64,000 nucleotides of DNA, taken from contig NIVC01001136.1 in assembly GCA_002269645.1 (NCBI GenBank), forward strand, positions 1 through 64,000. The letters run 5' to 3'. Below are positions 1 through 64,000 of this stretch, piece after piece. Source of the stretch: Macrostomum lignano. Lineage: Eukaryota. Numbering within the stretch: the first letter of the stretch is position 1; the number at the start of each line of letters is the position of its first letter. The position numbers were made by a program, and so were the translations under genes. Under the pieces are notes generated by a model that saw nothing but the letters and a program-made list of their open reading frames with translations, was not told the DNA's origin and did not search any database.

Positions 1-101
1 ATATATACGAACACACTGACACAGAAAATATTCAATACACTCAAAACCAAACCAAGTATACATTATACTACTTGTTCAACTATACGTACATCTTAAGAGA
101 A

Positions 102-1024
102 ATGAAGCGATCACGTCAGCAGGAATTGGCCGAGCGCTATGTTAAACAAGGTAAGATAATCACCTACTCTAGTTCAGTTTTCTTTTTAGATTGACAGTTT
201 GCTAGTTTAGTTTCTTTATTTTTAGTTTTTTTGATTGATTGTTAGTTCGTTTTCTGTTTAGACCTATCTCTTTTAGCTCAGTTTACATTGATTCTCTGCT
301 AGTTCAGTCTCTAGATTGATTCTCTGCTAGTTCAGTCTCTAGATTGATTCTCTGCTAGTTCAGTCTCTAGATTGATTCTCTGCTAGTTCAGTCTCTAGAT
401 TGATTGTCTGCTAGTTCAGTTTCTGTTTAGACTGATTCTCTGCTAGTTCAGTTTCTATATACATTATTTACATGCACCTATACCAAATTTTCCCTCATCT
501 TATCCATTATTACAGCATTCAAGAATGGTGTCTTCACGCAGCCACCTCCAGATCAGTGCAAACGCATTTGCCATGCCACCACCACATCCAATTCTGCTGC
601 AAGAGCATCATACTACTCTACATCTCTCGCCAAAGTAACCTCGATTCATGTCGAGAGACAGACAACTGAGCTAGATCGCATTTACACAAGAACTGATGTT
701 ATTCAGTCAATTAGGCAGCAATCGAACCCACGACCAACTGACCAACTGCAGTATGCACCACCACCATCACCAACCAGCTACAATGACCCAACAGAGCAAG
801 CTTGCAGTGGACCTACAAGTACCAAACCAACGATAGCAAATGAAACACCGTCATCATCAATTGCTATTTCTACCCAAGTTCAACAGCTGCTAAACTCACC
901 AATTATTGTACAGAAGGACATCAAGTCTGTAAAAGTCTCTCAAACAAGCACAGGCTTCTACCAAGTAGAATTAACAAAAACCTGTAATACAACTCAAGTA
1001 TTTGAGTATTGGGACCTATCTTAA
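102..1024 (+). CDS. Two-exon ORF of 185 aa, unknown function (probable Polinton accessory gene)
   Basis: Exon 1 102-150 (MKRSRQQELAERYVKQ, then G|GTAAG); intron 151-515 ending TTACAG; exon 2 516-1024 is open for 168 codons in the phase-matched frame (AFKNGVFTQPPPDQCKRIC...FEYWDLS*). Absent from the ORF track because exon 2 has no in-frame start. Confidence 0.7.
288..452. repeat. 28-bp tandem repeat (CTGCTAGTTCAGTCTCTAGATTGATTCT), about 5-6 copies, inside the intron
   Basis: AGTTCAGTCT recurs at 301, 329, 357 and 385. Confidence 0.9.
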
Positions 1025-1558
1025 AAAGACATTTTTTCTAAATCTTCATCAAATTTTGCCAGCAATATGTCCAAGTAATTGCTCTTTTAGTATATATCAA
1101 ACAAGTATGTAATCAATAATATAATCTCTATAAATTCATTATTCTAAAAAATTCTCTCAATTTTATTCATCATTCATTGAAATTATTTAATTCAATATAA
1201 AGTCAATATCCTGTACAGTTATCATTAAACAAAAATATTAATCCATGCAAATAAACTTTTTCAATATTCTTAAACTTGTATTAAATGCTTCTTTAATTTT
1301 TTCTTACAAACTAAAAATGTAATAATGGTACATATTTAACAACAAAAAATTATATACAGTATTTAACTACAGTTACACTAATCAATAAAAATGATACAGT
1401 AATACAAAAATACTAAAACACAACACAAATGCAAGTAAATATATAATCATAAAATGCTAGTTTACTTTTGCAAGAAAAATATTAATACAACAACACTCCA
1501 CTCAGGAAAACATACAAAAATATTAATGCAAATAATTGTAATAAAAGAAAAAAAAATA

Positions 1559-1581
1559 ACACACACACACACACACACACA
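1559..1581. repeat. (AC)n microsatellite
   Basis: Seen directly. Confidence 0.9.
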
Positions 1582-1991
1582 TGAAATATTTACAAAATTG
1601 TAATCAAATCCACATAAGGCAAGAATTAGTAAATAAAAAACTAAATATTTTCAAATATTAAATGTACTAATTAAGTTTTTGTTTAAAAAATATACTATTT
1701 GCTTTATTATACACTATATATTTTTCTCCATCTATTGGGTTTAATATTTCTAGTGATCAAAGCTTTTTAAACAATCATTTTCTAGGTTTTATAAAAAATA
1801 TATAAAAAAGTTATATGTCTAAATGCTTCTTATAATTTTTATATAATGAATGAAAACTATGAAAACTATTTTTTATTACAGTTAATCAACAGAAAATAAA
1901 GGAGATAGGCAACTTTTGAAAAAGTAAATAAAAAGTAAAAGTAATTTCAGTTCGAAAAAGAAAGCGTCAAAAATAAACACAATCAAAGTAA

Positions 1992-2545
1992 TCAATTAGC
2001 AACTAGAGTTGCGTCCGAATCTATGGTTGATTCCTCTAGCCTACTCAAGCCATGCTGAGTGCTTGCAACTTCTGCTTGATTTAATCCATATGGCGTCGAT
2101 GTAACTATTTTAGCTATTCGACGAGGAGACTGCCAGTTGTCATTGTCAATTGTGCCCGAGGAAGAACCACAATTGGTAATAGGTGCTTTATTAGGAGTTA
2201 CAGCTGACACACTTGTCAATGCCGTCTCTTCCATCATTTTAGTACCACCAGTAGCAGGTGAACTAAAAGTAATTGAAAGACAGTTAACTTTTAATTAATA
2301 ATATTCTTTTTACAGTGTATCAAAGCCAAGACCAGAAAAATAGCTTACATGCTCTTCTTCCAATATCGCAATCGAAATGCGACAACAACAACGCACATGA
2401 CAGCAATGACAGCTACAATAATAACCTGAACCAGACCAATTCTTTCGGTTTGGCTCACTAATTTGTCGATATTGCTCACTAGCTTACTAATAGATTCCGC
2501 ATTTCCCTGAACTAAAATTACAACTTTATTAGTTTGGGGTACCAT
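1992..2545 (-). CDS. Two-exon single-pass membrane protein of about 155 aa
   Basis: Exon 1 2545-2349 (AT|GTAAGC); 86-nt intron 2348-2263 ending TTTTAG; exon 2 2262-1992 in frame, joining two ORF-track fragments. Hydrophobic IGLVQVIIVAVIAVMCVVVVAF is followed by the basic stop-transfer segment RLRYWKK and a Ser/Thr-rich tail. Confidence 0.7.
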
Positions 2546-2859
2546 TTTCTTCTAAACTAAATAAAAATATGCAAGACAAACAAAAGAAATTCTCTAAAAT
2601 AAAAGGCACACCTATAACAATAATCCAGCTCTAGACTCTAAACTATGAATCAACGTAAAGAAAATCTCCGTTTCAAAAATAAATTTTTTATTATATAAAT
2701 ATAACAAAAAATCGTAAACTAATACTTTGTAACTAATTAGAAATATTAAGTTTGCCAACTGTTAAACTTAAATACTTGAGCAAAATATAGGTATGGATGT
2801 AGGTACGATTAGCTACATTAATTTGTAAAAATTATCTTTCTTAAGCATGCGGAAAATAC

Positions 2860-3595
2860 GTTTCTTTAGCCATGGTCTGGCTTTTGCCTCATGATTTAGC
2901 CGTATGCTCCGACTTTTGCCTCAACAGTATGATTTAGTCGTATGGTCCGACTTTTATCCCAACAGTATGATTTAGCTGTGGTCCAGCTTTTACCTCAACA
3001 GTTTTTTAGCCGTGGTCCGGCTTTTTTTGCAACAGTATTATTTAGCTGTGGTCTAGCTTAAAACTGAATCAACAGTGATTTAGTTATAGTCCAGGCTTAA
3101 CTACCTCAACGATGATTTAGCTATAGTCCAGGCTTAACTGTCTCAACAGTAATTTTAGCTGTAGTCCAGACTTAACTGCCTCAACAGTGATTTTAGCTGT
3201 GGTCCAGGCAACTGTCTCAACAGGGATTTAGCTGTAGTCCGATTAGCTTAACTGTCCAGTTATTTAGCTGTGAGCCAAGCAGCAGCACCCGTCTCAACAG
3301 TGAGAATTAGCTATGGTCAGCTTTACCTCAACTGTGATTTGGCTGCTGTGGTCTAGCATAACTGACTCAACAGTAATTTTAGCTGTAGTCGTCCAGCTTA
3401 ACCACCCGTCCAGTTTTATAACCATGGTCCAGCTTAACCACCGTCTCAACGAACAGCGATTTAGTCGTGGTCCAGCTTAACCGTCTCAACGTACAGTGAT
3501 TTAGCCATGGGTCTAGTAGCAATTAACCGTATCAATAGTGATTTAGCCGTGGTCCAGCTTAACTGTCTCAACACAGTAATTTAGCTTAGTCCAAA
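2860..3595. repeat. Degenerate ~36-40-bp tandem array (consensus approx. TGATTTAGCTGTGGTCCAGCTTAACTGTCTCAACAG)
   Basis: TTTAGCTGTGGTCC and TCAACAG modules recur roughly 18-20 times between two divergently oriented genes. Confidence 0.85.
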
Positions 3596-4209
3596 CAGCA
3601 TTTGTGTGTCAACTGCACTGACTGCATGCGGTTATAGCAGCGGCAGTCATTATAGTCCCAACAAGCTGCGCGTCGCAGCATGATAGTGTAACTCTATATA
3701 GCTTCTGCTCAATATAGGACTGCAAAAGCTGAGTTGCAACTATACCTTTTTCTGTTTGAAAAGTAACACTCTATATATAGGTTACTCAAGCAATCTCTTG
3801 TCATCGTGCGAGCTAAAAAATTCCAACATGCAAGCAAAACTTTCAATAAATTAATTTCATAGCACCGCGTGCAGCTTATTTTTACTCTAAAATCCAAGAT
3901 TGCTAATTTTTCAAGTCGCAAAATATTTTAATTACATTCTACTTGAGAACAAAACCAATCTAATGAAGCAACAACCAGCAGTCTTCTTATTAAACGCTTG
4001 CCATCGTGTTACTCTTGCAAATTTATAACTAGTGTGCCTAAGATTCATTAATTTTATTGTATAAAATATCAACCTGCATTTGCGTAAAATTAGACCTAAT
4101 TGTGCAACCCACAATAGAAACTTATGCCACCTTTGGCACGCAACATGCCTTAATCAGCACGCAACAATTAAATTTGTTTACTAGTTCACAAACAGCATGC
4201 AATGCTTGC

Positions 4210-4217
4210 TATAAATA
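4210..4217 (+). promoter_or_regulatory. Canonical TATA box (TATAAATA) upstream of the replication-gene block
   Basis: TATAAATA lies 86 nt before ATG 4296. Function is inferred from position. Confidence 0.45.
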
Positions 4218-4295
4218 CAAGACCCGAAATGGTCAATTTTTCATGAGCTCAATCATTACAGCAAAAGAAATACTATATTCAATTGCTTGTAAGAC

Positions 4296-5522
4296 ATGGC
4301 AGCTTGCATCAAGACGGAGTCAATTGTACGCTCCGACTCGAGTCCGATTTTCTACGTTGGAGAGCAGTCTACAACCACGACTGGTTCGTCCTGCCAGTTT
4401 CGATCTATTGCGTGGAAACCATCAATCGAGTGTACAAAATGGTACCCAATTATATTGCAAACCAAGGCTCCAATGGAGCTTTTTCGTGGAATCGCAGAAA
4501 GGCCAGAGCTCGATCATCCGTCTTGCAGACACGACTCTCGCGACGCAGTAAGTGTCCAATTTCATCCAGACAGCTGCGATAAGGAACTCTTCCACTCTCT
4601 CCGGTGAGCACCATATTTAATTTATACAATTAATTTTAAAAACTTTTAAAAATTTAAAAAACAAATATTCATAATTTATATAATGTTTTGCAGTCAAGTC
4701 GAAAAAGGTCTATCGGGCAAGTTGAACGAGATTCAAGATGCTCGACCCTTGGCACGACTAACAAAACCAGCTCATCAGCATGCTAACGACGTCCTCGAGT
4801 TTGTGCCTCAACAATGGCTGGCTATAAAGCCTGCTTACCCTTGTGCCACAATCAGGATCAGCAACGATCATCCACACGGGAAGGAGGTGTCCATTTCCGA
4901 TTTCAAAGGTGTCAGCGGTACCTACCAAATGACAGTGCAAGCAACGAGCTTGTATTGTCCAAAAGGCAGCCTCGTCTGGCGCATTACATTCGCTGTGCGC
5001 TCTCTAACGCTCATAGAATCTTCCGACAACATGTTGCAGCGCCTTGACATGTTCAAGGGAGTGCTTGCACACCTACCTGCGACCAAGCCAGCAATTAGAA
5101 GCAGGAGTCCGTCCCCAACGTCTACCCATGACCAAGAAGAAGCAGATGAACAAAGCCGGCAGAATTCAAGCCAGGTGACGCCTGCCAAGTCACCTGCAAA
5201 GCGTCGGTCTACCACCACCGTATCGAAGAAGTCGACTCCATCGAATGCAGCGCCAGCATCTATTGAACCGGTGGCTAAAAAGCAAGTTCGCAAACGCAGC
5301 GGTGCAAAACAGCAAAACAATTCTGCCGAAGCTGGTGCAGATGGCACAGACTGGGTGAAGGCACCACCAGCAAAGATCTTGGTGAGTACACCTGCCTCTG
5401 GAACCCGGGTAGCGTCCAAGGAGACAGCATTTTTAAAGCATGCTGCTGCTGCTGCTGCGGACGCTACTACAGCTAGCGTGTATTCATCGGACGATTCGTA
5501 CAGCAGCTCTGATGATGAGTAA
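4296..5522 (+). CDS. Two-exon 378-aa protein, putative OB-fold single-stranded DNA-binding protein with disordered, acidic-ending tail
   Basis: Exon 1 4296-4603 (CG|GTGAGC); AT-rich intron 4604-4693 (TTGCAG); exon 2 4694-5522 in frame. The pattern IILQTKAPMELFRGI...VSVQF...ELFHSLRQVE plus a beta-rich C-terminal half recalls viral gp2.5-like SSBs. The tail is S/P/K-rich and ends SSDDSYSSSDDE. The fold call is pattern recognition only. Confidence 0.5.
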
Positions 5523-5730
5523 CAAAATTTTTGACTAATTTTATCCAAGTTTTAACTAACTTAATTCCACTATATTTATCAAATTTTTGGCTAGGGAAAT
5601 ATTATTTTTAGGGAAAAGCTCAAAACATTTTTGCTACTCCTTGTACGCCAACCAGGTTTTGTTACTTAATATTAGAATTTACAATAGTATAGTCTTGTTA
5701 ATTTTTTTTATTATTTACTTTCCGTTTTAG

Positions 5731-6288
5731 CGACTTGTCCTATTAATAGTTACTGCGAGTCTGAAGCTGCGTCCGTTTGAAAAATTTGATTTAAAGCAGA
5801 CCAAACAGAAGCTACAGACCAGAAACCGGTTTTGCAAACTATTCCTAAGCCGACCAACAATGCTAAAGACAATTTATTCAAACGCAAAAATCCAACTTTA
5901 TCCAGCAGGAAAACTAACTATATATGGCTGTAAATCAAATTCTCAGATAGTTTCAGTTTTACGATTTATCAACGATACTATTAATTGTGTAGATTTTGAT
6001 TCAGTAAAAATTCAGAGCAGTACCTATGTCGGCTTTATTGGTCATCTTTGGCCAAAATTCGGTTTCTCTAGTCTAAAAAGATATGCAGGCTACTATTCGA
6101 ATTATCTGGTTGGATACGATGCAGAAAATTTCCCACAAGCAGTTTCTGTTAGATCAAAATCAAAACCAAGACTTTTTTGTAACATATTTTTTTCGAAAAA
6201 GTTTGTTATTATGGGCGTTCAAAACACTCATGAATTGAATAATATTCTTAACCATGTCAAGGATTTTTTAATCTCTGTTAATAACTAA
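5731..6288 (+). CDS. Divergent TATA-box-binding protein (TBP)-like protein; needs an upstream exon for its start
   Basis: Open frame from acceptor TTTTAG|CGA (5730/5731) to 6288. Repeat 2 KIQSS...YDAENFPQAVSVRSKSKPRLFCNIFFSKKFVIMGV matches TBP KIQNM...[33 protein letters not shown]. Repeat 1 KFDLKQ...KIQLYPAGKLTIYGCKS matches KLDLKT...TALIFSSGKMVCTGAKS. Confidence 0.8.
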   Translation, partial: RLVLLIVTASLKLRPFEKFDLKQTKQKLQTRNRFCKLFLSRPTMLKTIYSNAKIQLYPAGKLTIYGCKSNSQIVSVLRFINDTINCVDFDSVKIQSSTYVGFIGHLWPKFGFSSLKRYAGYYSNYLVGYDAENFPQAVSVRSKSKPRLFCNIFFSKKFVIMGVQNTHELNNILNHVKDFLISVNN

Positions 6289-6516
6289 ACTTAACAAGTA
6301 AACAGTTGCTGTCAAATCGCAGTTGCGATGCATTATTTTACAAACATTTTGTCTTGTTTTCATTTCTTTACCAATTGTTTTCTCTAATAGTAAACGTGCC
6401 AGCTATAACCCAATCTAACTAACCAAATCATCATTTTTCTTACAGCCGCAAATGACAAACCGGATCATCTATTAATATTATGCTCGATACGCTCGTTGTC
6501 GAGCTAGGTGCACACA

Positions 6517-7221
6517 ATGCCGCGTGCACAATGTCAAATCTGCAGAAAAAAGTTCAGCAATCAAGCTGAGCTGCATGCTCACTCGCATGGTGATTGTTTT
6601 TCGCCGGAACGATTACTGGTCGGATCACTGCAAAACCTGATCGAAAACCCACCAGATGGATGGTCCATCACTTTGCGCGAGTCAGCTCATCGTGGTCGGG
6701 TAAATTTTGTCGAATTTACTCCCACTCTTGAACAACAAGACAGCAGCTCTGGCGAGTTACTTCCTGGCGAGTTGATTGCGTCTTTAAGAGGACTAATATT
6801 TAAAATATTGGAAAAAATTGGCTCACCTAGTTTATTAATAAGAGTCTGCTTTCACTTGAAAGTGACACTTTTTCGACCGAAAGCAGCAGCAGACGACAAC
6901 GATGGCTCGAGCAGCGAAGAAATCATCTCGGTCTATTTTAATACCAACATTGCGACAATATCATTTGATGAGACGATTGCAAACAGTGACATGCTGTTAT
7001 CTCCCGAGGCCTACAATGACTGGTTCGCACGCGTTATTAATCAGCTATTAACAAAAATAGACAATTTTCAATCTCGAGGCAGTAATTGGCAATATAGAGC
7101 AATCGAGCAGCTAGACTTGATGCTCTGCATTTATCGCAAAAGCCATGCAACCACACTGTTAACAAATACGTCCCACGATGGTGTGGGAGCGGGCGGCGGT
7201 GGTGGTGGTGGTGGTGGTGGT

Positions 7222-7259
<38 letters not shown>

Positions 7260-10200
7260 GCGCGGCGAGTCCGGTCCAGTCCGGTCCGGTCCAGTCCGGT
7301 CCGGTCCGATTAAACAGCGAGCGTTTAAAGTTCCACTCTCAATCGGGCGCAAAGCTGGAGCAGTACTGCTTCTAAAGCCGCACAGAGCAAATCAGTACGA
7401 CTGTTTTCGCTACTCAATATTGGCGAGTATATTTCATCCTTGTGTGCAAGATGCGAAAAGGAAAGACAGCTATGTGCAATGGATGAGAGAATTTAATTTT
7501 GGTCGACAAGCTAATGGACCAGCTCGCCATTCAAGTAGATCGTACAAAAAATTCTGCCGACGCAATCCGAGAGTTAGTCTACGAGTATTTGTGTGGGATC
7601 ACGACACCAAGACGAGCACATTATTTTACTCGCACAGAAGCAAATATGATGGCGATCGTTATTTTGCGAGCTGTCTGTTTGTGCCGCGGTATGACGATTT
7701 TGAATTTGGTCATTATTTACCAATTCGCAATTTGAACCGGTTATTGAGCAAGCGAGGTAAACAGCGACGATATTGTCCGGAGTGCACGGCTTCGTTTCCT
7801 TGCTCAACTTCGTGGGACTATATTCTCAAGGAGCATTGCTGTGAAGGTGGTAACGTGTCATCATCATCAGCTTCTAATATTGAATGGAGTTCGGATTTTG
7901 TGCCTCAAATCCGCGAGATTCGCCATCGACCACAAGAAGTAATGCCGAAACCAGAAGACGCAATTTTAAAATTTAAATCACACGAGGCAAAACTGCCTTC
8001 GTTGTATGTCTTGTACGCAGACATGGAATGTCTATGTGCACCTGCAAATAATGAAGCAAATGTAAAAAAGACTTGTAATTCGAAGCCGCTTGAAGTCCAC
8101 GTACCAATTTGTTTGGCCTATCGTCTGATAACTTGCCAAGGTTTGCAACTGACACCAAAACTAGCTGCAGCAGTTGGAATGGGCGACAAAAAACCTTGTG
8201 GAGTAATTTACTCGCAAAAAGATGGTGAGAATTGTGTTCGACTGTTTTTACGCAAACTTCAGACCATTGCCAGCGAGATTTGTCTGCATGCTCAGACTGA
8301 GACGTTTACTCCCTTGCTACGTGAATATCTCAATATTAAATCCAACAAGAAGCTTCAGCAGACTTGCCAACTATGCAAGCGAGTATTTGACAAGACTGAA
8401 AAAACTGTGCTGGACCATTGTCACTTGACTGGTTTGCCTCGTGGCATAGTTTGCGTCTCGTGTAATCGAAAGTTAAGTTTAAAACGATACCGATTGATTG
8501 TCTACTTTCACAATTTGGCTGCCTACGATGGTAAATTTCTTGTGCGAGAGATTTACAACGTGTTTTCTGGAAACAGTGTTCAACTAAGCGTGCTACCAGA
8601 GACTCGTGAACGCTTCAAGACGTTTTCGCTAAAGTTTACATTGCCAAGTAATCAACACAAGAATGGCTTTGTGCGGTTTGAGATTTGTTTCAAGGATACT
8701 TTTGCCTATTTATCGACAAGTTTGGCTACTCTAGCCGATCGACTGCTTCCCGAGCAACTAGTGCATACAAAAGAGTTGTTAAAAACGTATCCAAAGTTGG
8801 AGCTGGCAACTCTACGACAAAAGGGAATCTATCCCTACTCTTTTTTGGACTGCGAGGAAAAATTGGACAATGTGACACAGTTACCGCCGAAGGAGAATTT
8901 TTTCAACAAGCTTACAATGTCGCACTGCACGGAAGAAGATTATGGTCGAGCTTGTGTAGCTTGGAATCAGTTCGAGTGTCAAAATCTTCGAGATTATACA
9001 ACAGCCTATTTGTTGCTTGATGTACTGCTGCTATGCGACGTCTTTGAAAATTTTCGTCAGACTGCGCTGCGTGAATATGGTCTCGATCCGACTCACTTTT
9101 TGGGTGCACCGATGTTTAGCATGGTAGCCTGCCTGTTGCGGGTAGACGAGCCAATAAAATTGTTTACCGACGCATCTATGTATGCCGAAGTTGAGTCCTC
9201 CATTCGAGGCGGTTTCAGTTTTGGAACGCGACATGTAACGACGGCCAATAACCCGAGTGTAGCAGAGTACAGAAGCGAGTTTGATCGACTTGATCCGGAC
9301 TTTGAAAGCTTGCGAAAAAATGCACCATATGGAACTTATCTAGCATACTTGGACGCTAATTCGCTCTACTCAAGCTGCATGATTCAACCTTTACCAGTTG
9401 GCGATTTTTTATGGCTATCACGCGATGAAATTGGGAACATTCCAACCGATAGTGCGAGTGCAGACTATTTGGAAAGCCCAAGTGTTAAAAGTCAACTATT
9501 GGATTGGTTAGACAAGTTTTGTAACGACGAACAAGGAGCAATGTTCACTGTGGATCTATATTATCCTCGCTTCTTGCATGACTCGACAGCAGATCTTCCG
9601 CTTGCAATTGGTCACGAATTAGTTGGCGAAGACCGACTTAGTGAACAGATGAAACTGGACTGGTTTTGCCTTCAAAGAGAACTCAATCCAGATCGTTTTG
9701 AAAACGCAACAAGCTATGGTGATGTGAAAGCTTTCAGCAGCTCGACGCGAAAATTGATTGGGTCTGTGCTTCACAAAAAGAAGTATGTTGTGCATCATCG
9801 AGCTCTTCGATTGTATCTAGAATTGGGAATGCGCGTAACGCGTGTTTACCGCGTAATTCGATTTACAGAACGACCAATTTTGCGATACTATATTGAACAC
9901 AATATTGAGCGGCGTAAAGTAGCAAAAACTGAATTCGAACGCGACTTTTTCAAGTTGCTAAATAATGCTCTTTTCGGAAAGTTTCTGCAACGAGTTCGCG
10001 ATCGACTCAATTTCCGCATGTGTTCAGAAGCTGAAAAATTGGAGAAATATGTTTCTCGAGAAGATTTTCTTGACGTAGTAATTTATAATGAAAGTCTGGC
10101 AGGAGTTAGCCTCGCTCCACGTCGTGTTGCGCTAGACAAACCGATTATAATCGGTGCTGCAATCTTAGACATTGCAAAGACTCTTGTATACGACTTTTAT

Positions 10201-10752
10201 TACAATCATGTTCAGATTCATCATTCACTAGCAAGTGCTCGGGTACTCGCAGGAGATACTGATAGTCTTATGCTGGCTCTAGTTATGCGTAAACCGGACG
10301 AGACTCCTTACGATACCTTGTTCAAAGATTTGGCAGAAGAAGGTTTGCTAGACACGAGTAACTATTCACCATCGCATGCTCTGTACTCGACAAAGCACAA
10401 GGGTCGACTTTTGGCGTGGAAAGACGAGTTTAAAGGTTGTATACCACTGGAACTGGTATTTTTGCGACCAAAAAATTACTCCTTCGTGTATGCCAATGGA
10501 ACTATAGATCAAGTCTCGCGCTGCAAAGGTGTCTGCAAGACTGTAGCACAAAGTTTAAAGCATCAAGACTATTTGAGAGTTTTGCACAAGCGACAACTTG
10601 TGTTTTCGCGCATGCAGTCGATTCGTTCTAGAAAACAGAAAGTTTTTTTAATGCAACAAAGAAAACTTGCACTAAGTTTTTTCGACACGAAGCGATCTTG
10701 GACAGACTGCATCGATTCGCTGCCCTTTGGTCACTGGCGCTTGACCAATTAA
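6517..10752 (+). CDS. Protein-primed family B DNA polymerase (pPolB) with terminal-protein region, Zn fingers and an endonuclease-VII-like insertion
   Basis: Exo I YADMEC, Exo II HNLAAYDG, KGIYPY, Exo III YLLLDVLLL; motif A DANSLY, motif B KLLNNALFGK, motif C GDTDS; N-terminal C2H2 finger CQIC...H...H; CQLC...DHCHLTG...CVSCN module. First ATG is 6517 (the ORF track starts at GTG 6508). Confidence 0.97.
7192..7307. repeat. In-frame (GGT/GGC)n = 23 Gly, followed by CCGGT/CCAGT pentamer repeats, inside pPolB
   Basis: Seen directly; the reading frame is preserved. Confidence 0.9.
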
Positions 10753-11041
10753 CAATATGCTCTGATCTCTTTTGTTGTACAAAGTATAAATAGCATGCTA
10801 TAGAAGACTGTAAGCCATCAATAGTTTTTTCATTGATCATAATTTTACAATAAATAAATGGTGCGTGCATTCATTTAATCTATAATTTTAGCACTTTTTT
10901 GTGCTTAATTATTTGAAAGAGTATAATTTTTTATAGTTAGATTCGTATGACTAGGTTGTAGTGACCGTAAATGTAATTGCTAACGCTCATGTTTCAAGGA
11001 AAAAACTTTTTTAAACTTTCAGCTACAATTGAATCGACAAC

Positions 11042-11527
11042 ATGAATGCCGAGCAGCAGCAACAACAACAACAGCAGCAGCAGTACCAACTTTTAGTGGA
11101 ACGCCTGTACGAATCGGCAACAATTCCGGCCCGAAAAACTGTCGGCTCGATTGGTTACGATCTTTGCGCAGGCGTTGATGGCACTATTCCAGCCTACGAG
11201 TCCCGCAGTGTACGAACCGGACTTAAAGTCCGGTTACCGGCTGGTACGTATGGCAGGATTGCGGCCCGATCGAGCATGGCTCTGCGCGGTATCTTTGTTG
11301 GCGGTGGCGTAATCGACCCCGACTATACAGGGGAAATCTGTATAGTTTTATTCAACTACAGCTCGGAGGATTTTGATTACTACGCCGGGCTAAGTATCGC
11401 GCAACTCGTTCTTGAGCAGGCTGTGCTTGCTTCAGTCTATGCGATTGAAGCCGATAACTCCATTCGGAAGATTGAGCCGCCGACCAAGCGGCGCGGTTTT
11501 GGCGGCTTTGGAAGCACTGGTCAATAA
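11042..11527 (+). CDS. dut: Trimeric-type dUTPase with N-terminal poly-Gln
   Basis: All five motifs are present: GYDL, RSSMA, GGVIDPDYTGEI, IAQLV, RRGFGGFGSTG. Confidence 0.95.
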   Translation: MNAEQQQQQQQQQQYQLLVERLYESATIPARKTVGSIGYDLCAGVDGTIPAYESRSVRTGLKVRLPAGTYGRIAARSSMALRGIFVGGGVIDPDYTGEICIVLFNYSSEDFDYYAGLSIAQLVLEQAVLASVYAIEADNSIRKIEPPTKRRGFGGFGSTGQ

Positions 11528-11652
11528 TAATGATAATGATAATAAACTGATTTTTTTTTATTTGGTGATTGGGCACTATGCCTTGTAAATGCTATAAGCA
11601 ATTTTAAAATTTATGCCAAAAAAAAAATATATATATATATATATGTTGTAAA

Positions 11653-12072
11653 ATGTCTCCAGCGAAAGATCGAGGTTTTAAAAAGAAAAAGAAGAGCAGT
11701 CGTATAAAGAAGAAATCTATTAGAAAGATTAATAAAAAGCAACAAGGTTTTGGTGTCGTAAATTGGTTAATTAATCATTTACCATTTGAAGCGCATTTAC
11801 CCGGCGGATATCAGTTTTGTGGTCCAGGTACGCAACTGCAAGCTAGGCTAGCAAAAGGACAACGAGGAATCAATCGACTTGACAATTTGTGCATGCTTCA
11901 CGACGTGGCCTATGATAAAAATTCGGACGTGCAAGAGAGATTAAAAGCTGATAAGCTATTAGAATCTGGTGCACGAGAAATTGCCCACGATCCGTCTACT
12001 GGTTGGAAAGAAAAACTAGCTGCGAAGTTGGTTACCAAGGTTATGCAAGTTAAGCAACGCTTTGGTGCTTGA
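11653..12072 (+). CDS. Parvovirus VP1u-type phospholipase A2 domain protein with basic N-terminus (Polinton virion accessory protein)
   Basis: Ca-loop QFCGPG and catalytic LHDVAYD; K/R-rich N-terminus followed by QQGFG. Confidence 0.85.
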   Translation: MSPAKDRGFKKKKKSSRIKKKSIRKINKKQQGFGVVNWLINHLPFEAHLPGGYQFCGPGTQLQARLAKGQRGINRLDNLCMLHDVAYDKNSDVQERLKADKLLESGAREIAHDPSTGWKEKLAAKLVTKVMQVKQRFGA

Positions 12073-12074
12073 AA

Positions 12075-12764
12075 ATGCAGCAGCCATACAATATGCAACT
12101 AGCTCACGATTCTACATTTATTATTGCTGGACCTTCAAACTCGGGTAAAACTGAATGGACGTTGCGTTTGTTGACTGAACGAAAAGAATTATTTGATGAA
12201 AAACCGCGTCGTCTTGTTTGGTGTCATGGATCAAGTTTGAAACCAGACGATCAACAACGAATTAGAACATGCTGGCAAAAGAGCGGTCTTGACCCTATTG
12301 TTTTTGTACCCGAATTCATACCACAGATGATTAATCGTTTTTTACCACACGATTTGGTTGTTGTTGACGACTTGCAAAGCGAGATTGCTAAGTTGCCAGA
12401 ATTTACTAGTATGTTTACAAAGCATGCGCATCATATCCCTTTGACTTGTCTGTATCTTTGTCAAGGTCTTTTTAACAAGTCTGATCCCGAAGCACGCATG
12501 CGAAGTTTATCAGCTAGTTATATTTGTCTAACTCGTAGTGTGCGCGATCGAACCACAGTTGAGCATCTCGGTCGACAAATGTATCCGCGTAATAGTAGGT
12601 TTCTAGTGAATGTGTATGAAGACGCAACAAATAACAAACCTTTTTCATATTTATTCATTGACCTGCGACAAATGACACCCGATTTTTTACGATTGAGAAC
12701 AGGAATCTTTCCTGGCGATGAGCAAGTTGTCTATACTCGTGAATGTGATGCAAAGTTTGTGTAA
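12075..12764 (+). CDS. A32/FtsK-like DNA packaging ATPase
   Basis: Walker A GPSNSGKT, Walker B VVVDDLQ, and the A32-family segment FTKHAHH...CLYLCQGLF. Confidence 0.93.
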   Translation: MQQPYNMQLAHDSTFIIAGPSNSGKTEWTLRLLTERKELFDEKPRRLVWCHGSSLKPDDQQRIRTCWQKSGLDPIVFVPEFIPQMINRFLPHDLVVVDDLQSEIAKLPEFTSMFTKHAHHIPLTCLYLCQGLFNKSDPEARMRSLSASYICLTRSVRDRTTVEHLGRQMYPRNSRFLVNVYEDATNNKPFSYLFIDLRQMTPDFLRLRTGIFPGDEQVVYTRECDAKFV

Positions 12765-12821
12765 TATTATTATAAGCAAATTATAAACTGTTGTCAATAT
12801 TAGTTTGTGTTTTATTTCAAA

Positions 12822-13811
12822 ATGAGTTTTTACGTTTTTTTGCCGTCAAACGATATCAGTTACGAAACCAACTCGCCTAATGAATTTCGAGTACGACTAA
12901 CTGAACCAATAAATTTATTGAACGGATTCTTCGAGGTTGCACTAGTTGAATTACTTTGCCATGGAGCAATTACGACCCCAAATGCTCATCGTGAGCGTCG
13001 ATTTGAAGTTCCATATTTTGCGGACATTGACTCAATAATACGATTAAAGAAAAACTATTGGGGTCGCGTTTGGGCAGAGGCAGACTTGGATGCTTACGTT
13101 TCCTGGCAACCGTCTGGTACAAATGAAAAATTTGCCTGGCTTTTACGAAATTCAGGCGAAAAAACTATTGGATTAGAACTACCGGTTACATTTATGGACG
13201 CTTTCAAATTTGACTCTTGGAAGAAACTTTCTGGACTTGTCTCGGAAAAATTATCAAAACCTACCGCTGGTAGTGTACAACCACCGGATGGATCATACTT
13301 GGATGTGGTAAAAAGTCTCGACAATACTCTAGCGCTAGTACCTGAGAACTATTATGTTTTTTATTGTGTTCTATCGCCTGGTGAAGCTATACGACTTGTT
13401 TCGCATGGAGACTATCTTCAAAAAACGGAAGGAGAAGTGTACATCAAATTACACCAATATTGGTTGAGAAATCGTATTTGGCGCATTAACAAAACCTACT
13501 TGGATGCTGTGCTACCTTCTCCGATGCCTAGTAAAACGGTTTACATGTACTGTTACACAGACATAATCGAGTATCAAGCAGTGGGAAGTACATCAGTACC
13601 GTTGCTTCGAGTTGTGGAACTCCAACAAAAGAAAAATGGAGAACTTGTACGCGATAGCAGTGCATTGCAAACACCCTACTACTTGAAAACAAATCGACAA
13701 CAAATTCACGAGATTTCGATTCGACTATCGGACCAGCGCGGAAAACCATTTAATTTTCATCCGGGAGCACACGTTGTTGTCGTACTGCATTTTAGACACA
13801 GGTCAGACTAA
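12822..13811 (+). CDS. Minor capsid protein (penton-like single jelly roll)
   Basis: N-terminal LPSN...FRVRLTEPINL.G.FEVALVE and C-terminal YTDII...VG...PLLRVV...ISIRLSDQRGKP...VVVLHFR are typical of Polinton minor capsids. Confidence 0.85.
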   Translation: MSFYVFLPSNDISYETNSPNEFRVRLTEPINLLNGFFEVALVELLCHGAITTPNAHRERRFEVPYFADIDSIIRLKKNYWGRVWAEADLDAYVSWQPSGTNEKFAWLLRNSGEKTIGLELPVTFMDAFKFDSWKKLSGLVSEKLSKPTAGSVQPPDGSYLDVVKSLDNTLALVPENYYVFYCVLSPGEAIRLVSHGDYLQKTEGEVYIKLHQYWLRNRIWRINKTYLDAVLPSPMPSKTVYMYCYTDIIEYQAVGSTSVPLLRVVELQQKKNGELVRDSSALQTPYYLKTNRQQIHEISIRLSDQRGKPFNFHPGAHVVVVLHFRHRSD

Positions 13812-13867
13812 TTTATAAGCAAAGATTAATGTGTAAAAAGAAAATTTTGTGAATTTTTTTTGTAAGA

Positions 13868-14296
13868 ATGAACGAACTAACAGAAAAAGGAAAACGAAAT
13901 GCTCGCTCATTGTGTCAGTGTGCTTTTTTACTACAAATTGTTTATCGGCTAAAGCATCCAAAGCAGAGAAAAAGTTTTTTACAAACACTTTCAGAGTCGG
14001 AGATACGATGTCTAGTAGACTTTCTGTTTAATATTATTAGTGGACGTATTAAAATTAGTAACTGTAACAAAAGACGACTTGAGAAGCATCGCAGATATAT
14101 ACGTCAGCTTTTGGAACAGAAGACTCCAATTACTGCAAAAAGGAAAATACTTGTCCAACACGGAGGATTTTTACCTTTTTTGGCTCCAATTATTGCCGCT
14201 CTACCTGCTATAAGCACTGCGCTTGGGATAACGTCTGGAGTAGTTGGTACCGCCGCGGGAGCAGCAAATTTAATACGATCAATTCAACGAAAGTAG
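13868..14296 (+). CDS. Conserved Polinton small virion protein with a QxGG/FLP cleavage site and amphipathic C-terminus
   Basis: EIRCL...NIISGRI...L.KHR..IR.L...KRKIL.QHGGFLP pattern, then FLPFLAPIIAALPAISTAL. Confidence 0.7.
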   Translation: MNELTEKGKRNARSLCQCAFLLQIVYRLKHPKQRKSFLQTLSESEIRCLVDFLFNIISGRIKISNCNKRRLEKHRRYIRQLLEQKTPITAKRKILVQHGGFLPFLAPIIAALPAISTALGITSGVVGTAAGAANLIRSIQRK

Positions 14297-14304
14297 TAGG
14301 AATA

Positions 14305-14994
14305 ATGCGAGCCAAGGAGAGTAGTAGTTTTCAACGAATGTATCTAGTACCTGAATCTGTGTATCAATCTACATGTCAAGGAGCAGAACAAGGTTCGTCA
14401 CCAGCTGCTGAGGTACCTCGAAAAACTGAAGTTTTAGACGCACCGCAAGATGGTCTGGCAAAAAATATGGTGGAAATGAGAGAACAAATGGATAACTTGG
14501 ACAAGGAAATGGAGAAGGAGCCAAATTACACAGCTCAATTGAAACGAAGCAGATTGGAAGACAAACTTTTAAAATTACGCAAAGTCTATCGCACTGGAGA
14601 CGAGGACAATCTGCCACTTGTTCGCAAAGGGACTAATGTAAGAAGCTCATATGCCAGAGAATCAAGGGAAATTCCTAAAGTTTTTTTACCACGTTTCGAA
14701 GCTCTCGCTCAAAACCTATTTTCGGACATGGACAAGAATGCAGAACCAATGCTGGCTAATTTGACTGATGGCGAGATACAAGATCTCATGGAATATGTTG
14801 TTCGAGACAGACCGCTTAAGCGACACGAGACTCAACCACCTAGTGGACTAAAAACATTTTTAGACTTTCTTCGAAAACGTGGAATCGCAGCAAACCAAAT
14901 CGGGCGTCATGTACGAAACGAGCTAATGCATGCTCCAAAAACTGTTGCAAAGGAGGATCTTAGTCTGTTTGAAAATTATCAAACACTGGCTTAA
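14305..14994 (+). CDS. Polinton uncharacterised protein, 229 aa
   Basis: Intact ORF within the structural module. RMYLVP and LDKEM segments resemble a recurrent Polinton ORF; function unknown. Confidence 0.65.
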   Translation: MRAKESSSFQRMYLVPESVYQSTCQGAEQGSSPAAEVPRKTEVLDAPQDGLAKNMVEMREQMDNLDKEMEKEPNYTAQLKRSRLEDKLLKLRKVYRTGDEDNLPLVRKGTNVRSSYARESREIPKVFLPRFEALAQNLFSDMDKNAEPMLANLTDGEIQDLMEYVVRDRPLKRHETQPPSGLKTFLDFLRKRGIAANQIGRHVRNELMHAPKTVAKEDLSLFENYQTLA

Positions 14995-15092
14995 TTTGTT
15001 TTAAATGTTTTAACAAAATTGATTCGAGCACTATAAGCTTTTTAAAAAGGTTAATTTTGTTTATGAAAATATATAGTTTAATAAGACAAACC

Positions 15093-15281
15093 ATGTCATC
15101 TATCTGCCAAAAACTTTTGATTCGTCTCTGTGAGTTTTTTTGCTTAAAATCCGAATGTGTGCCGTTTCTGGGAGAGGAGCACAACGAGGATACTGACGGA
15201 AATTCGATCGAGGCTTCGTTCTTTTGTTGCAATTGGCATACGAATAGCATCAATCTAACTCATGATGAAGCGAGTGCGTAA
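15093..15281 (+). CDS. Small Cys-containing ORF (62 aa) overlapping the integrase start
   Basis: MSSICQKLLIRLCEFFCLKSEC...; ATG lies 61 nt after TATAAGC 15032, the same spacing as the other motif-associated genes. Confidence 0.4.
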   Translation: MSSICQKLLIRLCEFFCLKSECVPFLGEEHNEDTDGNSIEASFFCCNWHTNSINLTHDEASA

Positions 15282-16422
15282 GGAAATTGAAGAATTTTTG
15301 ACGGATGCTTTTTTTAACTTGAACAAACCTACTTCATTTAGTGGTAACAAGACTATACTTGTTCGTGAAGTGCGTAAAAAGTTTCCACAGATTACGAACA
15401 AAGTTGCGAAGCGCGAAGTTGATAATTGGGTGCGATCAACAAATGAGCATCATTTATTTCGAAAAACACGACGAAACTTTCCAACTCCAAAAATTAGTGT
15501 ACCACCAGTTGCAAAGTTTCAGTTTCAAATCGATTTGGCAGATTTACCTCGATACAAGACGGAAAATCGAGGTTATCGTTACATACTTGTTCTGATTGAC
15601 TGTTTTACTAGAGTTGTACGACTAAGACCATTGCGTACAAAGAAGCCTTCAGAAGTTAGTCAAGTATTACTAGAGATTTTTCGAAGTGGTTTTAAGCCTG
15701 TTTATTTACAAGGTGATGCTGGTATGGAGTTTCTCGGAAGAGCTACACGTCAAATGCTGAAACAGGAAGGAGTTCGATTTTTTGTTAGCCAAAGCAATTA
15801 CAAGGCAAGCATGGCTGAACGATTTATCCGCTCGCTAAAGGAGCGTCTATTACGATACTTTCGAGCAAAAAATTTACCTCGATGGTTTGATATTTTGCCA
15901 CAATTGGAAGATAATTTCAACTCTAGTCCTCATCGATCCTTGAGTGGAGAAACACCAAAACGTGTAGAGACAGACCCACATTTACAAGGAATTTTGTGGG
16001 ACAAAATGTTTGCGAAGTCGTACACTAAAAAGAATGAGAATAAATTTAAAGTTGGTGATTGGGTTAGAATTACACGACGTCGAGGAACATTTGAAAAAGG
16101 ATACACTACGAGTTGGAGTAATTCAAAATATCGCATTCACCGTGTACACTTGACAGAACCGCCAATGTACGAATTAGCGGACCCTGAAGATGGATTTGAA
16201 GTGCTGAAAGGAAGGTTTAACCAAGCGGAACTAATGTTGGTAAACGAGACAGATGAAACACCTAATGAAATTGAAAAAGTTATTGAAACTGATCGATCGA
16301 AAAATGGAAGTCGTCTGTATCTAGTAAAATGGAAAGGTATGCCAATCTCAAGAAGTCAGTGGTTAAACGAAAAGGATCTTGACGCAAAGACTGCTAAACT
16401 ATTTTCTAAAGTGTATAAGTAA
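15262..16422 (+). CDS. Retroviral-like (rve) DDE integrase with SH3-like and C-terminal chromodomain
   Basis: QIDLADL (D), LQGDAGMEF (D), ASMAERF (E); FKVGDWVRI; IEKVI...YLVKWKG...QWL. Confidence 0.96.
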   Translation: MMKRVRKEIEEFLTDAFFNLNKPTSFSGNKTILVREVRKKFPQITNKVAKREVDNWVRSTNEHHLFRKTRRNFPTPKISVPPVAKFQFQIDLADLPRYKTENRGYRYILVLIDCFTRVVRLRPLRTKKPSEVSQVLLEIFRSGFKPVYLQGDAGMEFLGRATRQMLKQEGVRFFVSQSNYKASMAERFIRSLKERLLRYFRAKNLPRWFDILPQLEDNFNSSPHRSLSGETPKRVETDPHLQGILWDKMFAKSYTKKNENKFKVGDWVRITRRRGTFEKGYTTSWSNSKYRIHRVHLTEPPMYELADPEDGFEVLKGRFNQAELMLVNETDETPNEIEKVIETDRSKNGSRLYLVKWKGMPISRSQWLNEKDLDAKTAKLFSKVYK

Positions 16423-16463
16423 CACATGAATTGGGATTGCATGACGATGAGAAGACTGTTGAA

Positions 16464-16922
16464 ATGGATCCTATTTTTGCTTTTTATTCTGGTCCGAATA
16501 GATCTGCTGAAGGTGGAGGTGGATCTGGCATTCCTGTTTACGAAGGTTACGGTTTTTTGTCAAATTTGGCGGACAGATTGGTGTATCCTGTACTACGCAA
16601 CGCAAAGAAAGATTTCTTGGATCGTGGTCTGGAGTATTTGAAAAGTGCGACAGCAAAAATTGGTATGGGTCGGAAGCGTCACTTGGACACAGAATCGAGC
16701 GAAGAGATGTTTAATACACCTGCAGTCTCGAGACCAAAGCGAAGGAAAAGAACCAGTGGAGTGGCTATAAGCTTAGGAAAGAAGAAACGACAAAAGAAAC
16801 GACGAACAAGACAGTGTGGAAAAGGACGCGTGAACAAACGAAAACGCAAGAGGGTAGGTGGTAAAAGAAAACGTCGAACTGCTACTGCAAGCAAGAAACT
16901 TTTTAGTCTGTTTGAAAAGTAG
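16464..16922 (+). CDS. Basic DNA-condensing core-protein precursor (adenovirus pVII-like role inferred)
   Basis: YEGYGFLSNL amphipathic segment, then a protamine-like K/R-rich C-terminus (RPKRRKR...KKKRQKKRRTRQCGKGRVNKRKRKR). Confidence 0.7.
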   Translation: MDPIFAFYSGPNRSAEGGGGSGIPVYEGYGFLSNLADRLVYPVLRNAKKDFLDRGLEYLKSATAKIGMGRKRHLDTESSEEMFNTPAVSRPKRRKRTSGVAISLGKKKRQKKRRTRQCGKGRVNKRKRKRVGGKRKRRTATASKKLFSLFEK

Positions 16923-16923
16923 C

Positions 16924-18246
16924 ATGAATCATTTGCTTGGACCTGATATTGCTGCTCTTAAAAGTGAATTGTCGCTATTTGATCAAAGTCCTGTTCAGTT
17001 TAGTGTTTTGGATAATCGGTATACTAACATTCAACCGCAACATGGTATTACAAAAGGATCACCTATCGAATTTGAGGTTGTGCCTGCAGGCGATTTGTAT
17101 TTGGATCTACAAGAAACTGTGCTCACGGTATGCTTCAGCGTTAGTGATAGTGAAGGTGAACCTATAGATGCAACAAAAAATTTTGTTTGTTTGAATAATT
17201 TGGCTATTGGAACATTGTTTGAAGACGTTCAATTTACTATTGGCGATACTGTAGTTGAAGGTGGTAGTTTTATGTATCCATACAAGGCTATGCTTCTTAC
17301 ATTACTGGAATACGGACATACAGCTCAGAAGGCTGGTTTACTACCGTGGGGATTTTACAAGGATACAGCTGGTAAAATGAATGCAACAAGTGAAAACGAT
17401 GGACGAACAAAGAGGCAGGCGCTTATTGCTAACAATAGGCGGTGCACTGTATCGGGGCCGTTATTCTTGGATTTGTTTCGTCAGCCTCGGTATCTACTAT
17501 CAAAGACACCACTGCGGATCAAGCTCATACCGGCAAAAAGTAAATTTGTCCTGAGCGGGTCAACATTAGAAGCTGGTGCGGTATTAAAAGACTATGAGAT
17601 CAAGTTTTTGCGTGCAGAACTACGATTGCGGTTTGTTCAACCCTCGCCGAGTGTTATCAGTGCACATGCTCATGGACTTAAAAGTCACAATGCATTATAT
17701 CCGCACCGAAGTCTAAGCCTTGGTACGTTTACTATACCCCGAGGATCGTCTAGCCATACGCATGAAAATTTGTTTCCTAGTGGAGTACCACGGCTTTTAT
17801 TGATGGCAATCGTAAGCAACAAGGCATTCAATGGAAGCATGGACACTAATCCGTTCAACTTTGAGCATGCAAATGTGAGCAGCATTGGTGTGTTTGTGAA
17901 TGGAGACTCGGTACCATCGCGTCCGCTGCAGACAAACTTTGGAGATGATTGTGTGACAGAGTATAATTTTTTGCTACAACAGCTTGGAATCTATCTACAG
18001 GGACGAGATATTGGATTTAATATGCTGGATTACGGTAATGGTTACTCAATTTTTGCATTCAGTCTTGGAAGTGAACCTGGTGTCGGACGAGGAGTGCAAC
18101 TGTATAAGGAAGGAAATGTAAAACTAGAGTTACGCTTCAATGCTGCAACTAGTACCGTGTACAACGTCATATTTGGAGGTATATTTGACAAGCAACTGCA
18201 ACTGACTGAACTTCGCGACATTGTTCCTGGCACAGTATGGAAGTAA
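16924..18246 (+). CDS. Major capsid protein (double jelly roll)
   Basis: KSELSLF...PIEFEV...YLDL and later GPL..DLF.Q.RYL, NPFNF, GY.IFAF.L, LELRF motifs. ATG at 16924 (the ORF track starts at 16858). Confidence 0.93.
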   Translation: MNHLLGPDIAALKSELSLFDQSPVQFSVLDNRYTNIQPQHGITKGSPIEFEVVPAGDLYLDLQETVLTVCFSVSDSEGEPIDATKNFVCLNNLAIGTLFEDVQFTIGDTVVEGGSFMYPYKAMLLTLLEYGHTAQKAGLLPWGFYKDTAGKMNATSENDGRTKRQALIANNRRCTVSGPLFLDLFRQPRYLLSKTPLRIKLIPAKSKFVLSGSTLEAGAVLKDYEIKFLRAELRLRFVQPSPSVISAHAHGLKSHNALYPHRSLSLGTFTIPRGSSSHTHENLFPSGVPRLLLMAIVSNKAFNGSMDTNPFNFEHANVSSIGVFVNGDSVPSRPLQTNFGDDCVTEYNFLLQQLGIYLQGRDIGFNMLDYGNGYSIFAFSLGSEPGVGRGVQLYKEGNVKLELRFNAATSTVYNVIFGGIFDKQLQLTELRDIVPGTVWK

Positions 18247-18800
18247 TTGATTCTATCCTAGATCGTGGAGTAACAGATCGCTTCCTTCGCAATGTTGTAT
18301 CGAAATTGTGCGCACATTTTTTAAATGTTGTATTTCTTGGTGTTTTTCCTCAAAACTTTGTTGGTGGACTTAGACGCTTACCTTTAGACGGTAAAGACTA
18401 TTTTTTTATCGTTAATACTGACGTCTCTAACCTGCCCGGAAAACATTGGGTATGCGTTTGGGTTTATGGTCATCGAGCAGGTCGCGGTAGCAAACGACTT
18501 GGTGAATATTTTGATTCTCTTGGTCTAGTACCATTGCCAAGAATAGCAAAATGGCTAGGAAAAGAATGTGGAAATTCGAAAAATTGGTGTTATAGTCGCT
18601 TTGCTATCCAAGACCCGCAGAGTGGAAGTTGTGGATTTTGGGTAATTTTTTATATTTTTCATAAGTTGACTACCAGAGGAAACCTAGAGTGTTTTATTCG
18701 AAGCGTTTTTAAACGGAATATAATTCGCACTGGTTCGTTTCGATACTTGTATGGTAAATTACGCAATTTTGTTTTACGAGTGCTGCCTCAATATTTGTAA
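18237..18800 (+). CDS. Adenain-like (C5) cysteine maturation protease
   Basis: His/Asp/Cys motifs: NTD...GKHWV, YFDSLG, Q....SCGFW. Confidence 0.92.
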   Translation: MEVIDSILDRGVTDRFLRNVVSKLCAHFLNVVFLGVFPQNFVGGLRRLPLDGKDYFFIVNTDVSNLPGKHWVCVWVYGHRAGRGSKRLGEYFDSLGLVPLPRIAKWLGKECGNSKNWCYSRFAIQDPQSGSCGFWVIFYIFHKLTTRGNLECFIRSVFKRNIIRTGSFRYLYGKLRNFVLRVLPQYL

Positions 18801-19735
18801 ACTCGCTAATTTGTGCGTCAAATTGTGTTTATATCTAGTTGAAATATACAATATACTGCTTGAAAAGAAGAATTTAAATGCGTTAAGTTATACGTGAAAT
18901 AAGCTTTGTGTCAAATTGAATTTTGGTTGGGCTTGTAATTAGCAGCATTCATTGCGGATAGAATTTAGGTGGATAGACAGGTGTTTGCGTAAAAGTGATT
19001 CAGCTAATTGGTTAATTCATTGCGTAAAAGCTAGTTTGCGTGCACGGCAAATTTCGGACTCTGCCATTTTTTTGGGCCTGTACTTACTATGTATTTCGCC
19101 ATAAGGAAATCGGCTTTGTGTCAAAAAAACGTATACTACTATTGTATATTTTGCTATCCTCTCTCGCAACCGTATAAAATTGGCACGATCGATAATTTTA
19201 AGTTCTCTCGCCAGCCAATGAAATCACTCGTGCTCGCGCTACCCCCCTCTGCGCTCTTTTATTAAACCCCCCCCCGCCTGGCGGCGGCACTCCCCGCTTG
19301 TTCCTTGATTCCTTCCCTGCGGCCTCTTAGCTGTCTTATCTGTTTGTCTGGCTGCCTCGAGCCTCCTTATTTCTCACCACGGCCCCTCTGCCTGGGCCAG
19401 CCTGCTCACACACTTACTTGACTGTTTCGCGCCACGACCGACGCCAACTCGCCACTACGTTTCACTGCCTTCACTGTGCTCATAGCCACTGCTCACGTCA
19501 CGTCGCCATTGTGTCATTCGCCTGCCACTTGACTTCATATCCAAATTATATTCAACCCATTGTTGCAGCCGCCAGTGCCCAGAAAGCTATAGTCTGTTTA
19601 TTGCCAGTAACAACCAAACTTAATACTGATATTAACAATAAAGACAACTACGGCAGTTCCTGCCTTTATCGCCAAGTGCTCCGCTACAAAATCCGCTTTA
19701 CAAGAATTGACTTCAACTTATTTTGGGACTAAAAC

Positions 19736-19754
19736 GGCCCTTTTAAGGGTCACC
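19736..19754 (+). other. Histone-mRNA-type 3' stem-loop with no recognisable histone gene
   Basis: AAAC-GGCCCT-TTTA-AGGGTC-ACC: a 6-bp stem (one G.U pair), 4-nt loop and matching flanks, immediately after the TAA of a 104-codon non-histone ORF. Confidence 0.4.
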
Positions 19755-22700
19755 GCATAGCTGGCCGCTACGCCAATAACGTGACACTAGTATAGCATTG
19801 CTTTTATATAGTAGACAAAGCCGGTTTTTTAATTGAACCGCACCGGAAATTATCTAAACTCTTTTATCGGGGACGCTAAAAATGGAAAGCCTTTATAATA
19901 TATTGCGCACTAAGCGTAATTCAACTCTGCAGCACAATTATTTAGCATTGCGTGTTGTTAATTGCGCTAAGATCAAGAGAGTCAGGGGCGATGATGAACC
20001 GTAGCACTACGTGTGCAAAAAAGAAGCAAAAATCTTTTAAAGCTCTTGAAGCATTCGACTAGATACTTGACGAAGCTGAAATTAAACGTCACGCTATAAA
20101 TTAGCATGTAGAAACATCGTATAAAGCCGTGAAAATATTTTGAACCTAACTTCATACGGCTTCATTTAATTAGTATATGTAATTGTTGTTGGTTGCTGCT
20201 ATTTATACTTTACCAAAAATTACACTTTTTTAACTGTGTCAAGACAAGAACTTTTATACAGCCCCTGATACCCCAATTATACTATTAAGTAAGATTGATG
20301 AGGACGCACTTTTTCCCAAATCCCGCGCTTGCACATGGGCTCTAAACTTACTTGCCTACTAACAGTGGGCAGTGGGCATTTTTATCCTTTTTCTGCGAAT
20401 TTTCATAGAATCTATACTAGATATAATGTCTGGCCATACTAGTAGTCATAATAACATAGGCGCAGCTTTTTGGGTCATAAATCATCGCTTTCGAAGCTGA
20501 TCTGACAGCCACCTGCGCCTCACTCAGTGTTGAAGCGGGCGCCAGATGGTCTGAGAGGATGCGGGCGGTAGCTTTTTTCTCATCATTTTGACAGGCCATC
20601 AAGATTTATGAGGTCAGAGCCTATTGTTCGTGTTCACTCAAGCGTGTGACAGCTTTGACAGCTATGCGTTTTACCCCTAAAAGTACCTTGGGATTAGCGA
20701 TTAGCGATTTCTCTTCATTATCTTCACTTTCTATTTAATAAGAGCTTTCTAATGTATATTTTTTCATTAATTTCTGTCAATCCTACGCGAAAAGTCATAA
20801 ATCATTTTGTTGCGATTTTGAGTGATTTATGGCCGCACCTGTCATCTTTTTACGACCCTGTGGGAACTGATAGGATCTCTCGGTCACGTGATTCTGGGTA
20901 GCAACGAGCTTAGCCAATCAGAAAATTCGGCGCTCATTTTAACAAAACGGCTCAGCCAATCAGAATCGACGTGTTCCGTTATAACAAACTGCGGTCCAGT
21001 TGGCGGCTATTTAAACCGGAGTTTTTGGCCCGCTTGGACGCAACTTCTTCTTACTTTGGCTCGGGCCCAGCGCGCAACTTCTGGTTCCCGGAGCACGACC
21101 GTCGTTTCTTGATCCCCGGATTGCAACTTCCCCCATCATCATCAAGGACGAGTCCCCCGGTCGACAGCAGCGAACATCCAGTTAAGAGCATCACCTGCTA
21201 GCTAACAGCGAAGATTGTGACAGCATCATCCCGAGTCTACAGCTGCAGAGCATCGAGCCGATTCGGTCACTGTGGAATACCTGGTCTCCGGCTGTTGAGT
21301 TTCTGATTGGTTGGGTGAGAGGCTACCTAGACTTGCTTGATTGGGTGATCCCTTTTCTGTCCCCTGTTGCAGTAGCTGAATTAGGCGCACACTTTGGCTC
21401 ATTTTGTTCAGTAGTGCTGTTGCTGAGGCAGGAATCATTCAATAATACTGCTAGTAGTCTAAGACTCCAATTCAATCTAAAGTGTGAAGTGAACTAAGGA
21501 GAAGGTTAAATCTAACAGTTATCTTTGTCGGCTTTATTTCTTTGTTCGCCGATGGCTCAGATGAGTAGCTAAGCTAGTAGGCGCCGGTCACAGTGGACCA
21601 ATGGCAAGGCAGTTCTCAGTCGACCAATCTAACAAATCAGTGAGCAAAACTGCCAGAAGTGCAGAATCGGCGCCAGAGATGTACTTTGTGCACTCAAGGG
21701 TAGCCAAGCGGCTCGGGTAAATGAATCATGCGGTCTCTGAAGTTCGAGTTAGCCTATCATCAGCGCTATGAGAGGCTAGTTGGCGCGTTGAAGGCTAAAA
21801 GTACATATCTTCGTATTTAGCAATGTAATAGTACATGTAGCTACCCCATAGACTCGCCACCGCAAGAATCCCCTGCACAAGTCCCCTCTGTACCTGCATG
21901 GCCAACGCGATCTAGTCCCAGCAGTGTCCCTTATCATCGGCTATGACTTCGAGATTGACAGCAAAAGACACTAGTTGGCAGGTAAGTGCAAAGCCCCTTC
22001 TAGTCGGAAGCCCGATTTCGAGAGTCCCGGTGTGGTGAGCCAGGGCGCACGGGCTGGTGGCAGCAAGTTAGTTGATCTGCGGATTAGCTAATTTCTACTT
22101 TCGAAATTCTCCCTGCTCGTCTCTCGCTGTCCCTCTCTTAGCTATAGGACCTAGACTGCTCGCCACACGATCAAGCTACCATGGGGCTGACCATCTGACA
22201 GGAGTGGGGGGCCAGGTCTCTAATTGATTTATTTCTGATTTGAGGCCCGAAGGCTTCCCTAACAAGGAGCCCGAAGGTCGAAACCCATCAAGATCATGTG
22301 TCTCAGGTACAGATTGTTCTAGATCACGCACGAGTTTGTGTAAAAAATGGTGTAAAAATTTAACTTTTTATGGTGCAGTGCCACCGCTATTTTGGCTTTT
22401 GATTTATGCAACATTGCAGCAACATAACTTTCGTATATTTTAGTTAGCTCTGATAACAAATAGGAATGCATGCGATGATGCGGTTACTGTACGTACATGT
22501 ACACATATGTAACGTACCCTACAATTACTGCGTGTAAGTGTCTCTATAGCTAGTGCATTGAATGATTCTGCATCATGTTTTTATTAAGAGTCAAGCCCCT
22601 TAAATGCGTTCGTGATTGAAATCCGACAAGTTGATATATAGTCTCCTTGACTGGAGTGCTAGCATGTCTCGCCAAAGAAGCAGCGCAGCCGCGCTGCAGA

Positions 22701-23566
22701 CGCAGTTGCGCTTAAATTGATGCATATATTTGTTCAGTTATTCATTCCATTTCCATAGAAGAAGTAAAGACCAAGAAAAGTCTATGCACACTTACAGTTA
22801 TAACTGATAAGCACTGCACCCTAAAGCAATGGGGCCAATGGGATGGACTATTTATACTGCATCTCTGTTTAGAGGCGGGCCCAAAAATTAATAAAAAGTC
22901 GTTCATTAAAGACTACAATCTAGTAATTTTAACTTTTTTATAGTCATCTCTTAGTACTAGCACCAAATTCATTAGCATTTTGTTTGTTTATCTGTAACTT
23001 ACATAAACAATCTTAAGAGTTAAACATTACATGGCTATTTCCAAGAAAGAAATTGTTTTTCTAGAAGAATTATCTGACAAGACCAGATCGCCATGTGTCC
23101 ATGATCAGTGATCACATAGGCCTATAACATCACATTACACTCACACCAGAAAACCGGTTCTGCGACTGTAGGCTCTAGAACCTAAAACGAGTTCGTGCCT
23201 ATTTCGTTTTGGTCGTATCAGAGTAACTTTAAGATGGATTTCACTTGGAATGGAATTGAAAGATAGTTTCAATGACCTAACCCCGTAAAATCTGTACATA
23301 TTGATGTTACCATAGCCTAGGCCTATCGAGTCTAGTCTCCTAGTTAGGACCCTAGTCAGGACAATAAGCCTAGACAATATTATTAGCCTATCATTTTCAG
23401 TGTATTTAAAATATTGTGTTTTTACTAATCTAATCTACTAGTTAATTAATACATTAGAAAATATAGGGCCCAGACCCAGTTTTAAAAAAATGCAATCGAA
23501 AATCACAATACTTATAGTTATATCTAATAAAGAAAAATTGACAACTTAGCATTAAATATAGTATGA

Positions 23567-24185
23567 GACCAAGATGGCCACACACCAGATGGCCACAACA
23601 TTGAATAGGGGCAGGGCCTATCTTTGGCTCTGCTCTCTTTTTATCATTAGATAGCAATATAATGGCTATTGTTATATTAAATATTATGTTTAATCAATCA
23701 TATTCATAAATACTAATGCAGTGATAGATTTGAAACTAATGACCTATAATATAAAAACTTTAATTTTTTTCAGTGTTTATGCTAATTTATTCCCTATTCT
23801 ATTATTACATCTATCAAATCTATCACTATCTGTTTATTAAGAAACCATTGCTATTAGTAATGCTATACAAAAATTAAGATAAATATACAACAAGGCAAGG
23901 TATTTATTTCGTGCTAGGCCCTACGCCTAGGGCCTAGGCTACTTGCTTGATATATTGAATAAATATCTATAGGTCAAGCTATAATGAAAGCTAAAGCCAA
24001 AGGAATGACTATAATATAAGGGTCTAATATAATACAATTGCAATAAAGCATGTTTTCAAGTGAAATAAGTGAAATAAGTGAATAAGTGAACATATTTTTA
24101 TAAGTAAAATATATAGACCTAGGCTTATTATTATCTATTTAGACACTCAGAGCTGTAGCCATCTTGGTATGTGGCCATCTTGGTC
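23567..24185. mobile_element. MITE-like non-autonomous element (~620 bp) with ~31-bp terminal inverted repeats
   Basis: GACCAAGATGGCCACACACCAGATGGCCACA (23567-23597) is the near-perfect inverse of 24154-24185. The interior is AT-rich; no clear TSD was found. Confidence 0.6.
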
Positions 24186-24309
24186 ATGTGCCTCTAATAT
24201 TGCCATTATTTGCCAAACATTTTGTGGATATATCTTGTACTAGAAAAATTCTTCAAGATATGACTCAAAGAGTATAGCACTTGACTTGTGTTATCTAATA
24301 TATCTAAAG

Positions 24310-24450
24310 TAGCAACCCCCCCTCCACCGGCCCTGTCTGTCTGTGGGTATGTAACAGGTTATCTCCCAAAAGGCTCAACCGATTTTCTCCATTTCTTCGC
24401 CAAAAGATGTCAAATGTGCCCGGGACGGTACATGTAATTTTATTAAGCTC
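24310..24450 (+). mobile_element. Possible DINE-1/HINE-like (Helitron-associated) fragment
   Basis: CTGTCTGTCTGT microsatellite followed by TATCTC...GGCTCAACCGATTTT, resembling the DINE-1 core. Boundaries are uncertain. Confidence 0.35.
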
Positions 24451-26682
24451 TAGCTCAATGCTAAGGGGATTAAATATTCAAAAAACTGTTTTAAATGGCC
24501 TTTTTAGTGTATTTTTTTATCAGCCTGCGTGCAGCGAGAAACTTCACAACCAATTTTAATGATTGCGCCAGAGCCAACTGATAAGAAAATTCACTTTGCC
24601 CCACTGCCCAGATAATTACTCTATTTAACTTGCGTAACCAATTAAGGGGGGGTATAATAAAAATTCTGGATGCTTCCATCCAATATACTAAAAATCAAAA
24701 CTATGTACCTATAGGAACCTTCGCTTAACTTCACTCTACATGGTCGGAATTTCGTGGGGTTTTCTGCATTCGATGCGTATTGATGGTGCGCTGGTACACA
24801 AAATTTTGCTAAGAAATTGCTTTATTTTTTCGGGCTTAAATATTCGAAAAACTCGATTTTTACCCCGTTTTTTAAAGTTCAAACAGTTCTTTCCGATTGA
24901 GAAGCAGTCTGACTGCCGATGGAATTGTATTGCATCATAACTCAGTGCCAACTATAGCATTGGTTCTCTACACTCGCGTGGAGAGCTACAAGCGTTGAAA
25001 GGTTGCGCAACACATTTTAGATACTGAAATTGAGGGGCGGGTGTCGCTATTCAATTAGTCCTGGGCATTGGCTTGGTTGTTAATTTTAATGGATCAACTT
25101 GCAGGCCTCTCACTATAACTGGCGCTGAATGTACACCTTTATGAATTTGAATGCTTTAAAGCAGGAATGTTCAATTGTTATTTTTGCTTTGAGTTTTTCA
25201 CTTTCAGAAGAGAGCCTTGTATTGCTGGAAAGAGCTAGAAACGCTGAGTTCGGGAATATAATTTGTTTGCTGAGATTCGAAAAATGAAAAGCACAGCATT
25301 AAAAAGAAGATTTCTATGCATTTTACTATATATACTCATTGTACACTCTCCCATAACGCAAACCCCTACTTTATCGCAACTCCACAATTCAAACCAGCGC
25401 CATTGGATTTCAATTTAGATTGCGTAACCATATTGTTGACTTTAATTGTTGACTTTAATAATTGAAACTGATATTGACTGCCTGAGAAATTGATTATGTC
25501 ATAACTTGCTTCGAGCGATTTCTACTCTATGCTTGGAGTTTTCAGTGTTGAAATATATAAGTGCTAAAATTCATAGTGCTAAATTCAGAGAGCTAGCCTA
25601 GAAGTGAACAGACTGAACTGCTAATGCAGCGACGTGGGTTCGAATTTTTAGAGTGTAAAAGTTTTTTCTTAAAAATTTTAATTTCAAGACAGTTGAAGGA
25701 AACTTTAAAAAACGTCAAATAAATCAGATAAAAGAGAAAAAGCTACAAGCGTTCATGTAGTGTATTCGAAAATTCTTATTAAACTTTAACTTTTGAAAAG
25801 GATTATTGCACTAGATAAGAAATTAATTATTGTACGAGTACTAGCTGAGGAAATTTTCTTACTATCTTGCTTGGGGTACTTTATATCAGGGGATGCTTGC
25901 TATCGGAAGGACGCTTGCTCTTAGGGATGCTTGCTCAGGGGAGATTGCTGAGATGCCAAGACTTACTGGGGAATTATTCAAATATGCAGGCTTACTGGGG
26001 GAATTACTGAGATGTCAAAGGCTTAAAACGGACTTGCTGAGATGCCAAGGCTTAAGAGGAAATTGCTGAGATTTCAAGGCGTGGGGGAATCTCTGAGATG
26101 TCAAGGCTTTGGACGCCTTGATAGCTAAGATTTCAAGACTTACCGGGGGAATAACTGAGATATAAAGGCTTACGCAGGGAATTACTGAGATGTGAAGGCT
26201 TGGGGAGGTATCGCTGAGATAGCAAGGCTTTGGATGGGGAGAAATTGCTAAGATGTCAAAACTTACTGGAGGAATCACCGAGATATAAAGGCTTACTTGG
26301 AGGACTGCTGAGATGTCAAGGCTTGGGGAAAATTTATGAGACGTCAAGTCTTGGGGGTTCCTGAAATTTCAAGTCTTGAGAGCGAATTGCTGAGATAACA
26401 AAGCTTAAGAGAGAATTACTGAGGTGTCAAGCTTGGGGGAAATTGTTGAGATGTCAATTCTTGGGGGGATTCTATGGATTGGAGATTCTTTCCACAAGGG
26501 CTGCTTCTAATGGATATCTTTAGATAGGTGATTCATTGAGAAATTCCTTCGATGGGGGATTCTTTCGATGGAGGGTTCTTTGAATGGGGGGTTCTTTAGA
26601 TGAATGATTCATTCGATAAAGGGATCCTTTTGGATATGGCATTGTTTGGACGAGGATTCTTTAGATGAGTCTTCGGATCAGC

Positions 26683-27310
26683 AGGGGTAAACTGCTGAGA
26701 TGTCAAGTCTAAGGGGTAAACTGCTGAGATGTCAAGTCTTAGGGGTAAACTGCTGAGATGTCAAGTCTTAGGGGTAAACTGCTGAGATGTCAAGTCTTAG
26801 GGGTAAACTGCTGAGATGTCAAGTCTTAGGGGTAAACTGCTGAGATGTCAAGTCTTAGGGGTAAACTGCTGAGATGTCAAGTCTTAGGGGTAAACTGCTG
26901 AGATGTCAAGTCTAAGGGGTAAATTGCTGAGATGTCAAGTCTAAGGGGTAAACTGCTGAGATGTCAAGTCTTAGGGGTAAACTGCTGAGATGTCAAGTCT
27001 AAGGGGTAAACTGCTGAGATGTCAAGTCTTAGGGGTAAACTGCTGAGATGTCAAGTCTTAGGGGTAAACTGCTGAGATGTCAAGTCTTAGGGGTAAACTG
27101 CTGAGATGTCAAGTCTAAGGGGTAAATTGCTGAGATGTCAAGTCTTAGGGGTAAACTGCTGAGATGTCAAGTCTTAGGGGTAAACTGCTGAGATGTCAAG
27201 TCTTAGGGGTAAACTGCTGAGATGTCAAGTCTTAGGGGTAAACTGCTGAGATGTCAAGTCTTAGGGGTAAACTGCTGAGATGTCAAGTCTTAGGGGTAAA
27301 TTGCTGAGAT
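26683..27310. repeat. Homogeneous 29-bp array (GGGGTAAACTGCTGAGATGTCAAGTCTTA), about 21 copies
   Basis: Period 29 (TGTCAAGTCT at 26701 and 26730); near-identical units. Confidence 0.95.
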
Positions 27311-28284
27311 GTCTAATCTTGTCGCCGTCGGGGAATTGCTTAGATGCCAAGGCTTAAGAGGGACTTGCTCAGATGTCAAAGCTTGTGGGGAATCAAGGCT
27401 CAGAGGGAGTTCCTGAGATGTCAAGTCTTGGGAAGGAGAATTACTCAGATGTCAAGGCTTGGGGAATTTCTGAGATGTCAAGGCTTGGGGGGATTGCTGA
27501 GATGTGAAGGCTTAAGAAGGAATTGCTGAGGTGTCAAGACTTTGGGAGGGAAATCGCTGAGATGCCAATGCTTTGGACGGGGAGAAATTGCTAAGATGTC
27601 AAGACTTACTGGAGGAATTACTGAGATATGAAGGCTTACTGGGGAATTACTGATATGTCAAGGCTTGGGGAGGGGAATTACTGAGAAGTCAAGGCTTTGG
27701 ACGGGGAGAAATTGGTAAGATGTCAAGGCTTGCGCCGGAATTGCTGAGATGTCAATGCTTGGGGGAAATTTCTGAGGTGTCGAGGCTTGGGGGAACGGCT
27801 GAGATGTTAAGCCTTGGGGGAAATTCTATGGATTGATGATTCTTTGGATGAGGGATGCTTTTAATGTATATCTTTGATTCATTGAGGAATTCCTTCGATG
27901 GGGCATTGTTTCGATGGAGGATTTTTTGAATCGGGGGATTCTTTAGATAAAGGATTCTTTTGATGGGGGATATTTGGACGGGGGTTTTTTAGATGAGAGG
28001 ATTCTTTGGCCAAAAATTCTATTGATAGGGGAATTATTTGGATGGGAGATTCTTTGGATTCTTTGTATGGGGATTATTTGGACGGGGTTCTTTAGATGAG
28101 GAAATTCTTTGGCCAAGAATTCTATTGATAAGAGGATTATTTGGATGGGAGATTCTTTGGATTCTTTGGATGGGGATTTTGTGGATGGGGATTATGATAT
28201 GAATTATTTGGGTGGATTCTTTGGATATGGATGGATGGAGGATTCTTTGGATGGGAATTCTGTGGATGAGGATTTATTGAGTAG

Positions 28285-28740
28285 GGGATTCATCGGATGG
28301 GGAATTCTTCAGATGGGAGGATTCCTTGAAAGGGGAATTCTTCGGATCGGTGATTCAATCGATGGGGGTTCTTTGGATAAAGGATTCTTTGCATGTGAGA
28401 TTTTTTGCATCGGAGATTTTGTGGATAGGGAAAACTGTGATTGGAGTTTGGACGGAAAGCCCCAATGGACTTATTTCTGTAATAAGGGATTCATTGGACG
28501 GGGAATTCTTCAGATGGGAGGATTCCTTGAAAGGGGAATTCTTCGGATCGGTGATTCAATCGATGGGGGTTCTTTGGATAAAGGATTCTTTGCATGTGAG
28601 ATTTTTTGCATCGGAGATTTTGTGGATAGGGAAAACTGTGATTGGAGTTTGGACGGAAAGCCCCAACGGACTTATTTCTGTAATAAGGGATTCATTGGAC
28701 GGGGAATTCTTCAGATGGGAGGATTCATTCTTTGGATCAG
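28285..28740. repeat. 201-bp tandem duplication within satellite B
   Basis: GGAATTCTTC recurs at 28301, 28502 and 28703. Confidence 0.9.
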
Positions 28741-31700
28741 GGATTCTATCAATGGGATGGGATGGGATGGGACGGGAAGGATTGGTATTCTTTGCATGTC
28801 AGATTCTATGGATGGGCGACTCATTAAATAGGGAATTCTACAGATAGAGGATTCCTTGAATGGGGAATTCTTCGGATCGGGGATTCTGTCGATGGGGGGT
28901 TCTTTGTATGGGATTCTTTGGATGAGGGTTTTTTGCATGTGAGATTATTTGCATCAGGGACTTTATGGATTAGAGATTCTTTGGATGGGGGGTTGAGTTG
29001 GGTGAATTTCTTTTGCGTGGGAAAACTTTGGTAGGAGTTCTGACGGAAAGCCCCAATGGGGGTTGGAATTGGCTAGTGTTGGCCTAAAAGTGAGCTTTCT
29101 TTGGCATGAGCCCATATGCTTTTAATAAGATTTGTACAAATTGCTGCATCTTATAGGTTCACAAAGTATAGCTAATAATTCATATAGTGCTGCTAATGGT
29201 TCATAAAGTATAACCAATGCTGTAATACTTATAATACTACACTTAGCCAGTTAGGCAACTGGTTATATTCTTGCTAACTATCAATCAAGGTGTGAGTGCC
29301 TAGAAGAACATGCTAAATGATAATTAAAAGCAAAGTTGTTACAGTTCTGTTTTCAACTAGTACCATCATGCATTTTAGAATGCTACATTCTATTAGACCT
29401 ATTCTTAGCACCCATTGGCAAGGCCAGTTTGCACCTTGATAAAATCTAGCAGAAATCATTAATCAAAAACTCAAAATTTAAAACTTTTTTGTGCCCTTCT
29501 CTTTAGTTAGTATTTAATTTAAAGTTTTTTATGCCTTTCTCTTTAGTACTTAACTAGCAAACCAGCATAAAAACAAATTAGTTTTTAAAATATTTGACCT
29601 ACTTTCAAATCAAACTTTTTATTGTTTGAAATTTTATAAGCATTCTAAGCCCTTATGATATGCATTCAAACTCAAAATTCAAATATTGAAACCATTAAAG
29701 AACAGTTTGTTTTTTGAATATTTAGCCCATTTCTAATTGATATTAGTTTTATATACCAATTTGCCAAATGAATATAAATTTATTGTTCCTATCTGCAACT
29801 GTGCCGCTTTTTATGTGCTATAAAACAATATAAACAAGATCAGAGCAGGTTATGGGTTGATGAAAAAAGGCTTTGTACACAGCATTTTAGCCTTTTAGAC
29901 TAGCTTTATAACCTACCTCTACTCTCTTTCATGAATTATCTATTAGACTAGTTGGTACAAAATAAATTCAATCAACACTGCAATTAAACTGTGAGCCCAC
30001 TATATAAAAGGTGCATAAAACTCTCTAACTTTATTATAAATATACATTCTACACTGTATATTAGCCAAGGAGAGGCCTAAATGGTTGAACTGAACAATTA
30101 AATCATAAACTGTAGTGCCCATTAAAAGCAGTTTAAAACATTTGAAACAGTTTTTTTATATTTGACCCACTTCCCATTTATTTTTTTCATCAAAAAGTTA
30201 TATATGAATGCCAAAAATTTAAAATTTTTAAAAGCTAATTTAATAAATTGGCCAGATGATTCTCAAAAAATCAACCACAGATAGAAAGATAAACAAACAG
30301 ACAAATAGCACTAAAATAGTATATAGATTTACCATAGACATTCATTTCTCTATTTCATTGCCTTCTATCTTGACTATGTAGCTTTTTTCCTATATACATC
30401 ATGTATCCCCCTTTTGCCCCAGCAAGTGTCTATAGGCTAATAGGCTTAGTTAATGACTATGCCTAGTTTAAAATATGCCATCTCTTAATATTCATGTCTA
30501 TTGACTAAGATAGCTCAGTTAGTAGTAATAAATGACTTGAAAATTATCCTTGCAAAAACAATTGTCTATCTTTAACCATGTTATCAAGGTTAAAAAATGA
30601 CCTAGAACTTTGCAACAATCTAGCCAATTTTCAAATCACTTGTCAGAAGGCAGAGTAGTTCAGAGATAGCTGCCCTGACTCCTACTTTAAATCCTTGCAT
30701 AGGCATATTACTTTGAGACAAAAACAAAATTTTCCCTATCCAAGCAGCATTTTTATATCCTGTTATGTCCACATTATGTATCATATTGGTACCAAGGTAA
30801 TGTTCCCTTAATGTAAAAATGCTAGTTTCATTGATGTCCCTATAAGGAATAGTTGTTATATATCATATAGGTTTTGCTATAATGTACTGGTAATCAATAG
30901 AAAGTATGCTCATAATGCCATCTGCTTTTTTTGTTGCATCATTAGACAGGACAAAATTATGCAAAGACAATTTATAGAGTTCTCTAATTATCTTTCTTAT
31001 CTTAAAGATAGATTAGGCCTATAGGAGAGAAATTTCTTTTTTATTTTCTTATCCATTGATCCTTTTATTTGCTATGTAGAGTTTGCTACATTTGTTAGTG
31101 TATAAAGAAAAAAGAAGGGAGATATAAGGTAAAGCAAAAACAGTGTAGAGTAATGAATATGGGTGAGGTAAAATAAGAAATGCAAACAATTGGGGGTAAA
31201 GCAGGTGTATAGACAAGAGAGGATGAGGGGGGATTCACAAGGCAGAAATGAAAGAAGGGAATATTTTTCCTCCATGACATCAATGATTCGTTTGTTGTCC
31301 CCTTGAGTGCCTTGCCTTTAGATGACTGCAGCTCTTCGCTTGTTGCTCCTTGCTCCTTGTTTGCCTGACAAATCTGCATGGGATAGCAAAGATTTATTTG
31401 GTCTATTTTTTGTTTAAAATAAAAAAGAATAAAGAATGAACTTACCAAAAACTTTTATCAGAATATCAGGAAACACAAGCCTATTGTAATTGCCATCCAA
31501 ATGAAACTACATAGGAATATTCTTCATGGTGAAGATATCAGTCTTTTTGATAAACTATCTGCAACAAAAAGAAAAGAAATCATTCTTCTTTAATTTTAAT
31601 ATAAAAGAATATGAAGTTTTACAATATCAGTTTATATGGTTATTCAGTTTATAAACTTATTGTCCTAAGTTTTACTAGTAGACAATTTAAAGAAATAATG

Positions 31701-32291
31701 CTAGTTAATTTTATTATAATTTCTTAGATTTTAAACAAATAATAAAACAGCTAATTTTGTTTAAATAAACCAAGCCTAGTTATACAATATAGTTTTTGCT
31801 TTTCTGCTTGTTCTTTGAACTATAGGTATATCAAATGACAATTAACGTATCTCTATAATCTAAATTAATTTCCTAACTATATAGTAAATTAAGCAAGACT
31901 AGGCCAACACTTATTGGCCTACTTTAAAAAATTTAAAGAATAGAATTAGGTATTTTGTCTTGCCATTATCCTTTTAGTTAACTGTTGTAGAAATTTATTA
32001 GCAAATTAAAAAACTAAGGCTACCTTACTTTTATTATTAAAGTAGATCTAAGATCATGAAAATATTATTAGGTATATCATTTTTATATGTATAAAAACAA
32101 AGTTATGATGGGAATTAAAGCTAAGTTCCTATAAGCTTTTAAAGACTATTATAACTTATAAATTATAGAAAATAAAATTGAAAAGGAAAAGAACAATTAC
32201 TAATGACAATGTCAATGATAATACAACACAAGACAATGATATATTATATTTTATAAGATTCTCAATGGCATTGAAAAAAGTCAAGACTTAA

Positions 32292-33876
32292 CCACGAGAA
32301 GACTGATGGTAAGCAGTGCTTACCATGGCCCAACTCAAATTTCTGCCAACCAGAGTAAATTAAATTCTATGGCTAAATTGGTAGTATCCGTTCTTGCCGG
32401 ATATGGTAAGCACTGCTTACCACGAGTATTCTAGGTTTTCTTGTTTTCTGACAATTATAGGCTTTGCATTCTACATTCTTAATTGTTTCGTTACTAATGT
32501 TCCTTTGTGCTTTGGTTCAAAAACACACATTTTGTTCGAAGAGGCTTCAATAAAGTTTGAAATCGAATTTACTAATAACAGAGTTAAACAACAAAAACGA
32601 GAATAAAAAACCTGATAATATTCTGGCTGATCAAACTTACTGTGCATACAGAGCGTACGGCTCATGCACTACAGAAACTATAACTAGTGAAACTAATATA
32701 AATTATCAAGAGTTGTGAACTAATTTGAGCTAAAGACAAGAGCCAAAAAGAGTAAACAGAAAGGATGACAACTTTCTTTTAGCAGAAAGTACATCCATTC
32801 TGCCGATGCTTGTACTTTAACGCTGTGAATGCCAGCGTAGGAAGCAATCTAACAAACAAAGTCCTGGGCATCCTGGACATCGGCTGCAGAAATAAACTGT
32901 GCACCGGGAACTGGCAGAACTGTAGCACATTCTGCACCTTTTTTGTAGGTCTGGGCTGGGTAGGACAACCTGGGATTTTCTCGAGAAAATGCTGTTCAGG
33001 GACTGCAACTGTTTGCAGCATAGAAGCCGACTAGCTTTTTCATCTCGCTTGTGGTGCAGTCCCGCCAGCTAGATACAATGGACAGAAGGACGTCTGTCTC
33101 AGGATCCAGTTCCATCAGCATGGTGGCCACCTTGGTGTTTGTCCATTCAGCGAGGCATTGGAAAAGCTCTTCAGAAAGAAACATTTGTAAAAATAAAGAC
33201 TTATCCTTCTCAACATCCTCAGAAATTAAAAAGTTCAGATTGAGGCCAGCAGTTCCAGTAAATTCAAAACATTATGTCCCCTCATTGGACCCAGGCTCGA
33301 CAAGTTGCCAAACATTCTCAACTTCAGCAGCATCGCCATCTGCAAACTCCTATTCTTCCTTGCCATCAGGCCCTTCTATGGTTGGAGGATTGCCATCCAG
33401 TGCTTCTTCGCCAACCTCCTCGCCAGGCTCCTCGTCTATTGTTAAGTAGGAGTCAAGGCTTGCTTCACTGTCAGAGGTCATGTAGTCGATCTCATAGGCA
33501 GAAGCCATGTACTTTAGGATATCAGTGAGTAAATACTGTGTCAAATTTAGCGAGAAAAGGCTAACAAACAAGATGGCAAGAGTGTTACTGTAAGAAAGCT
33601 AGTTTTACTACAAAGTGGACTTGCTGTCTGAGCACAGATTTCTATGGTAAGCAGCACATACCAGGCAGGCAGCAAGTGAAACTGTTTTATTGGCTAAAGC
33701 AGTAGTGCTGTTCATTTCCTTCCCGTCTAGCGCGTCAGTTTGAGCCAAGCTGGATCAGTATGCCTAGCCAGCAGGAATGGAAGTGACATGCTATGCCAGA
33801 AAATATCTATAGTAAGCACTGCTTACCAAGCAGTTGGGAACAGACAAATTATGGATTCTGGTTAGGCAGGAAGAGG
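32292..33876 (-). mobile_element. Internally deleted, degenerate piggyBac transposon (1585 bp)
   Basis: TTAA at 32288-32291 and 33877-33880 flank CC...GG ends. Minus strand has a stop-interrupted N-terminal transposase part (MFLSEELF...TN...WRDCTTSEMKKLVG) and the Cys-rich domain (RCRMC...YFCSRC..CPGLC..DCFLRWH); the catalytic DDD core is missing. The palindrome TGGTAAGCA(G/C)TGCTTACCA recurs near both ends. Confidence 0.85.
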
Positions 33877-34870
33877 TTAAGGCATGTTAAAGTTAATATT
33901 CACTCAAACCGCAACCTAGGTCTCTTTAATTGAAAGCAGAAACTATTTAAACTTCCAAAGAAATATAAGCAAAAGTTTTACTCTTAGTCTTCTCGAAGGT
34001 TTCAAGTTTTAAAATAATTAGACAAAAGTTTTGGAGTTGGTGAAATCTGAGAATTAAGAAAACATTTGTTTGTAAAAGATTATTATTAAATGTCAACCAC
34101 TAAATCAAAGGTTATAAACACTAAAATTGTTTAAAAAAACACCAACATCAGAGTAAACAAAGATAGACAGTAAGATTTGAGGCAAGCAGCTTGAAAAAGA
34201 GAACTTTTTAAAAAGTTATAACACAATGTTTATTATCTTTATTTTATAATGTAAATTGCCTGTATGTAAGCTATTAATAGTTATTCAAATAAAACTGTAA
34301 ATAAATATTACATTACGTTACGTTATGTTATGTTATGTTATGTTAAAATGATACATCTAGGAGACCACTGTGTTATGTAAAAATGGGGCTCAGGCTAGGC
34401 TATCATGGAATTCATGCCTTTAAAGGTTAAGGGCCAACCCTAAAGGTATAGAGTGTATATGCCTGACAATTAAAACTGAACTGTATACTTTTTTATATAA
34501 TAGTTTTTGTAATTTATATTCTGGTAGGCATTAATTAATGGGAGACTGTTAAGCACTATTGGGTAAGACTTGTTTCACAGATGAACTTTTTTAAGGAACA
34601 TGATATTCAAGTGAGTAGCCAACATGGCATATTGGAATTAATTTAAGATATCTTTATGACAATTAGAACTAGAAGAACAGAACATAACTTTTTATTTCAT
34701 TACAGAATTCTAATTATACTTAACTGTATTGGCATAAAATTTCTTATTCGATATTATTTGTCTGTATTTATTAAAGAATTTCTAATGATTTCAAATTCCA
34801 ATTTCATGCTTATGTGTGCTTAAAGGCCATCAGTTTTAACCTTAAATTAATTACAAGTTTACCAGCAATC

Positions 34871-36182
34871 ATGAGCAGCTACCTGTCTAGATTTCCTTAC
34901 GCACCTCGGGCAGGAAATTCTTCTGCAATGCCTACGCCAGCATCAAGTAGTCAGTATCGATACTCAACTACTAATTCTCAGTATGGCAGATTTCCTACTA
35001 ACAATGGTACTAGCAGTAGTAGCAGCGGCAGCAGTCGCTTCGGCACTCTAGGCAGTCGCAATATTGGCTATAACGATCTGTCATCTAATTCGTCCGCAAG
35101 CTCTTCATCAGTAACTGCAGCATTGGACGCGTCAGCTTCTGCTGGTATCTTCACTCAGGTAGCTCAGATCACGGATCATCTATACCTGTGCAGCGCCCAT
35201 CCGGTTAGGGATGCCCGCCTGAGAGCGCTGGGGATTAAGCTGGTGGTTAATGCTACCATTGATGTGCCACTAGTGAGACTGGCTGGAGTTGACACTCTTC
35301 AGGTGTGCTTATTTTTTATTTATTTATGTTTTATTGATCTATTTAAGTATATTTTTTTCAATAATTAAAAACAATTAGTAACAATTGGGTCACTAATTGA
35401 AGACACCCCCTTGGATTTACTGTTTACATTGAAGCTATCCAACCTTAAATGTTCATTGAAGACACCCACACCTAGATGTAGATTGAAGACATCCACCCTT
35501 AAATGTACTTTGAAGACATCCACCCTTAGATGTACTTTGAAGACATCCACACTCAGATGTACATTGAAGACATCCACACTCAGATGTACATTGAAGAAAT
35601 CCATCCTTAGATGTACATTAAAGACCCTTGACTCCCTTGACTGTACATTAGATGTACATTGATGGCAGCTAATGTACCATTGACTGTACACTAAAAACTC
35701 TACAACGCATTCGAACCCACCAATCCTGAAATGCACCCCAGGTACCCGTGGACGACACACCTTATGCCAGAATAAGTAACTACTTTGACATCGTGGCCGA
35801 CCGTATCAACGGTGAGATCCGTCGCGGGAACAATGTTCTGGTGCACTGTATGGCCGGTGTGTCCCGGTCGGCTACCTTGGTGCTTGCCTATCTAATGAAA
35901 TATCGCAATTTGAATCTGCGCCAAGCGCACGACCTGTGCAAGCAGCGCCGTCCCTATATTCGACCCAATGTTGGCTTCTGGCGGCAGCTGTGCGACTACG
36001 AGGAGCGCCTGTTCGGCATTCGGTCGGTCCGAATGGTCACCAGCCCTGTTGGCCTGGTGCCGGATGTTTACAAAGATGAATTGCAGTCTAGCGGCCTGTG
36101 GATGCCGTCTGCTTCAACAGCTGCCACTGCCGGGACGAGAAATGGCTACGGCGGCAGAACCTCTCTGCTGTCCCGGTACTGA
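34871..36182 (+). CDS. Atypical dual-specificity phosphatase (DUSP14/18-like), two exons
   Basis: Exon 1 34871-35302 (AQITDHLYL...LVVNAT; CAG|GTGTGC); exon 2 35742-36182 (VPVDD..., HCMAGVSRSATLVLAYLM, IRPNVGFWRQL). Confidence 0.9.
35400..35660. repeat. 27-bp minisatellite (GAAGACATCCACCCTTAGATGTACATT) in the phosphatase intron
   Basis: GAAGAC recurs with a 27-nt period. Confidence 0.9.
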
Positions 36183-36295
36183 TGCCTGCTGGCTGAGGGC
36201 CTGCAGCTCTCGTAGCTGAGGGATTGTGGAGAGAATTTTTTTTGAGTTGTTTATTTGTCGAGCTTTTGATTGAGCTCTAAGTGACTGCCGTCAGC

Positions 36296-36690
36296 TCTTC
36301 CTTAATCTCACTCTCTCCCTCTGATCTCACCCTCTCCATCTGGTCTCACCCTCTCCTTCTTATCTCACCCTCTCTCTCTTATCTCCTCCTCTCCCTCTTA
36401 TCTCACCCTCTCCCTCTTATCTCACCCTCTCCATCTGGTCTCACCCTCTCCCTCTTATCTCACCCTCTCTTATCTCACCCTCTCCTTCTTATCTCACCCT
36501 CTCCCTCTTATCTCACCCTCTCCTTCTTATCTCACCCTCTCCCTCTTATCTCACCCTCTCCCTCTTATCTCACCCTCTCCCTCTTATCTCACCCTCTCCC
36601 TTTTTATGTCACCCTCTCCCTCTGATCTTACCCTCTTATCTCACCCTCTCCCTCTTGTCTCACCCTCCCTCTTATCTCACCATCTCCCTA
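36296..36690. repeat. Pyrimidine-rich ~19-bp repeat (CCTCTTATCTCACCCTCTC)
   Basis: Seen directly, downstream of the phosphatase stop codon. Confidence 0.9.
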
Positions 36691-38104
36691 TGAGTTAGTT
36701 CGCAGCTCCATTTTGTATTCTGCCGCTAATCAGAGGTGACAGTCGATCCCCTGAACTCGCAAACAGATAGGTACAGATAGGAATCGATCCCCAGAACCCT
36801 AACTGCGTCACAATGAACCTCACTTTTTGTCGCTAATTTCTGTCACTTACCCTCAAAGGCGTGCCTTAATTCAACAAAATCAACTCTCAATTAGGCCAAT
36901 CAGTGCCGTTTTGCAGCACTGGCTGACAGATTTATTTATTGGCCTGTTATCTCTAGTTGATTACGCAACAGACAATTATTAATTGTAAGTTTAGACTTTA
37001 GAGTGCGGATTTTTTATTTGGTTTCATATTTTTGTTGTCCTTTTTTTCTTTGAGTATCAACATATTGCGCTTATTAATTTGTCTAATTTTTTATAACTAG
37101 AGGCAAATAATTTAGAGGATCATATCCTATTATTTATCAACTTTTTTCATTTATGTTGTCTTTTTCAAGAATTCTTATTTAATTGCTTATGTATACAGAA
37201 ATACAACCAGTTTACTGCGGCTTGCTTTCACTAGTAAGATTCGTTGTCGTATTGTTCTGTTTTAATTTATTTTTTTTCTAAAATGCACTATAAGTAGTAT
37301 ATTTTTGTATTTGTCTACACTCTACGCGAATTTCACTATTTTAAATTATTTATACTGTGCATTAGAAGTTTTGATTTTTTAACTAATATAGTCGTAAAAA
37401 CCCTAGTACGCTACTTACGTCATAGTAGCTAGTAGAGTAGTTAGCAAAATTATCCTATGTTATCGCTTATTTATTAGGCAGCAGCAAGAAAATCCGTTCA
37501 AAAATCTCTTGCGCGATCGTCTGTCTGGGGTTGCGACAGAACAAACGCCTGGTGCTTCGTAGAAAAAACCTTGTTTAGAAAAAGTTTTGTTTTAAATCTA
37601 CTAGTTTTCCAGAGCGAAAATATTGCAAAAAAAGGTTTTATCTCTGAAGATTTTTACTGCTGACTATTTTTTTTCTGAGTAAAAACGCGTGCCCTGTGTG
37701 ATGCGTTTTCTATTTTAAATTTGTTTTACCGTATGCGTAGAAAAAGTTTGTTTGAAATGTTGAAAATAAAATAAAACGCGATACCGTATTGCTGTTTTTG
37801 AATGCGTAACTTATTAAAGTTACATTAGCAAAATCGTATTAAATATTGTTGTTCTTTGTTTTATTTTTTACAAAACAGGATGCCAATCAATTTTGTTTAC
37901 ATTTTTACATTTTATATTTCTAGAATCTGATATAGTTAGGAAGAACAAAATTTGCATGCATGCTTTATAATCAAACAGTGATATTAATTTGAAGCGACAT
38001 GTATTCTATCCAGTATTTCTTCCACTTTGATACTCCTGGTTCTTATGTGGGTATATGACGGAACGGAAGTGATTTGAAACTTGATTTTTGTCAAAAATTA
38101 CCTC

Positions 38105-38480
38105 TATATTATTTTCTTTCCTACCCCTCTAGACTGTACATTGAGGACACCCACCCCATAGATTTTCCTACCCCCATCTAGACTGTATATTGAAAACACT
38201 AATCCCATAGATTTTCCTAACCCTTCTGGATTGTACATTAAAAGTACCCACCCCATAGATTTTCCTAACCCTTCTAGACTGTACATTAAAAGCACCCTCT
38301 AGACTGTACATTAAAGGCACCAACCCCATAGATTTTCCTACCCCTCTAGACTGTACATTAAAGACACCCACCCCATAGATTTTCCTACCCCCCTCTAGAC
38401 TGTATATTGAAAACACTAATCCCATAGATTTTCCTAACCCTTCTAGACTGTACATTAAAAGCACCCACGCCATAGATTTC
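38105..38480. repeat. ~55-60-bp degenerate minisatellite (CCCATAGATTTTCCTA...CTAGACTGTACATTAAA)
   Basis: Six to seven recurrences of CATAGATTTTCCTA / TAGACTGTA. Confidence 0.85.
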
Positions 38481-38544
38481 CAACTCCTCCTCACTGCCCA
38501 GTTGAAAACCACCGTATTCAACTGTAGCATCCACTGTACATACT

Positions 38545-41500
38545 TTAACCTACTTCGTGCTCGCTAGAGTTGATTAAGGTTCCATTGCTAGTCACTCCTG
38601 CACCATTGGCATAGACTTCCGCCATTTCCGCTTCTAAACGGCGCCGACGCGCTGTCTCGCGCGCCTCGGTCAATCGGCGCGTTCTCTCCGATTCGAGCTG
38701 TCGACGCTTGTCAGCCGCCAGCAGCGACAGCCGGTCGAGACGCTCCTGCAGCTCCTGGCGTAGATGCTCCTCGGTCCGCGCTGCTCGACTGCTAAGCTCG
38801 TCGCTTTCTCTGTGTTTGTTGTTAGGGAACGAGGGATCCAGACTACTGTAGATTTTCCTTAGAAACGAAGGGTGGGCACCCCGATGCAACGCCTTCGTCT
38901 CGAAACGAACGATGGCGAAATCGTCTCAAAACCAGCGTTGATGCAATTCCGCCCATTCCGCTGTGTCCTAAGCACATACAATTGTGCTTGGACACACGCT
39001 CACACAGGGTGAACAGCGGCCCTGACTTTCTAATAGTCTGGCATGTGCACTCTCTGTGCCTTGAGGGTTGGCCCTCATGGCTGTGAATCGCAAGACAGCC
39101 CCTGATGATTGCGGCCGCGCACGAAATCGAACCAGGGGTTGCCGGTGCAAGAGTCAGTCGCGTTTACCGCTGTGCTGCTTTGCCCCTCAAAGTTTTCCCA
39201 TCAAGTCTTCAAGAATCTTTAATCTAGACTTCTAACTAAGCTTTCATCTTGTTGTCAGTCCAAGTCGAGTCCTCTAATCTAGTCCCAGCTTTTCCAGTAA
39301 ATAGCAGTGCACCACCTCCAGCACGTCAAGCCGCAGTCAGGCATAGCACGCTGATCCCAGCTAACCTGGCCAAGCGCTCCTCCAGCCGCTCCATGCCCAG
39401 CCTGACCCGCTCCAGCTCTGCTGGCGAGTCCGCGAACTCGTCGGCTAGTCTGGCCGTCTCCGCTGCCGCCTCGCCATCGGACTCGGCGTTTGAGCCACCA
39501 GAGCGACGCGTGGTCGCCACGATTAAACTCTCACGGTATTGCCGAGCTCTGGTAGCGCGCTCGGCTTCTAATTGACGCTGCCAACAGCGCCGCTCGAGAG
39601 CGTGCGAACGAAGCTGCGCGGCGCGCTGCGATTCGACCTCGCGTCGGTGCCGTTCCAGTTCCTGCGCGCGATTGGTACTTATTTTTTAAGACTAGTGATC
39701 ACGTTCAAGATGCACTGAAAAAATGCACTGTATTTCGGACAACAATGCAAGAATAAAAATCAACGATTAATCACATCTCTTTAGTATTCTGACTGAGGCG
39801 CTGTTCCCCAGCCCTCTCATCAGCTCCAGAAGCATCCAGGCTGGGCTGCCACCCACGACCCTCTCAGGTCACGGCCGTTTTTCAAGGCACCAGTACTTGC
39901 AGGGCAACACCACCAGCGCCAAGTGTAGTTTCAGCCAGACAAACCCGAAAATTTCGATCAGCTCATGCGCTACCTCCGGGCCACCCGCAGGACGACCCCG
40001 GGGACCTCCCTGAACAGCTTGTGACTGTCGTACCTTCAACACAAAAGCTTACGAACGTATTACTTAATTCTCATTGCGCGTTGAAAAGTTTGTTCGATTC
40101 TTTTCCCGGTTCAAGCGTCATCAGTCAACGGTCTAAGTAAGACACTTACCTTATCGAACTTGGCAGTCGCTTCAGCACTCTTCAGCATGAGCATCTTTGT
40201 GTCCAGTTCTAGTTGCTGAGCAGCACGCTCAGCAATTTCCTCAGTGTCCAGCTGCAGCAGCTGCTCCGAGAGTCTTAGCTCCACTGCCAGAAGATCCCGA
40301 CGAAAAGTGTCCATGGCAGCAGCGAGGTCTCTGGTCAGCTGTTCCACTGTTGCAGCTTCATCAGCTTCCGCGGCGGCTGTCGCCAACAAATCCACGTCTT
40401 CATCCGTGCCAGACTGCATGCGAGACCTTCGAGCTCTCTCCCTATTTAATTAAATGTTGTCGCTATGAATTTTTACTCAGCTGGTACGTGGTTCTCATCG
40501 CACAATGTGCGTGTACTATGTAACCTTTAATATGTACTATACTCGTGTTAGCTTATTCGAATAAACTCGTATTATATCACTTGTAATATGTATTATATGG
40601 TTCTTTTTGTCATGTCGGTAGAAAAGGACTAAACAAGGATTAATCTAGAGACTTTTAATCGGTAGTTACTTATGTCTACCGGTATTGGTCACTGCTTCAA
40701 ATCAAGACAACTGATAACCAGCAAGGAGTTTTAGAGCAGTAATAACCTTTCTGCTGTCCCTTGAGCACGTACTCACTCCTGGTAGGGTCTAAAGACTTTC
40801 TCGTCGTCTGTTACACAAAGTTTTATGTCACAATGCTTTACCTGGCTCGCTGCGCCGCCTCTCGTCGACGTTTTCCCGCCGCTTTTTTTGCCACTTTCTG
40901 AGCCATCGCCAGCCGAATTTGGAGTCGGTGTCGTTCGCGCGTCGCCTCCGCGTTTGCCGACGCAATTCTCTTGCGCTTTCTCTCAGCCGCCTGCTGCTTT
41001 TCGCGTGCGTGCAGCTGCGTCTGCTCGGCGCACTGGCGCTGGTAGTCCTGCACAAGCTGGCGCAGCTCCCGAAGCTCTTCCGGTCTAAAATGTGTAGTGG
41101 GTTTGGTTTAAAGGCGAAAGAATCTAATAAGATTGAACAACGCGTAAAAGTTCTGGATCAGGATTTCTTATTTTGTTGAGTCAGTTGATTAGATGCTTTC
41201 GTCAATCATCGAAATCAGCTTTCGAGCTAGTTGCTCTCACTCCCTTTCACCCTCGAGAGTTTACTTGTTGCGCCGTCGTAGACTCCAGCTGACAGGCTAC
41301 ATCATCCGCGCAGAGTCCTACTGCCCACAGAAAGCAGGAGGTTCTTTTAAATTGCCACCTTAAAATATATAAAATAAATAATTGCAGGAGGGCTGTCGGC
41401 ACTACTGAGCACATTTAAGCTTGCCAATACTGCACACAGACACGCACTCATACACACGCTCACACAGGGTGTACAGCTTCCCTGACTTTCTAATCATTAG

Positions 41501-43023
41501 GCAAGTAAACACTCTGTGCCATGGTTGTTGTCTATCATGGCTGCGAATCGCGCGCGACAACGACAACCCTCTCGGCAAAGTCTCGTGCTGACGAGCTGCA
41601 AATGATTGTGACCGCGCAAGGAATTGAATCTGGGCCGTAGCGCAGGAGTTGGATGCATTTACCCGCTGAACTGCTCAACGGAAGGCGGGCCATATTAACA
41701 ACACTAATTAGTTATCATGGCCTAGCAGACCTAAAGCAACCAACAATGAACCAAGGACTTTTGCAACGAACCTGTACAATAAGAAGTTGTGCTGCAGCAG
41801 GTCCCCAGCGGTGAATCTGCGTCGCCTATCCTTGCACACGCAGCCGTGATAGAATTGGCGCAGCTCCTCGGAATAAGCGGCCTTGGGTAGCTGAGGAGCG
41901 CCTTGCTTCACCACTCTGTAGATGTAGACGGCTGGCTGAGATGAGTAATAAGGCGCCTGGCCCGTAGCCATCTGGTAAACTGTGCAGCCGAACGCCCAAA
42001 TATCCGACTGAGCGCTGTACTGTGCGACGCCAAGCTTCTCTTTCCGGTAGAGAATTTCAGGTGCCAGGAATCCCACCGTACCTAACTGATGCCGGGAGCT
42101 TGCCGTTGAGTTCACGGTTGAGCCGCAAGCTGAGGACGCGTCCTCTAACGGTTGCAGGCAGGTGGACAGACCGAAATCGATCAGCTTAAGCGTATCGTCT
42201 GGTCGAATCATGACGTTGTTACAGTTGACGTCGCGATGAATCACAGGCGGTCGTCGAGTGTGGATGTAGTTGAGCGCCTCGGCTAGCTGTATTTGCGTAA
42301 AATTTGATACTTGGCGTTAGAAATTTACAAGTTCTCTATCGTACGTAACTTTTGGTTTTGGTCTTCGACAAAAAATCTACGATGGCTAATGCGGCTCTTT
42401 GTGTCGTAGCTAGGTAAGCCATAATCCAATTTTCCTGTGTTTTGTAAACTGTCTATCGCTTGTTGAAGAAGAGGACACGACAACAAGACAAGATGACGCA
42501 TCCAGAATATTGCACACCCATTCTGTCTACTTCCCTACGACTCCAACCTCATTAAGATACGCTGTTCTATGATGCGTCATCACAGTGGTTTGGCCAAACG
42601 GATTCATTCAGTGGCACTACTAAGATTATAAAGATATTATTAGTCCAGCTCAGTGTTGTAAAACGAAATCTAGAACCCACGGACCTGCAAGCTGTAGGTT
42701 CGAATCTTCGCCTGCTCCAACGGCTGACCGTTGATGATGCAGCGCAGCGTCTGGCCTTCGATAAATTCTGTGAACAGAATTAAGCGCTGTCCAACCGCGG
42801 GATCGAACCTGGTGGCGGCGAACTGGACAATATTGCGATGACAGAGGCCTACAAGCAGTTTGGCTTCTGTCACTGCTGACGCTGCAGTTTCCTCGCCAGG
42901 TGGTAAATCCAAGTACTTCGCCGCTAGCACGTCACCTTGGTCAGTGCGCACTTTGAACACTCTGGCCTGTCCACCGCAGCCCAGGCAGTCCAGCTGCTCC
43001 CAAGAGCCAAATTGGCCGGACAT
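38545..43023 (-). CDS. Ser/Thr protein kinase (STE/MAP3K-like) with long C-terminal coiled coil, about 661 aa, six-exon model
   Basis: Phase-consistent exons 43023-42685, 42286-41772, 41084-40842, 40441-40150, 39661-39366 and 38845-38545 (1986 nt), all GT-AG. Motifs: LGCGGQARV, AAK, HRDVNCNN, DFG, GTVGFLAPE, SDIWAFGCTV. A/E/R/Q-rich heptad exons follow. An extra small exon near 41233-41358 is possible. Confidence 0.8.
38985..39180 (-). mobile_element. tRNA-derived SINE, copy 1 (kinase intron)
   Basis: Minus strand: A-box-like AGCACAGCGGTAA, B-box GGTTCGATTTC and a GT-rich tail; homologous to 41430-41676. Confidence 0.6.
41430..41676 (-). mobile_element. tRNA-derived SINE, copy 2 (kinase intron)
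   Basis: Shares ACACACGCTCACACAGGGTG...CCCTGACTTTCTAAT...CTCTGTGCC with copy 1; degenerate A and B boxes. Confidence 0.55.
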
Positions 43024-43938
43024 TGTTGTTCTACTATATTAGACTTGTTTGCTTTTGGCTACTGCGCAATGGAAGAGTTGCCAAGTTAGTTTGACTCAGG
43101 GTCGAGCAATATTTTGACCTTCGAGTCTAATTTCTCTCACGCTCTGTCGCTGCGAGTTACTGTAGACTTCGTTGAGGAATCTTATACGTTGAGCGTTACT
43201 TAGGAAGGAGCTGTGCTATGCATTTTTATGAGCAACCGCAGGAGCCTTTAGAAGTACACTCGCATTGCTGTCACGTGCTATTTTAGGCAACAAATTTAGC
43301 GTTTAAAATACACGCAAGACGCCTATTTATACGCGTATAGTTTGTGTACGCTTATGCCAGAGTACAAATAAACAGTTAGCTTCATGTATGATCTAGGAGT
43401 TTTACTCTGACAAAAACGTTAATTTTAGATCATAAACCAAACAAGCAAGTACATCTGACTAAGCCCCGTAAAAGCGTGTTAGTAGGAACTAAAATCTATT
43501 TCTTGTTAGTACCCTTATGTTTATCATTGCTGCTAAGATGAAATCTTTTATAACGATACAGTCTAAATGACATAAAAATTTAAGCTTAGCCATCAAGAGC
43601 TCTCGCAGAGTCTACCAATAATGAAAATTCAACTAGGAATTTTGAAGAGTTTAAATTCTAAACGCGTTATTGACAGTCAAGCTGACTCGCTAATACATAA
43701 TTCAAGTTGCTGCAGAATTTAAATTTTGCTTACACTAAGTGTCTCTAGTTTCAACCTTCTAAGACGCAGGTCTTCCTGTAGTAGAAATTGAACTACTCTG
43801 AAGCTTGGTAAACATTTGCACAATTTTCTGGTGGAAAATGGTAGGAGCGATGGCAGTGTAGAAGCATAAAAACCAGCACATTGACTCTTTTTGCGGAAAA
43901 ACTGCATAGGGAACGTTTGCTTTGCAATAGAGAAAAAC

Positions 43939-44930
43939 ATGGCATTGATTTTCCATTCACTAATTTTATTCTTCTGCTACAAAGCAGCGTCTGCTCAATA
44001 CAGTTGGGCTGAGCAGAGGGACGACCTGAGCGAGTACAAGCTTGAAACCTCGGTGGCTGGCGTGCGGAGCGGCTTGGACTGCGCGACTCTCGCTGGACCG
44101 CAGCATCAAGCGGTTGAGTTCACTGAGCTCGGTGGCATCTGTCGATTGTACAGCTGCCAGCTTGGAACGAGCGGATGCAGAAAGTGCCGCAATGCGAGAA
44201 ACTCGACTCTGCCTCTGCTACTGGTAGGTGCTCACCGTGCGATCCATTTTTATTCCAATGTCTGTTGCTATCGTGATGCATTATTAATGACCCTACGATT
44301 TGGCTAACCGTGATATTACAGGTGAGACAGCTGGACGAGCTCGGACGAACCTGCTGGCGCACCTTCCAGCACCGAGTGGACGGCTCGGTAGATTTCTACC
44401 GGAACTGGACAGACTACTTGACTGAGTTCGGACAGGGCGAGGACAGAAACTACTGGATGGGTCTGGAGGCGATCCACCAGCTCACTCGAGCCGGAGACAG
44501 GCGCGTGAGGTGGGAGATGAGCGACTGGAACGGCACTCGCTACTGGTGGGAGGACGCTCAATTCGCCGTGCAGAACGCCAGCCAGGGATACCGAGTCAGC
44601 GTCGGAGAGCCTGAAGTCAGCCGGTCGAATGTTGCAACTTGCAGTCATACCGTTGGTGCCTACATGAACAATGCGATGTTCAGCACACCGGATAAAGATC
44701 AAGACAGATGGTCCAGTAACTGCGCAGTCACCTACCAAGGAGCCTGGTGGTACGGCAGTTGTCACTGCTTCAACCCGAACGGTCGGTACTTCACGCCTCC
44801 AGCAGCTTTTTACTTGTCTGAGCCGTTGTGGGCCGACGGACTTACATTCTCTTCCCCAGGCATTGGCTATCCACTGAACCACTACTACTCAATGAAGACT
44901 TTTGAATGCATGGTGGCTGCTTCTGTTTGA
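43939..44930 (+). CDS. Secreted fibrinogen-related protein, copy 1 (signal peptide + PAN/apple-like domain + FReD), 297 aa
   Basis: Exon 1 43939-44223; intron 44224-44321 (GTAGGT...CTAAC...TACAG); exon 2 44322-44930. FReD motifs FQHRVDGSVDFYRNW, YWMGLE, FST.DKDQD, GAWWYGSCH. Confidence 0.9.
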
Positions 44931-46049
44931 ACTATACTTTAGTGCCTACTATATGTCATGTATCCCCTTAAAAGTTTTGAGCGCTTCACAACAACCTTTT
45001 TTAAACTTAGTCGCGTAGCTGATATCTGCAGTGTCGTAAAAGATCTGTATGTCTACGTGTCCCAACGTCGGTAAACTTTCCCCGTGTATTTGGCACTAGT
45101 TCTTTCTTGCTTATTTAACTATTCCGTGTACTAAAAACCTTTTCGAATGTTACGGTCTATAGCTAGAGAGGGATGGATCCATGTTGTATATGCTTCTAAA
45201 AATAATGCTCATTTGTGAGCAAAAAAGAAGAAAACAATGCAAAGTGTTTATTTTTTATCTGTAAACTCGAAGGCACATTTAGAGACGTGTACTGCTAAGC
45301 TTTTTTCGAGTCTTAAATATATATTGAAACTATCTAAAAAATGAAATCTATACTATTGCAGGTGTTCTTTGCTATTTTTCGTTTTTCGTAACGATTTTGT
45401 GGGACCATGCGTAAAATGCTTCAGCAAGTAGTGTGAGTAAATTAGCTGATTTTCTTCTAACATAAACGCGCTAGTGACTTGTCTAACGCGTATTTTTGTT
45501 CAAAGCCTTAACCAAAAGTCCCTTCAGAAAAGCATTTTTCATTACTTCTGTCTACGAAGCTGCTACGGCTTATTAATAAGTAATAATTCTGCCAAAACCA
45601 TTCTCTATCGTTGCGTGTAGGAATAGAAGTTTCCACTCAAACAAAAGCCTAGCAGCTTCGTCGCAAGTGTAAACTGCGGGCGAAAATGCAATTTGTGAGT
45701 TGGGAACAAAATCTAGCTATAGGGGATCTGCAAGACGCGGCGGCCCATGCAGCGTTTTAATTAGCTTTCTTCCCCAAAAACTGGTTGGAGAATTGCCAGC
45801 TGGGGCTGTTAAGTCTTCCCTCCACCAGCAGTCTTTCTAATGGGTTAGGCATCTACGCAGTGACAACAAAAACTGTTTTTTAGCAACGCAAGAGCTGGCT
45901 GTGGATAAAGGCGCATATTAAGAATGCGCATAAAGAATCTTCTTACTAAGCCCACTTGCAACAGCAGCTAACCAGACCACGTCTATTGAGCTACTCTCGT
46001 AAAAAGCCTAAATTGTGCAGGCACTCAATTTTCCTTTCGAAAACTCGCC

Positions 46050-47035
46050 ATGATCTACGCACTGCTCGTAGTGGCTATTTTTTTCTGCGGCGGTTTCTGC
46101 CAGGACCGATGGGCTGAGCAGAGAGACGACCTGAGCGAGTACAAGCTTGACAGCTCGGTGGCTGGTGTGCGGAGCGGCTTGGAGTGCGCGACTCTCGCTA
46201 GACCGCAGCACCAAGCGGTCGAGTTCACTGAGCTCGGCGGCATCTGTCGATTGTACAGCTGCCAGCTTGGAACAAGCGGATGCAGAAAGTGCCGCAATGC
46301 GAGAAACTCGACTCTGCCTCTGCTGCTGGTAGGTGCTCACCGTGTGATTCATTTTTATTCCAATGTCTGTTGCTATCGTTATGCATTATTAATGACCCTA
46401 CGATTTGGCTAACCCTGATATTACAGGTAAGACAGCTGCACGAGCTCGGACGAACCTGCTGGCGCACCTTCCAGCACCGAGTGGACGGCTCGGTAGATTT
46501 CTACCGGAACTGGACAGACTACTTGACTGAGTTCGGACAGGGCGAGGACAGAAACTACTGGATGGGTCTGGAGGCGATCCACCAGCTCACTCGAGCCGGA
46601 GACAGGCGCGTGAGGTGGGAGATGAGCGACTGGAACGGCACTCGCTACTATCTGGAAGACACGCACTTCGCCATACAGGACGCCAGCCAGGGATACCGAG
46701 TCAGCGTCGGGGAGCAGGATTTGAGTAAATCGAATGTCGTGGCCTGTAGCCATGGCAGCCCATACTTTTTAAATGGAAATATGTTTAGCACCATGGACAG
46801 AGATCAGGATGCGGGGACTCAAAACTGTGCTATCAGCTATCACGGAGGCTGGTGGTACGCTAGCTGTCACTGCTTCAATCCGAACGGAAAGTACTTTGAA
46901 CCTCCGTTTGCTTTCAATCAGACGCAGCCTTTGGCTGGAGTTGGCATGTCATTTACTTCGCAAGATCCAGTTTACCCGTTCGTGCACTCCTATTCAATGA
47001 AGACGTATGAGTGCATGGTTGCAGGATCACTCTAA
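46050..47035 (+). CDS. Secreted fibrinogen-related protein, copy 2, 295 aa
   Basis: Exon 1 46050-46328; exon 2 46427-47035; same motifs, with a divergent C-terminal half of the FReD. Confidence 0.9.
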
Positions 47036-48268
47036 ATTATGCCAATTAAGTGTCAGTGGCTTTATCACATCATTGACGAGACTCATTAATTACTAAATCC
47101 AAATTTAATTACATTCTTAAATGAATACATAATGAAAATCTTAAGTGATGCGTGATTTGTTTAACTTTTTGCATCCTGGTAACTGATTAAACAATTCAAT
47201 GCAGTTCGTAGATTATTTTTTGTATCAAATCCCGAATTCTGATCGAAAACAACTATTCTTTCAATAATTTCTATTTTTTGACAATGCACTGTGTTTCTTT
47301 TTTATAGATTTGCGGCTCTTGCACCTTTAAAATTTTTGTTTTTGCGGGAGTTATGTAGATGAATAAACATGAATTTTGAGCTATTTATGAAAGTAGCTCC
47401 CGAAAAGGCATGCTGAATATCAGATAAAACGTAGACAGAAAGATTTTACCTGATATTATTAAATGTTACTAAAAAACATCCTGGAGAACGCAAATAATGC
47501 GTGGAAAGCCACTGTATCTACAATTTAGCTTTCAGTTAAAATAGACGCAAACAAAGCTAGTATTTTTTACGGTAAAAACTCTAACAGTTCAATCTGCTTC
47601 GACTTTCTTATTCATCGAGAAAGTTTTAATCATATGCAGCATTGTTTGAATATGGGCTAGCATTTATGCTTGCACTGTCTCTAAGGCACTAACCATGAGC
47701 CGCTCTGCATCCTAATCCCGTGAGTAGCAGTCCTCAGCAGCATTAGAAGTACTCTAATTTGCGTCCCCTGCACAGTATCAGCAGTGTATCGCCTGACTCA
47801 GCCCTCAAATACGCCACTGGCACACCTGGCAACAGGTACTTTTCACATGTAAGGCTTCTCAGGCAGTTAACTCAATACATAAAATTCTCCGCAGTTACTG
47901 GGGGATGCGAGTCTTTGTGGGAAAATTACGAGCGTAATTGGAAGTTGGGAAGAAAATTGGTGTCGCGTTGCTAACAACAAAACTTGAGAATCATGTGACT
48001 AGCGCTAACCTCTCTACCCCGGCAGGGAGGCAGCAGTTTACAATAACAATGGAATTTTCTCTTCCAACCCCTAGACAGGAAAATTCTAGCCGAAGTCAGA
48101 TAGAAATTGCCAATAAAAACTCTTTCTCGCTTCTCAGTCTGAAAGCGATTTGAGAAAGAAACCATCCAGTTGATTCCAGCAAACAACTGCAACTAACTGT
48201 AAATTTTCAAAGCCGAGACAACTGCAGAAAGTCAGCCCCTACTACTTGAGAAGCTCTACGAAACGAAG

Positions 48269-49239
48269 ATGAATGCTGAACTTCTTGTAGTAATCACTCT
48301 GCTGTGTAGAACTGCTTCGTCGCAGCTCAACTGGGCCGTGCAGAGAGACGACCTGAGCGAGTACAAGCTTGACAGCTCGGTGGCTGGCGTGCGGAGCGAC
48401 TTGGAGTGCGCGACTCTCGCTAGACCGCAGCACCAAGCGATTAAGTTCGATCGCGAGCGGTACACTTGTCGATTGTACAGCTGCCAGCTTGGAACGAGCG
48501 GATGCAGAAAGTGCCGCAATGCGAGAAACTCGACTCTGCCTCTGCTGCTGGTAGGTGCTCACCGTGCGATCCATTTTTATTCCAATGTCTGTTGCAATCG
48601 TTATGCATTTGGCTAACCGTGATATTACAGGTGAGACAGCTGGACGAGCTCGGACGAACCTGCTGGCGCACCTTCCAGCACCGAGTGGACGGCTCGGTAG
48701 ATTTCTACCGGAACTGGACAAACTACTTGACTGAGTTCGGACAGGGCGAGGACAGAAACTACTGGATGGGTCTGGAAGCGATCCACCAGCTCACTCGAGC
48801 CGGAGACAGGCGCGTGAGGTGGGAGATGAGCGACTGGAACGGCACTCGCTACTGGTGGGAGGACGCTCACTTCGCCGTGCAGGACGCCAGTCAAGGATAC
48901 CGAGTCAGCGTCGGAGAGCCTGAAGTCGGCCGGTCGAATGTTGCAACTTGCAGTCATACCGTTGGTGCCTACATGAACAATGCGATGTTCAGCACACCGG
49001 ATAAGGATCAAGACACATGGTCCAGTAACTGCGCAGTCACCTACCAAGGAGCCTGGTGGTACGGCAGTTGTCACTGCTTCAACCCGAACGGTCGGTACTT
49101 CACGCCTCCAGCAGCTTTTTACTTGTCTGAGCCGTTGTGGGCCGACGGACTTACGTTCTCTTCCCCAGGCATTGGCTATCCGCTGAGCCACTACTACTCA
49201 ATGAAGACTTTTGAATGCATGGTGGCTGCTTCTGTTTGA
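48269..49239 (+). CDS. Secreted fibrinogen-related protein, copy 3, 296 aa
   Basis: Exon 1 48269-48550; 80-nt intron; exon 2 48631-49239; FReD nearly identical to copy 1. Confidence 0.9.
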
Positions 49240-50090
49240 ACAACCCGCGAATTCGAATTGTATGCGGAAGAATAAGAAACTATTTTTAGACATACTTTTT
49301 ATTAAATCTTGGTAAACCAAAAGTAACTATTAGGGATCTAGGATGCTACACTCGGTTCCGATAAAGTTTCTATAAAAGAGACACAATTCTTTAAGGAGCA
49401 GTTTTTGCCTTTTTCAGCAATGACCGACTGCAGATTACGGGTTTGCGTTACTTTTGCGTTACTTTTGCGTCACTTTAACTCACTCTTCTTATACGGCAGA
49501 GAAACCTTAAGGATTTCAATTTTTTACAGTTTACAGTTGAAGAAAAACATTGTCTGTTCATATCCTGCTGCAGCGACTGTGTTATAAGTGCAGGTAACAA
49601 CGCAAGGTATTGCTTTTTCATTTTCTTTTTTGAGAAGAAAAGTGTGTCTTTAAAATTAAAGAAAATTTTTTAAATTAAAGTGTCTTTAAAATGTTAAAAT
49701 TAAAGTTAAATGTTAAAGTTAATGTTAAATGTTAAAATGTCTTTAAAATGTCTTTAAAATTAAAATTAGAATTTTTTAAATTTTTAAACACTTATTTGCC
49801 ATTTACGTTTGTTTGTTGACGAGCTATCTGTATCGTGCACTGCTAAATGTCGTGCAGTGCACGTGCTAAATCTCTAAACTAACTGCGCATATGTTGTAGA
49901 CGCTTTATAGAACAGTTTGTGTTAAAAAGTGAAATAAAGAAAGGATAAAAGAAGCCTAAGTAAGTACTTAAAGCCTTTTCAATCAAGTATTTAACTTTTC
50001 TCAAAGCCAGAAATTAATAAAGAGTTCAAATTCCTTTTTTCAACTTTCGATTACCGTTTATTGGTCTGACCGAGGAAACTCTTCAACAAA

Positions 50091-53000
50091 ATGAACAATT
50101 CATTGTGGCAGTCAAATCTGGTGCCGCAAGCTCTGTGGAGCTCTCTACCGGGATCTCGTCAAGGCGCTGGAGCTTTCGCCAAGCACCAGCAAACTAATAA
50201 TCAGTTTTCACCTGTCGACTACGTGGTTCTGGGCGTCTTTCTGACCGCTTCACTGGCGGTCGGGATTGTAGCAAGCTTTATAGGACGGCGAAAAGGTACT
50301 GCAGCTGTGATGTAGATTGTACATTTACGTATAGTCCGAAAGATGCAATTTATCGATCGGTAGTTTCCTTTATTTGTATCCTTGGTCGGTAGTTTCCTCT
50401 AATGATAGATTTCTCGTTCGGTAGTCTCTTCTTTTGGTAGATTTTTCAGTCGGTAGTTTCCTCTATTGGTAGTTTCCTCGATCGGTAGTTTCCTCGATCG
50501 GTAGTTTCCTCGATCGGTAGTTTCCTCGATCGGTAGTTTCCTCGATCGGTAGTTTCCTTGATCGGTAGTTTCCTCGATCGGTAGTTTCCTTGATCGGTAG
50601 TTTCCTCGATCGGTAGTTTCCTCGATCGGTAGTTTCCTCGATCGGTAGTTTCCTCGATCGGTAGTTTCCTCGATCGGTAGTTTCCTCGATCGGTAGTTTC
50701 CTCGATCGGTAGTTTCCTCGATCGGTAGTTTCCTCGATCGGTAGTTTCCTCGATCGGTAGTTTCCTTGATCGGTAGTTTCCTCGATCGGTAGTTTACTCG
50801 GTCATTGGTTGTTACTATGCGCTTTTCGAGTTTTTTTGGGTTTTAAGTATTCGAAACTCACTACTAGCAAAAGTAGTAAAGATAAAAATCTTTTTAATTA
50901 GTATCTTCTGTTCTATTTAATAACTAACTAATTAAAATAAAAACAAACGTGAATCGTTTTTGAGGCTTTAGTTTCTTCCCTTTTAATACAATGCGTCGAA
51001 TAATAAGGCTAATGAAAAGGTAAAAAGAAAAGTAAAGAGATGGAAGAGAAGGTAGGAGAGAAGAGAGGAGAGCAGGGATAGGCGCCTATCCACATATACC
51101 ATATGAACCTAATTTTAACCCTTAAATTTGTGACAAAGTTTAAAACGTGATAAGGCAGATTGCTAAGTAGATTACCCTACTTTTAGCTTTTACCCTACTA
51201 GTAGTAGTTAAGGGTGGGGAAATTTTAGCAGTGGATAGATAAGGAATTTGAAAGTTGCTATACAAGTATAGAGCAGTTGGGCTCTGGGTCTGTTTATTAT
51301 GTAACATTCTTCAAAAAATTAAGTATTTCGGATCATTTTTCATTCTTTAATCTTACATAATGTGATTATAAGAACAGTAGGGAAACTGGTAGCAGAATGC
51401 AACTACCAAACTCAACTACCGTACCAACTAGTGATACCCTAAGTTCTCTTTAGTAAAAGCATCCTACTCGAGAATTCCAGGAAAATATCTTCGGCCAAAA
51501 TGTCAGTAAAACCTACTACTTACTACTTACTTACTTACTACTTACTTACTTACTACTTACTTACTTACTACTTACTTACTTACTACTTACTTACTTACTA
51601 CTTACTTACTTACTACTTACTTACTTACTACTTATCTTTACACAGGCAACGCAGACGATGGCAGCGCCGGCTCGGACGAAAAAGAAGAATTCGTAATGGG
51701 CGGCCGCAAGCAGCAGGTGATCCCAGTGGCCCTGTCACTGTTGGTGTCGTTCAACTCGGCCATACTAATCCTCGGGGGTCCAGCCGAGATCTACTTCAAT
51801 GGCACAATGTACGTGCTGTCAATATTTGGCGAGCAGATCGGTTGCGTTCTGGCGGCTCTGATATTCGTGCCGGTGTTTTATCAGCTGCGACTGACGAGCT
51901 CGTTCGAGGTGAGAACCTGTAGCGTTTGCCGATTGCGGTGCAACCACAATAAGTTATGGCTAAAAATTCATTTATTAAAGAGATCAAAAAATATATGGGA
52001 ACTAGAGGATCTAACGTAGACAGTTTTCCCAAACTGCAGAAAATATTATAAACTCGAGAAATATGAATTGCATTTTAAACCACTTGAATAAATCTTATTC
52101 TATGATCACATGAAGTTGAGTCTGTTTATTATTTTGTTATTCTTATCTCCTCTTTCAGAGCTAAAGACTCCAAAAAGTTCACAAAAGTTAGACCTTATAA
52201 TATATTTAATTATAACATCACAGGACTGTCGTAATGAGCTTTCTGTAGCTGACGTCACGGGACTGTCGTAAAGAGTTTTCTGTAGCTGACGTCACGGGAC
52301 TGTCGTAAAGAGCTTTCTGTAGCTGACGTCACGGGACTGTCGTTAATAGTTTTCAGTAACTGTCGTCACGGGACTGTCGTAAAGAGCTTTCTGTAGCTTT
52401 CGTCACGGGACTGTCGTAAAGAGTTTTCAGTAGCTGACGTCACGGGACTGTCGTAAAGAGTTTTCTGTAGCTGACGTCACGGGACTGTCGTAAAGAGTTT
52501 TCTGTAGCTGACGTCACGGGACTGTCGTTAATAGTTTTCAGTAACTGTCGTCACGGGACTGTCGTAAAGAGCTTTCTGTAGCTTTCGTCACGGGACTGTC
52601 GTAAAGAGTTTTCAGTAGCTGACGTCACGGGACTGTCGTAAAGAGTTTTCAGTAGCTGACGTCACGGGACTGTCGTAAAGAGTTTTCTGTAGCTGACGTC
52701 ACGGGACTGTCGTAAAGAGTTTTCTGTAGCTGACGTCACGGGACTGTCGTAAAGAGTTTTCTGTAGCTGACGTCACGGGACTGTCGTTAATAGTTTTCAG
52801 TAACTGTCGTCACGGGACTGTCGTAAAGAGCTTTCTGTAGCTTTCGTCACGGGACTGTCGTAAAGAGTTTTCAGTAGCTGACGTCACGGGACTGTCGTAA
52901 AGAGTTTTCTGTAGCTGACGTCACGGGACTGTCGTTAATAGTTTTCAGTAACTGTCGTCACGGAACTGTCGTAAAGAGCTTTCTGTAGCTTTCGTCACGG

Positions 53001-56000
53001 GACTGTCGTAAAGAGTTTTCAGTAGCTGACGTCACGGGACTGTCGTAAAGAGTTTTCTGTAGCTGACGTCACGGGACTGTCGTAAAGAGTTTTCTGTAGC
53101 TGACGTCACGGGACTGTCGTTAAGAGTTTTTCTAGCCAAGAATTCATCAAGAATTCTCGTAATTTCATTGCAGTATCTCGAGCTGAGATTCAAGTCTCGT
53201 CTTGTTCGACTGATGGGAAATTTCCTGTTTCTAATTAGTAACGTGAGTATATAGTGGCTTTTACTAAAACTTATAGGTGCCTGTGTTCTTAAACGTACAC
53301 TTTATTACCTGATATAGATTTATCTGATTTGACAAAAACTTACAGGTGATCTACATGGGACTTGCATTGTACGCTCCAGCCACTGCCTTGCAGTATGGTA
53401 AGTCGCATTGTGAAATGCAGGCATCTGTTTAAGTCAATACAGGTGCTGCACTTGCAAATTAGGCAAAATTTCGCTGTAGGTCGTTTATCGTTGAAAAAAT
53501 GCATTAGCTTGATAGCGGAGGGATTGATGGTTATTTCTCAGCCTAATGGAACTGAAGTCCTAATATCTCACCCTTTCGACTTTTTAACTGGCGTGTACAC
53601 AGGAACTTTTATTTATTGTAGGGGGTAGCAATCATTAGGGGTGCCACTATTTGGTGCTTTGGTGGGCGCCCCTGTCTCTTGGTGGGCGCCCCTGTCTCTT
53701 GGTGGGCGCCCCTGTCTTTTGGGGGGCGCCCCTGTCTTTTGGAGGGCCACCACCCCCTGTCTCTTGGAGGGCGCCCCTGTCTTTCGGTTGGCGCCCCTGT
53801 CTCTTGGGCGCCCCTGTCTCTTGGAGGGCGCCCCTGTCTTTTGGAGGGCCACCCCCTGTCTCTTGGAGGGCGCCCCTGTCTCTCGGTTGGCGCCCCTGTC
53901 TCTCGGTTGGCGCCCCTGTCTCTCGGTTGGCGCCCTTGTCTCTCGGTTGGCGCCCCTGTCTCTCGGTTGGCGCCCCTGTCTCTCGGTTGGCGCCCCTGTC
54001 TCTCGGTTGGCGCCCCTGTCTCTCGTTTGGCGCCCCTGTCTCTTCGTTGGCGGCCATTCCCCTGTCTTCTATGTGTAGTAGCCTTATACTTTTGTTACCT
54101 TAATTGAAATATGGATATTGACATTCATAATTTTGCAATCCGTTAAACACTTTTAGTTTCCAACGGTGCCATCCCTGTTGAAGCGTCAATCGCCGTGAGC
54201 GGTGTGATCTGCACTTTCTACACAGCCTGGGTTAGTGACTACACGAGTAATTCTACATTTTTTATAAATAGCTGACGCAGACGAATCTTGCACTGTTTAA
54301 ATAAGATTTAAAGAAGATTTAATAGACTCTTTGTTGTCATGCGATTCACAGCCATGAGGGGCAACCTCTCCCCCCACCGCAGAGAGTGTAAATATGTGTT
54401 GCACATTATCACTATTAGTAAATCCGCTATTCCAAAAAGTTCTAATATTCACTTTGTGTCGTTTCAATCAGGGCGGACTCAAGGCTGTGATCTGGACTGA
54501 TGTTTTTCAATCGGTTGTGATGACGGCAGGAATTTTGGCTATCATTATTCGGGTAAGTTAAAAGTTTACTTACCCGAAAGTCAAACAAAATGCTTGAACT
54601 TGATCTTGTATTATTACATAGTTTACAATTAATTTCTGTTGCAGGGACTCATTGACCTGGGTGGCATTGGAAATGTGTGGCAGATATCGTACAAATATGG
54701 TCGCATCGAGTTCGACAAGTGAGTTTCAATAATGTCCCTTTTAAACTTCAGTTGCGCTGACTACTGCCGCTAAAAGGGGTGTCGTTTTTGGCACGGCAGC
54801 AGGCACTCATTTTGGTGCCGCTGGCAGGGTAACAAGGTGGGTACGAGTAGGTGGGCAAAGCATAGGTATGTCCACCACACAGCTTTTACTGAACGGGGGG
54901 ACATGTCCCCCTGTCCCCTCAGTGCCGACCTCCCCTGGTTACTAAGGCAATACAGGCAATTGCATGGAATGTGCTACACGTCGTTTTTGTAAGTATGTCG
55001 ATGTCAAATCTTAAAAAGTTACTTTTTACTGCGTATTGCATATGAGGGGAGAGGGGAGGGGAGATGAGGGGAGAAGAGAGGGGAGATGAGGGGAGAGGAG
55101 AGTGGAGAGTAGAGGAGAGAGGAGAGGAGAGATAAGAGGAGAGGGGATAGGAGAGAGGAGATGATTGGAGAGGAGAGGAGAGAGGGGAGATTAGGGCAGA
55201 CGAGAGGAGAGGGGAGATGATTGGAGAGGAGAGGAGAGGAGAGGAGAGGAGAGGAGAGGAGAGGAGAGGAGAGGAGAGGAGAGGAGAGGAGAGGAGAGGA
55301 GAGGAGAGGAGAGGAGAGGAGAGGAGAGGAGAGGAGAGGAGAGAGAGAGGAGAGGAGAGGAGAGGAGAGGAGAGGAGAGGAGAGGAGAGGAGAGGAGAGG
55401 AGAGGAGAGGAGAGGAGAGGAGAGGAGAGGAGAGGAGAGGAGAGGAGAGGAGAGGAGAGGAGAAGAGAAGAAAGGAGAGGAGAGGAGAGTAGAGGAGAGG
55501 AGAGGAGAGGAGAGGAGAGGAGAGGAGGAGAGGAGAGGAGAGGAGAGGAGAGGAGAGGAGAGGAGAGGAGAGGAGAGGAGAGGAGAGGAGAGGAGAGGAG
55601 AGGAGAGAGAGAGCTGAGAAGAGACTCAAACCCTGAGCAGGCCGCATTGCTATTGTGAAGTTTCAAAGGACTCGAGGGCCGGATAGAGAGGCATTGCGGG
55701 CCGCTTGTTCTATAGCGTATGCGCATTCTGTTCATTATTTTTTAGCTTCAGCTTAGATCCCCGAGTTCGTCACACAGTCTGGGGTCTGGTGGTTAACGGC
55801 ATCGCCTACTCCAGCACATTCGGCGTGTCTCAAGCCTCCGTGCAGCGGTACTGCTCAGTGAAAACTATGCGACAGGCTCAATTGTAAATGTGGCCATTTT
55901 TATGACTTATTCATTGTGTTGTGATTTGGGCCATAGACATGGGCTAGGCGTAGCGTTAAGGGCACAGCAGCCCAGCAGTAAACGCGTCTCTGACTGTCGC

Positions 56001-59000
56001 GCTATGACACCTAGCCCTAGCCCTGGTTGTGGTGCGATGCACAGCTCTGAGAGCCACCCCCAGGTCACAGTGAAGTGTACAGCCTGACGATTAGAAAGAC
56101 TGGGCCGCTGTACATCAATTTCAGCTAATCATAGACCACTAGCAGTATACCAGGACGCTACACTCACAGATCGTGTACTTTTTAAAGGCCAATTTACGTC
56201 AAGAATACACTGCGGAAATAGGAAAAAAATAATCTGTGCTCTCGTATCATCTTCATCTTTTTGGCCCCAAAAAAGTTATACCATCTTTGATTATACTGCT
56301 AGTAGTGGTCCTTGAGCTAAATTTGTAAACTTTACGTAAAGCTTATGCATAGGAGAAAAAAAGACTAGATTTAAGTACAAAATATAACAAAACTTACTTA
56401 AAATCCCTGTGCACAGGTCAGTCGTTCTGGCCTCTCTCGGTGCCATATTCTTCGTGGTGTCCTCGTGCCTGGCGGGTCTGATCATTTTCGCATATTACGC
56501 TAACGTCGCCTGCGACCCCAGCGCGGCTGGCTGGATCGAGGATTCGAACCAGGTCCAACAATGCTAGCTTTTTTACTATGAAAATAACTGCATGGCTTTA
56601 GTGTTCACAGGGGGCAAGTCGAGCAATTTACAGACACAGATCAACTATAGTGAACCAACAACAACATCGAACAGAACACACGTACTGTACAGGATTACTT
56701 GCTCCATTTGTCGTTGGGAAAATTTGGTGCTGTAAAGACTGAAAACGAAAAATCAGCACCTGAAGTGCATGCTGCAAAGTTCAGCAAAGTTTACAGTTGT
56801 TTGAAACCTTCAACTGCTTTGGGCGGCAACAGAAATATGGGATAGAAAAGTATACAACACATTAATAATGCTTGATAGGGGTAGCTTGCGGCCTTACTAA
56901 GCAGTAATCGAATGCAGTGATAACTGAATGCGCTCAACCATTGCATCATATAGAATAGAAATGAAGATGTAGCAGTATGAAACTGGAGAAATTGTTGATT
57001 TTTGGACCAACCCTAGTGGCCACTTTCTTACTTTCATTACCACTAGACGGACCATTGTCACAAGATCCAGTTTAGACATCTACTGGTTGAATCTAAACAG
57101 CAGTTCACATGTGGGCTTTGGCCCCGAATCTTGAAATGAGTCGAGTTGTCCCATTTTTTATGATTTTTAGGCATGGTACATGTGCGGGGGGGCGTAGCCT
57201 TTTTTATGATTTTTAGGCATGGTACATGTGCGGGGGGGCCGTAGCCTTTTTTATGATTTTTAGGCAAGGTACATGTGCGGGGGGCCGTAGCCTTTTTTAT
57301 GATTTTTAGGCATGGTACATGTGCGGGGGGGCTGTAGCCTTTTTTATGATTTTTAGGCAAGGTACATGTGCGCGGGGCCGTAGCCTTTTTTATGATTTTT
57401 AGGCAAGGTACATGTGCGGGGGGCCGTAGCCGTTTTATGATTTTTAGGCATGGTACATGTGCGGGGGGGCCGTAGCCGTTTTATGATTTTTAGGCATGGA
57501 ACATGTGCGAGGGGGGCCGTAGCCTTTTTTATGATTTTTAGGCATGGAACATGTGCGGGGGGCCGTAGCCTTTTTTATGATTTTTAGGCAAGGTACATGT
57601 GCGGGGGCGTAGCCTTTTTTATGATTTTTAGGCAAGGTACATGTGCGGGGGGCCGTAGCCTTTTTTATGATTTTTAGGCATGGTACATGTGCGGGGGGCC
57701 GTAGCCTTTTTTATGTGAGTGTGTGAGTGTGTGTATGCGTATGACTGCGTACGGATCCGCGCGCTTGTGTGCCTGCTCAGGGGAGTCGGCGGAATGGGTA
57801 GTAATGCCTCTCGCTGGTTGTGTGACAATGTCGCTTAAAGTGCGCCAGGGTGCACACAGCCCTGTCTTTAATACAAAAGCAACAATAAACTTCATAATAT
57901 ATACGAGCATATATGTATTTAGCATATTAACATGATCGCGTGTGTTTTTTCAGTACAGATCGTTCCATTCTATGTGATGGAAAACCTCAGCATACCAGTG
58001 GTTCCTGGCCTATTCATCGCTTCGCTATTCGCCGGAGCCCTGAGGTAAGGAAGGGTTCTTGTGTGAGCAGCTCTTGAAACTAAATGCTTTTTCTCCCTTT
58101 CAGTTTCACCCATTATACATTAGGCATTGAATGCTGCTGATGCCATTGTGTTGCAGTTCGGTATCGTCATCCTTGAGCGCGCTGGCTGCCACAACATGGG
58201 AAGATTTTTTCAAGCCCTACTGGTGCCTGAACGCTACCGAGGCTAAAGCTACGTGGATCAACCGCCTGTTTAGTAAGAGACTGCTGTGCCTACTGCTAGA
58301 GTTATGGGCTGTGTAAGAGTTTAATGCATGATTTGGCAGTTGCACGAAGAAGTACGAAAGCCACAGTGGGCCAGACGATGTTATTTATTTAATATTTAGT
58401 CGGCTACTGCATTGCGTGGGGTGGTGGTCGTAAATGTACACTTTGCTTACTACGAGTACAGATAAGGGGGCGAGAGTTAGAGAGAGAAAGCCGGCTGACG
58501 TACGGAGCCGGAAAAATGGGGTGGGCGCTCTATAGCAAATCAATGGCTCACATCTCTCCTCAACGCAGAAAAGAAAATCACTTTTGAAAACTCGATGCTT
58601 GCATTCGAAGCGCGGGGAGACTCGAACGACATACCGATTGAAGGGGAAATAAAATATTGGTTGCCGCTGACCATTGAATAAAAAAAAACAACGGACGCAG
58701 CCGGAATAAAAGCATTTCGAGAAACGAAAAAAAACGCAAAAGGTTACAAAAGACATTTAACAGTTTCAAACATTTTTAAACAGTTGCGACGGATTTCAAG
58801 ACTATCAAATCCCCCCCCCCCTCAATCAAGTGTAGACTTTGAATCCCTCCTTCGCCGCTCTCGGATGCGGAGTGTGGGCGATCGGCACGTTCTGCTCGAC
58901 GTCGGCGGGGCCGGCAGCGTCGGGTGCCGCCGCCTGCGGCTCCACCAGGTCGGGCTCCGGTGGCAGCGCCTTCAGGGCCGTGCAGTGTCGCCGACAAGTG

Positions 59001-62000
59001 GCCTGACCGCGCCGTAGCTGCAGCGAGTTGCCTTGCACTTTGGTCACAGTCCAGGGCTCGCTCTCAAATGGGGTTTGGCCCTTCAGCGGGTTGACGCGTT
59101 TCCGCAGCACCTGGTCGCCGACCGCGTAGTTGTGCTCTCTTGGTCTTCGAGCAGCGTCGGCGTGCCGCTTCATCGTCAGCTTCTGCTTGCGGTCGTGCTC
59201 CCGCAGCTCCTTGTCGTTGATGCGCACCCGCGCTGGTGGCCGCCGGCCGGGGACGCCGTTGCCCAAAGCGCGGCCCATCAGCAGCTCCGCGGGTGCGCGT
59301 CCGGTTGTGGCGTGCGGCGCCGTCCGGTACGCCAGAATCCACTCGTCCAGAGCCTCGCGCCAGTCCCTGCTCTCCGCGATTGCAGCGCGGACGACCTTGT
59401 TGATCGATCTGTTCAGGCGCTCGGTCATGCCGTTGGCCGCAGGGTAGAGCGGAGTGATGGCCCGGTGTCGAATTCCGAAGCTCCTGAGGAAGTCCTTGAA
59501 CTGCGCCGACGAGAATGGAGGCCCATTGTCCGTAACGAGCTCCTCTGGGATGCCGAACCTGCAGAATGATTCCCGCAGCTTCGGGATGACTGCCTCCGCT
59601 GTAGTAGACTGCATGACCTGCACCTCGGGATACCGGGAGTAGTGATCCACGCAGACGAGCAGCATCTTGTTCTGCACCGGACCGAGGAAGTCGGCGCCAA
59701 TCGACAGCCAGGCGCCCTTGGGGATGCTGGACGACTGCAGTGGCGTCGCACTGACTGTCGGCTTATGTGATGTCATGATGCAGCTGCGGCAACTGCTGAC
59801 GGCCTTGTCCGCATCTGCGCTCATCTTTGGCCACCAGACTTTGCTGCTCAGCCTGGCCAGTGTCTTCCGCAGTCCCAGGTGTCCGGCATGTGCGAGGCGC
59901 AACATTGTCTCCCGGAGGCTGCTTGGCACCACAATCCTGTCCCGCCGAAGCAGCACTCCGTCCTCCTCAGCAAGCTCGTCTCGTAGTGCATACAGTGACC
60001 TCAGCTCCGGGTGGCCGAGGTCCCACCTGGCTCCCTGGATGGCGGCGATTGCGGCTTTGATCAGCGGGTCAGCCTGCGAGTGCCGCCTGATGTCCTCTAC
60101 CGTGAGCGCTCTCGGCACCGCGGCCTGCAGTACCGCGCCGATGCTGGCGGAGTTCTGCTGTGCATCTTTGTTGTGCCCGGATGTCGCTAGCGGTTGTCGG
60201 CTGAGGATGTCTGCCGCATTCTGGGGCCCTGGGCGATACACCACCTTGAAGTTCATGTGCTGAATCTGCAGAGCCATTCGCTCGACTCTAGGAGGCGGCC
60301 TCGACCCTGGCGCCAGCATGTTGACCAACGGCCTGTGGTCCGTGATCACATCGAATCGAGGTGCGTCGTGCAGGTAGTATTGGAATCGGAGACATCCGAA
60401 TTTCACTGCCAGCGCCTCCTTTTCAGTCTGTGAGTATCTGGACTCTACATCGGAGAGCGACCGGCTGGCATAGGCCACTGGTCTTGAAGTGCCATCTTCT
60501 CGCCGCTGCGCCAAGATGGCTACGAGTCCCCTCGGACCGGCGTCGACTATGAGCTCGGTTCGCAGTCTCTGGTCGAAAAAGCTAAGGGCGCCGGCTTCCG
60601 TGATCTGCTGTTTCAGCTGCTTGAAAGCGGCGTCTTCAGCTTCGCTCCATCTCCAGACCGCGCCTTTCTTCGTCAGGCGCCGCAGTGGCTCAGCGATTTT
60701 TGACAGCTGCGATGTGAACACAGCCAGGTAGTTGACAAGGCCTAGAAATGACCTCACCTGGCTGGTGGTCTCTGGAGCCTTGAATGCCTTGACTGTCTCG
60801 ATCTTGTCTTCGGTGGGCTGCACTCCACTGGCTGAGAGCTGCATGCCCATGAATGTGATCTTGTCTCTGGCCAGCTTGCACTTTCCGGGATTGAGCGTGA
60901 CGCCGTGCTGCTGGAGGCGGGCGAGGCATGCTGCCAGATTCCTGTTGTGCTCCTCCAAGGAGTTCCCGAAAACAACGATGTCGTCATGAATCCACTTGAC
61001 CTTGTCGAGTCCAGCCAGGATGCCTGACATGACGACTTGGAGGATTTCCTGAGCCGTGGAGAGGCCCATGCACAACCGCTTGAGCCGTCGCAGCCCCCGT
61101 GGTGTCGAGAAGGTCAGCAGGTTCCTGCAGCTTTCCGCCACAAGGATCTGGTAGAAAGCCTTGGCAACATCCAGCTCCGAGAAGACTTTGGCGCCTGCCA
61201 TGCACCCAGTCACCTCCTCGAAAGTTGGGATTTGATGTCGCTCCCTGATGACAAACCTGTTGACATCTCGGAGGTCCTGGGTGATTCGAACTTCGCCGGT
61301 CTGCGCCTTTGGCACCACGACCATCCGAGCCACCCAGGGTGCCGGCCCGTTGACAGGCTCGATGATGTCTAGGTCCTCGAGCAGCTTGAGCTCCTTGTCG
61401 ACCGCTGCGGCCAGGTGGACAGGAACCCTTGAGGGCGCGTGGCAGACCGGCCTGGCGTCCTCCGTCAGGTGGATCGTTGCCGTGTAGTTCTTGACGCATC
61501 CGATGCCGCTGAACACCTGAGCGTGCTTGGTGAGGATGTGTCTCAGCTGCAGTTGCTTAGGGAGGTCTTCGTCCGCTAGTCGATTTCCTTTGAGCAGTTG
61601 GTCGATGAGGCCCTCTGATCGGTGGACGGCGAGAACCTCGGGTGTCGGCTGACTGCTGGGCGGGCCGATACGGAGGATCTCCATTTCGATTGCAGATTTT
61701 CTGCCGAGGACCGTCGCGCCCCTGCCGTCGAATATAAAAAAGGGCGCGTCTCTGGAGACACCAAAAACATTTACAGGCAGAGTCACCTTGCCGACCAGCT
61801 TCAGTGGGTGCGAGCTTCCGTAGGCAAACAGCTGGCTGCTGGCTGGCTGCAGTGGGGGTCGGTGTGGCAGGCCATTGAAACTGCTGACGTCCATGATGTT
61901 GCAACCGGCCCCGCTGTCGATAATGATGTTCATGGAGGTGCCGCCGATTTGAGCGGTCACTCTCGCTGACGCCGGGTCACTGGCCACGTGGAAGATTCCC

Positions 62001-63933
62001 TCCTGGACTGGAGCTGAGTCTTTGTCCAGCAGGTAGGTCACATTCTCCTGCTCGCTCGGGATGGCGTTGAGCTGGCCGGCCTTACTGGACCTGCACGCAC
62101 GGGCGAAATGTCCGATTTTGCCGCATTTCCTGCAGGACTTGCCCCGGGCGGTGTCGCATTCAGCATGCCCTTGTCTGCCGCACCGGTTGCAGGTGACCTG
62201 CGACTTTCCGTCTGCCGCTCTCGAGCCGCGGCCGCTGCTGCTCACTGCTGCCACGTCCTCCGGCACCGGTCGGCTGCCGAGCTCCATTGCTTGCGCCTGT
62301 CGCTCCGCTGTTTCTCTGGCGCGGATCTTGGTCAGCGTGTCAGCCAGGCTGATGTCGCCTGACTGGAGCAGATCGCGCCGCATTTTCTCAGACCGGCAGT
62401 ACGCCACAATCTTGTCCCGGATTAGCGAGTTGCTTAAGTCGCCGAACTTGCATGGCTCCGCCAGTTTCTTCAGTCGGACATACCAGGCATCGATTCCTTC
62501 GCCCTCTAGCTGTCGGCAGGTCTCAAACATGTATCGTAGGAAGACGATGTTGTTTTTCTTGTCCAGGTGGCTTTGAATGTTTTCTGCTAGTTTCTTGGCT
62601 GATTCGCCTCGTGCAATGCTGTTGTCTTCGACGAGCGAGTGGATGAATTCGCCGGCTGAGTAGAGTAGGATTTCTTGAGCTTGATTTTCATCTTTGATGC
62701 CGGCCGCGACAAGGTAGCTCTCAAAGCGCCGAGTCCAATTTTTCCACTTTTGTGCGATGGTATGCGGCTCACCTTCTGCATCGAAGGTGCCAGGTGGCGA
62801 TAGTGCTATGGCTTGCGACGCCATGTAAGAGTTTAATGCATGATTTGGCAGTTGCACGAAGAAGTACGAAAGCCACAGTGGGCGAGACGATGTTATTTAT
62901 TTAATATTTAGTCGGCTACTGCATTGCGTGGGGTGGTGGTCGTAAATGTACACTTTGCTTACTACGAGTACAGATAAGGGGGCGAGAGTTAGAGAGAGAA
63001 AGCCGGCTGACGTACGGAGCCGGAAAAATGGGGTGGGCGCTCTATAGCAAATCAATGGCTCACAGGCTGTAATCCCTTTCCCTGACTGAATAGGGATTTG
63101 TCCTCCAATTCATTCAGCTAGTCGTAGCAAAAAAGCCAAAAACGGCTGTCTAATTTTTTAAAACAATTTTTTTTCAACTTCGGTTTCAATCAAGAACCAA
63201 AACGAGGGATGCAGAAAACAAAAACTTTGAATATTTCCCGGTAACGTCGTTCAGTCATTGCTTCGAAAACATCAATTAGGCAGGCAAAATTAACAAATGC
63301 ACGCAAAATTTCCTGGGCGGGATTTTGGTCTTTTTTATGCGAAATTCTTAAAAACTTCGGCTCCTTCCCCGGTGTGAAAAAAATTAAATAGCTTCAGTTT
63401 CTTTGCTGAAACTACATCTGCAGAGGGACGCCAGCTACAGAGGGGGCGCCAGCTACAGAGGGGGCGCTAGCTACAGAGGGGGCGCCAGCTACAGAGGGGG
63501 CGCCAGCTACAGAGGGGAGGCGCTAGCTGCAGAGGGGGGCTCTAGCTGCAGAGGGGGCGCTAGCTGCAGAGGGGAGGCGCTAGCTACAGAAAGGCGCCAG
63601 CTGCAGAGGGGGCGCCAGCTACAGAGGGGGCGCCAGCTACAGAGGGGAGGCGCTAGCTACAGAAAGGCGCCAGCTGACACAGCCGAAAACTACAGAGGTC
63701 TCTGTGACTGCTGTTGGAAGCTGGCTGCAACGTACTGCTTCCCGACCAATATTTCCGCTATTATATCTGTTTCAGTCGTGTGCTATGGAGTCTCAGCGGT
63801 ATTAATGGGCCTAATTTCGACTCGATTCGGTGGAACGGTGCTTCAGGCATCGCTTTCTTTCTCTGGTTCTTTTGGTGCCCCATTGCTTGGACTGTTTTCA
63901 ATGGGAGTTCTATTCCCGTTCGTTAATAAATAT
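50091..63933 (+). CDS. SLC5/SSF sodium:solute symporter (SLC5A6/A8/A12-like), 12 exons in the window, continuing beyond it
   Basis: Phase-consistent exons 50091-50295, 51646-51908, 53174-53242, 53346-53397, 54157-54230, 54472-54552, 54645-54718, 55746-55883, 56417-56552, 57959-58044, 58157-58272, 63776-63933. Motifs: ILGGPAEIY, YLELRF, GGLKAVIWTDVFQ, SQASVQRY, AGALSSVSSSLSALA. Confidence 0.93.
50430..50800. repeat. 16-bp tandem repeat (CGGTAGTTTCCTCGAT) in SLC5 intron 1
   Basis: About 20 near-identical units with degenerate copies upstream. Confidence 0.95.
51527..51634. repeat. (TTAC)n-based microsatellite directly before the exon-2 acceptor
   Basis: Seen directly. Confidence 0.95.
52215..53125. 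repeat. 37-bp satellite (GACTGTCGTAAAGAGTTTTCTGTAGCTGACGTCACGG) with higher-order variants, SLC5 intron 2
   Basis: Period 37 (52261, 52298); about 24 units; many contain TGACGTCA. Confidence 0.95.
53660..54060. repeat. ~20-bp GC-rich repeat (GGCGCCCCTGTCTCTCGGTT), SLC5 intron 4
   Basis: Period 20 at 53941-54020. Confidence 0.95.
55040..55615. repeat. (GAGAG)n pentamer purine tract, SLC5 intron 7
   Basis: Seen directly; it produces the spurious RRGEE/LSSPL ORFs. Confidence 0.95.
57150..57715. repeat. ~46-48-bp repeat (TTTTATGATTTTTAGGCATGGTACATGTGCGGGGGGCCGTAGCC), SLC5 intron 9
   Basis: About 12 units. Confidence 0.95.
58312..63064 (-). mobile_element. Full-length, very young Ty3/Gypsy (Mag-like) LTR retrotransposon, 4753 bp, antisense in SLC5 intron 11
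   Basis: LTRs 58312-58552 and 62824-63064 (241 bp, TG...CA, one mismatch seen); 5-bp TSD GGCTG at 58307-58311 and 63065-63069; primer-binding site TGGCGTCGC next to the 5' LTR; polypurine tract (PPT) GAGGAGAGA next to the 3' LTR. Confidence 0.98.
58826..62824 (-). CDS. Single Gag-Pol polyprotein (Gag with two Zn knuckles, protease, RT, RNase H, integrase), 1332 aa from ATG 62824
   Basis: CNRCGRQGHAEC and CRKCGKIGHFARAC; IIIDSGA; WIHDDIVVFG; VDAGP...TEKEALAV...TDHRPL; H...H...C..C; ADFLG/TDNGPPF/NGMTERLN. No stops or frameshifts. Confidence 0.96.
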   Translation of the reverse strand: MASQAIALSPPGTFDAEGEPHTIAQKWKNWTRRFESYLVAAGIKDENQAQEILLYSAGEFIHSLVEDNSIARGESAKKLAENIQSHLDKKNNIVFLRYMFETCRQLEGEGIDAWYVRLKKLAEPCKFGDLSNSLIRDKIVAYCRSEKMRRDLLQSGDISLADTLTKIRARETAERQAQAMELGSRPVPEDVAAVSSSGRGSRAADGKSQVTCNRCGRQGHAECDTARGKSCRKCGKIGHFARACRSSKAGQLNAIPSEQENVTYLLDKDSAPVQEGIFHVASDPASARVTAQIGGTSMNIIIDSGAGCNIMDVSSFNGLPHRPPLQPASSQLFAYGSSHPLKLVGKVTLPVNVFGVSRDAPFFIFDGRGATVLGRKSAIEMEILRIGPPSSQPTPEVLAVHRSEGLIDQLLKGNRLADEDLPKQLQLRHILTKHAQVFSGIGCVKNYTATIHLTEDARPVCHAPSRVPVHLAAAVDKELKLLEDLDIIEPVNGPAPWVARMVVVPKAQTGEVRITQDLRDVNRFVIRERHQIPTFEEVTGCMAGAKVFSELDVAKAFYQILVAESCRNLLTFSTPRGLRRLKRLCMGLSTAQEILQVVMSGILAGLDKVKWIHDDIVVFGNSLEEHNRNLAACLARLQQHGVTLNPGKCKLARDKITFMGMQLSASGVQPTEDKIETVKAFKAPETTSQVRSFLGLVNYLAVFTSQLSKIAEPLRRLTKKGAVWRWSEAEDAAFKQLKQQITEAGALSFFDQRLRTELIVDAGPRGLVAILAQRREDGTSRPVAYASRSLSDVESRYSQTEKEALAVKFGCLRFQYYLHDAPRFDVITDHRPLVNMLAPGSRPPPRVERMALQIQHMNFKVVYRPGPQNAADILSRQPLATSGHNKDAQQNSASIGAVLQAAVPRALTVEDIRRHSQADPLIKAAIAAIQGARWDLGHPELRSLYALRDELAEEDGVLLRRDRIVVPSSLRETMLRLAHAGHLGLRKTLARLSSKVWWPKMSADADKAVSSCRSCIMTSHKPTVSATPLQSSSIPKGAWLSIGADFLGPVQNKMLLVCVDHYSRYPEVQVMQSTTAEAVIPKLRESFCRFGIPEELVTDNGPPFSSAQFKDFLRSFGIRHRAITPLYPAANGMTERLNRSINKVVRAAIAESRDWREALDEWILAYRTAPHATTGRAPAELLMGRALGNGVPGRRPPARVRINDKELREHDRKQKLTMKRHADAARRPREHNYAVGDQVLRKRVNPLKGQTPFESEPWTVTKVQGNSLQLRRGQATCRRHCTALKALPPEPDLVEPQAAAPDAAGPADVEQNVPIAHTPHPRAAKEGFKVYT
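63415..63680. repeat. 18-bp repeat (GCCAGCTACAGAGGGGGC), SLC5 intron 11
   Basis: Period 18 at 63430 and 63448. Confidence 0.9.
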
Positions 63934-64000
63934 GTAAGTGCACTGGTTAAGATACTAGATTAAAGTACAATGGTTAAGATACTAGACTAAAGTACAATAG

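Follow-up and report, generated by a model that had tools for sequence, protein, structure and literature searches.

The window analysed here, 64,000 nt of a contig from Macrostomum lignano, opens inside a Polinton/Maverick element of a Macrostomum-type flatworm. The element (positions 1–19140, + strand) starts ~465 bp before the window does, so that the window holds the right-hand part of an element of ~19.6 kb. It is bounded by terminal inverted repeats of ~104 bp, the right one at 19037–19140, and its ends read AGTAGT/ACTACT; in copy C4373 the sequence CACATT flanks both sides, constituting a 6-bp target duplication. The protein-primed DNA polymerase B (pPolB; 6517–10752, + strand; PF03175, E = 3.6e-20) carries an endonuclease VII domain and, in the lineage of the window, has an ATG of its own. 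The retrovirus-like integrase matches PF00665 (rve) with 33.5 bits against a cut-off of 32.6 and bears a chromodomain. Other Pfam matches are to dUTPase (ATG 11042, stop 11527), a PLA2-like protein and an adenovirus pX-like protein, and the match to an adenovirus-type protease is weak (PF00770, E = 0.038 only). The capsid and ATPase candidates, which we take to be such from their size, order and conservation and from general knowledge of the group, received no Pfam, NCBIfam or PHROG name, and the major capsid candidate matched no PDB sequence. The ten genes that follow pPolB all have their own ATG. No Rfam family was found in 1–20000. The left arm also contains a degenerate tandem repeat array (2860–3600) and two unexplained ORFs (431–1024 and 1992–2294).

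Among the best 40 of 47 candidates in the genome, at least 30 full-length matches to 4200–6500 were found at 96–100% identity, the window included. Most of pPolB is missing from 27 of these 30 close copies; the deletion is common to the 27 (L039:7196; window 7389–10552) and marks a non-autonomous subfamily. More distant relatives were collected by a protein search with 83 matches, from which 20 divergent loci were taken and sorted by eye into five sister lineages, making six lineages with that of the window; two decayed copies at 77–79% identity were given no weight. No related loci were found in metagenome or viral contigs. In the five sister lineages a nucleotide-kinase gene lies between the TBP-like frame described below and pPolB (L044:4632–5297; C297 of the genome assembly); it is absent from the lineage of the window, and in one sister lineage the TBP-like domain and the kinase share one frame. 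The right flank of the window copy (19141–19146) matches the left flank of C84, whose right flank matches the left flank of C2373 (L037, L041, L036), and these three identical copies may represent fewer loci crossed in assembly. The segment just right of the element end (19180–19788) recurs inside a decayed copy (L031:2447–3083), between a truncated pPolB and a left terminal inverted repeat, which suggests nested or rearranged elements.

Gene A and the TBP-like frame

The first gene considered, gene A, is preceded by a TATA-like box (4210–4217, + strand), a candidate promoter with similar boxes upstream of gene A in the sisters; RNA contigs also cover the DNA upstream of this box. Exon 1 (4296–4603, + strand) begins at its own ATG, 4296, and is followed by intron 1 (4604–4693, + strand), a spliceosomal intron of phase 2, and by exon 2, which in its long form spans 4694–5522 (+ strand) and consists of a folded domain, a low-complexity linker and a 46-codon acidic tail. 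Splicing of 4604–4693 yields a protein of 378 aa that matches a UniRef record (P0009) of the same length. The UniRef gene A proteins are labelled M. lignano, and all three UniRef clusters end in the acidic tail. Their UniRef names (P0006–P0010) refer to a VASt or YDG domain, and neither of the two proteins scanned had such a Pfam match. From modelling, gene A probably encodes a T7/Enc34-type single-stranded DNA-binding protein (SSB), though the evidence is slight: a half-domain model of exon 2 gave weak Foldseek matches to phage ssDNA-binding proteins (E ~1e-3 to 1e-2) with VIA Z scores of only 2.1–2.5, and the Atlas neighbours of gene A are viral clusters, some with DUF2738/DUF5871 in 10–29% of members. 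Comparison of gene A with PDB sequences gave no useful match, and exon 1 had no Atlas match of ≥0.9. T7-like SSBs are described in giant viruses and their small relatives in the accessible text of PMC10962738.

Downstream lies a TBP-like ORF of 185 codons without an initiator of its own (5731–6288, + strand). It matches PF00352 with 31.2 bits against a cut-off of 22.9, in two stretches, and its profile matches 35 PDB sequences, every one of them TBP-containing. The predicted model (pLDDT 90.8) places a strand, a helix and a strand within residues 5–38, and residues 1–185 align to solved TBPs with Z of 10.2–12.3, albeit at a high rmsd of 7–8 Å. By this model the ORF is a whole two-repeat TBP fold from codon 1. 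Structural alignment equates model residue 1 with residue 66 of yeast TBP and residue 10 of the Pyrococcus protein, a point at which solved TBP cores have a few more residues; a short conserved motif before the gene A donor at 5381/5382 could supply these missing N-terminal residues. TBPs typically have four intercalating phenylalanines. Three of these positions are occupied in the TBP-like domain by invariant aromatic residues, Y57, F134 and F153, and by repeat symmetry the fourth appears to be Arg/Lys41. A search of representative proteins with the TBP-like query returned five matches, namely four unnamed relatives and a repetitive tick protein, the latter dropped as an artefact. No match of near length was found among proteins, nor any of 451–2000 aa, the latter search being weak.

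The original prediction held that this ORF lacks a start codon and begins directly behind a strong acceptor, and here sequence, Pfam match and model agree. The acceptor TTTTAG/CGA lies at 5730/5731, its TAG is in frame, and the TBP similarity follows at once. The sole ATG in 5523–5862 is 5860 (5860–5862, + strand; Met44), inside TBP repeat 1. When the 419 AGs in 4200–11100 are scored crudely for pyrimidines, the acceptor at 5730 comes out on top. Acceptor-like sites had also been reported before pPolB (6445) and dUTPase (11022); both are present, and the same score places them in the top 4 and top 26, respectively.

RNA contigs and the host spliced leader

The RNA evidence consists of contigs from four of 24 listed runs, belonging to four studies, over the stretch 3700–7150; none of the runs is on record as RNA. 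Contig depth was ~5–20, and contigs drop rare forms. Two uncovered intervals, 5564–5976 in run X1 and 5341–5726 in run X5, were given no weight. Among the contig pieces listed for the four runs in 3700–7150, a single type of cis joint was reported, the GT..AG joint of intron 1, present in three of the four. Its donor, CCG/GTGAGC at 4603/4604, is the one actually used to join the two exons of gene A and had been left out of the original prediction; a donor at this place was also seen in all four sister lineages visible in the comparison. Contigs from three of the four runs cross the donor at 5381 unspliced, unspliced contigs cover the TBP acceptor, and one contig of run X9 is unspliced over 5292–7150, which as a contig is not proof of a single transcript. 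Neither a joint between 5381 and 5731 nor a leader at 5731 was seen among the contig pieces listed for the four low-depth runs. Because depth was low and rare forms are lost in contigs, these absences limit either route without excluding it.

A leader was seen at the next acceptor. In one contig of run X8, and hence in one of the four runs, 23 loose letters precede 6446, placing a joint at 6445/6446 directly behind the acceptor at 6426–6445 (+ strand). These letters coincide with the 3′ portion of the 35-nt spliced leader of Macrostomum lignano, which ends in AUG, as given in excerpts of PMC8629364. The 3′ motif of the leader has 58 matches in the genome, against none for a reversed control. 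Together with the UniRef labels, this bears out the assumption of a flatworm host with an AUG-ending leader. The contig carries the allele of a sister copy at 6534, unlike the window type, but the 30 close copies all share one acceptor sequence. A leader-tagged retrocopy in the genome was considered as the source of the contig and rejected, since none of the 35 genomic copies of the exon start at 6446 lies beside any of the 58 leader matches; the joint is therefore best read as trans-splicing. The genomic leader matches are often spaced ~11 kb apart (C1214, C3830, C4525 and C4853), and the six examined (L064–L069) have no GT donor after them; from these sequence features, the 58 may not be leader genes but retroelements tagged with the leader.

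A YTNCAG acceptor precedes pPolB in all six lineages. In four sister lineages (L044, L046, L048 and L052) pPolB starts in frame at this TTCCAG acceptor; in two of these the open frame contains no Met ahead of the acceptor, and in the other two a non-conserved Met lies 15 or 36 codons further up. In these four, we infer that the AUG of the leader would replace the pPolB ATG. The remaining two lineages have their own pPolB ATG just before the same Pro, out of frame with the acceptor. In the window, a leader AUG at 6446 or at 11023 would be out of frame with the element's own genes, so that there the leader would resolve the cistron rather than supply a Met. The site before dUTPase (11003–11022, + strand) is a candidate acceptor, with similar sites in some sisters. 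After the leader joint at 6446 the frame closes after 9 codons, and two ATGs (6452 and 6480) precede that of pPolB, features that may damp pPolB translation; a weak in-frame acceptor lies at 6507/6508, within 6446–6516.

Initiation of the TBP-like frame

All sites are conserved throughout the 30 close copies, but at 96–100% identity this carries no information, and the comparison was made across the six lineages. A pyrimidine-rich YAG stands directly before TBP codon 1, in phase 0, in all six (among the 20 divergent loci, 16 in register and four off by 1–10 nt through indels), whereas an ATG is found at TBP codon 1 in none of them and at the pPolB start in two. The donor TTG/GTGAGT at 5381/5382, in phase 0, is present as originally described. 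A phase-0 GTRAG follows K-x-L in each of the six lineages, within the low-complexity end of gene A, 42–50 codons before the stop and 270–619 nt from the TBP acceptor; in five of six exon 2 contains no other GTRAG, and the sixth has one more in a different phase. Four-fold synonymous sites are saturated between lineages (identity 0.12–0.42) and shared Ser codons often switch class, which makes the retention of GTR-AGY improbable by chance: counting the two closest lineages as one, the probability of keeping it in five independent lineages is p ~7e-4 by codon usage, or ~3e-3 on the basis of 24 of 74 VS pairs elsewhere. The TBP acceptor alone is in frame with the donor in all six lineages, the pPolB acceptor being out of frame in two.

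It is mainly because only the TBP acceptor is in frame with the donor in every lineage that we prefer alternative cis-splicing from 5381/5382 to 5730/5731. The TBP-like frame is then probably, though by no means certainly, translated as the end of an SSB-like/TBP-like fusion of 517 aa. Read-through of the internal donor gives the 378-aa gene A protein with its acidic tail, as seen in the contigs and the UniRef record; use of the donor would remove a predicted intron of 349 nt (5382–5730, + strand) and swap the acidic tail for the TBP domain (332 + 185 = 517 aa). That transcripts of this Polinton family undergo splicing is evident from intron 1 and from the leader joint. Gene A, the TBP-like frame and pPolB likely form one early unit, and, given the leader joint at 6445/6446, which was seen once, the early block is likely a leader-resolved operon, in which the leader would resolve pPolB and probably dUTPase. 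An adenovirus-like spliced early unit had been proposed; spliced it is, but a leader-resolved operon with one alternative cis-splice describes it better than a purely adenovirus-like arrangement. Against the cis-fusion, the 5381–5731 junction was not seen among the contig pieces listed for the four low-depth runs, contigs of three runs cross the donor unspliced, the three UniRef clusters of gene A all retain the tail, and the weak search among proteins of 451–2000 aa did not find the fused protein. As the tail motif RVASK is conserved too, selection on the protein could account in part for the retention of the Val-Ser behind the donor. In addition, cis-splicing is said to be rare at operon-resolving acceptors of parasitic flatworms (PMC12582326, excerpts).

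The strongest alternative is that the host leader is trans-spliced at 5731 after 3′ cleavage of the gene A transcript and provides the only start, giving a stand-alone TBP-like protein of 186 aa. As had been pointed out, the AUG of the leader would be in frame at the TBP acceptor, and this is the case in all six lineages. Joining of the leader was seen at 6446, the acceptor that follows; pPolB is in frame at its acceptor in four sister lineages; and the gaps of 208 and 157 nt fit the operon spacing of Macrostomum in the accessible sources. Initiation at the leader AUG is established for host genes, with over 40 cDNAs of Schistosoma starting in this way (Cheng 2006, cited by PMC9851317 in its accessible part). 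However, the four runs contain no leader at 5731, compared with one at 6446, and the conserved phase-0 donor would be left unexplained. A[AT]TAAA is absent after the gene A stop in four of six lineages, the window included, and trans-splicing is reportedly less favoured where a donor lies upstream in cis (excerpts of PMC8629364). As the exclusive mechanism, leader addition at 5731 seems unlikely, if still worth serious consideration. Since flatworm acceptors often serve both cis- and trans-splicing, although rarely at operon-resolving sites, some leader use at 5731 may coexist with the cis-fusion.

Alternatively, the TBP-like frame could be silent in the integrated copies, its splice signals then dating from an active ancestor and the RNA representing read-through. 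RNA coverage is low and even, including the DNA ahead of the TATA-like box; no joint was seen at 5731; and the loss of most of pPolB from the 27 close copies would fit. We nevertheless regard silence as improbable, as the frame is intact in 26 of the close matches and neighbouring splice events were seen; even if true now, it would not alter the manner of initiation the gene evolved for. Translation from Met44 (ATG 5860) on unspliced or separately initiated RNA is of similar improbability, perhaps slightly greater. All ten aligned sequences have Met44, and the coverage of the acceptor by unspliced contigs would agree with such a start, but the resulting truncated protein would lack what codons 1–43 contribute to the TBP model, namely its first two strands and the helix between them. 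No lineage of the six has a stop within these codons, and over the first 14 of them variation is lowest at the second codon position (0.53/0.36/0.63 for positions 1, 2 and 3). Finally, the first of the two donors named in the original prediction, GCA/GTAAGT at 4547/4548 (GTAAGT at 4548–4553, + strand, 84 codons from ATG 4296), exists and has the consensus and phase 0 for an 84 aa + TBP product, but we reject it as very improbable, since contigs read through it in four of four runs, splicing being seen at 4603 instead, and the five sister lineages lack a GTRAG that corresponds in position and phase; one of them does carry a GTRAG close by, though in a different phase.

A candidate late promoter and comparison with known systems

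The motif TATAAG[CT] occurs seven times on the coding strand of the window element, as candidate late promoters at 11593, 12771, 13814, 14209, 15032, 16414 and 16766 (11593–16772, + strand), five of which sit 50–96 nt before an ATG of the structural block. Across the six lineages the coding-strand counts are 7, 5, 6, 10, 7 and 5 against 0–1 on the other strand, with shuffle means of 1–2 and maxima of 3–7. As the motif was picked by eye after seeing the data, its position upstream of structural-block genes in six of six lineages weighs more than the shuffles. On sequence grounds TATAAG[CT] is a candidate target of the TBP-like domain, and the fusion would most plausibly be a replication-linked activator of structural genes acting through it. 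Taken further, the polymerase in several lineages would take its Met from the host leader, tying these Polintons to flatworms, and the SSB-TBP fusion would act as an early/late switch at a private TATAAG[CT] promoter; we advance this combined view only tentatively and consider it more doubtful than not.

In the literature outside Repbase, subscription journals and supplements, we found no report linking Polintons to spliced leaders, a TATAAG motif or Macrostomum, and no early/late switch of this kind described for Polintons; the accessible portions of PMC12220804, bioRxiv 2023.08.22.554363, PMC11161782, bioRxiv 2026.06.19.733378 and PMC5803895 contain nothing on a Polinton TBP, leaders or late promoters. 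For the activation of Polinton capsid genes, this element offers a conserved and testable scheme of alternative splice, TBP-like factor and candidate late promoter. ORF callers miss or truncate genes of this type, so annotations of elements in trans-splicing hosts may include too few TBP-like genes and polymerase starts.

The element shares with animal Polintons/Mavericks (adintoviruses), as presented in parts of PMC8502044, PMC8097293 and bioRxiv 2022.07.12.499685, the pPolB, rve integrase, PLA2-like, dUTPase, pX-like and protease-like genes, the terminal inverted repeats, the 6-bp target duplication and the size of ~19.6 kb. The core genes of vertebrate and nematode Mavericks are reported to be intronless, with introns only in cargo genes (PMC8097293 and bioRxiv 2022.07.12.499685, in part). 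In contrast, the transcripts of the present element carry both a spliced intron, in a gene conserved across six lineages, and a host spliced leader, received by pPolB, and its TBP-like frame has no start. A TBP label appears in the legend of Fig. 5 of PMC8502044, in the portion available, for non-animal MELD viruses. With the spliced-leader operons of flatworms (PMC8629364, PMC9851317 and PMC12582326, excerpts) the element has in common the 3′ leader sequence, its terminal AUG, gaps of <1 kb and [T/C]TNCAG acceptors, but in those excerpts such operons are described for host genes, whereas the substrate here is a virus-like element. A further departure is that one of its acceptors has a conserved partner donor within the coding sequence upstream.

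In adenovirus E2, a DNA-binding protein and a protein-primed polymerase are expressed from one spliced unit, and the polymerase takes its start from outside the main exon; adenoviruses are not known to use leaders other than in cis or to encode a TBP. The present element likewise would combine a DNA-binding protein and pPolB in one spliced unit, unlike adenovirus with a leader trans-spliced from the host. TBP-like late factors are known from beta- and gammaherpesviruses. The element resembles the giant viruses with TBP-like late factors in having a TBP fold in a DNA virus and a candidate non-standard TATA motif before structural genes, but differs from them in its much smaller size and in lacking an RNA polymerase of its own. 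Its TBP, moreover, would be joined by splicing to an SSB-like domain, and in one lineage it reads in frame into a nucleotide kinase.

Follow-up and report, generated by a model that had tools for sequence, protein, structure and literature searches.

A Polinton element of Macrostomum lignano carries a gene for a divergent two-repeat TATA-binding protein (TBP), which is an old viral gene of the Polinton lineage and probably serves as the element's own late-promoter specificity factor, working with the host RNA polymerase II (Pol II). The element was analyzed in a stretch of 64,000 nucleotides (contig NIVC01001136.1, positions 1 to 64,000 of the forward strand; hereafter the window), where the TBP frame occupies positions 5731–6288. 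Viral TBPs are known already; what is new is a conserved TATAAGC box preceding the putative late genes, combined with a canonical TATA box preceding the TBP gene itself. The agreement between a non-standard TATA box and an altered TBP points to a small animal virus that has a late-gene switch of its own.

With a conserved split between early and late promoters and a viral factor as candidate, it becomes possible to test how a Polinton expresses and times its capsid genes without a helper virus, and the host has dozens of near-identical copies of the element. If the proposed role is correct, it would provide independent support for a viral life cycle of Polintons, a naturally occurring TBP/TATA pair of altered specificity, with the changes in box and protein confined to the halves that face each other, and a parallel to herpesvirus late transcription with far fewer parts.

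Identification of the TBP fold

The two-repeat TBP layout claimed in the initial annotation of the frame 5731–6288 was borne out by all structural and profile comparisons, and the frame encodes a genuine TBP fold. The Pfam family PF00352 matched it in two stretches with 31.2 bits (cut-off 22.9), and a profile of ten relatives matched solved TBPs with E-values from 2e-9 to 1e-5, TBPs or TBP fusions accounting for 35 of the 36 PDB matches listed. The AlphaFold2 model (pLDDT 91.6, pTM 0.69) was compared with known structures by Foldseek, a check that had been proposed along with the annotation: there were 44 matches at E≤0.001, all of those listed being TBP entries, with the best match at 5e-8, TM ~0.44 and rmsd ~7.5 Å. 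In the VIA-align ranking, five TBP chains lead (Z 12.0–10.3, 166–167 aligned residues, rmsd ~7–8 Å) and the first non-TBP fold follows at Z 8.4. The high rmsd values suggest that the angle between the lobes of the model differs from that in solved TBPs, being either real or a model artefact.

At the residue level, the C-terminal repeat is conserved and the N-terminal repeat has drifted, as the annotation had stated. In the alignment, F134 and F153 of the window protein are equivalent to the intercalating F190 and F207 of yeast TBP, and D130 and E132 to the acidic residues E186 and E188 of the C-terminal stirrup. In the N-terminal repeat, Y57 occupies the F116 position and the F99 position has no Phe, so that of the four intercalating phenylalanines typical of the TBP family only the F190 and F207 equivalents are found; both QN asparagines (N69 and N159) are gone. 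Among 17 Polinton-type sequences, the E188, F190 and F207 equivalents are retained in all 17, which also share Tyr at the F116 position and Ser or Thr at the N159 position. The E186 equivalent is acidic in 13 sequences and replaced by Asn or Ser in four environmental relatives, L189 is retained in a single sequence, and the N69 position holds Leu or Gln in group A and the original Asn in groups B and C (the groups are defined below).

Structure of the Polinton element

The TBP exon adjoins a two-exon gene on its 5' side and the gene of the protein-primed DNA polymerase B (pPolB) on its 3' side, followed by the remaining genes in the order given here (all on the forward strand except the strandless repeat):

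6517..10752, +, protein-primed DNA polymerase B (Pfam DNA_pol_B_2, E 4e-20)
11042..11527, +, dUTPase (Pfam, E 7e-29)
11653..12072, +, PLA2-like protein (Pfam Phospholip_A2_4, E 3e-9)
12075..12764, +, putative packaging ATPase (Walker A motif; Pfam Pox_A32 at E 0.046 only)
12822..13811, +, putative penton (minor capsid), from position and size; conserved in six families
13868..14296, +, mu/pX-like core protein (Pfam Adeno_PX, E 2e-6)
15262..16422, +, RVE integrase with a chromodomain (Pfam rve and Chromo, both above cut-off)
16924..18246, +, putative major capsid protein, from position, size and conservation; 65–81% identical across families
18237..18800, +, putative adenain-like protease (Pfam Peptidase_C5, E 0.033; the group B counterpart is above cut-off)
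19037..19140, no strand, right terminal inverted repeat (TIR), 104 bp with an ACTACT end, from comparison of sister copies

The putative major capsid and penton proteins had no sequence match in Pfam or PDB. Judging from the sister copies, which have 104-bp TIRs with AGTAGT...ACTACT ends, the left TIR lies ~465 bp before the first base of the window, the window's own left end being off the contig; the element size is 19.6 kb. A 6-bp target site duplication (TSD) was found in three of five readable copy pairs, and in the other two the flanks pair across contigs. The combination of pPolB and an RVE integrase with TIRs having AGT-repeat ends and a 6-bp TSD identifies the element as a Polinton/Maverick. 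The location of the TBP gene inside a Polinton, assumed in the initial annotation, is therefore confirmed: an element bounded by TIRs and TSDs encloses positions 5731–6288.

Several features of the copies were noted in passing. The right flank of the window (19141–19146) equals the left flank of the copy on contig C84, the right flank of C84 equals the left flank of C2373, and the left flank of C4064 equals the right flank of C593 (loci L077, L078, L091, L081 and L084), a pattern that points to swaps in the assembly or to recombination among copies that are nearly identical. Compared with window positions 7390–10551, the copy L092 (G000:C3924:24700-34100) misses ~3.2 kb of pPolB, the TBP exon, splice sites and late genes being intact; judged by the spacing between TBP and capsid genes, most copies of the window family likewise have no such segment, and these copies are a successful non-autonomous derivative. 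In the full pPolB (6517–10752), Pfam recognizes an endonuclease VII domain (E 1e-11), and a long stretch of glycines lies near residue 230. A segment of ~1.6 kb (1262–2855) is found in the window, C84 and C2373 copies and is missing from the majority subfamily. In the left arm, degenerate tandem repeats with ~30-bp and ~28-bp units occupy positions 2860–3600 and 284–460, and a 197-codon frame at 431–1024 follows an acceptor-like site.

Splicing and the upstream SSB-like gene

The region upstream of pPolB contains the following features, all on the forward strand:

4296..4603, +, upstream gene, exon 1, which encodes the N-terminal half of an SSB-like domain; conserved in five aligned families
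4604..4693, +, intron 1, 90 nt, GT..AG; joint found in contigs of runs X1 and X8
4694..5522, +, exon 2, with the C-terminal half of the putative OB-fold SSB-like domain, a basic linker and an acidic tail up to the stop codon
5382..5387, +, predicted phase-0 splice donor, within a K-x-L-V-S motif that is invariant although the rest of the exon 2 tail aligns poorly
5382–5730, +, predicted intron 2, from conservation of donor and acceptor
5706..5730, +, pyrimidine tract and TAG acceptor in phase 0, directly 5' of the TBP frame; same place in all six group A families
5731..6288, +, TBP-like 3' exon, 185 codons and a stop; the earliest in-frame ATG is at 5860 (codon 44)

The 186-aa frame had initially been treated as a stand-alone gene, which we correct here: it does not begin with a start codon and, judged by sequence conservation, is probably a spliced 3' exon with a phase-0 acceptor, because its first ATG is codon 44, the acceptor abuts the frame, and purifying selection acts on codons 1–43 just as it does on the remaining codons (pN<pS in all 15 family pairs). 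In all six families, a phase-0 GT[AG]AG donor within the K-x-L-V-S motif is the nearest such donor to the TBP exon, and a YAG acceptor with a pyrimidine tract abuts the TBP frame in phase 0. The donor and the acceptor AG of intron 2 are intact in every one of the 20 near-identical copies compared.

That the upstream gene undergoes splicing follows from contigs of two of four runs (X1 and X8, from two studies), which skip the 90-nt intron 1, the RNA status of these runs being a guess; the joint is not listed for runs X3 or X17. Among the contigs of the same four runs, whose coverage is gappy and whose RNA status is likewise guessed, no joint to the TBP exon at 5731 is listed; one contig of run X8 crosses intron 2 unspliced, and a loose contig end at 5762 in run X3 has no match elsewhere in the window. 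Two products are predicted from this arrangement: retention of intron 2 would give a 378-aa protein with the acidic tail, and its excision a 517-aa fusion of the SSB-like protein with TBP. No natural fused form of this kind was found among longer proteins by a word-seeded search.

Three other candidates were rejected. Met44 as the true start is ruled out by purifying selection on codons 1–43, an internal donor at 4548 as the splice partner is found in the window family only, and an overlapping 102-aa ORF at 4243 has no match in other families.

The N-terminal domain of the upstream gene may, from modelling, be an OB-fold SSB. Exon 2 folded alone had pLDDT 51; Foldseek matched it to a phage ssDNA-binding protein with probability 0.99 but E 0.08; its comparison with the DUF2815 structure 4klk gave Z 2.4 and rmsd 5.0 over 63 aligned residues; and the lead in the ESM Atlas was DUF2738 at 0.89, with 10% of members. 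We take both DUF2738 and DUF2815 to be SSB families. When the upstream gene product was compared with OB-fold SSBs of the T7 gp2.5-like/DUF2738 type, an acidic tail was present and the fold match was weak; a PDB sequence search with exon 2 had no match.

The neighborhood of the TBP exon invites another explanation, namely that the TBP domain serves replication or packaging, the SSB-like fusion bending or gripping DNA at the termini or forks. The exon lies within a replication block (SSB-like gene, deoxynucleoside kinase, pPolB, dUTPase), a splice to the SSB-like gene is predicted, and in one family TBP is fused in frame to the kinase. We nevertheless regard such a role as quite unlikely: in the distant Polinton group B the TBP gene is stand-alone, has its own ATG and closes the late cluster, passages of PMC7221094 assign the stirrup acid a part in the binding of TFIIB, the SSB assignment is itself weak, and the late box described below would be left unexplained.

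Families, selection and phylogeny

The search of the genome with the TBP frame yielded 84 matches among 96 scored candidates, of which 26 are full-length at 99–100% identity, and five further families are found at 39–46%. The six families, designated group A, are syntenic and the five further ones have open frames; some copies carry stops or frameshifts. The dN/dS analysis among copies that had been proposed with the annotation was performed and demonstrates purifying selection: the ratios are 0.12–0.56 in five within-family pairs (with few changes), and between families 0.18 in the closest pair and 0.19–0.25 in three distant pairs, two pairs being saturated. In all 15 family pairs pN is less than pS for all three parts of the TBP exon.

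These data bear on the possibility that the exon is a decaying passenger whose expression has been lost, an explanation to which the stops and frameshifts of some copies and the absence of a spliced joint to the TBP exon in the contigs lend something. It is very improbable given the number of full-length copies, the open frames of the five further families, the selection acting on every part of the exon and the intact splice sites of all 20 copies.

The Pfam TBP search of the genome gave 330 candidates, 150 of which were scored. Twelve of these 150 rows are the host TBP and TRF2-like genes, found in three places each with equal score, and their cores (L041, L047) are single exons. Of the other 138 rows 20 were examined, and 19 of these 20 have a Polinton gene match within 10 kb. 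Two further Polinton groups with TBP were identified: group B, a distant group with capsid proteins ~28–31% identical and a stand-alone TBP gene, and group C, represented by one copy. Eight environmental proteins fall in groups A and C.

Searches of wider collections gave little. A protein search with a wider alignment found six matches among 6767 candidates, a word-seeded search with the single TBP sequence had no match, and neither did PHROGs searches with TBP and with exons 1–2. No match was found in IMG/VR scans with the TBP, host TBP, exon 2 and capsid queries or in a JGI scan with the TBP query. One protein, P0002, has 7048 aa with 63 repeats and a tick source label.

A tree of 24 sequences was constructed for Polinton groups A–C with flatworm TBP/TRF2 and archaeal TBPs. 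The three Polinton groups cluster together against the three flatworm TBP/TRF2 and two archaeal TBP sequences (96/95), and the joining of group A to host TBP is rejected (p-AU 0.03), with long branches as a caveat to both. A phylogeny with host TBP/TRF and NCLDV TBPs had been proposed; the present tree covers the host part of it. The initial annotation had spoken of a captured TBP, and a recent capture from host TBP appears unlikely on these sequences: purifying selection and the occurrence in two further Polinton groups argue for an old viral gene.

The gene neighborhoods differ among groups. In one family (L027:3940-5319 (-) and L028), the TBP frame continues in frame into a deoxynucleoside kinase domain; this kinase is the next gene in four other families and is missing from the window family. 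In group B, a 285-aa ORF runs at its 3' end into the TBP gene (L057:4293-5385, L054:4281-5400), and pPolB is convergent. This ORF presumably resembles a DEDD nuclease, by motif; it has no Pfam match. Group B also has a PC4-like ORF (L105:7429-8157; Pfam PC4, E 8e-5, below cut-off) upstream of the integrase and with a canonical TATATAAG on its 5' side, which may take the role of the SSB-like gene of group A.

Candidate early and late promoters

Two kinds of TATA boxes were found in the element, all on the forward strand:

4210..4217, +, canonical TATA box, 5' of exon 1; TATAAA or TATATAA in 6/6 families
11593..11599, +, TATAAGC, 60 nt before the PLA2-like gene; such a box in 4/6 families
12771..12777, +, TATAAGC, 51 nt before the putative penton gene; 6/6 families, at 43–54 nt
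13814..13820, +, TATAAGC, 54 nt before the mu/pX-like gene; 6/6 families, at 43–88 nt
14209..14215, +, TATAAGC, 96 nt before a 229-aa ORF; window family only (1/6)
15032..15038, +, TATAAGC, 230 nt before the integrase gene; 5/6 families, at 230–270 nt
16414..16420, +, TATAAGT, 50 nt before a 152-aa ORF, overlapping the last integrase codons; 5/6 families, at 12–51 nt
16766..16772, +, TATAAGC, 158 nt before the putative major capsid gene; 6/6 families, at 124–165 nt

All 40 occurrences of TATAAG[CT] in the late regions of the six families lie on the sense strand, and no family had its count matched in any of 200 dinucleotide shuffles. No such word is found in the early region of any of the six. 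It also precedes the dUTPase gene in two, the ATPase gene in one and the protease gene in none of the six families, and two TATAAG boxes overlap coding sequence. The word TATAAGC was first picked by eye; in the ranking of all 7-mers done afterwards it is the top word, with 32 sense and no antisense occurrences. The initial annotation had proposed that the protein reads an altered TATA sequence, and TATAAGC, present before putative late genes in 6/6 families, is a candidate for this target.

In group B the top word is TTAAGAA, with 38 sense occurrences and one antisense (five related copies), giving a box YTTAAGAA that also precedes the group's own TBP gene; the group C copy contains TATAAGA three times. 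The box and the TBP co-occur in two well-sampled groups only, the six group A families being kin. In 26 outside (metagenome) Polinton fragments, which end short of the early region, neither box is enriched and no TBP match was found. The best TATA-like word on the sense strand of such fragments (L118, L119, L121–L124, L126, L130, L134) is the canonical TATAAAA (22 versus 5), which hints, if weakly, at host-type boxes in other Polintons.

Both boxes contain TAAG, which is the core of baculovirus late promoters, and virophages share promoter motifs with their helper viruses. A virophage-like element is therefore conceivable, in which a larger helper virus would supply the RNA polymerase that reads the boxes and the TBP-like gene would have a separate role. 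We consider this improbable: the flanks of TAAG are conserved inside each group and differ between groups, and the early gene is a nuclear Pol II gene, as its spliceosomal introns and canonical TATA box indicate.

A different explanation assigns the late box to host TBP or host TRF2 and makes the viral domain a decoy or repressor, which would sequester TFIIB or TBP partners or block promoters and so dampen host or early transcription. The best-kept surface of the protein is indeed the C-terminal repeat with its acidic stirrup, the QN asparagines and the F99 equivalent being lost, and the host owns both a TBP and a TRF2-like gene. Host TBP may moreover tolerate TATAAGC, because wild-type TBP has been crystallised on TATA variants with a single G at position 6 or C at position 7 (G(-26) and C(-25); PDB 1qn5 and 1qn3, by their titles). 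On the other hand, a pure protein decoy needs none of the intercalating residues, and F190, F207 and an aromatic residue at F116 are invariant in all 17 sequences; and the box differs between groups with differing TBPs, whereas a host factor would be common to one genome. We thus regard a decoy as unlikely and retain the viral TBP as the probable reader of the late box.

A proposed model of late transcription

In the model that we favor, host TBP would transcribe the early gene from the canonical TATA box at 4210. Retention of the predicted intron 2 would yield the 378-aa SSB-like protein and its removal the 517-aa SSB-like/TBP fusion, whose TBP domain would bind TATAAGC in front of the integrase gene and of the putative genes for capsid, core and packaging proteins. 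By homology, the conserved C-terminal repeat would read the unchanged 5' TATA half of the box and the drifted N-terminal repeat the changed 3' half. Host Pol II would then be recruited, probably via TFIIB and the retained acidic stirrup, the outcome being an early-to-late switch that requires no viral RNA polymerase.

The box retains TATAA and differs at positions 6–7. Passages of PMC2761274 describe how human TBP inserts its C-terminal Phe pair at the first TA step and its N-terminal pair at the last, and in a purified yeast system non-consensus bases at positions 3–6 hurt basal transcription most (passages of PMC2396422). P191 favors T at the first box position, according to passages of 10.1101/2025.08.25.672222 and PMC12529657. 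Group A retains P191 in 9 of 10 sequences and its box begins with T; group B has lost P191 and its box begins with C or T. This link is weak, because the single group C copy has Asn at P191 and yet contains TATAAGA words.

No TFIIB or RNA polymerase gene was found by Pfam among the ORFs of the element, and the 15 Pfam TFIIB matches in the genome represent a few host-like loci. According to passages of PMC7221094, the stirrup acids make contact with TFIIB, and giant viruses whose TBPs vary at these positions usually have a TFIIB of their own. As the element keeps the stirrup acid and shows no TFIIB gene, we infer that host TFIIB would be used. A predicted complex between the TBP frame and host TFIIB, modelled from the latter's main exon without the first helices and with the alignment unused, scored 0.00 in two runs, a result that counts neither for nor against binding.

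A more specific version of the model is tentative and, in our view, possible rather than probable. It describes a minimal late system consisting of one viral TBP variant without viral TFIIB or polymerase, with a box that has co-diverged with the protein (TATAAGC versus YTTAAGAA). In this system late transcription would be physically tied to replicating DNA, because the TBP domain would be spliced onto an SSB-like protein in this group, and would be set by the splice choice.

Comparison with known systems

The Polinton TBP shares with cellular TBP/TRF (PF00352; PDB 7o4i, 1mp9, 1c9b) the two-repeat saddle fold and the F190, P191, F207 and E188 equivalents. It differs in that the window protein is ~20% identical, has Tyr at F116 and is without the F99 Phe, the QN Asn residues and L189; furthermore, it is encoded as a viral 3' exon and falls outside the cellular clade in the tree.

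ORF24 of KSHV, the vTBP of beta/gamma-herpesviruses, is similar in being a viral TBP-like domain within a larger protein (here predicted) that would use host Pol II and a variant late box. According to passages of 10.1101/2025.08.25.672222 and PMC12529657, ORF24 reads TATTWAA late promoters, the early genes of herpesviruses using host TBP; it keeps all four Phe, has no stirrup acids and needs five other viral factors. The Polinton protein, in contrast, keeps the stirrup acid and has an altered N-terminal repeat, and no such set of partners is evident in the 19.6-kb element, among whose ORFs no Pfam family of the herpesvirus vPIC type (ORF24/UL87/BcRF1) was found.

The TBP-like proteins of Nucleocytoviricota and mirusviruses resemble the Polinton protein as divergent viral TBPs (BFVD and ESM Atlas matches). 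The nearest ESM Atlas clusters by features are mostly viral PF00352, at 0.95–0.97, with a recognition score under the reliable mark. Many NCLDV have their own RNA polymerase. Most of the viruses with such TBPs also have a TFIIB gene of their own, and their stirrup acids vary (passages of PMC7221094), and TBPs have been reported in Nucleocytoviricota and mirusvirus-like elements (passages of PMC10675990). Unlike this orthogonal TBP-TFIIB system, the Polinton element shows neither a TFIIB nor an RNA polymerase gene.

Among elements of the same kind, adintoviruses and MELD viruses (Starrett et al. 2021, PMC8502044) have similar pPolB, RVE integrase, PLA2-like and pX-like genes and TIRs. The initial annotation had placed TBP outside the known Polinton gene set. 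This holds insofar as no full description was found in the literature, but in the legend of Fig. 5 of Starrett et al. (PMC8502044) a MELD virus of the non-animal section is labelled with a TBP-like gene; passages of that text give no residues, splicing, promoter or function for it. Polintons carrying VLTF3 are comparable as a subgroup with a transcription factor shared with giant viruses, the protein family being different (passages of PMC11131425), and the main text of that paper contains no TBP or TATA word. In the literature search, whose scope excluded Repbase, subscription journals, figures and bioRxiv supplements, a Polinton TBP was described only in the Starrett legend, late boxes and splicing nowhere, and no TBP or TATA passages were found in the other Polinton/PLV papers that were word-searched.

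Other features of the window

Outside the Polinton, the window contains three copies of a ~2.1-kb unit with ORFs of 110–250 aa (43900–49300), and an intact-looking 1332-aa gag-pol ORF of an LTR retrotransposon with reverse transcriptase, RNase H and integrase on the reverse strand (58826–62824).

What the first reader, a model, noticed from the sequence alone, without database searches (positions are those of the whole stretch)
11593..16772. Non-canonical TATAAG(C) box marks the virion genes: candidate cognate late promoter for the element's TBP
Seen: TATAAGCAA at 11593, 12771 and 13814, TATAAGC at 15032 and TATAAGTAA at 16414 sit 50-61 nt before the ATGs of PLA2, minor capsid, the QHGG protein, the small ORF/integrase unit and the core protein. 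That is TATA-like spacing with a short 5' UTR. Two more TATAAGC copies lie inside coding sequence (14209, 16766, both as GCT-ATA-AGC) and precede the 229-aa ORF and the major capsid with no intervening ATG. I saw no TATAAG in 4000-11500, where the SSB-like gene has canonical TATAAATA. My hand estimate from base composition is about 0.5-1 chance TATAAGC in this 5.5 kb, versus 6 seen. Established: herpesvirus vTBP reads TATT, and baculovirus late promoters are (A/G/T)TAAG. Inference: an early/late switch in which the Polinton TBP drives capsid-module transcription.
Basis: partly seen in the sequence, partly recalled or inferred. Interest (0 to 1): 0.9.

Follow-up and report, generated by a model that had tools for sequence, protein, structure and literature searches.

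The report
Lineage-specific late promoter boxes in Polintons
Virus-like Polinton elements in an animal genome carry their own TATA-binding protein, and each of three element lineages places its own distinct TATA-like box in front of its capsid-module genes, which points to a built-in early-to-late gene switch like that of herpesviruses but with a single protein.

Summary
Observation confirmed and extended. All seven listed sites exist; TATAAGC occurs 6 times against 0.13 expected. The box fills 30 of 30 orthologous slots (27 exact) across five sister families whose synonymous sites are saturated, including a site inside the core gene before the major capsid gene. The 14209 site is not conserved (1 of 5). 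Two further TBP-encoding Polinton lineages in this genome have different boxes at matching positions, TATAAATA and (C/T)TTAAGAA; a lineage with no detectable TBP shows none. First genes use canonical TATA (13 of 14). The element's protein folds as TBP with a rewired DNA-binding face. Best reading: late core promoters (about 0.9) read by the element's own TBP (about 0.6). Not shown: start sites, binding, timing. Against: host-type TBP can use TATAAG, one lineage's box is canonical, and three lineages are few. No paper describing Polinton late promoters turned up in my searches. The scan noted the same pairing once before in another genome (TATAAAC box, unchecked).

The parts
1..19140 (+). Maverick/Polinton element, family A of the A-E lineage; right end at 19140, left end lies before the window's first base
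   Evidence: sister copies stop matching at 19140; a sister copy continues left of window base 1 and holds the inverted match to 19037-19119
4210..4217 (+). Canonical TATAAATA box before the first (early) gene
   Evidence: 13 of 14 first-gene promoters examined across the three lineages are TATAWAWR
4296..5522 (+). Spliced first gene (exon 4296-4603, intron 4604-4693, exon 4694-5522); SSB/PC4-like role is inferred only, no Pfam match above cut-off here
   Evidence: GT..AG joint in one contig of run X1 (1 of 4 runs); Pfam; the first gene of lineage H is PC4
5700..5730 (+). Pyrimidine tract and AG acceptor directly before the TBP domain, in phase 0
   Evidence: same arrangement in 5 of 5 A-E families; splicing itself not seen in the 4 runs laid
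5731..6288 (+). Stand-alone TBP-like gene (185 aa from the acceptor; first ATG only at 5860)
   Evidence: Pfam TBP E 2.1e-7; AlphaFold pLDDT 94.2; Foldseek ranks 1-44 as listed are TBP chains or TBP fusions, best E 1.7e-9
6517..10752 (+). Protein-primed DNA polymerase B
   Evidence: PF03175
11042..11527 (+). dUTPase
   Evidence: PF00692
11593..11601 (+). Late box TATAAGCAA, 60 nt before the PLA2-domain gene (11653-12072); the packaging ATPase (12075-12764) follows without its own box
   Evidence: slot filled in 5 of 5 families (one TATATGC)
12771..12779 (+). Late box TATAAGCAA, 51 nt before the presumed minor capsid gene (12822-13811; name from gene position, no Pfam match)
   Evidence: 5 of 5 families
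13814..13822 (+). Late box TATAAGCAA, 54 nt before the pX/mu-like core gene (13868-14296)
   Evidence: PF05829; 5 of 5 families
14209..14215 (+). TATAAGC inside the pX gene: not conserved, probably chance or a family-A gain
   Evidence: 1 of 5 families
15032..15038 (+). Late box TATAAGC, 61 nt before the small ORF (15093) that overlaps the integrase gene (15262-16422)
   Evidence: 5 of 5 families, one TATATGC; rve and chromo domains
16414..16422 (+). Late box TATAAGTAA, doubling as the integrase Tyr-Lys-stop codons, 50 nt before the basic core gene (16464-16922)
   Evidence: 4 of 5 exact, one TTTAAGT
16766..16772 (+). Late box TATAAGC inside the core gene, 158 nt before the major capsid gene (16924-18246); the protease (18237-18800) follows without a box
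   Evidence: xxT ATA AGC in 6 of 6 loci of 5 families with 4 different preceding residues; 30 of 30 capsid loci held

Best explanation
The boxes are the core promoters of the element's late (virion, packaging, integrase) genes, and the element's own TBP reads them. Proposed order: host TBP and Pol II start the early unit at the canonical TATA (4210). That unit is spliced and yields the first protein, the TBP-like protein, PolB and dUTPase. The element's TBP then binds TATAAG(C/T)AA, recruits host TFIIB and Pol II through its retained acidic stirrup, and starts short-leader mRNAs about 30 nt downstream. Each lineage has re-tuned the protein's DNA face together with its box. Shown: box position and DNA-level conservation, TBP fold, residue changes, three boxes in three lineages, one early splice joint. 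Inferred: start site, who binds, TFIIB recruitment, timing. My odds are about 0.9 that the boxes are promoters and about 0.6 that the element's TBP is their reader and activator.
For: (1) 30 of 30 slots (6 genes x 5 families; 27 exact, 3 with one mismatch) hold the box, although fourfold-degenerate sites between families are only 0.18-0.42 identical over 26 gene pairs. (2) The core-internal site keeps T-ATA-AGC in 6 of 6 loci behind Ala, Ser, Gly or Thr. (3) Counts against codon-preserving shuffles give a diagonal: TATAAG[CT] 4-7 vs 0.35-0.92 in 6 A-E loci; TATAAATA 6 vs 0.27 in both F/G loci; CTTAAGAA 4-6 vs 0.13-0.41 in 4 H loci; each is 0 in the other TBP lineages. In 2 loci of lineage J, where a TBP profile found nothing, none is enriched. 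(4) 39 of 52 boxes lie 39-61 nt before a start and none closer than 39. Out-of-frame ATGs are at chance at +9..+28 (16 vs 17.8) and depleted beyond +32 (13 vs 32.7; 18 vs 32.7 with in-frame ones, p 0.004). (5) No box follows the last gene in 10 of 10 loci. (6) First genes carry TATAWAWR in 13 of 14 and a late A-E or H box in 0 of 14. A-E boxes overlap a canonical TATA in 0 of 29 and have A at -1 in 1 of 29 (p 0.0009). (7) The protein is a two-lobed TBP. In the alignment (yeast numbering recalled) the 8 A-E-type rows share L114 to Q, F116 to Y and F190-P191, and lack both asparagines, at 41-45% identity among the families aligned. The stirrup Glu (E188) is invariant in all 18 rows. (8) Precedent: herpesvirus ORF24 reads TATTWAA with a polar TBP face (PMC12529657 passages).
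Against: No start-site, binding or timing data: the 4 runs laid are contigs only. Host-type TBP binds a G(-26) TATA variant (1qn5 title; that this reads TATAAG is recalled). TATAAGA and TATAAGT drove expression in HeLa cells like miniCMV (PMC13732139 passage), so host factors alone could read the A-E box. The F/G late box TATAAATA is canonical and equals family A's early TATA. Three lineages are three data points, and kin share both motif and protein, so the diagonal does not prove co-evolution. Lineage J is a poor control: it is AT-rich and differently organised. The ATG depletion is absent in lineage H alone (p 0.76) and not significant in A-E alone (p 0.10), and no initiator peak was seen at +22..+37. 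The A-E protein has lost one intercalating Phe and both asparagines, so weaker or no DNA binding is possible. In lineage H the TBP gene itself sits behind a late box. ATPase, the 229-aa gene, integrase and protease mostly have no box of their own. The F/G protein is a weaker TBP call: Pfam 21.9 bits against a cut-off of 22.9 in G, none in F, hhalign 93.9% on one lobe, fold inconclusive.
Confidence: 0.6

Rival explanations
1. The boxes are promoters read by host TBP/TFIID alone (tuned or weak TATA variants inherited within each lineage). The element's TBP does something else, such as acting as a decoy for host factors or shutting off the early promoter.
For: The host TBP is canonical, and TBP tolerates TATAAG variants. 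The F/G late box is canonical TATAWAWR. The A-E protein has lost both DNA-contact asparagines and one Phe.
Against: (C/T)TTAAGAA in lineage H is not a TATAWAWR box, yet it precedes nearly every late gene. A-E boxes avoid becoming canonical (A at -1 in 1 of 29), while first genes of the same elements use canonical TATA. The replacement residues on the DNA face are invariant within a lineage.
Confidence: 0.2
2. The element's TBP does bind the boxes, but as a repressor or genome organiser that keeps late genes off or compacts the DNA, not as an activator.
For: It fits the same lineage pairing. The protein has no extra Pol II-binding domain like ORF24's, and no TFIIB match appeared among the 16 window proteins scanned.
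Against: The TFIIB-contact Glu is invariant in all rows. Spacing and ATG depletion fit a core promoter about 30 nt before the start. No other core promoter motif was seen next to the boxes.
Confidence: 0.1
3. The boxes are late promoters of a helper virus RNA polymerase of the baculovirus type ((A/G/T)TAAG, start inside the motif; recalled).
For: Both the A-E box (ATAAG) and the H box (TTAAG) contain this core, and 40-60 nt leaders would fit.
Against: The first four bases TATA are invariant in 28 of 28 aligned sites (selected on that core) and conservation extends to CAAA. TATATGC stands in 2 orthologous slots. The F/G box has no TAAG. ATGs are tolerated at +9..+28. The early unit is spliced, so it depends on nuclear Pol II.
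Confidence: 0.05
4. The boxes are RNA-level 3'-end or operon-processing signals of the upstream gene, in a host that trans-splices.
For: Many boxes touch the upstream stop codon. Several F/G boxes contain AATAAA. M. lignano has operons and SL trans-splicing (PMC8629364 passages).
Against: There is no box after the last gene in 10 of 10 loci. The best-conserved A-E site lies about 120-165 nt inside the core ORF. Late starts show no consistent pyrimidine-AG acceptor, unlike the TBP gene (by eye).
Confidence: 0.04

Closest known systems
Beta/gammaherpesvirus late transcription (KSHV ORF24 TBP mimic, TATTWAA box)
   Same: A virus-encoded divergent TBP paired with a non-canonical TATA-like box before late genes, conventional early promoters, and a more polar DNA face (PMC12529657 passages; here).
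   Different: ORF24 has a Pol II-binding N-terminal domain, a DNA-binding C-terminal domain and five partner activators, and lacks the TFIIB-contact acids. Here the protein is a bare ~180-aa saddle that keeps the stirrup Glu, no partners are recognised, and the box differs between co-resident lineages.
Polintons/Mavericks (adintoviruses)
   Same: PolB, rve integrase, packaging ATPase, protease, pX-like core, PLA2 domain and capsid-sized genes in one cassette. TBP is a gene label in two figure legends on MELD viruses (10.1101/697771 passages).
   Different: That text has 0 occurrences of 'promoter'. Two other Polinton papers have no TBP, TATA or promoter mention. No promoter code is described in what I could read.
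TBP-like proteins of large dsDNA viruses
   Same: Divergent two-lobed TBP; the nearest Atlas clusters are viral TBP-domain clusters.
   Different: Those viruses mostly bring their own TFIIB and have diverged stirrups (PMC7221094 passages; Polinton is mentioned 0 times). No TFIIB match was found here.
Virophage and polinton-like virus promoters borrowed from giant viruses (mavirus, Sputnik, PgVV-14T)
   Same: A shared motif before genes of a small capsid-encoding element (10.1101/2022.07.28.501842 passages).
   Different: Those motifs belong to a helper virus. Here the candidate reader is encoded by the element, and the early unit is spliced.
Adenovirus early/late programme (recalled)
   Same: A spliced early unit and related core, protease and capsid-module genes (Pfam PF05829, weak PF00770).
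   Different: Adenovirus uses one major late promoter read by host TBP, with alternative splicing. Here there are six separate boxes.

Membership tests
Polinton/Maverick | Protein-primed PolB plus retroviral-type integrase | tested here: met
   PF03175 and PF00665 above cut-off
Polinton/Maverick | Packaging ATPase, protease, major and minor capsid genes | tested here: inconclusive
   Pox_A32 E 0.046 and Peptidase_C5 E 0.033, both below cut-off; the 440-aa and 329-aa genes have no Pfam match and are named from size, position and conservation across lineages; their folds were not tested
Polinton/Maverick | Terminal inverted repeats | tested here: inconclusive
   right end at 19140; an 83-nt inverted match (96%) lies at the left end of a sister copy; the window lacks its own left end
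TBP family | Two-lobed saddle fold and PF00352 match | tested here: met
   for the window's protein; H by Pfam; F/G weaker
TBP family | Four intercalating Phe and two Asn on the DNA face | tested here: not met
   A-E keep F190 and F207, have Tyr for F116, and lose F99 and both Asn (numbering recalled; the C-lobe register differs by two, but Asn is lost in both)
TBP family | Acidic C-lobe stirrup for TFIIB | tested here: met
   E188 invariant in 18 of 18 rows; binding not tested
Herpesvirus-type viral late activator system | Non-canonical TATA-like box restricted to late genes | tested here: met
   by gene class, for A-E and H; not for F/G, whose box is canonical; timing not measured
Herpesvirus-type viral late activator system | ORF24-type Pol II-binding domain and five partner activators | tested here: not met
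   bare 185-aa TBP; no such families among the 16 proteins scanned
Herpesvirus-type viral late activator system | Viral TBP occupies the box and is required for late transcription | not testable with these tools
   needs binding and knock-down data
Baculovirus-type late promoter | Invariant TAAG with the start inside it, read by a viral RNA polymerase | tested here: not met
   TATATGC variants, the TAAG-less F/G box and ATGs at +9..+28; no RNA polymerase match above cut-off; start site not measured

The most novel reading that the evidence does not exclude
Polintons have a one-protein late switch. A bare TBP, possibly given its start codon by the host's spliced leader, reprograms host Pol II to a private box. 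Protein and box diverge together, so several Polinton lineages in one genome run largely insulated promoter codes (TATAAGCAA, TATAAATA, YTTAAGAA). This would be the smallest known viral late-transcription system and a natural set of altered-specificity TBP-box pairs.
Probability: 0.45. Interest if true: 0.9.

Novelty: new variant of a known kind. Interest (0 to 1): 0.78.

Why it matters
I found no account of how Polintons time their capsid genes in the papers I could search. A defined late box and a candidate reader make that directly testable with 5'-end mapping, binding assays and knock-down. Selection on promoter boxes in front of capsid genes across saturated divergence also argues that these integrated elements have kept a regulated virion programme. 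Three TBP-box pairs in one genome give a natural 3x3 test of how TBP specificity can be rewired, with a far simpler system than the six-protein herpesvirus complex.

Tried and rejected
Outside relatives with DNA context: the capsid alignment found nothing in viral contigs and 3 short loci in metagenomes (not analysed further); the ATPase alignment found nothing in viral contigs; the TBP alignment was too divergent to search. So no Polinton from another species could be tested, with or without TBP. The word-indexed protein search gave no hit for the TBP-like protein. The full profile search gave about a dozen close relatives without context, then cellular TBPs.

RNA: no holder is on record as RNA. 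The 4 runs laid are contigs, which cannot show starts, strand or level. One contig begins 34 nt behind the 15032 box, but contig ends are not start sites, so I did not use it. The fall in cover at 10542-11075 in the three RNA-guess runs is at most a weak hint.

Other tests: no initiator peak was found at +22..+37. The fold of the F-lineage TBP had pLDDT 36.6 and gives no verdict. The 14209 and 18103 sites were rejected as boxes. Lineage I was only partly recovered, without capsid genes, so it was not used as a control. The TBP tree separates A-E, F/G and H with strong support but does not resolve their origin. Loci L111-L118 were degraded or off-target and were left out of the counts; B2 (L035/L036) is close to B and was not counted as a sixth family. 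For family C the PLA2 start was set by hand, so that distance is uncertain; ATPase upstream windows for B and E were cut short by locus ends.

Literature: searches found no paper on Polinton TBP promoters. Searches did not find the yeast L114/L205 altered-specificity work, which remains recalled. No supplements were read; gene maps in the adintovirus supplements may show which elements carry TBP.

Full report
WHAT IS THERE. The window starts inside a Maverick/Polinton element that ends at 19140. All genes run on the + strand: a spliced first gene, a TBP-like gene, PolB, dUTPase, then a PLA2-domain gene, packaging ATPase, presumed minor capsid, pX-like core, a 229-aa gene, a small ORF overlapping the integrase, a basic core gene, the presumed major capsid and a protease. 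The capsid names rest on size, position and conservation, not on Pfam. The host genome is 764 Mb. A protein 97% identical over 219 aa to one encoded by a sister lineage is deposited from Macrostomum lignano, so the host is probably that flatworm or a close relative.

THE OBSERVATION. All seven sites are present at the stated places and distances. In 11528-16923, TATAAGC occurs 6 times against 0.13 in shuffles that keep proteins and codon use (0 of 2000), with none on the reverse strand and no TATAAG in 4000-11527. Window-wide it is at chance (9 vs 9.45). The 14209 site is present in 1 of 5 families. The unlisted 18103 site follows Tyr-Lys codons. Both are rejected.

CONSERVATION. The genome holds sister families whose capsid proteins are 81, 74, 69-70 and 66-67% identical to the window's; I call the five A-E. 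Their fourfold-degenerate sites are 0.18-0.42 identical over 26 gene pairs, near random. Yet the box fills 30 of 30 slots before PLA2, minor capsid, pX, small ORF, core and major capsid: 27 exact, two TATATGC and one TTTAAGT. The aligned sites read TATAAG, C 24 of 28, A 22, A 22, A 17. The site inside the core gene reads xxT ATA AGC in 6 of 6 loci behind Ala, Ser, Gly or Thr, in a protein only 42-47% identical to the window's. It is present in all 30 capsid loci held, most of them near-identical copies. This is selection on the DNA, not on the protein.

PROMOTER, NOT 3' SIGNAL. Of 52 boxes in three lineages, 39 lie 39-61 nt before a start and none closer than 39. ATGs are at chance in +9..+28 and depleted beyond +32 (13 out-of-frame, or 18 counting in-frame ones by hand from the same output, vs 32.7). 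This fits a start near +30. The signal is modest: Fisher p 0.02 pooled, 0.10 in A-E, 0.76 in H, and no initiator peak. No box follows the last gene in 10 of 10 loci. ATPase (1 of 5), the 229-aa gene (1 of 5), protease (0 of 5) and integrase mostly lack a box; each abuts or overlaps a boxed gene, and how they are translated is unexplained.

THREE LINEAGES, THREE BOXES. Two more distant lineages (capsid about 28-32% identical; F/G and H) also encode TBP-like proteins. F/G carry TATAAATA and H carries (C/T)TTAAGAA at matching places, again including sites inside coding sequence. Against codon-preserving shuffles the counts form a diagonal: TATAAG[CT] 4-7 vs 0.35-0.92 in 6 A-E loci, TATAAATA 6 vs 0.27 in 2 F/G loci, CTTAAGAA 4-6 vs 0.13-0.41 in 4 H loci, and zero in the other TBP lineages. 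These motifs were picked by eye first; the same words or their cores were among the top four 7-mers in 11 of the 12 loci (not in D). Lineage J (2 loci counted) has PolB, integrase, ATPase and capsid-like genes, no hit to a TBP profile and no enrichment, but it is AT-rich and differently organised, so it is a weak control. First genes in all three lineages have canonical TATAWAWR (13 of 14) and no A-E or H late box (0 of 14). A-E boxes never overlap a canonical TATA (0 of 29) and avoid A at -1 (1 of 29, p 0.0009).

THE PROTEIN. The TBP domain begins at 5731, directly behind a pyrimidine-AG acceptor in phase 0 in 5 of 5 A-E families; F and G have a CAG at the like place. Its start codon could come from an upstream exon or from the flatworm spliced leader, which ends in AUG (PMC9851317 passages); this is untested. 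AlphaFold gives pLDDT 94.2 from an alignment that included host TBP, and Foldseek returns TBP chains (best E 1.7e-9, TM about 0.7, about 20% identity). Using recalled yeast numbering: A-E keep F190-P191 and F207, have Q for L114 and Y for F116, and lose F99 and both asparagines. H keeps N69 but has S for P191. F/G keep N69 and have N for P191. The TFIIB-contact Glu is invariant in all 18 rows. PMC12529657 (passages) says the proline favours T at the first TATA position, which fits A-E (always T) against H (C or T), though not F/G. The F/G call is weaker. The tree separates the three groups with strong support but leaves their origin open.

MECHANISM. Host TBP starts the early unit at 4210; one GT..AG joint (4603/4694) in 1 of 4 runs shows that unit is spliced. 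The element's TBP accumulates, binds the private boxes, recruits host TFIIB and Pol II, and starts late mRNAs about 30 nt downstream. Box conservation, fold and lineage pairing are shown; binding, start sites, recruitment and timing are inferred. I put this at 0.6. Rivals: host TBP alone 0.2, repressor or organiser 0.1, helper-virus polymerase 0.05, 3'-end signal 0.04. The strongest facts against are that host-type TBP binds a G(-26) variant (1qn5 title), that TATAAGA and TATAAGT work in HeLa cells (PMC13732139 passage), that the F/G box is canonical and equals family A's early TATA, and that three lineages cannot separate co-evolution from shared descent.

COMPARISON AND NOVELTY. It works like the beta/gammaherpesvirus late switch but is not a member: there is no ORF24-type Pol II-binding domain and no partner set, and the stirrup acid that ORF24 lacks is kept. 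Giant-virus TBPs mostly come with their own TFIIB (PMC7221094 passages and section 7). Virophage motifs belong to a helper virus (10.1101/2022.07.28.501842 passages). The adintovirus preprint only labels TBP genes in figure legends and never uses 'promoter' (passages); two other Polinton papers do not mention TBP (term searches). Searches found no description of this pairing; the library lacks most subscription papers and I read no supplements. One unchecked note of this scan reports a Polinton TBP with a TATAAAC box in another genome (e1-7879962). It agrees but was not tested here and came after my reading was set.

VERDICT. A real, strongly conserved promoter-like code, probably read by the element's own TBP. 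New variant of a known kind; interest 0.78.

Noticed in passing
window:5700-5731 and L033, L038, L107, L042: The TBP-like domain starts in phase 0 right behind a splice acceptor in 5 of 5 families, with no upstream in-frame ATG in four of them. The flatworm spliced leader ends in AUG and could supply the start codon. PolB (near 6446) and dUTPase (near 11023) also have acceptor-like sites.
   Followed up: partly
window:7389-10552: Four of four other family-A loci compared (L054, L055, L058, L059) and the deepest run (X17) join 7388 to 10552, a 3.16-kb deletion inside PolB, while the TBP-like gene is kept: a non-autonomous form seems to be the majority.
   Followed up: no
L073:69-1146, L074, L076-L078 (lineage H): In lineage H the TBP gene is the last gene of the late cassette and sits behind its own late box, so positive feedback is possible. 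It overlaps an upstream ORF of unknown family, the first gene is PC4-like, and PolB is on the opposite strand.
   Followed up: partly
window:4210-4217 versus L046 and L050: Family A's early TATA (TATAAATA) is identical to the late box of lineage F/G, so cross-activation between co-resident lineages is conceivable.
   Followed up: no
L042:5893-6615 and families B-D: Families B-E carry a deoxynucleoside-kinase gene after the TBP-like gene (PF01712 for E), in an ORF overlapping or continuing the TBP frame in B and C; family A lacks it. In E the dUTPase also has a late-type box.
   Followed up: no
L081-L082, L085-L086, L101: Lineage J: an AT-rich, bidirectional polinton-like element without detectable TBP; several genes have TATAAA directly before the ATG, reminiscent of cytoplasmic-virus late starts (recalled).
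   Followed up: partly
L080, L124-L125: Lineage I: a very abundant family (1691 first-look candidates for its integrase) with integrase, PolB, protease and a PLA2-domain gene; no capsid gene in the stretches seen.
   Followed up: partly
L089-L090, L095-L096, L091-L094: Short elements with a second type of PolB; two carry a divergent PC4-like gene and similar repeats on both sides; no capsid genes seen.
   Followed up: no
L049:7765-8541: A Fic-domain gene (PF02661) lies just upstream of the early genes of the lineage G copy.
   Followed up: no
window:19141-19600: A very high-copy repeat begins right after the element's end (depth about 21,600 in run X17 against about 900 in the element).
   Followed up: no
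window:2860-3600: Degenerate tandem repeats upstream of the early promoter, also in a sister copy; bases 1261-2891 are missing from that copy.
   Followed up: no
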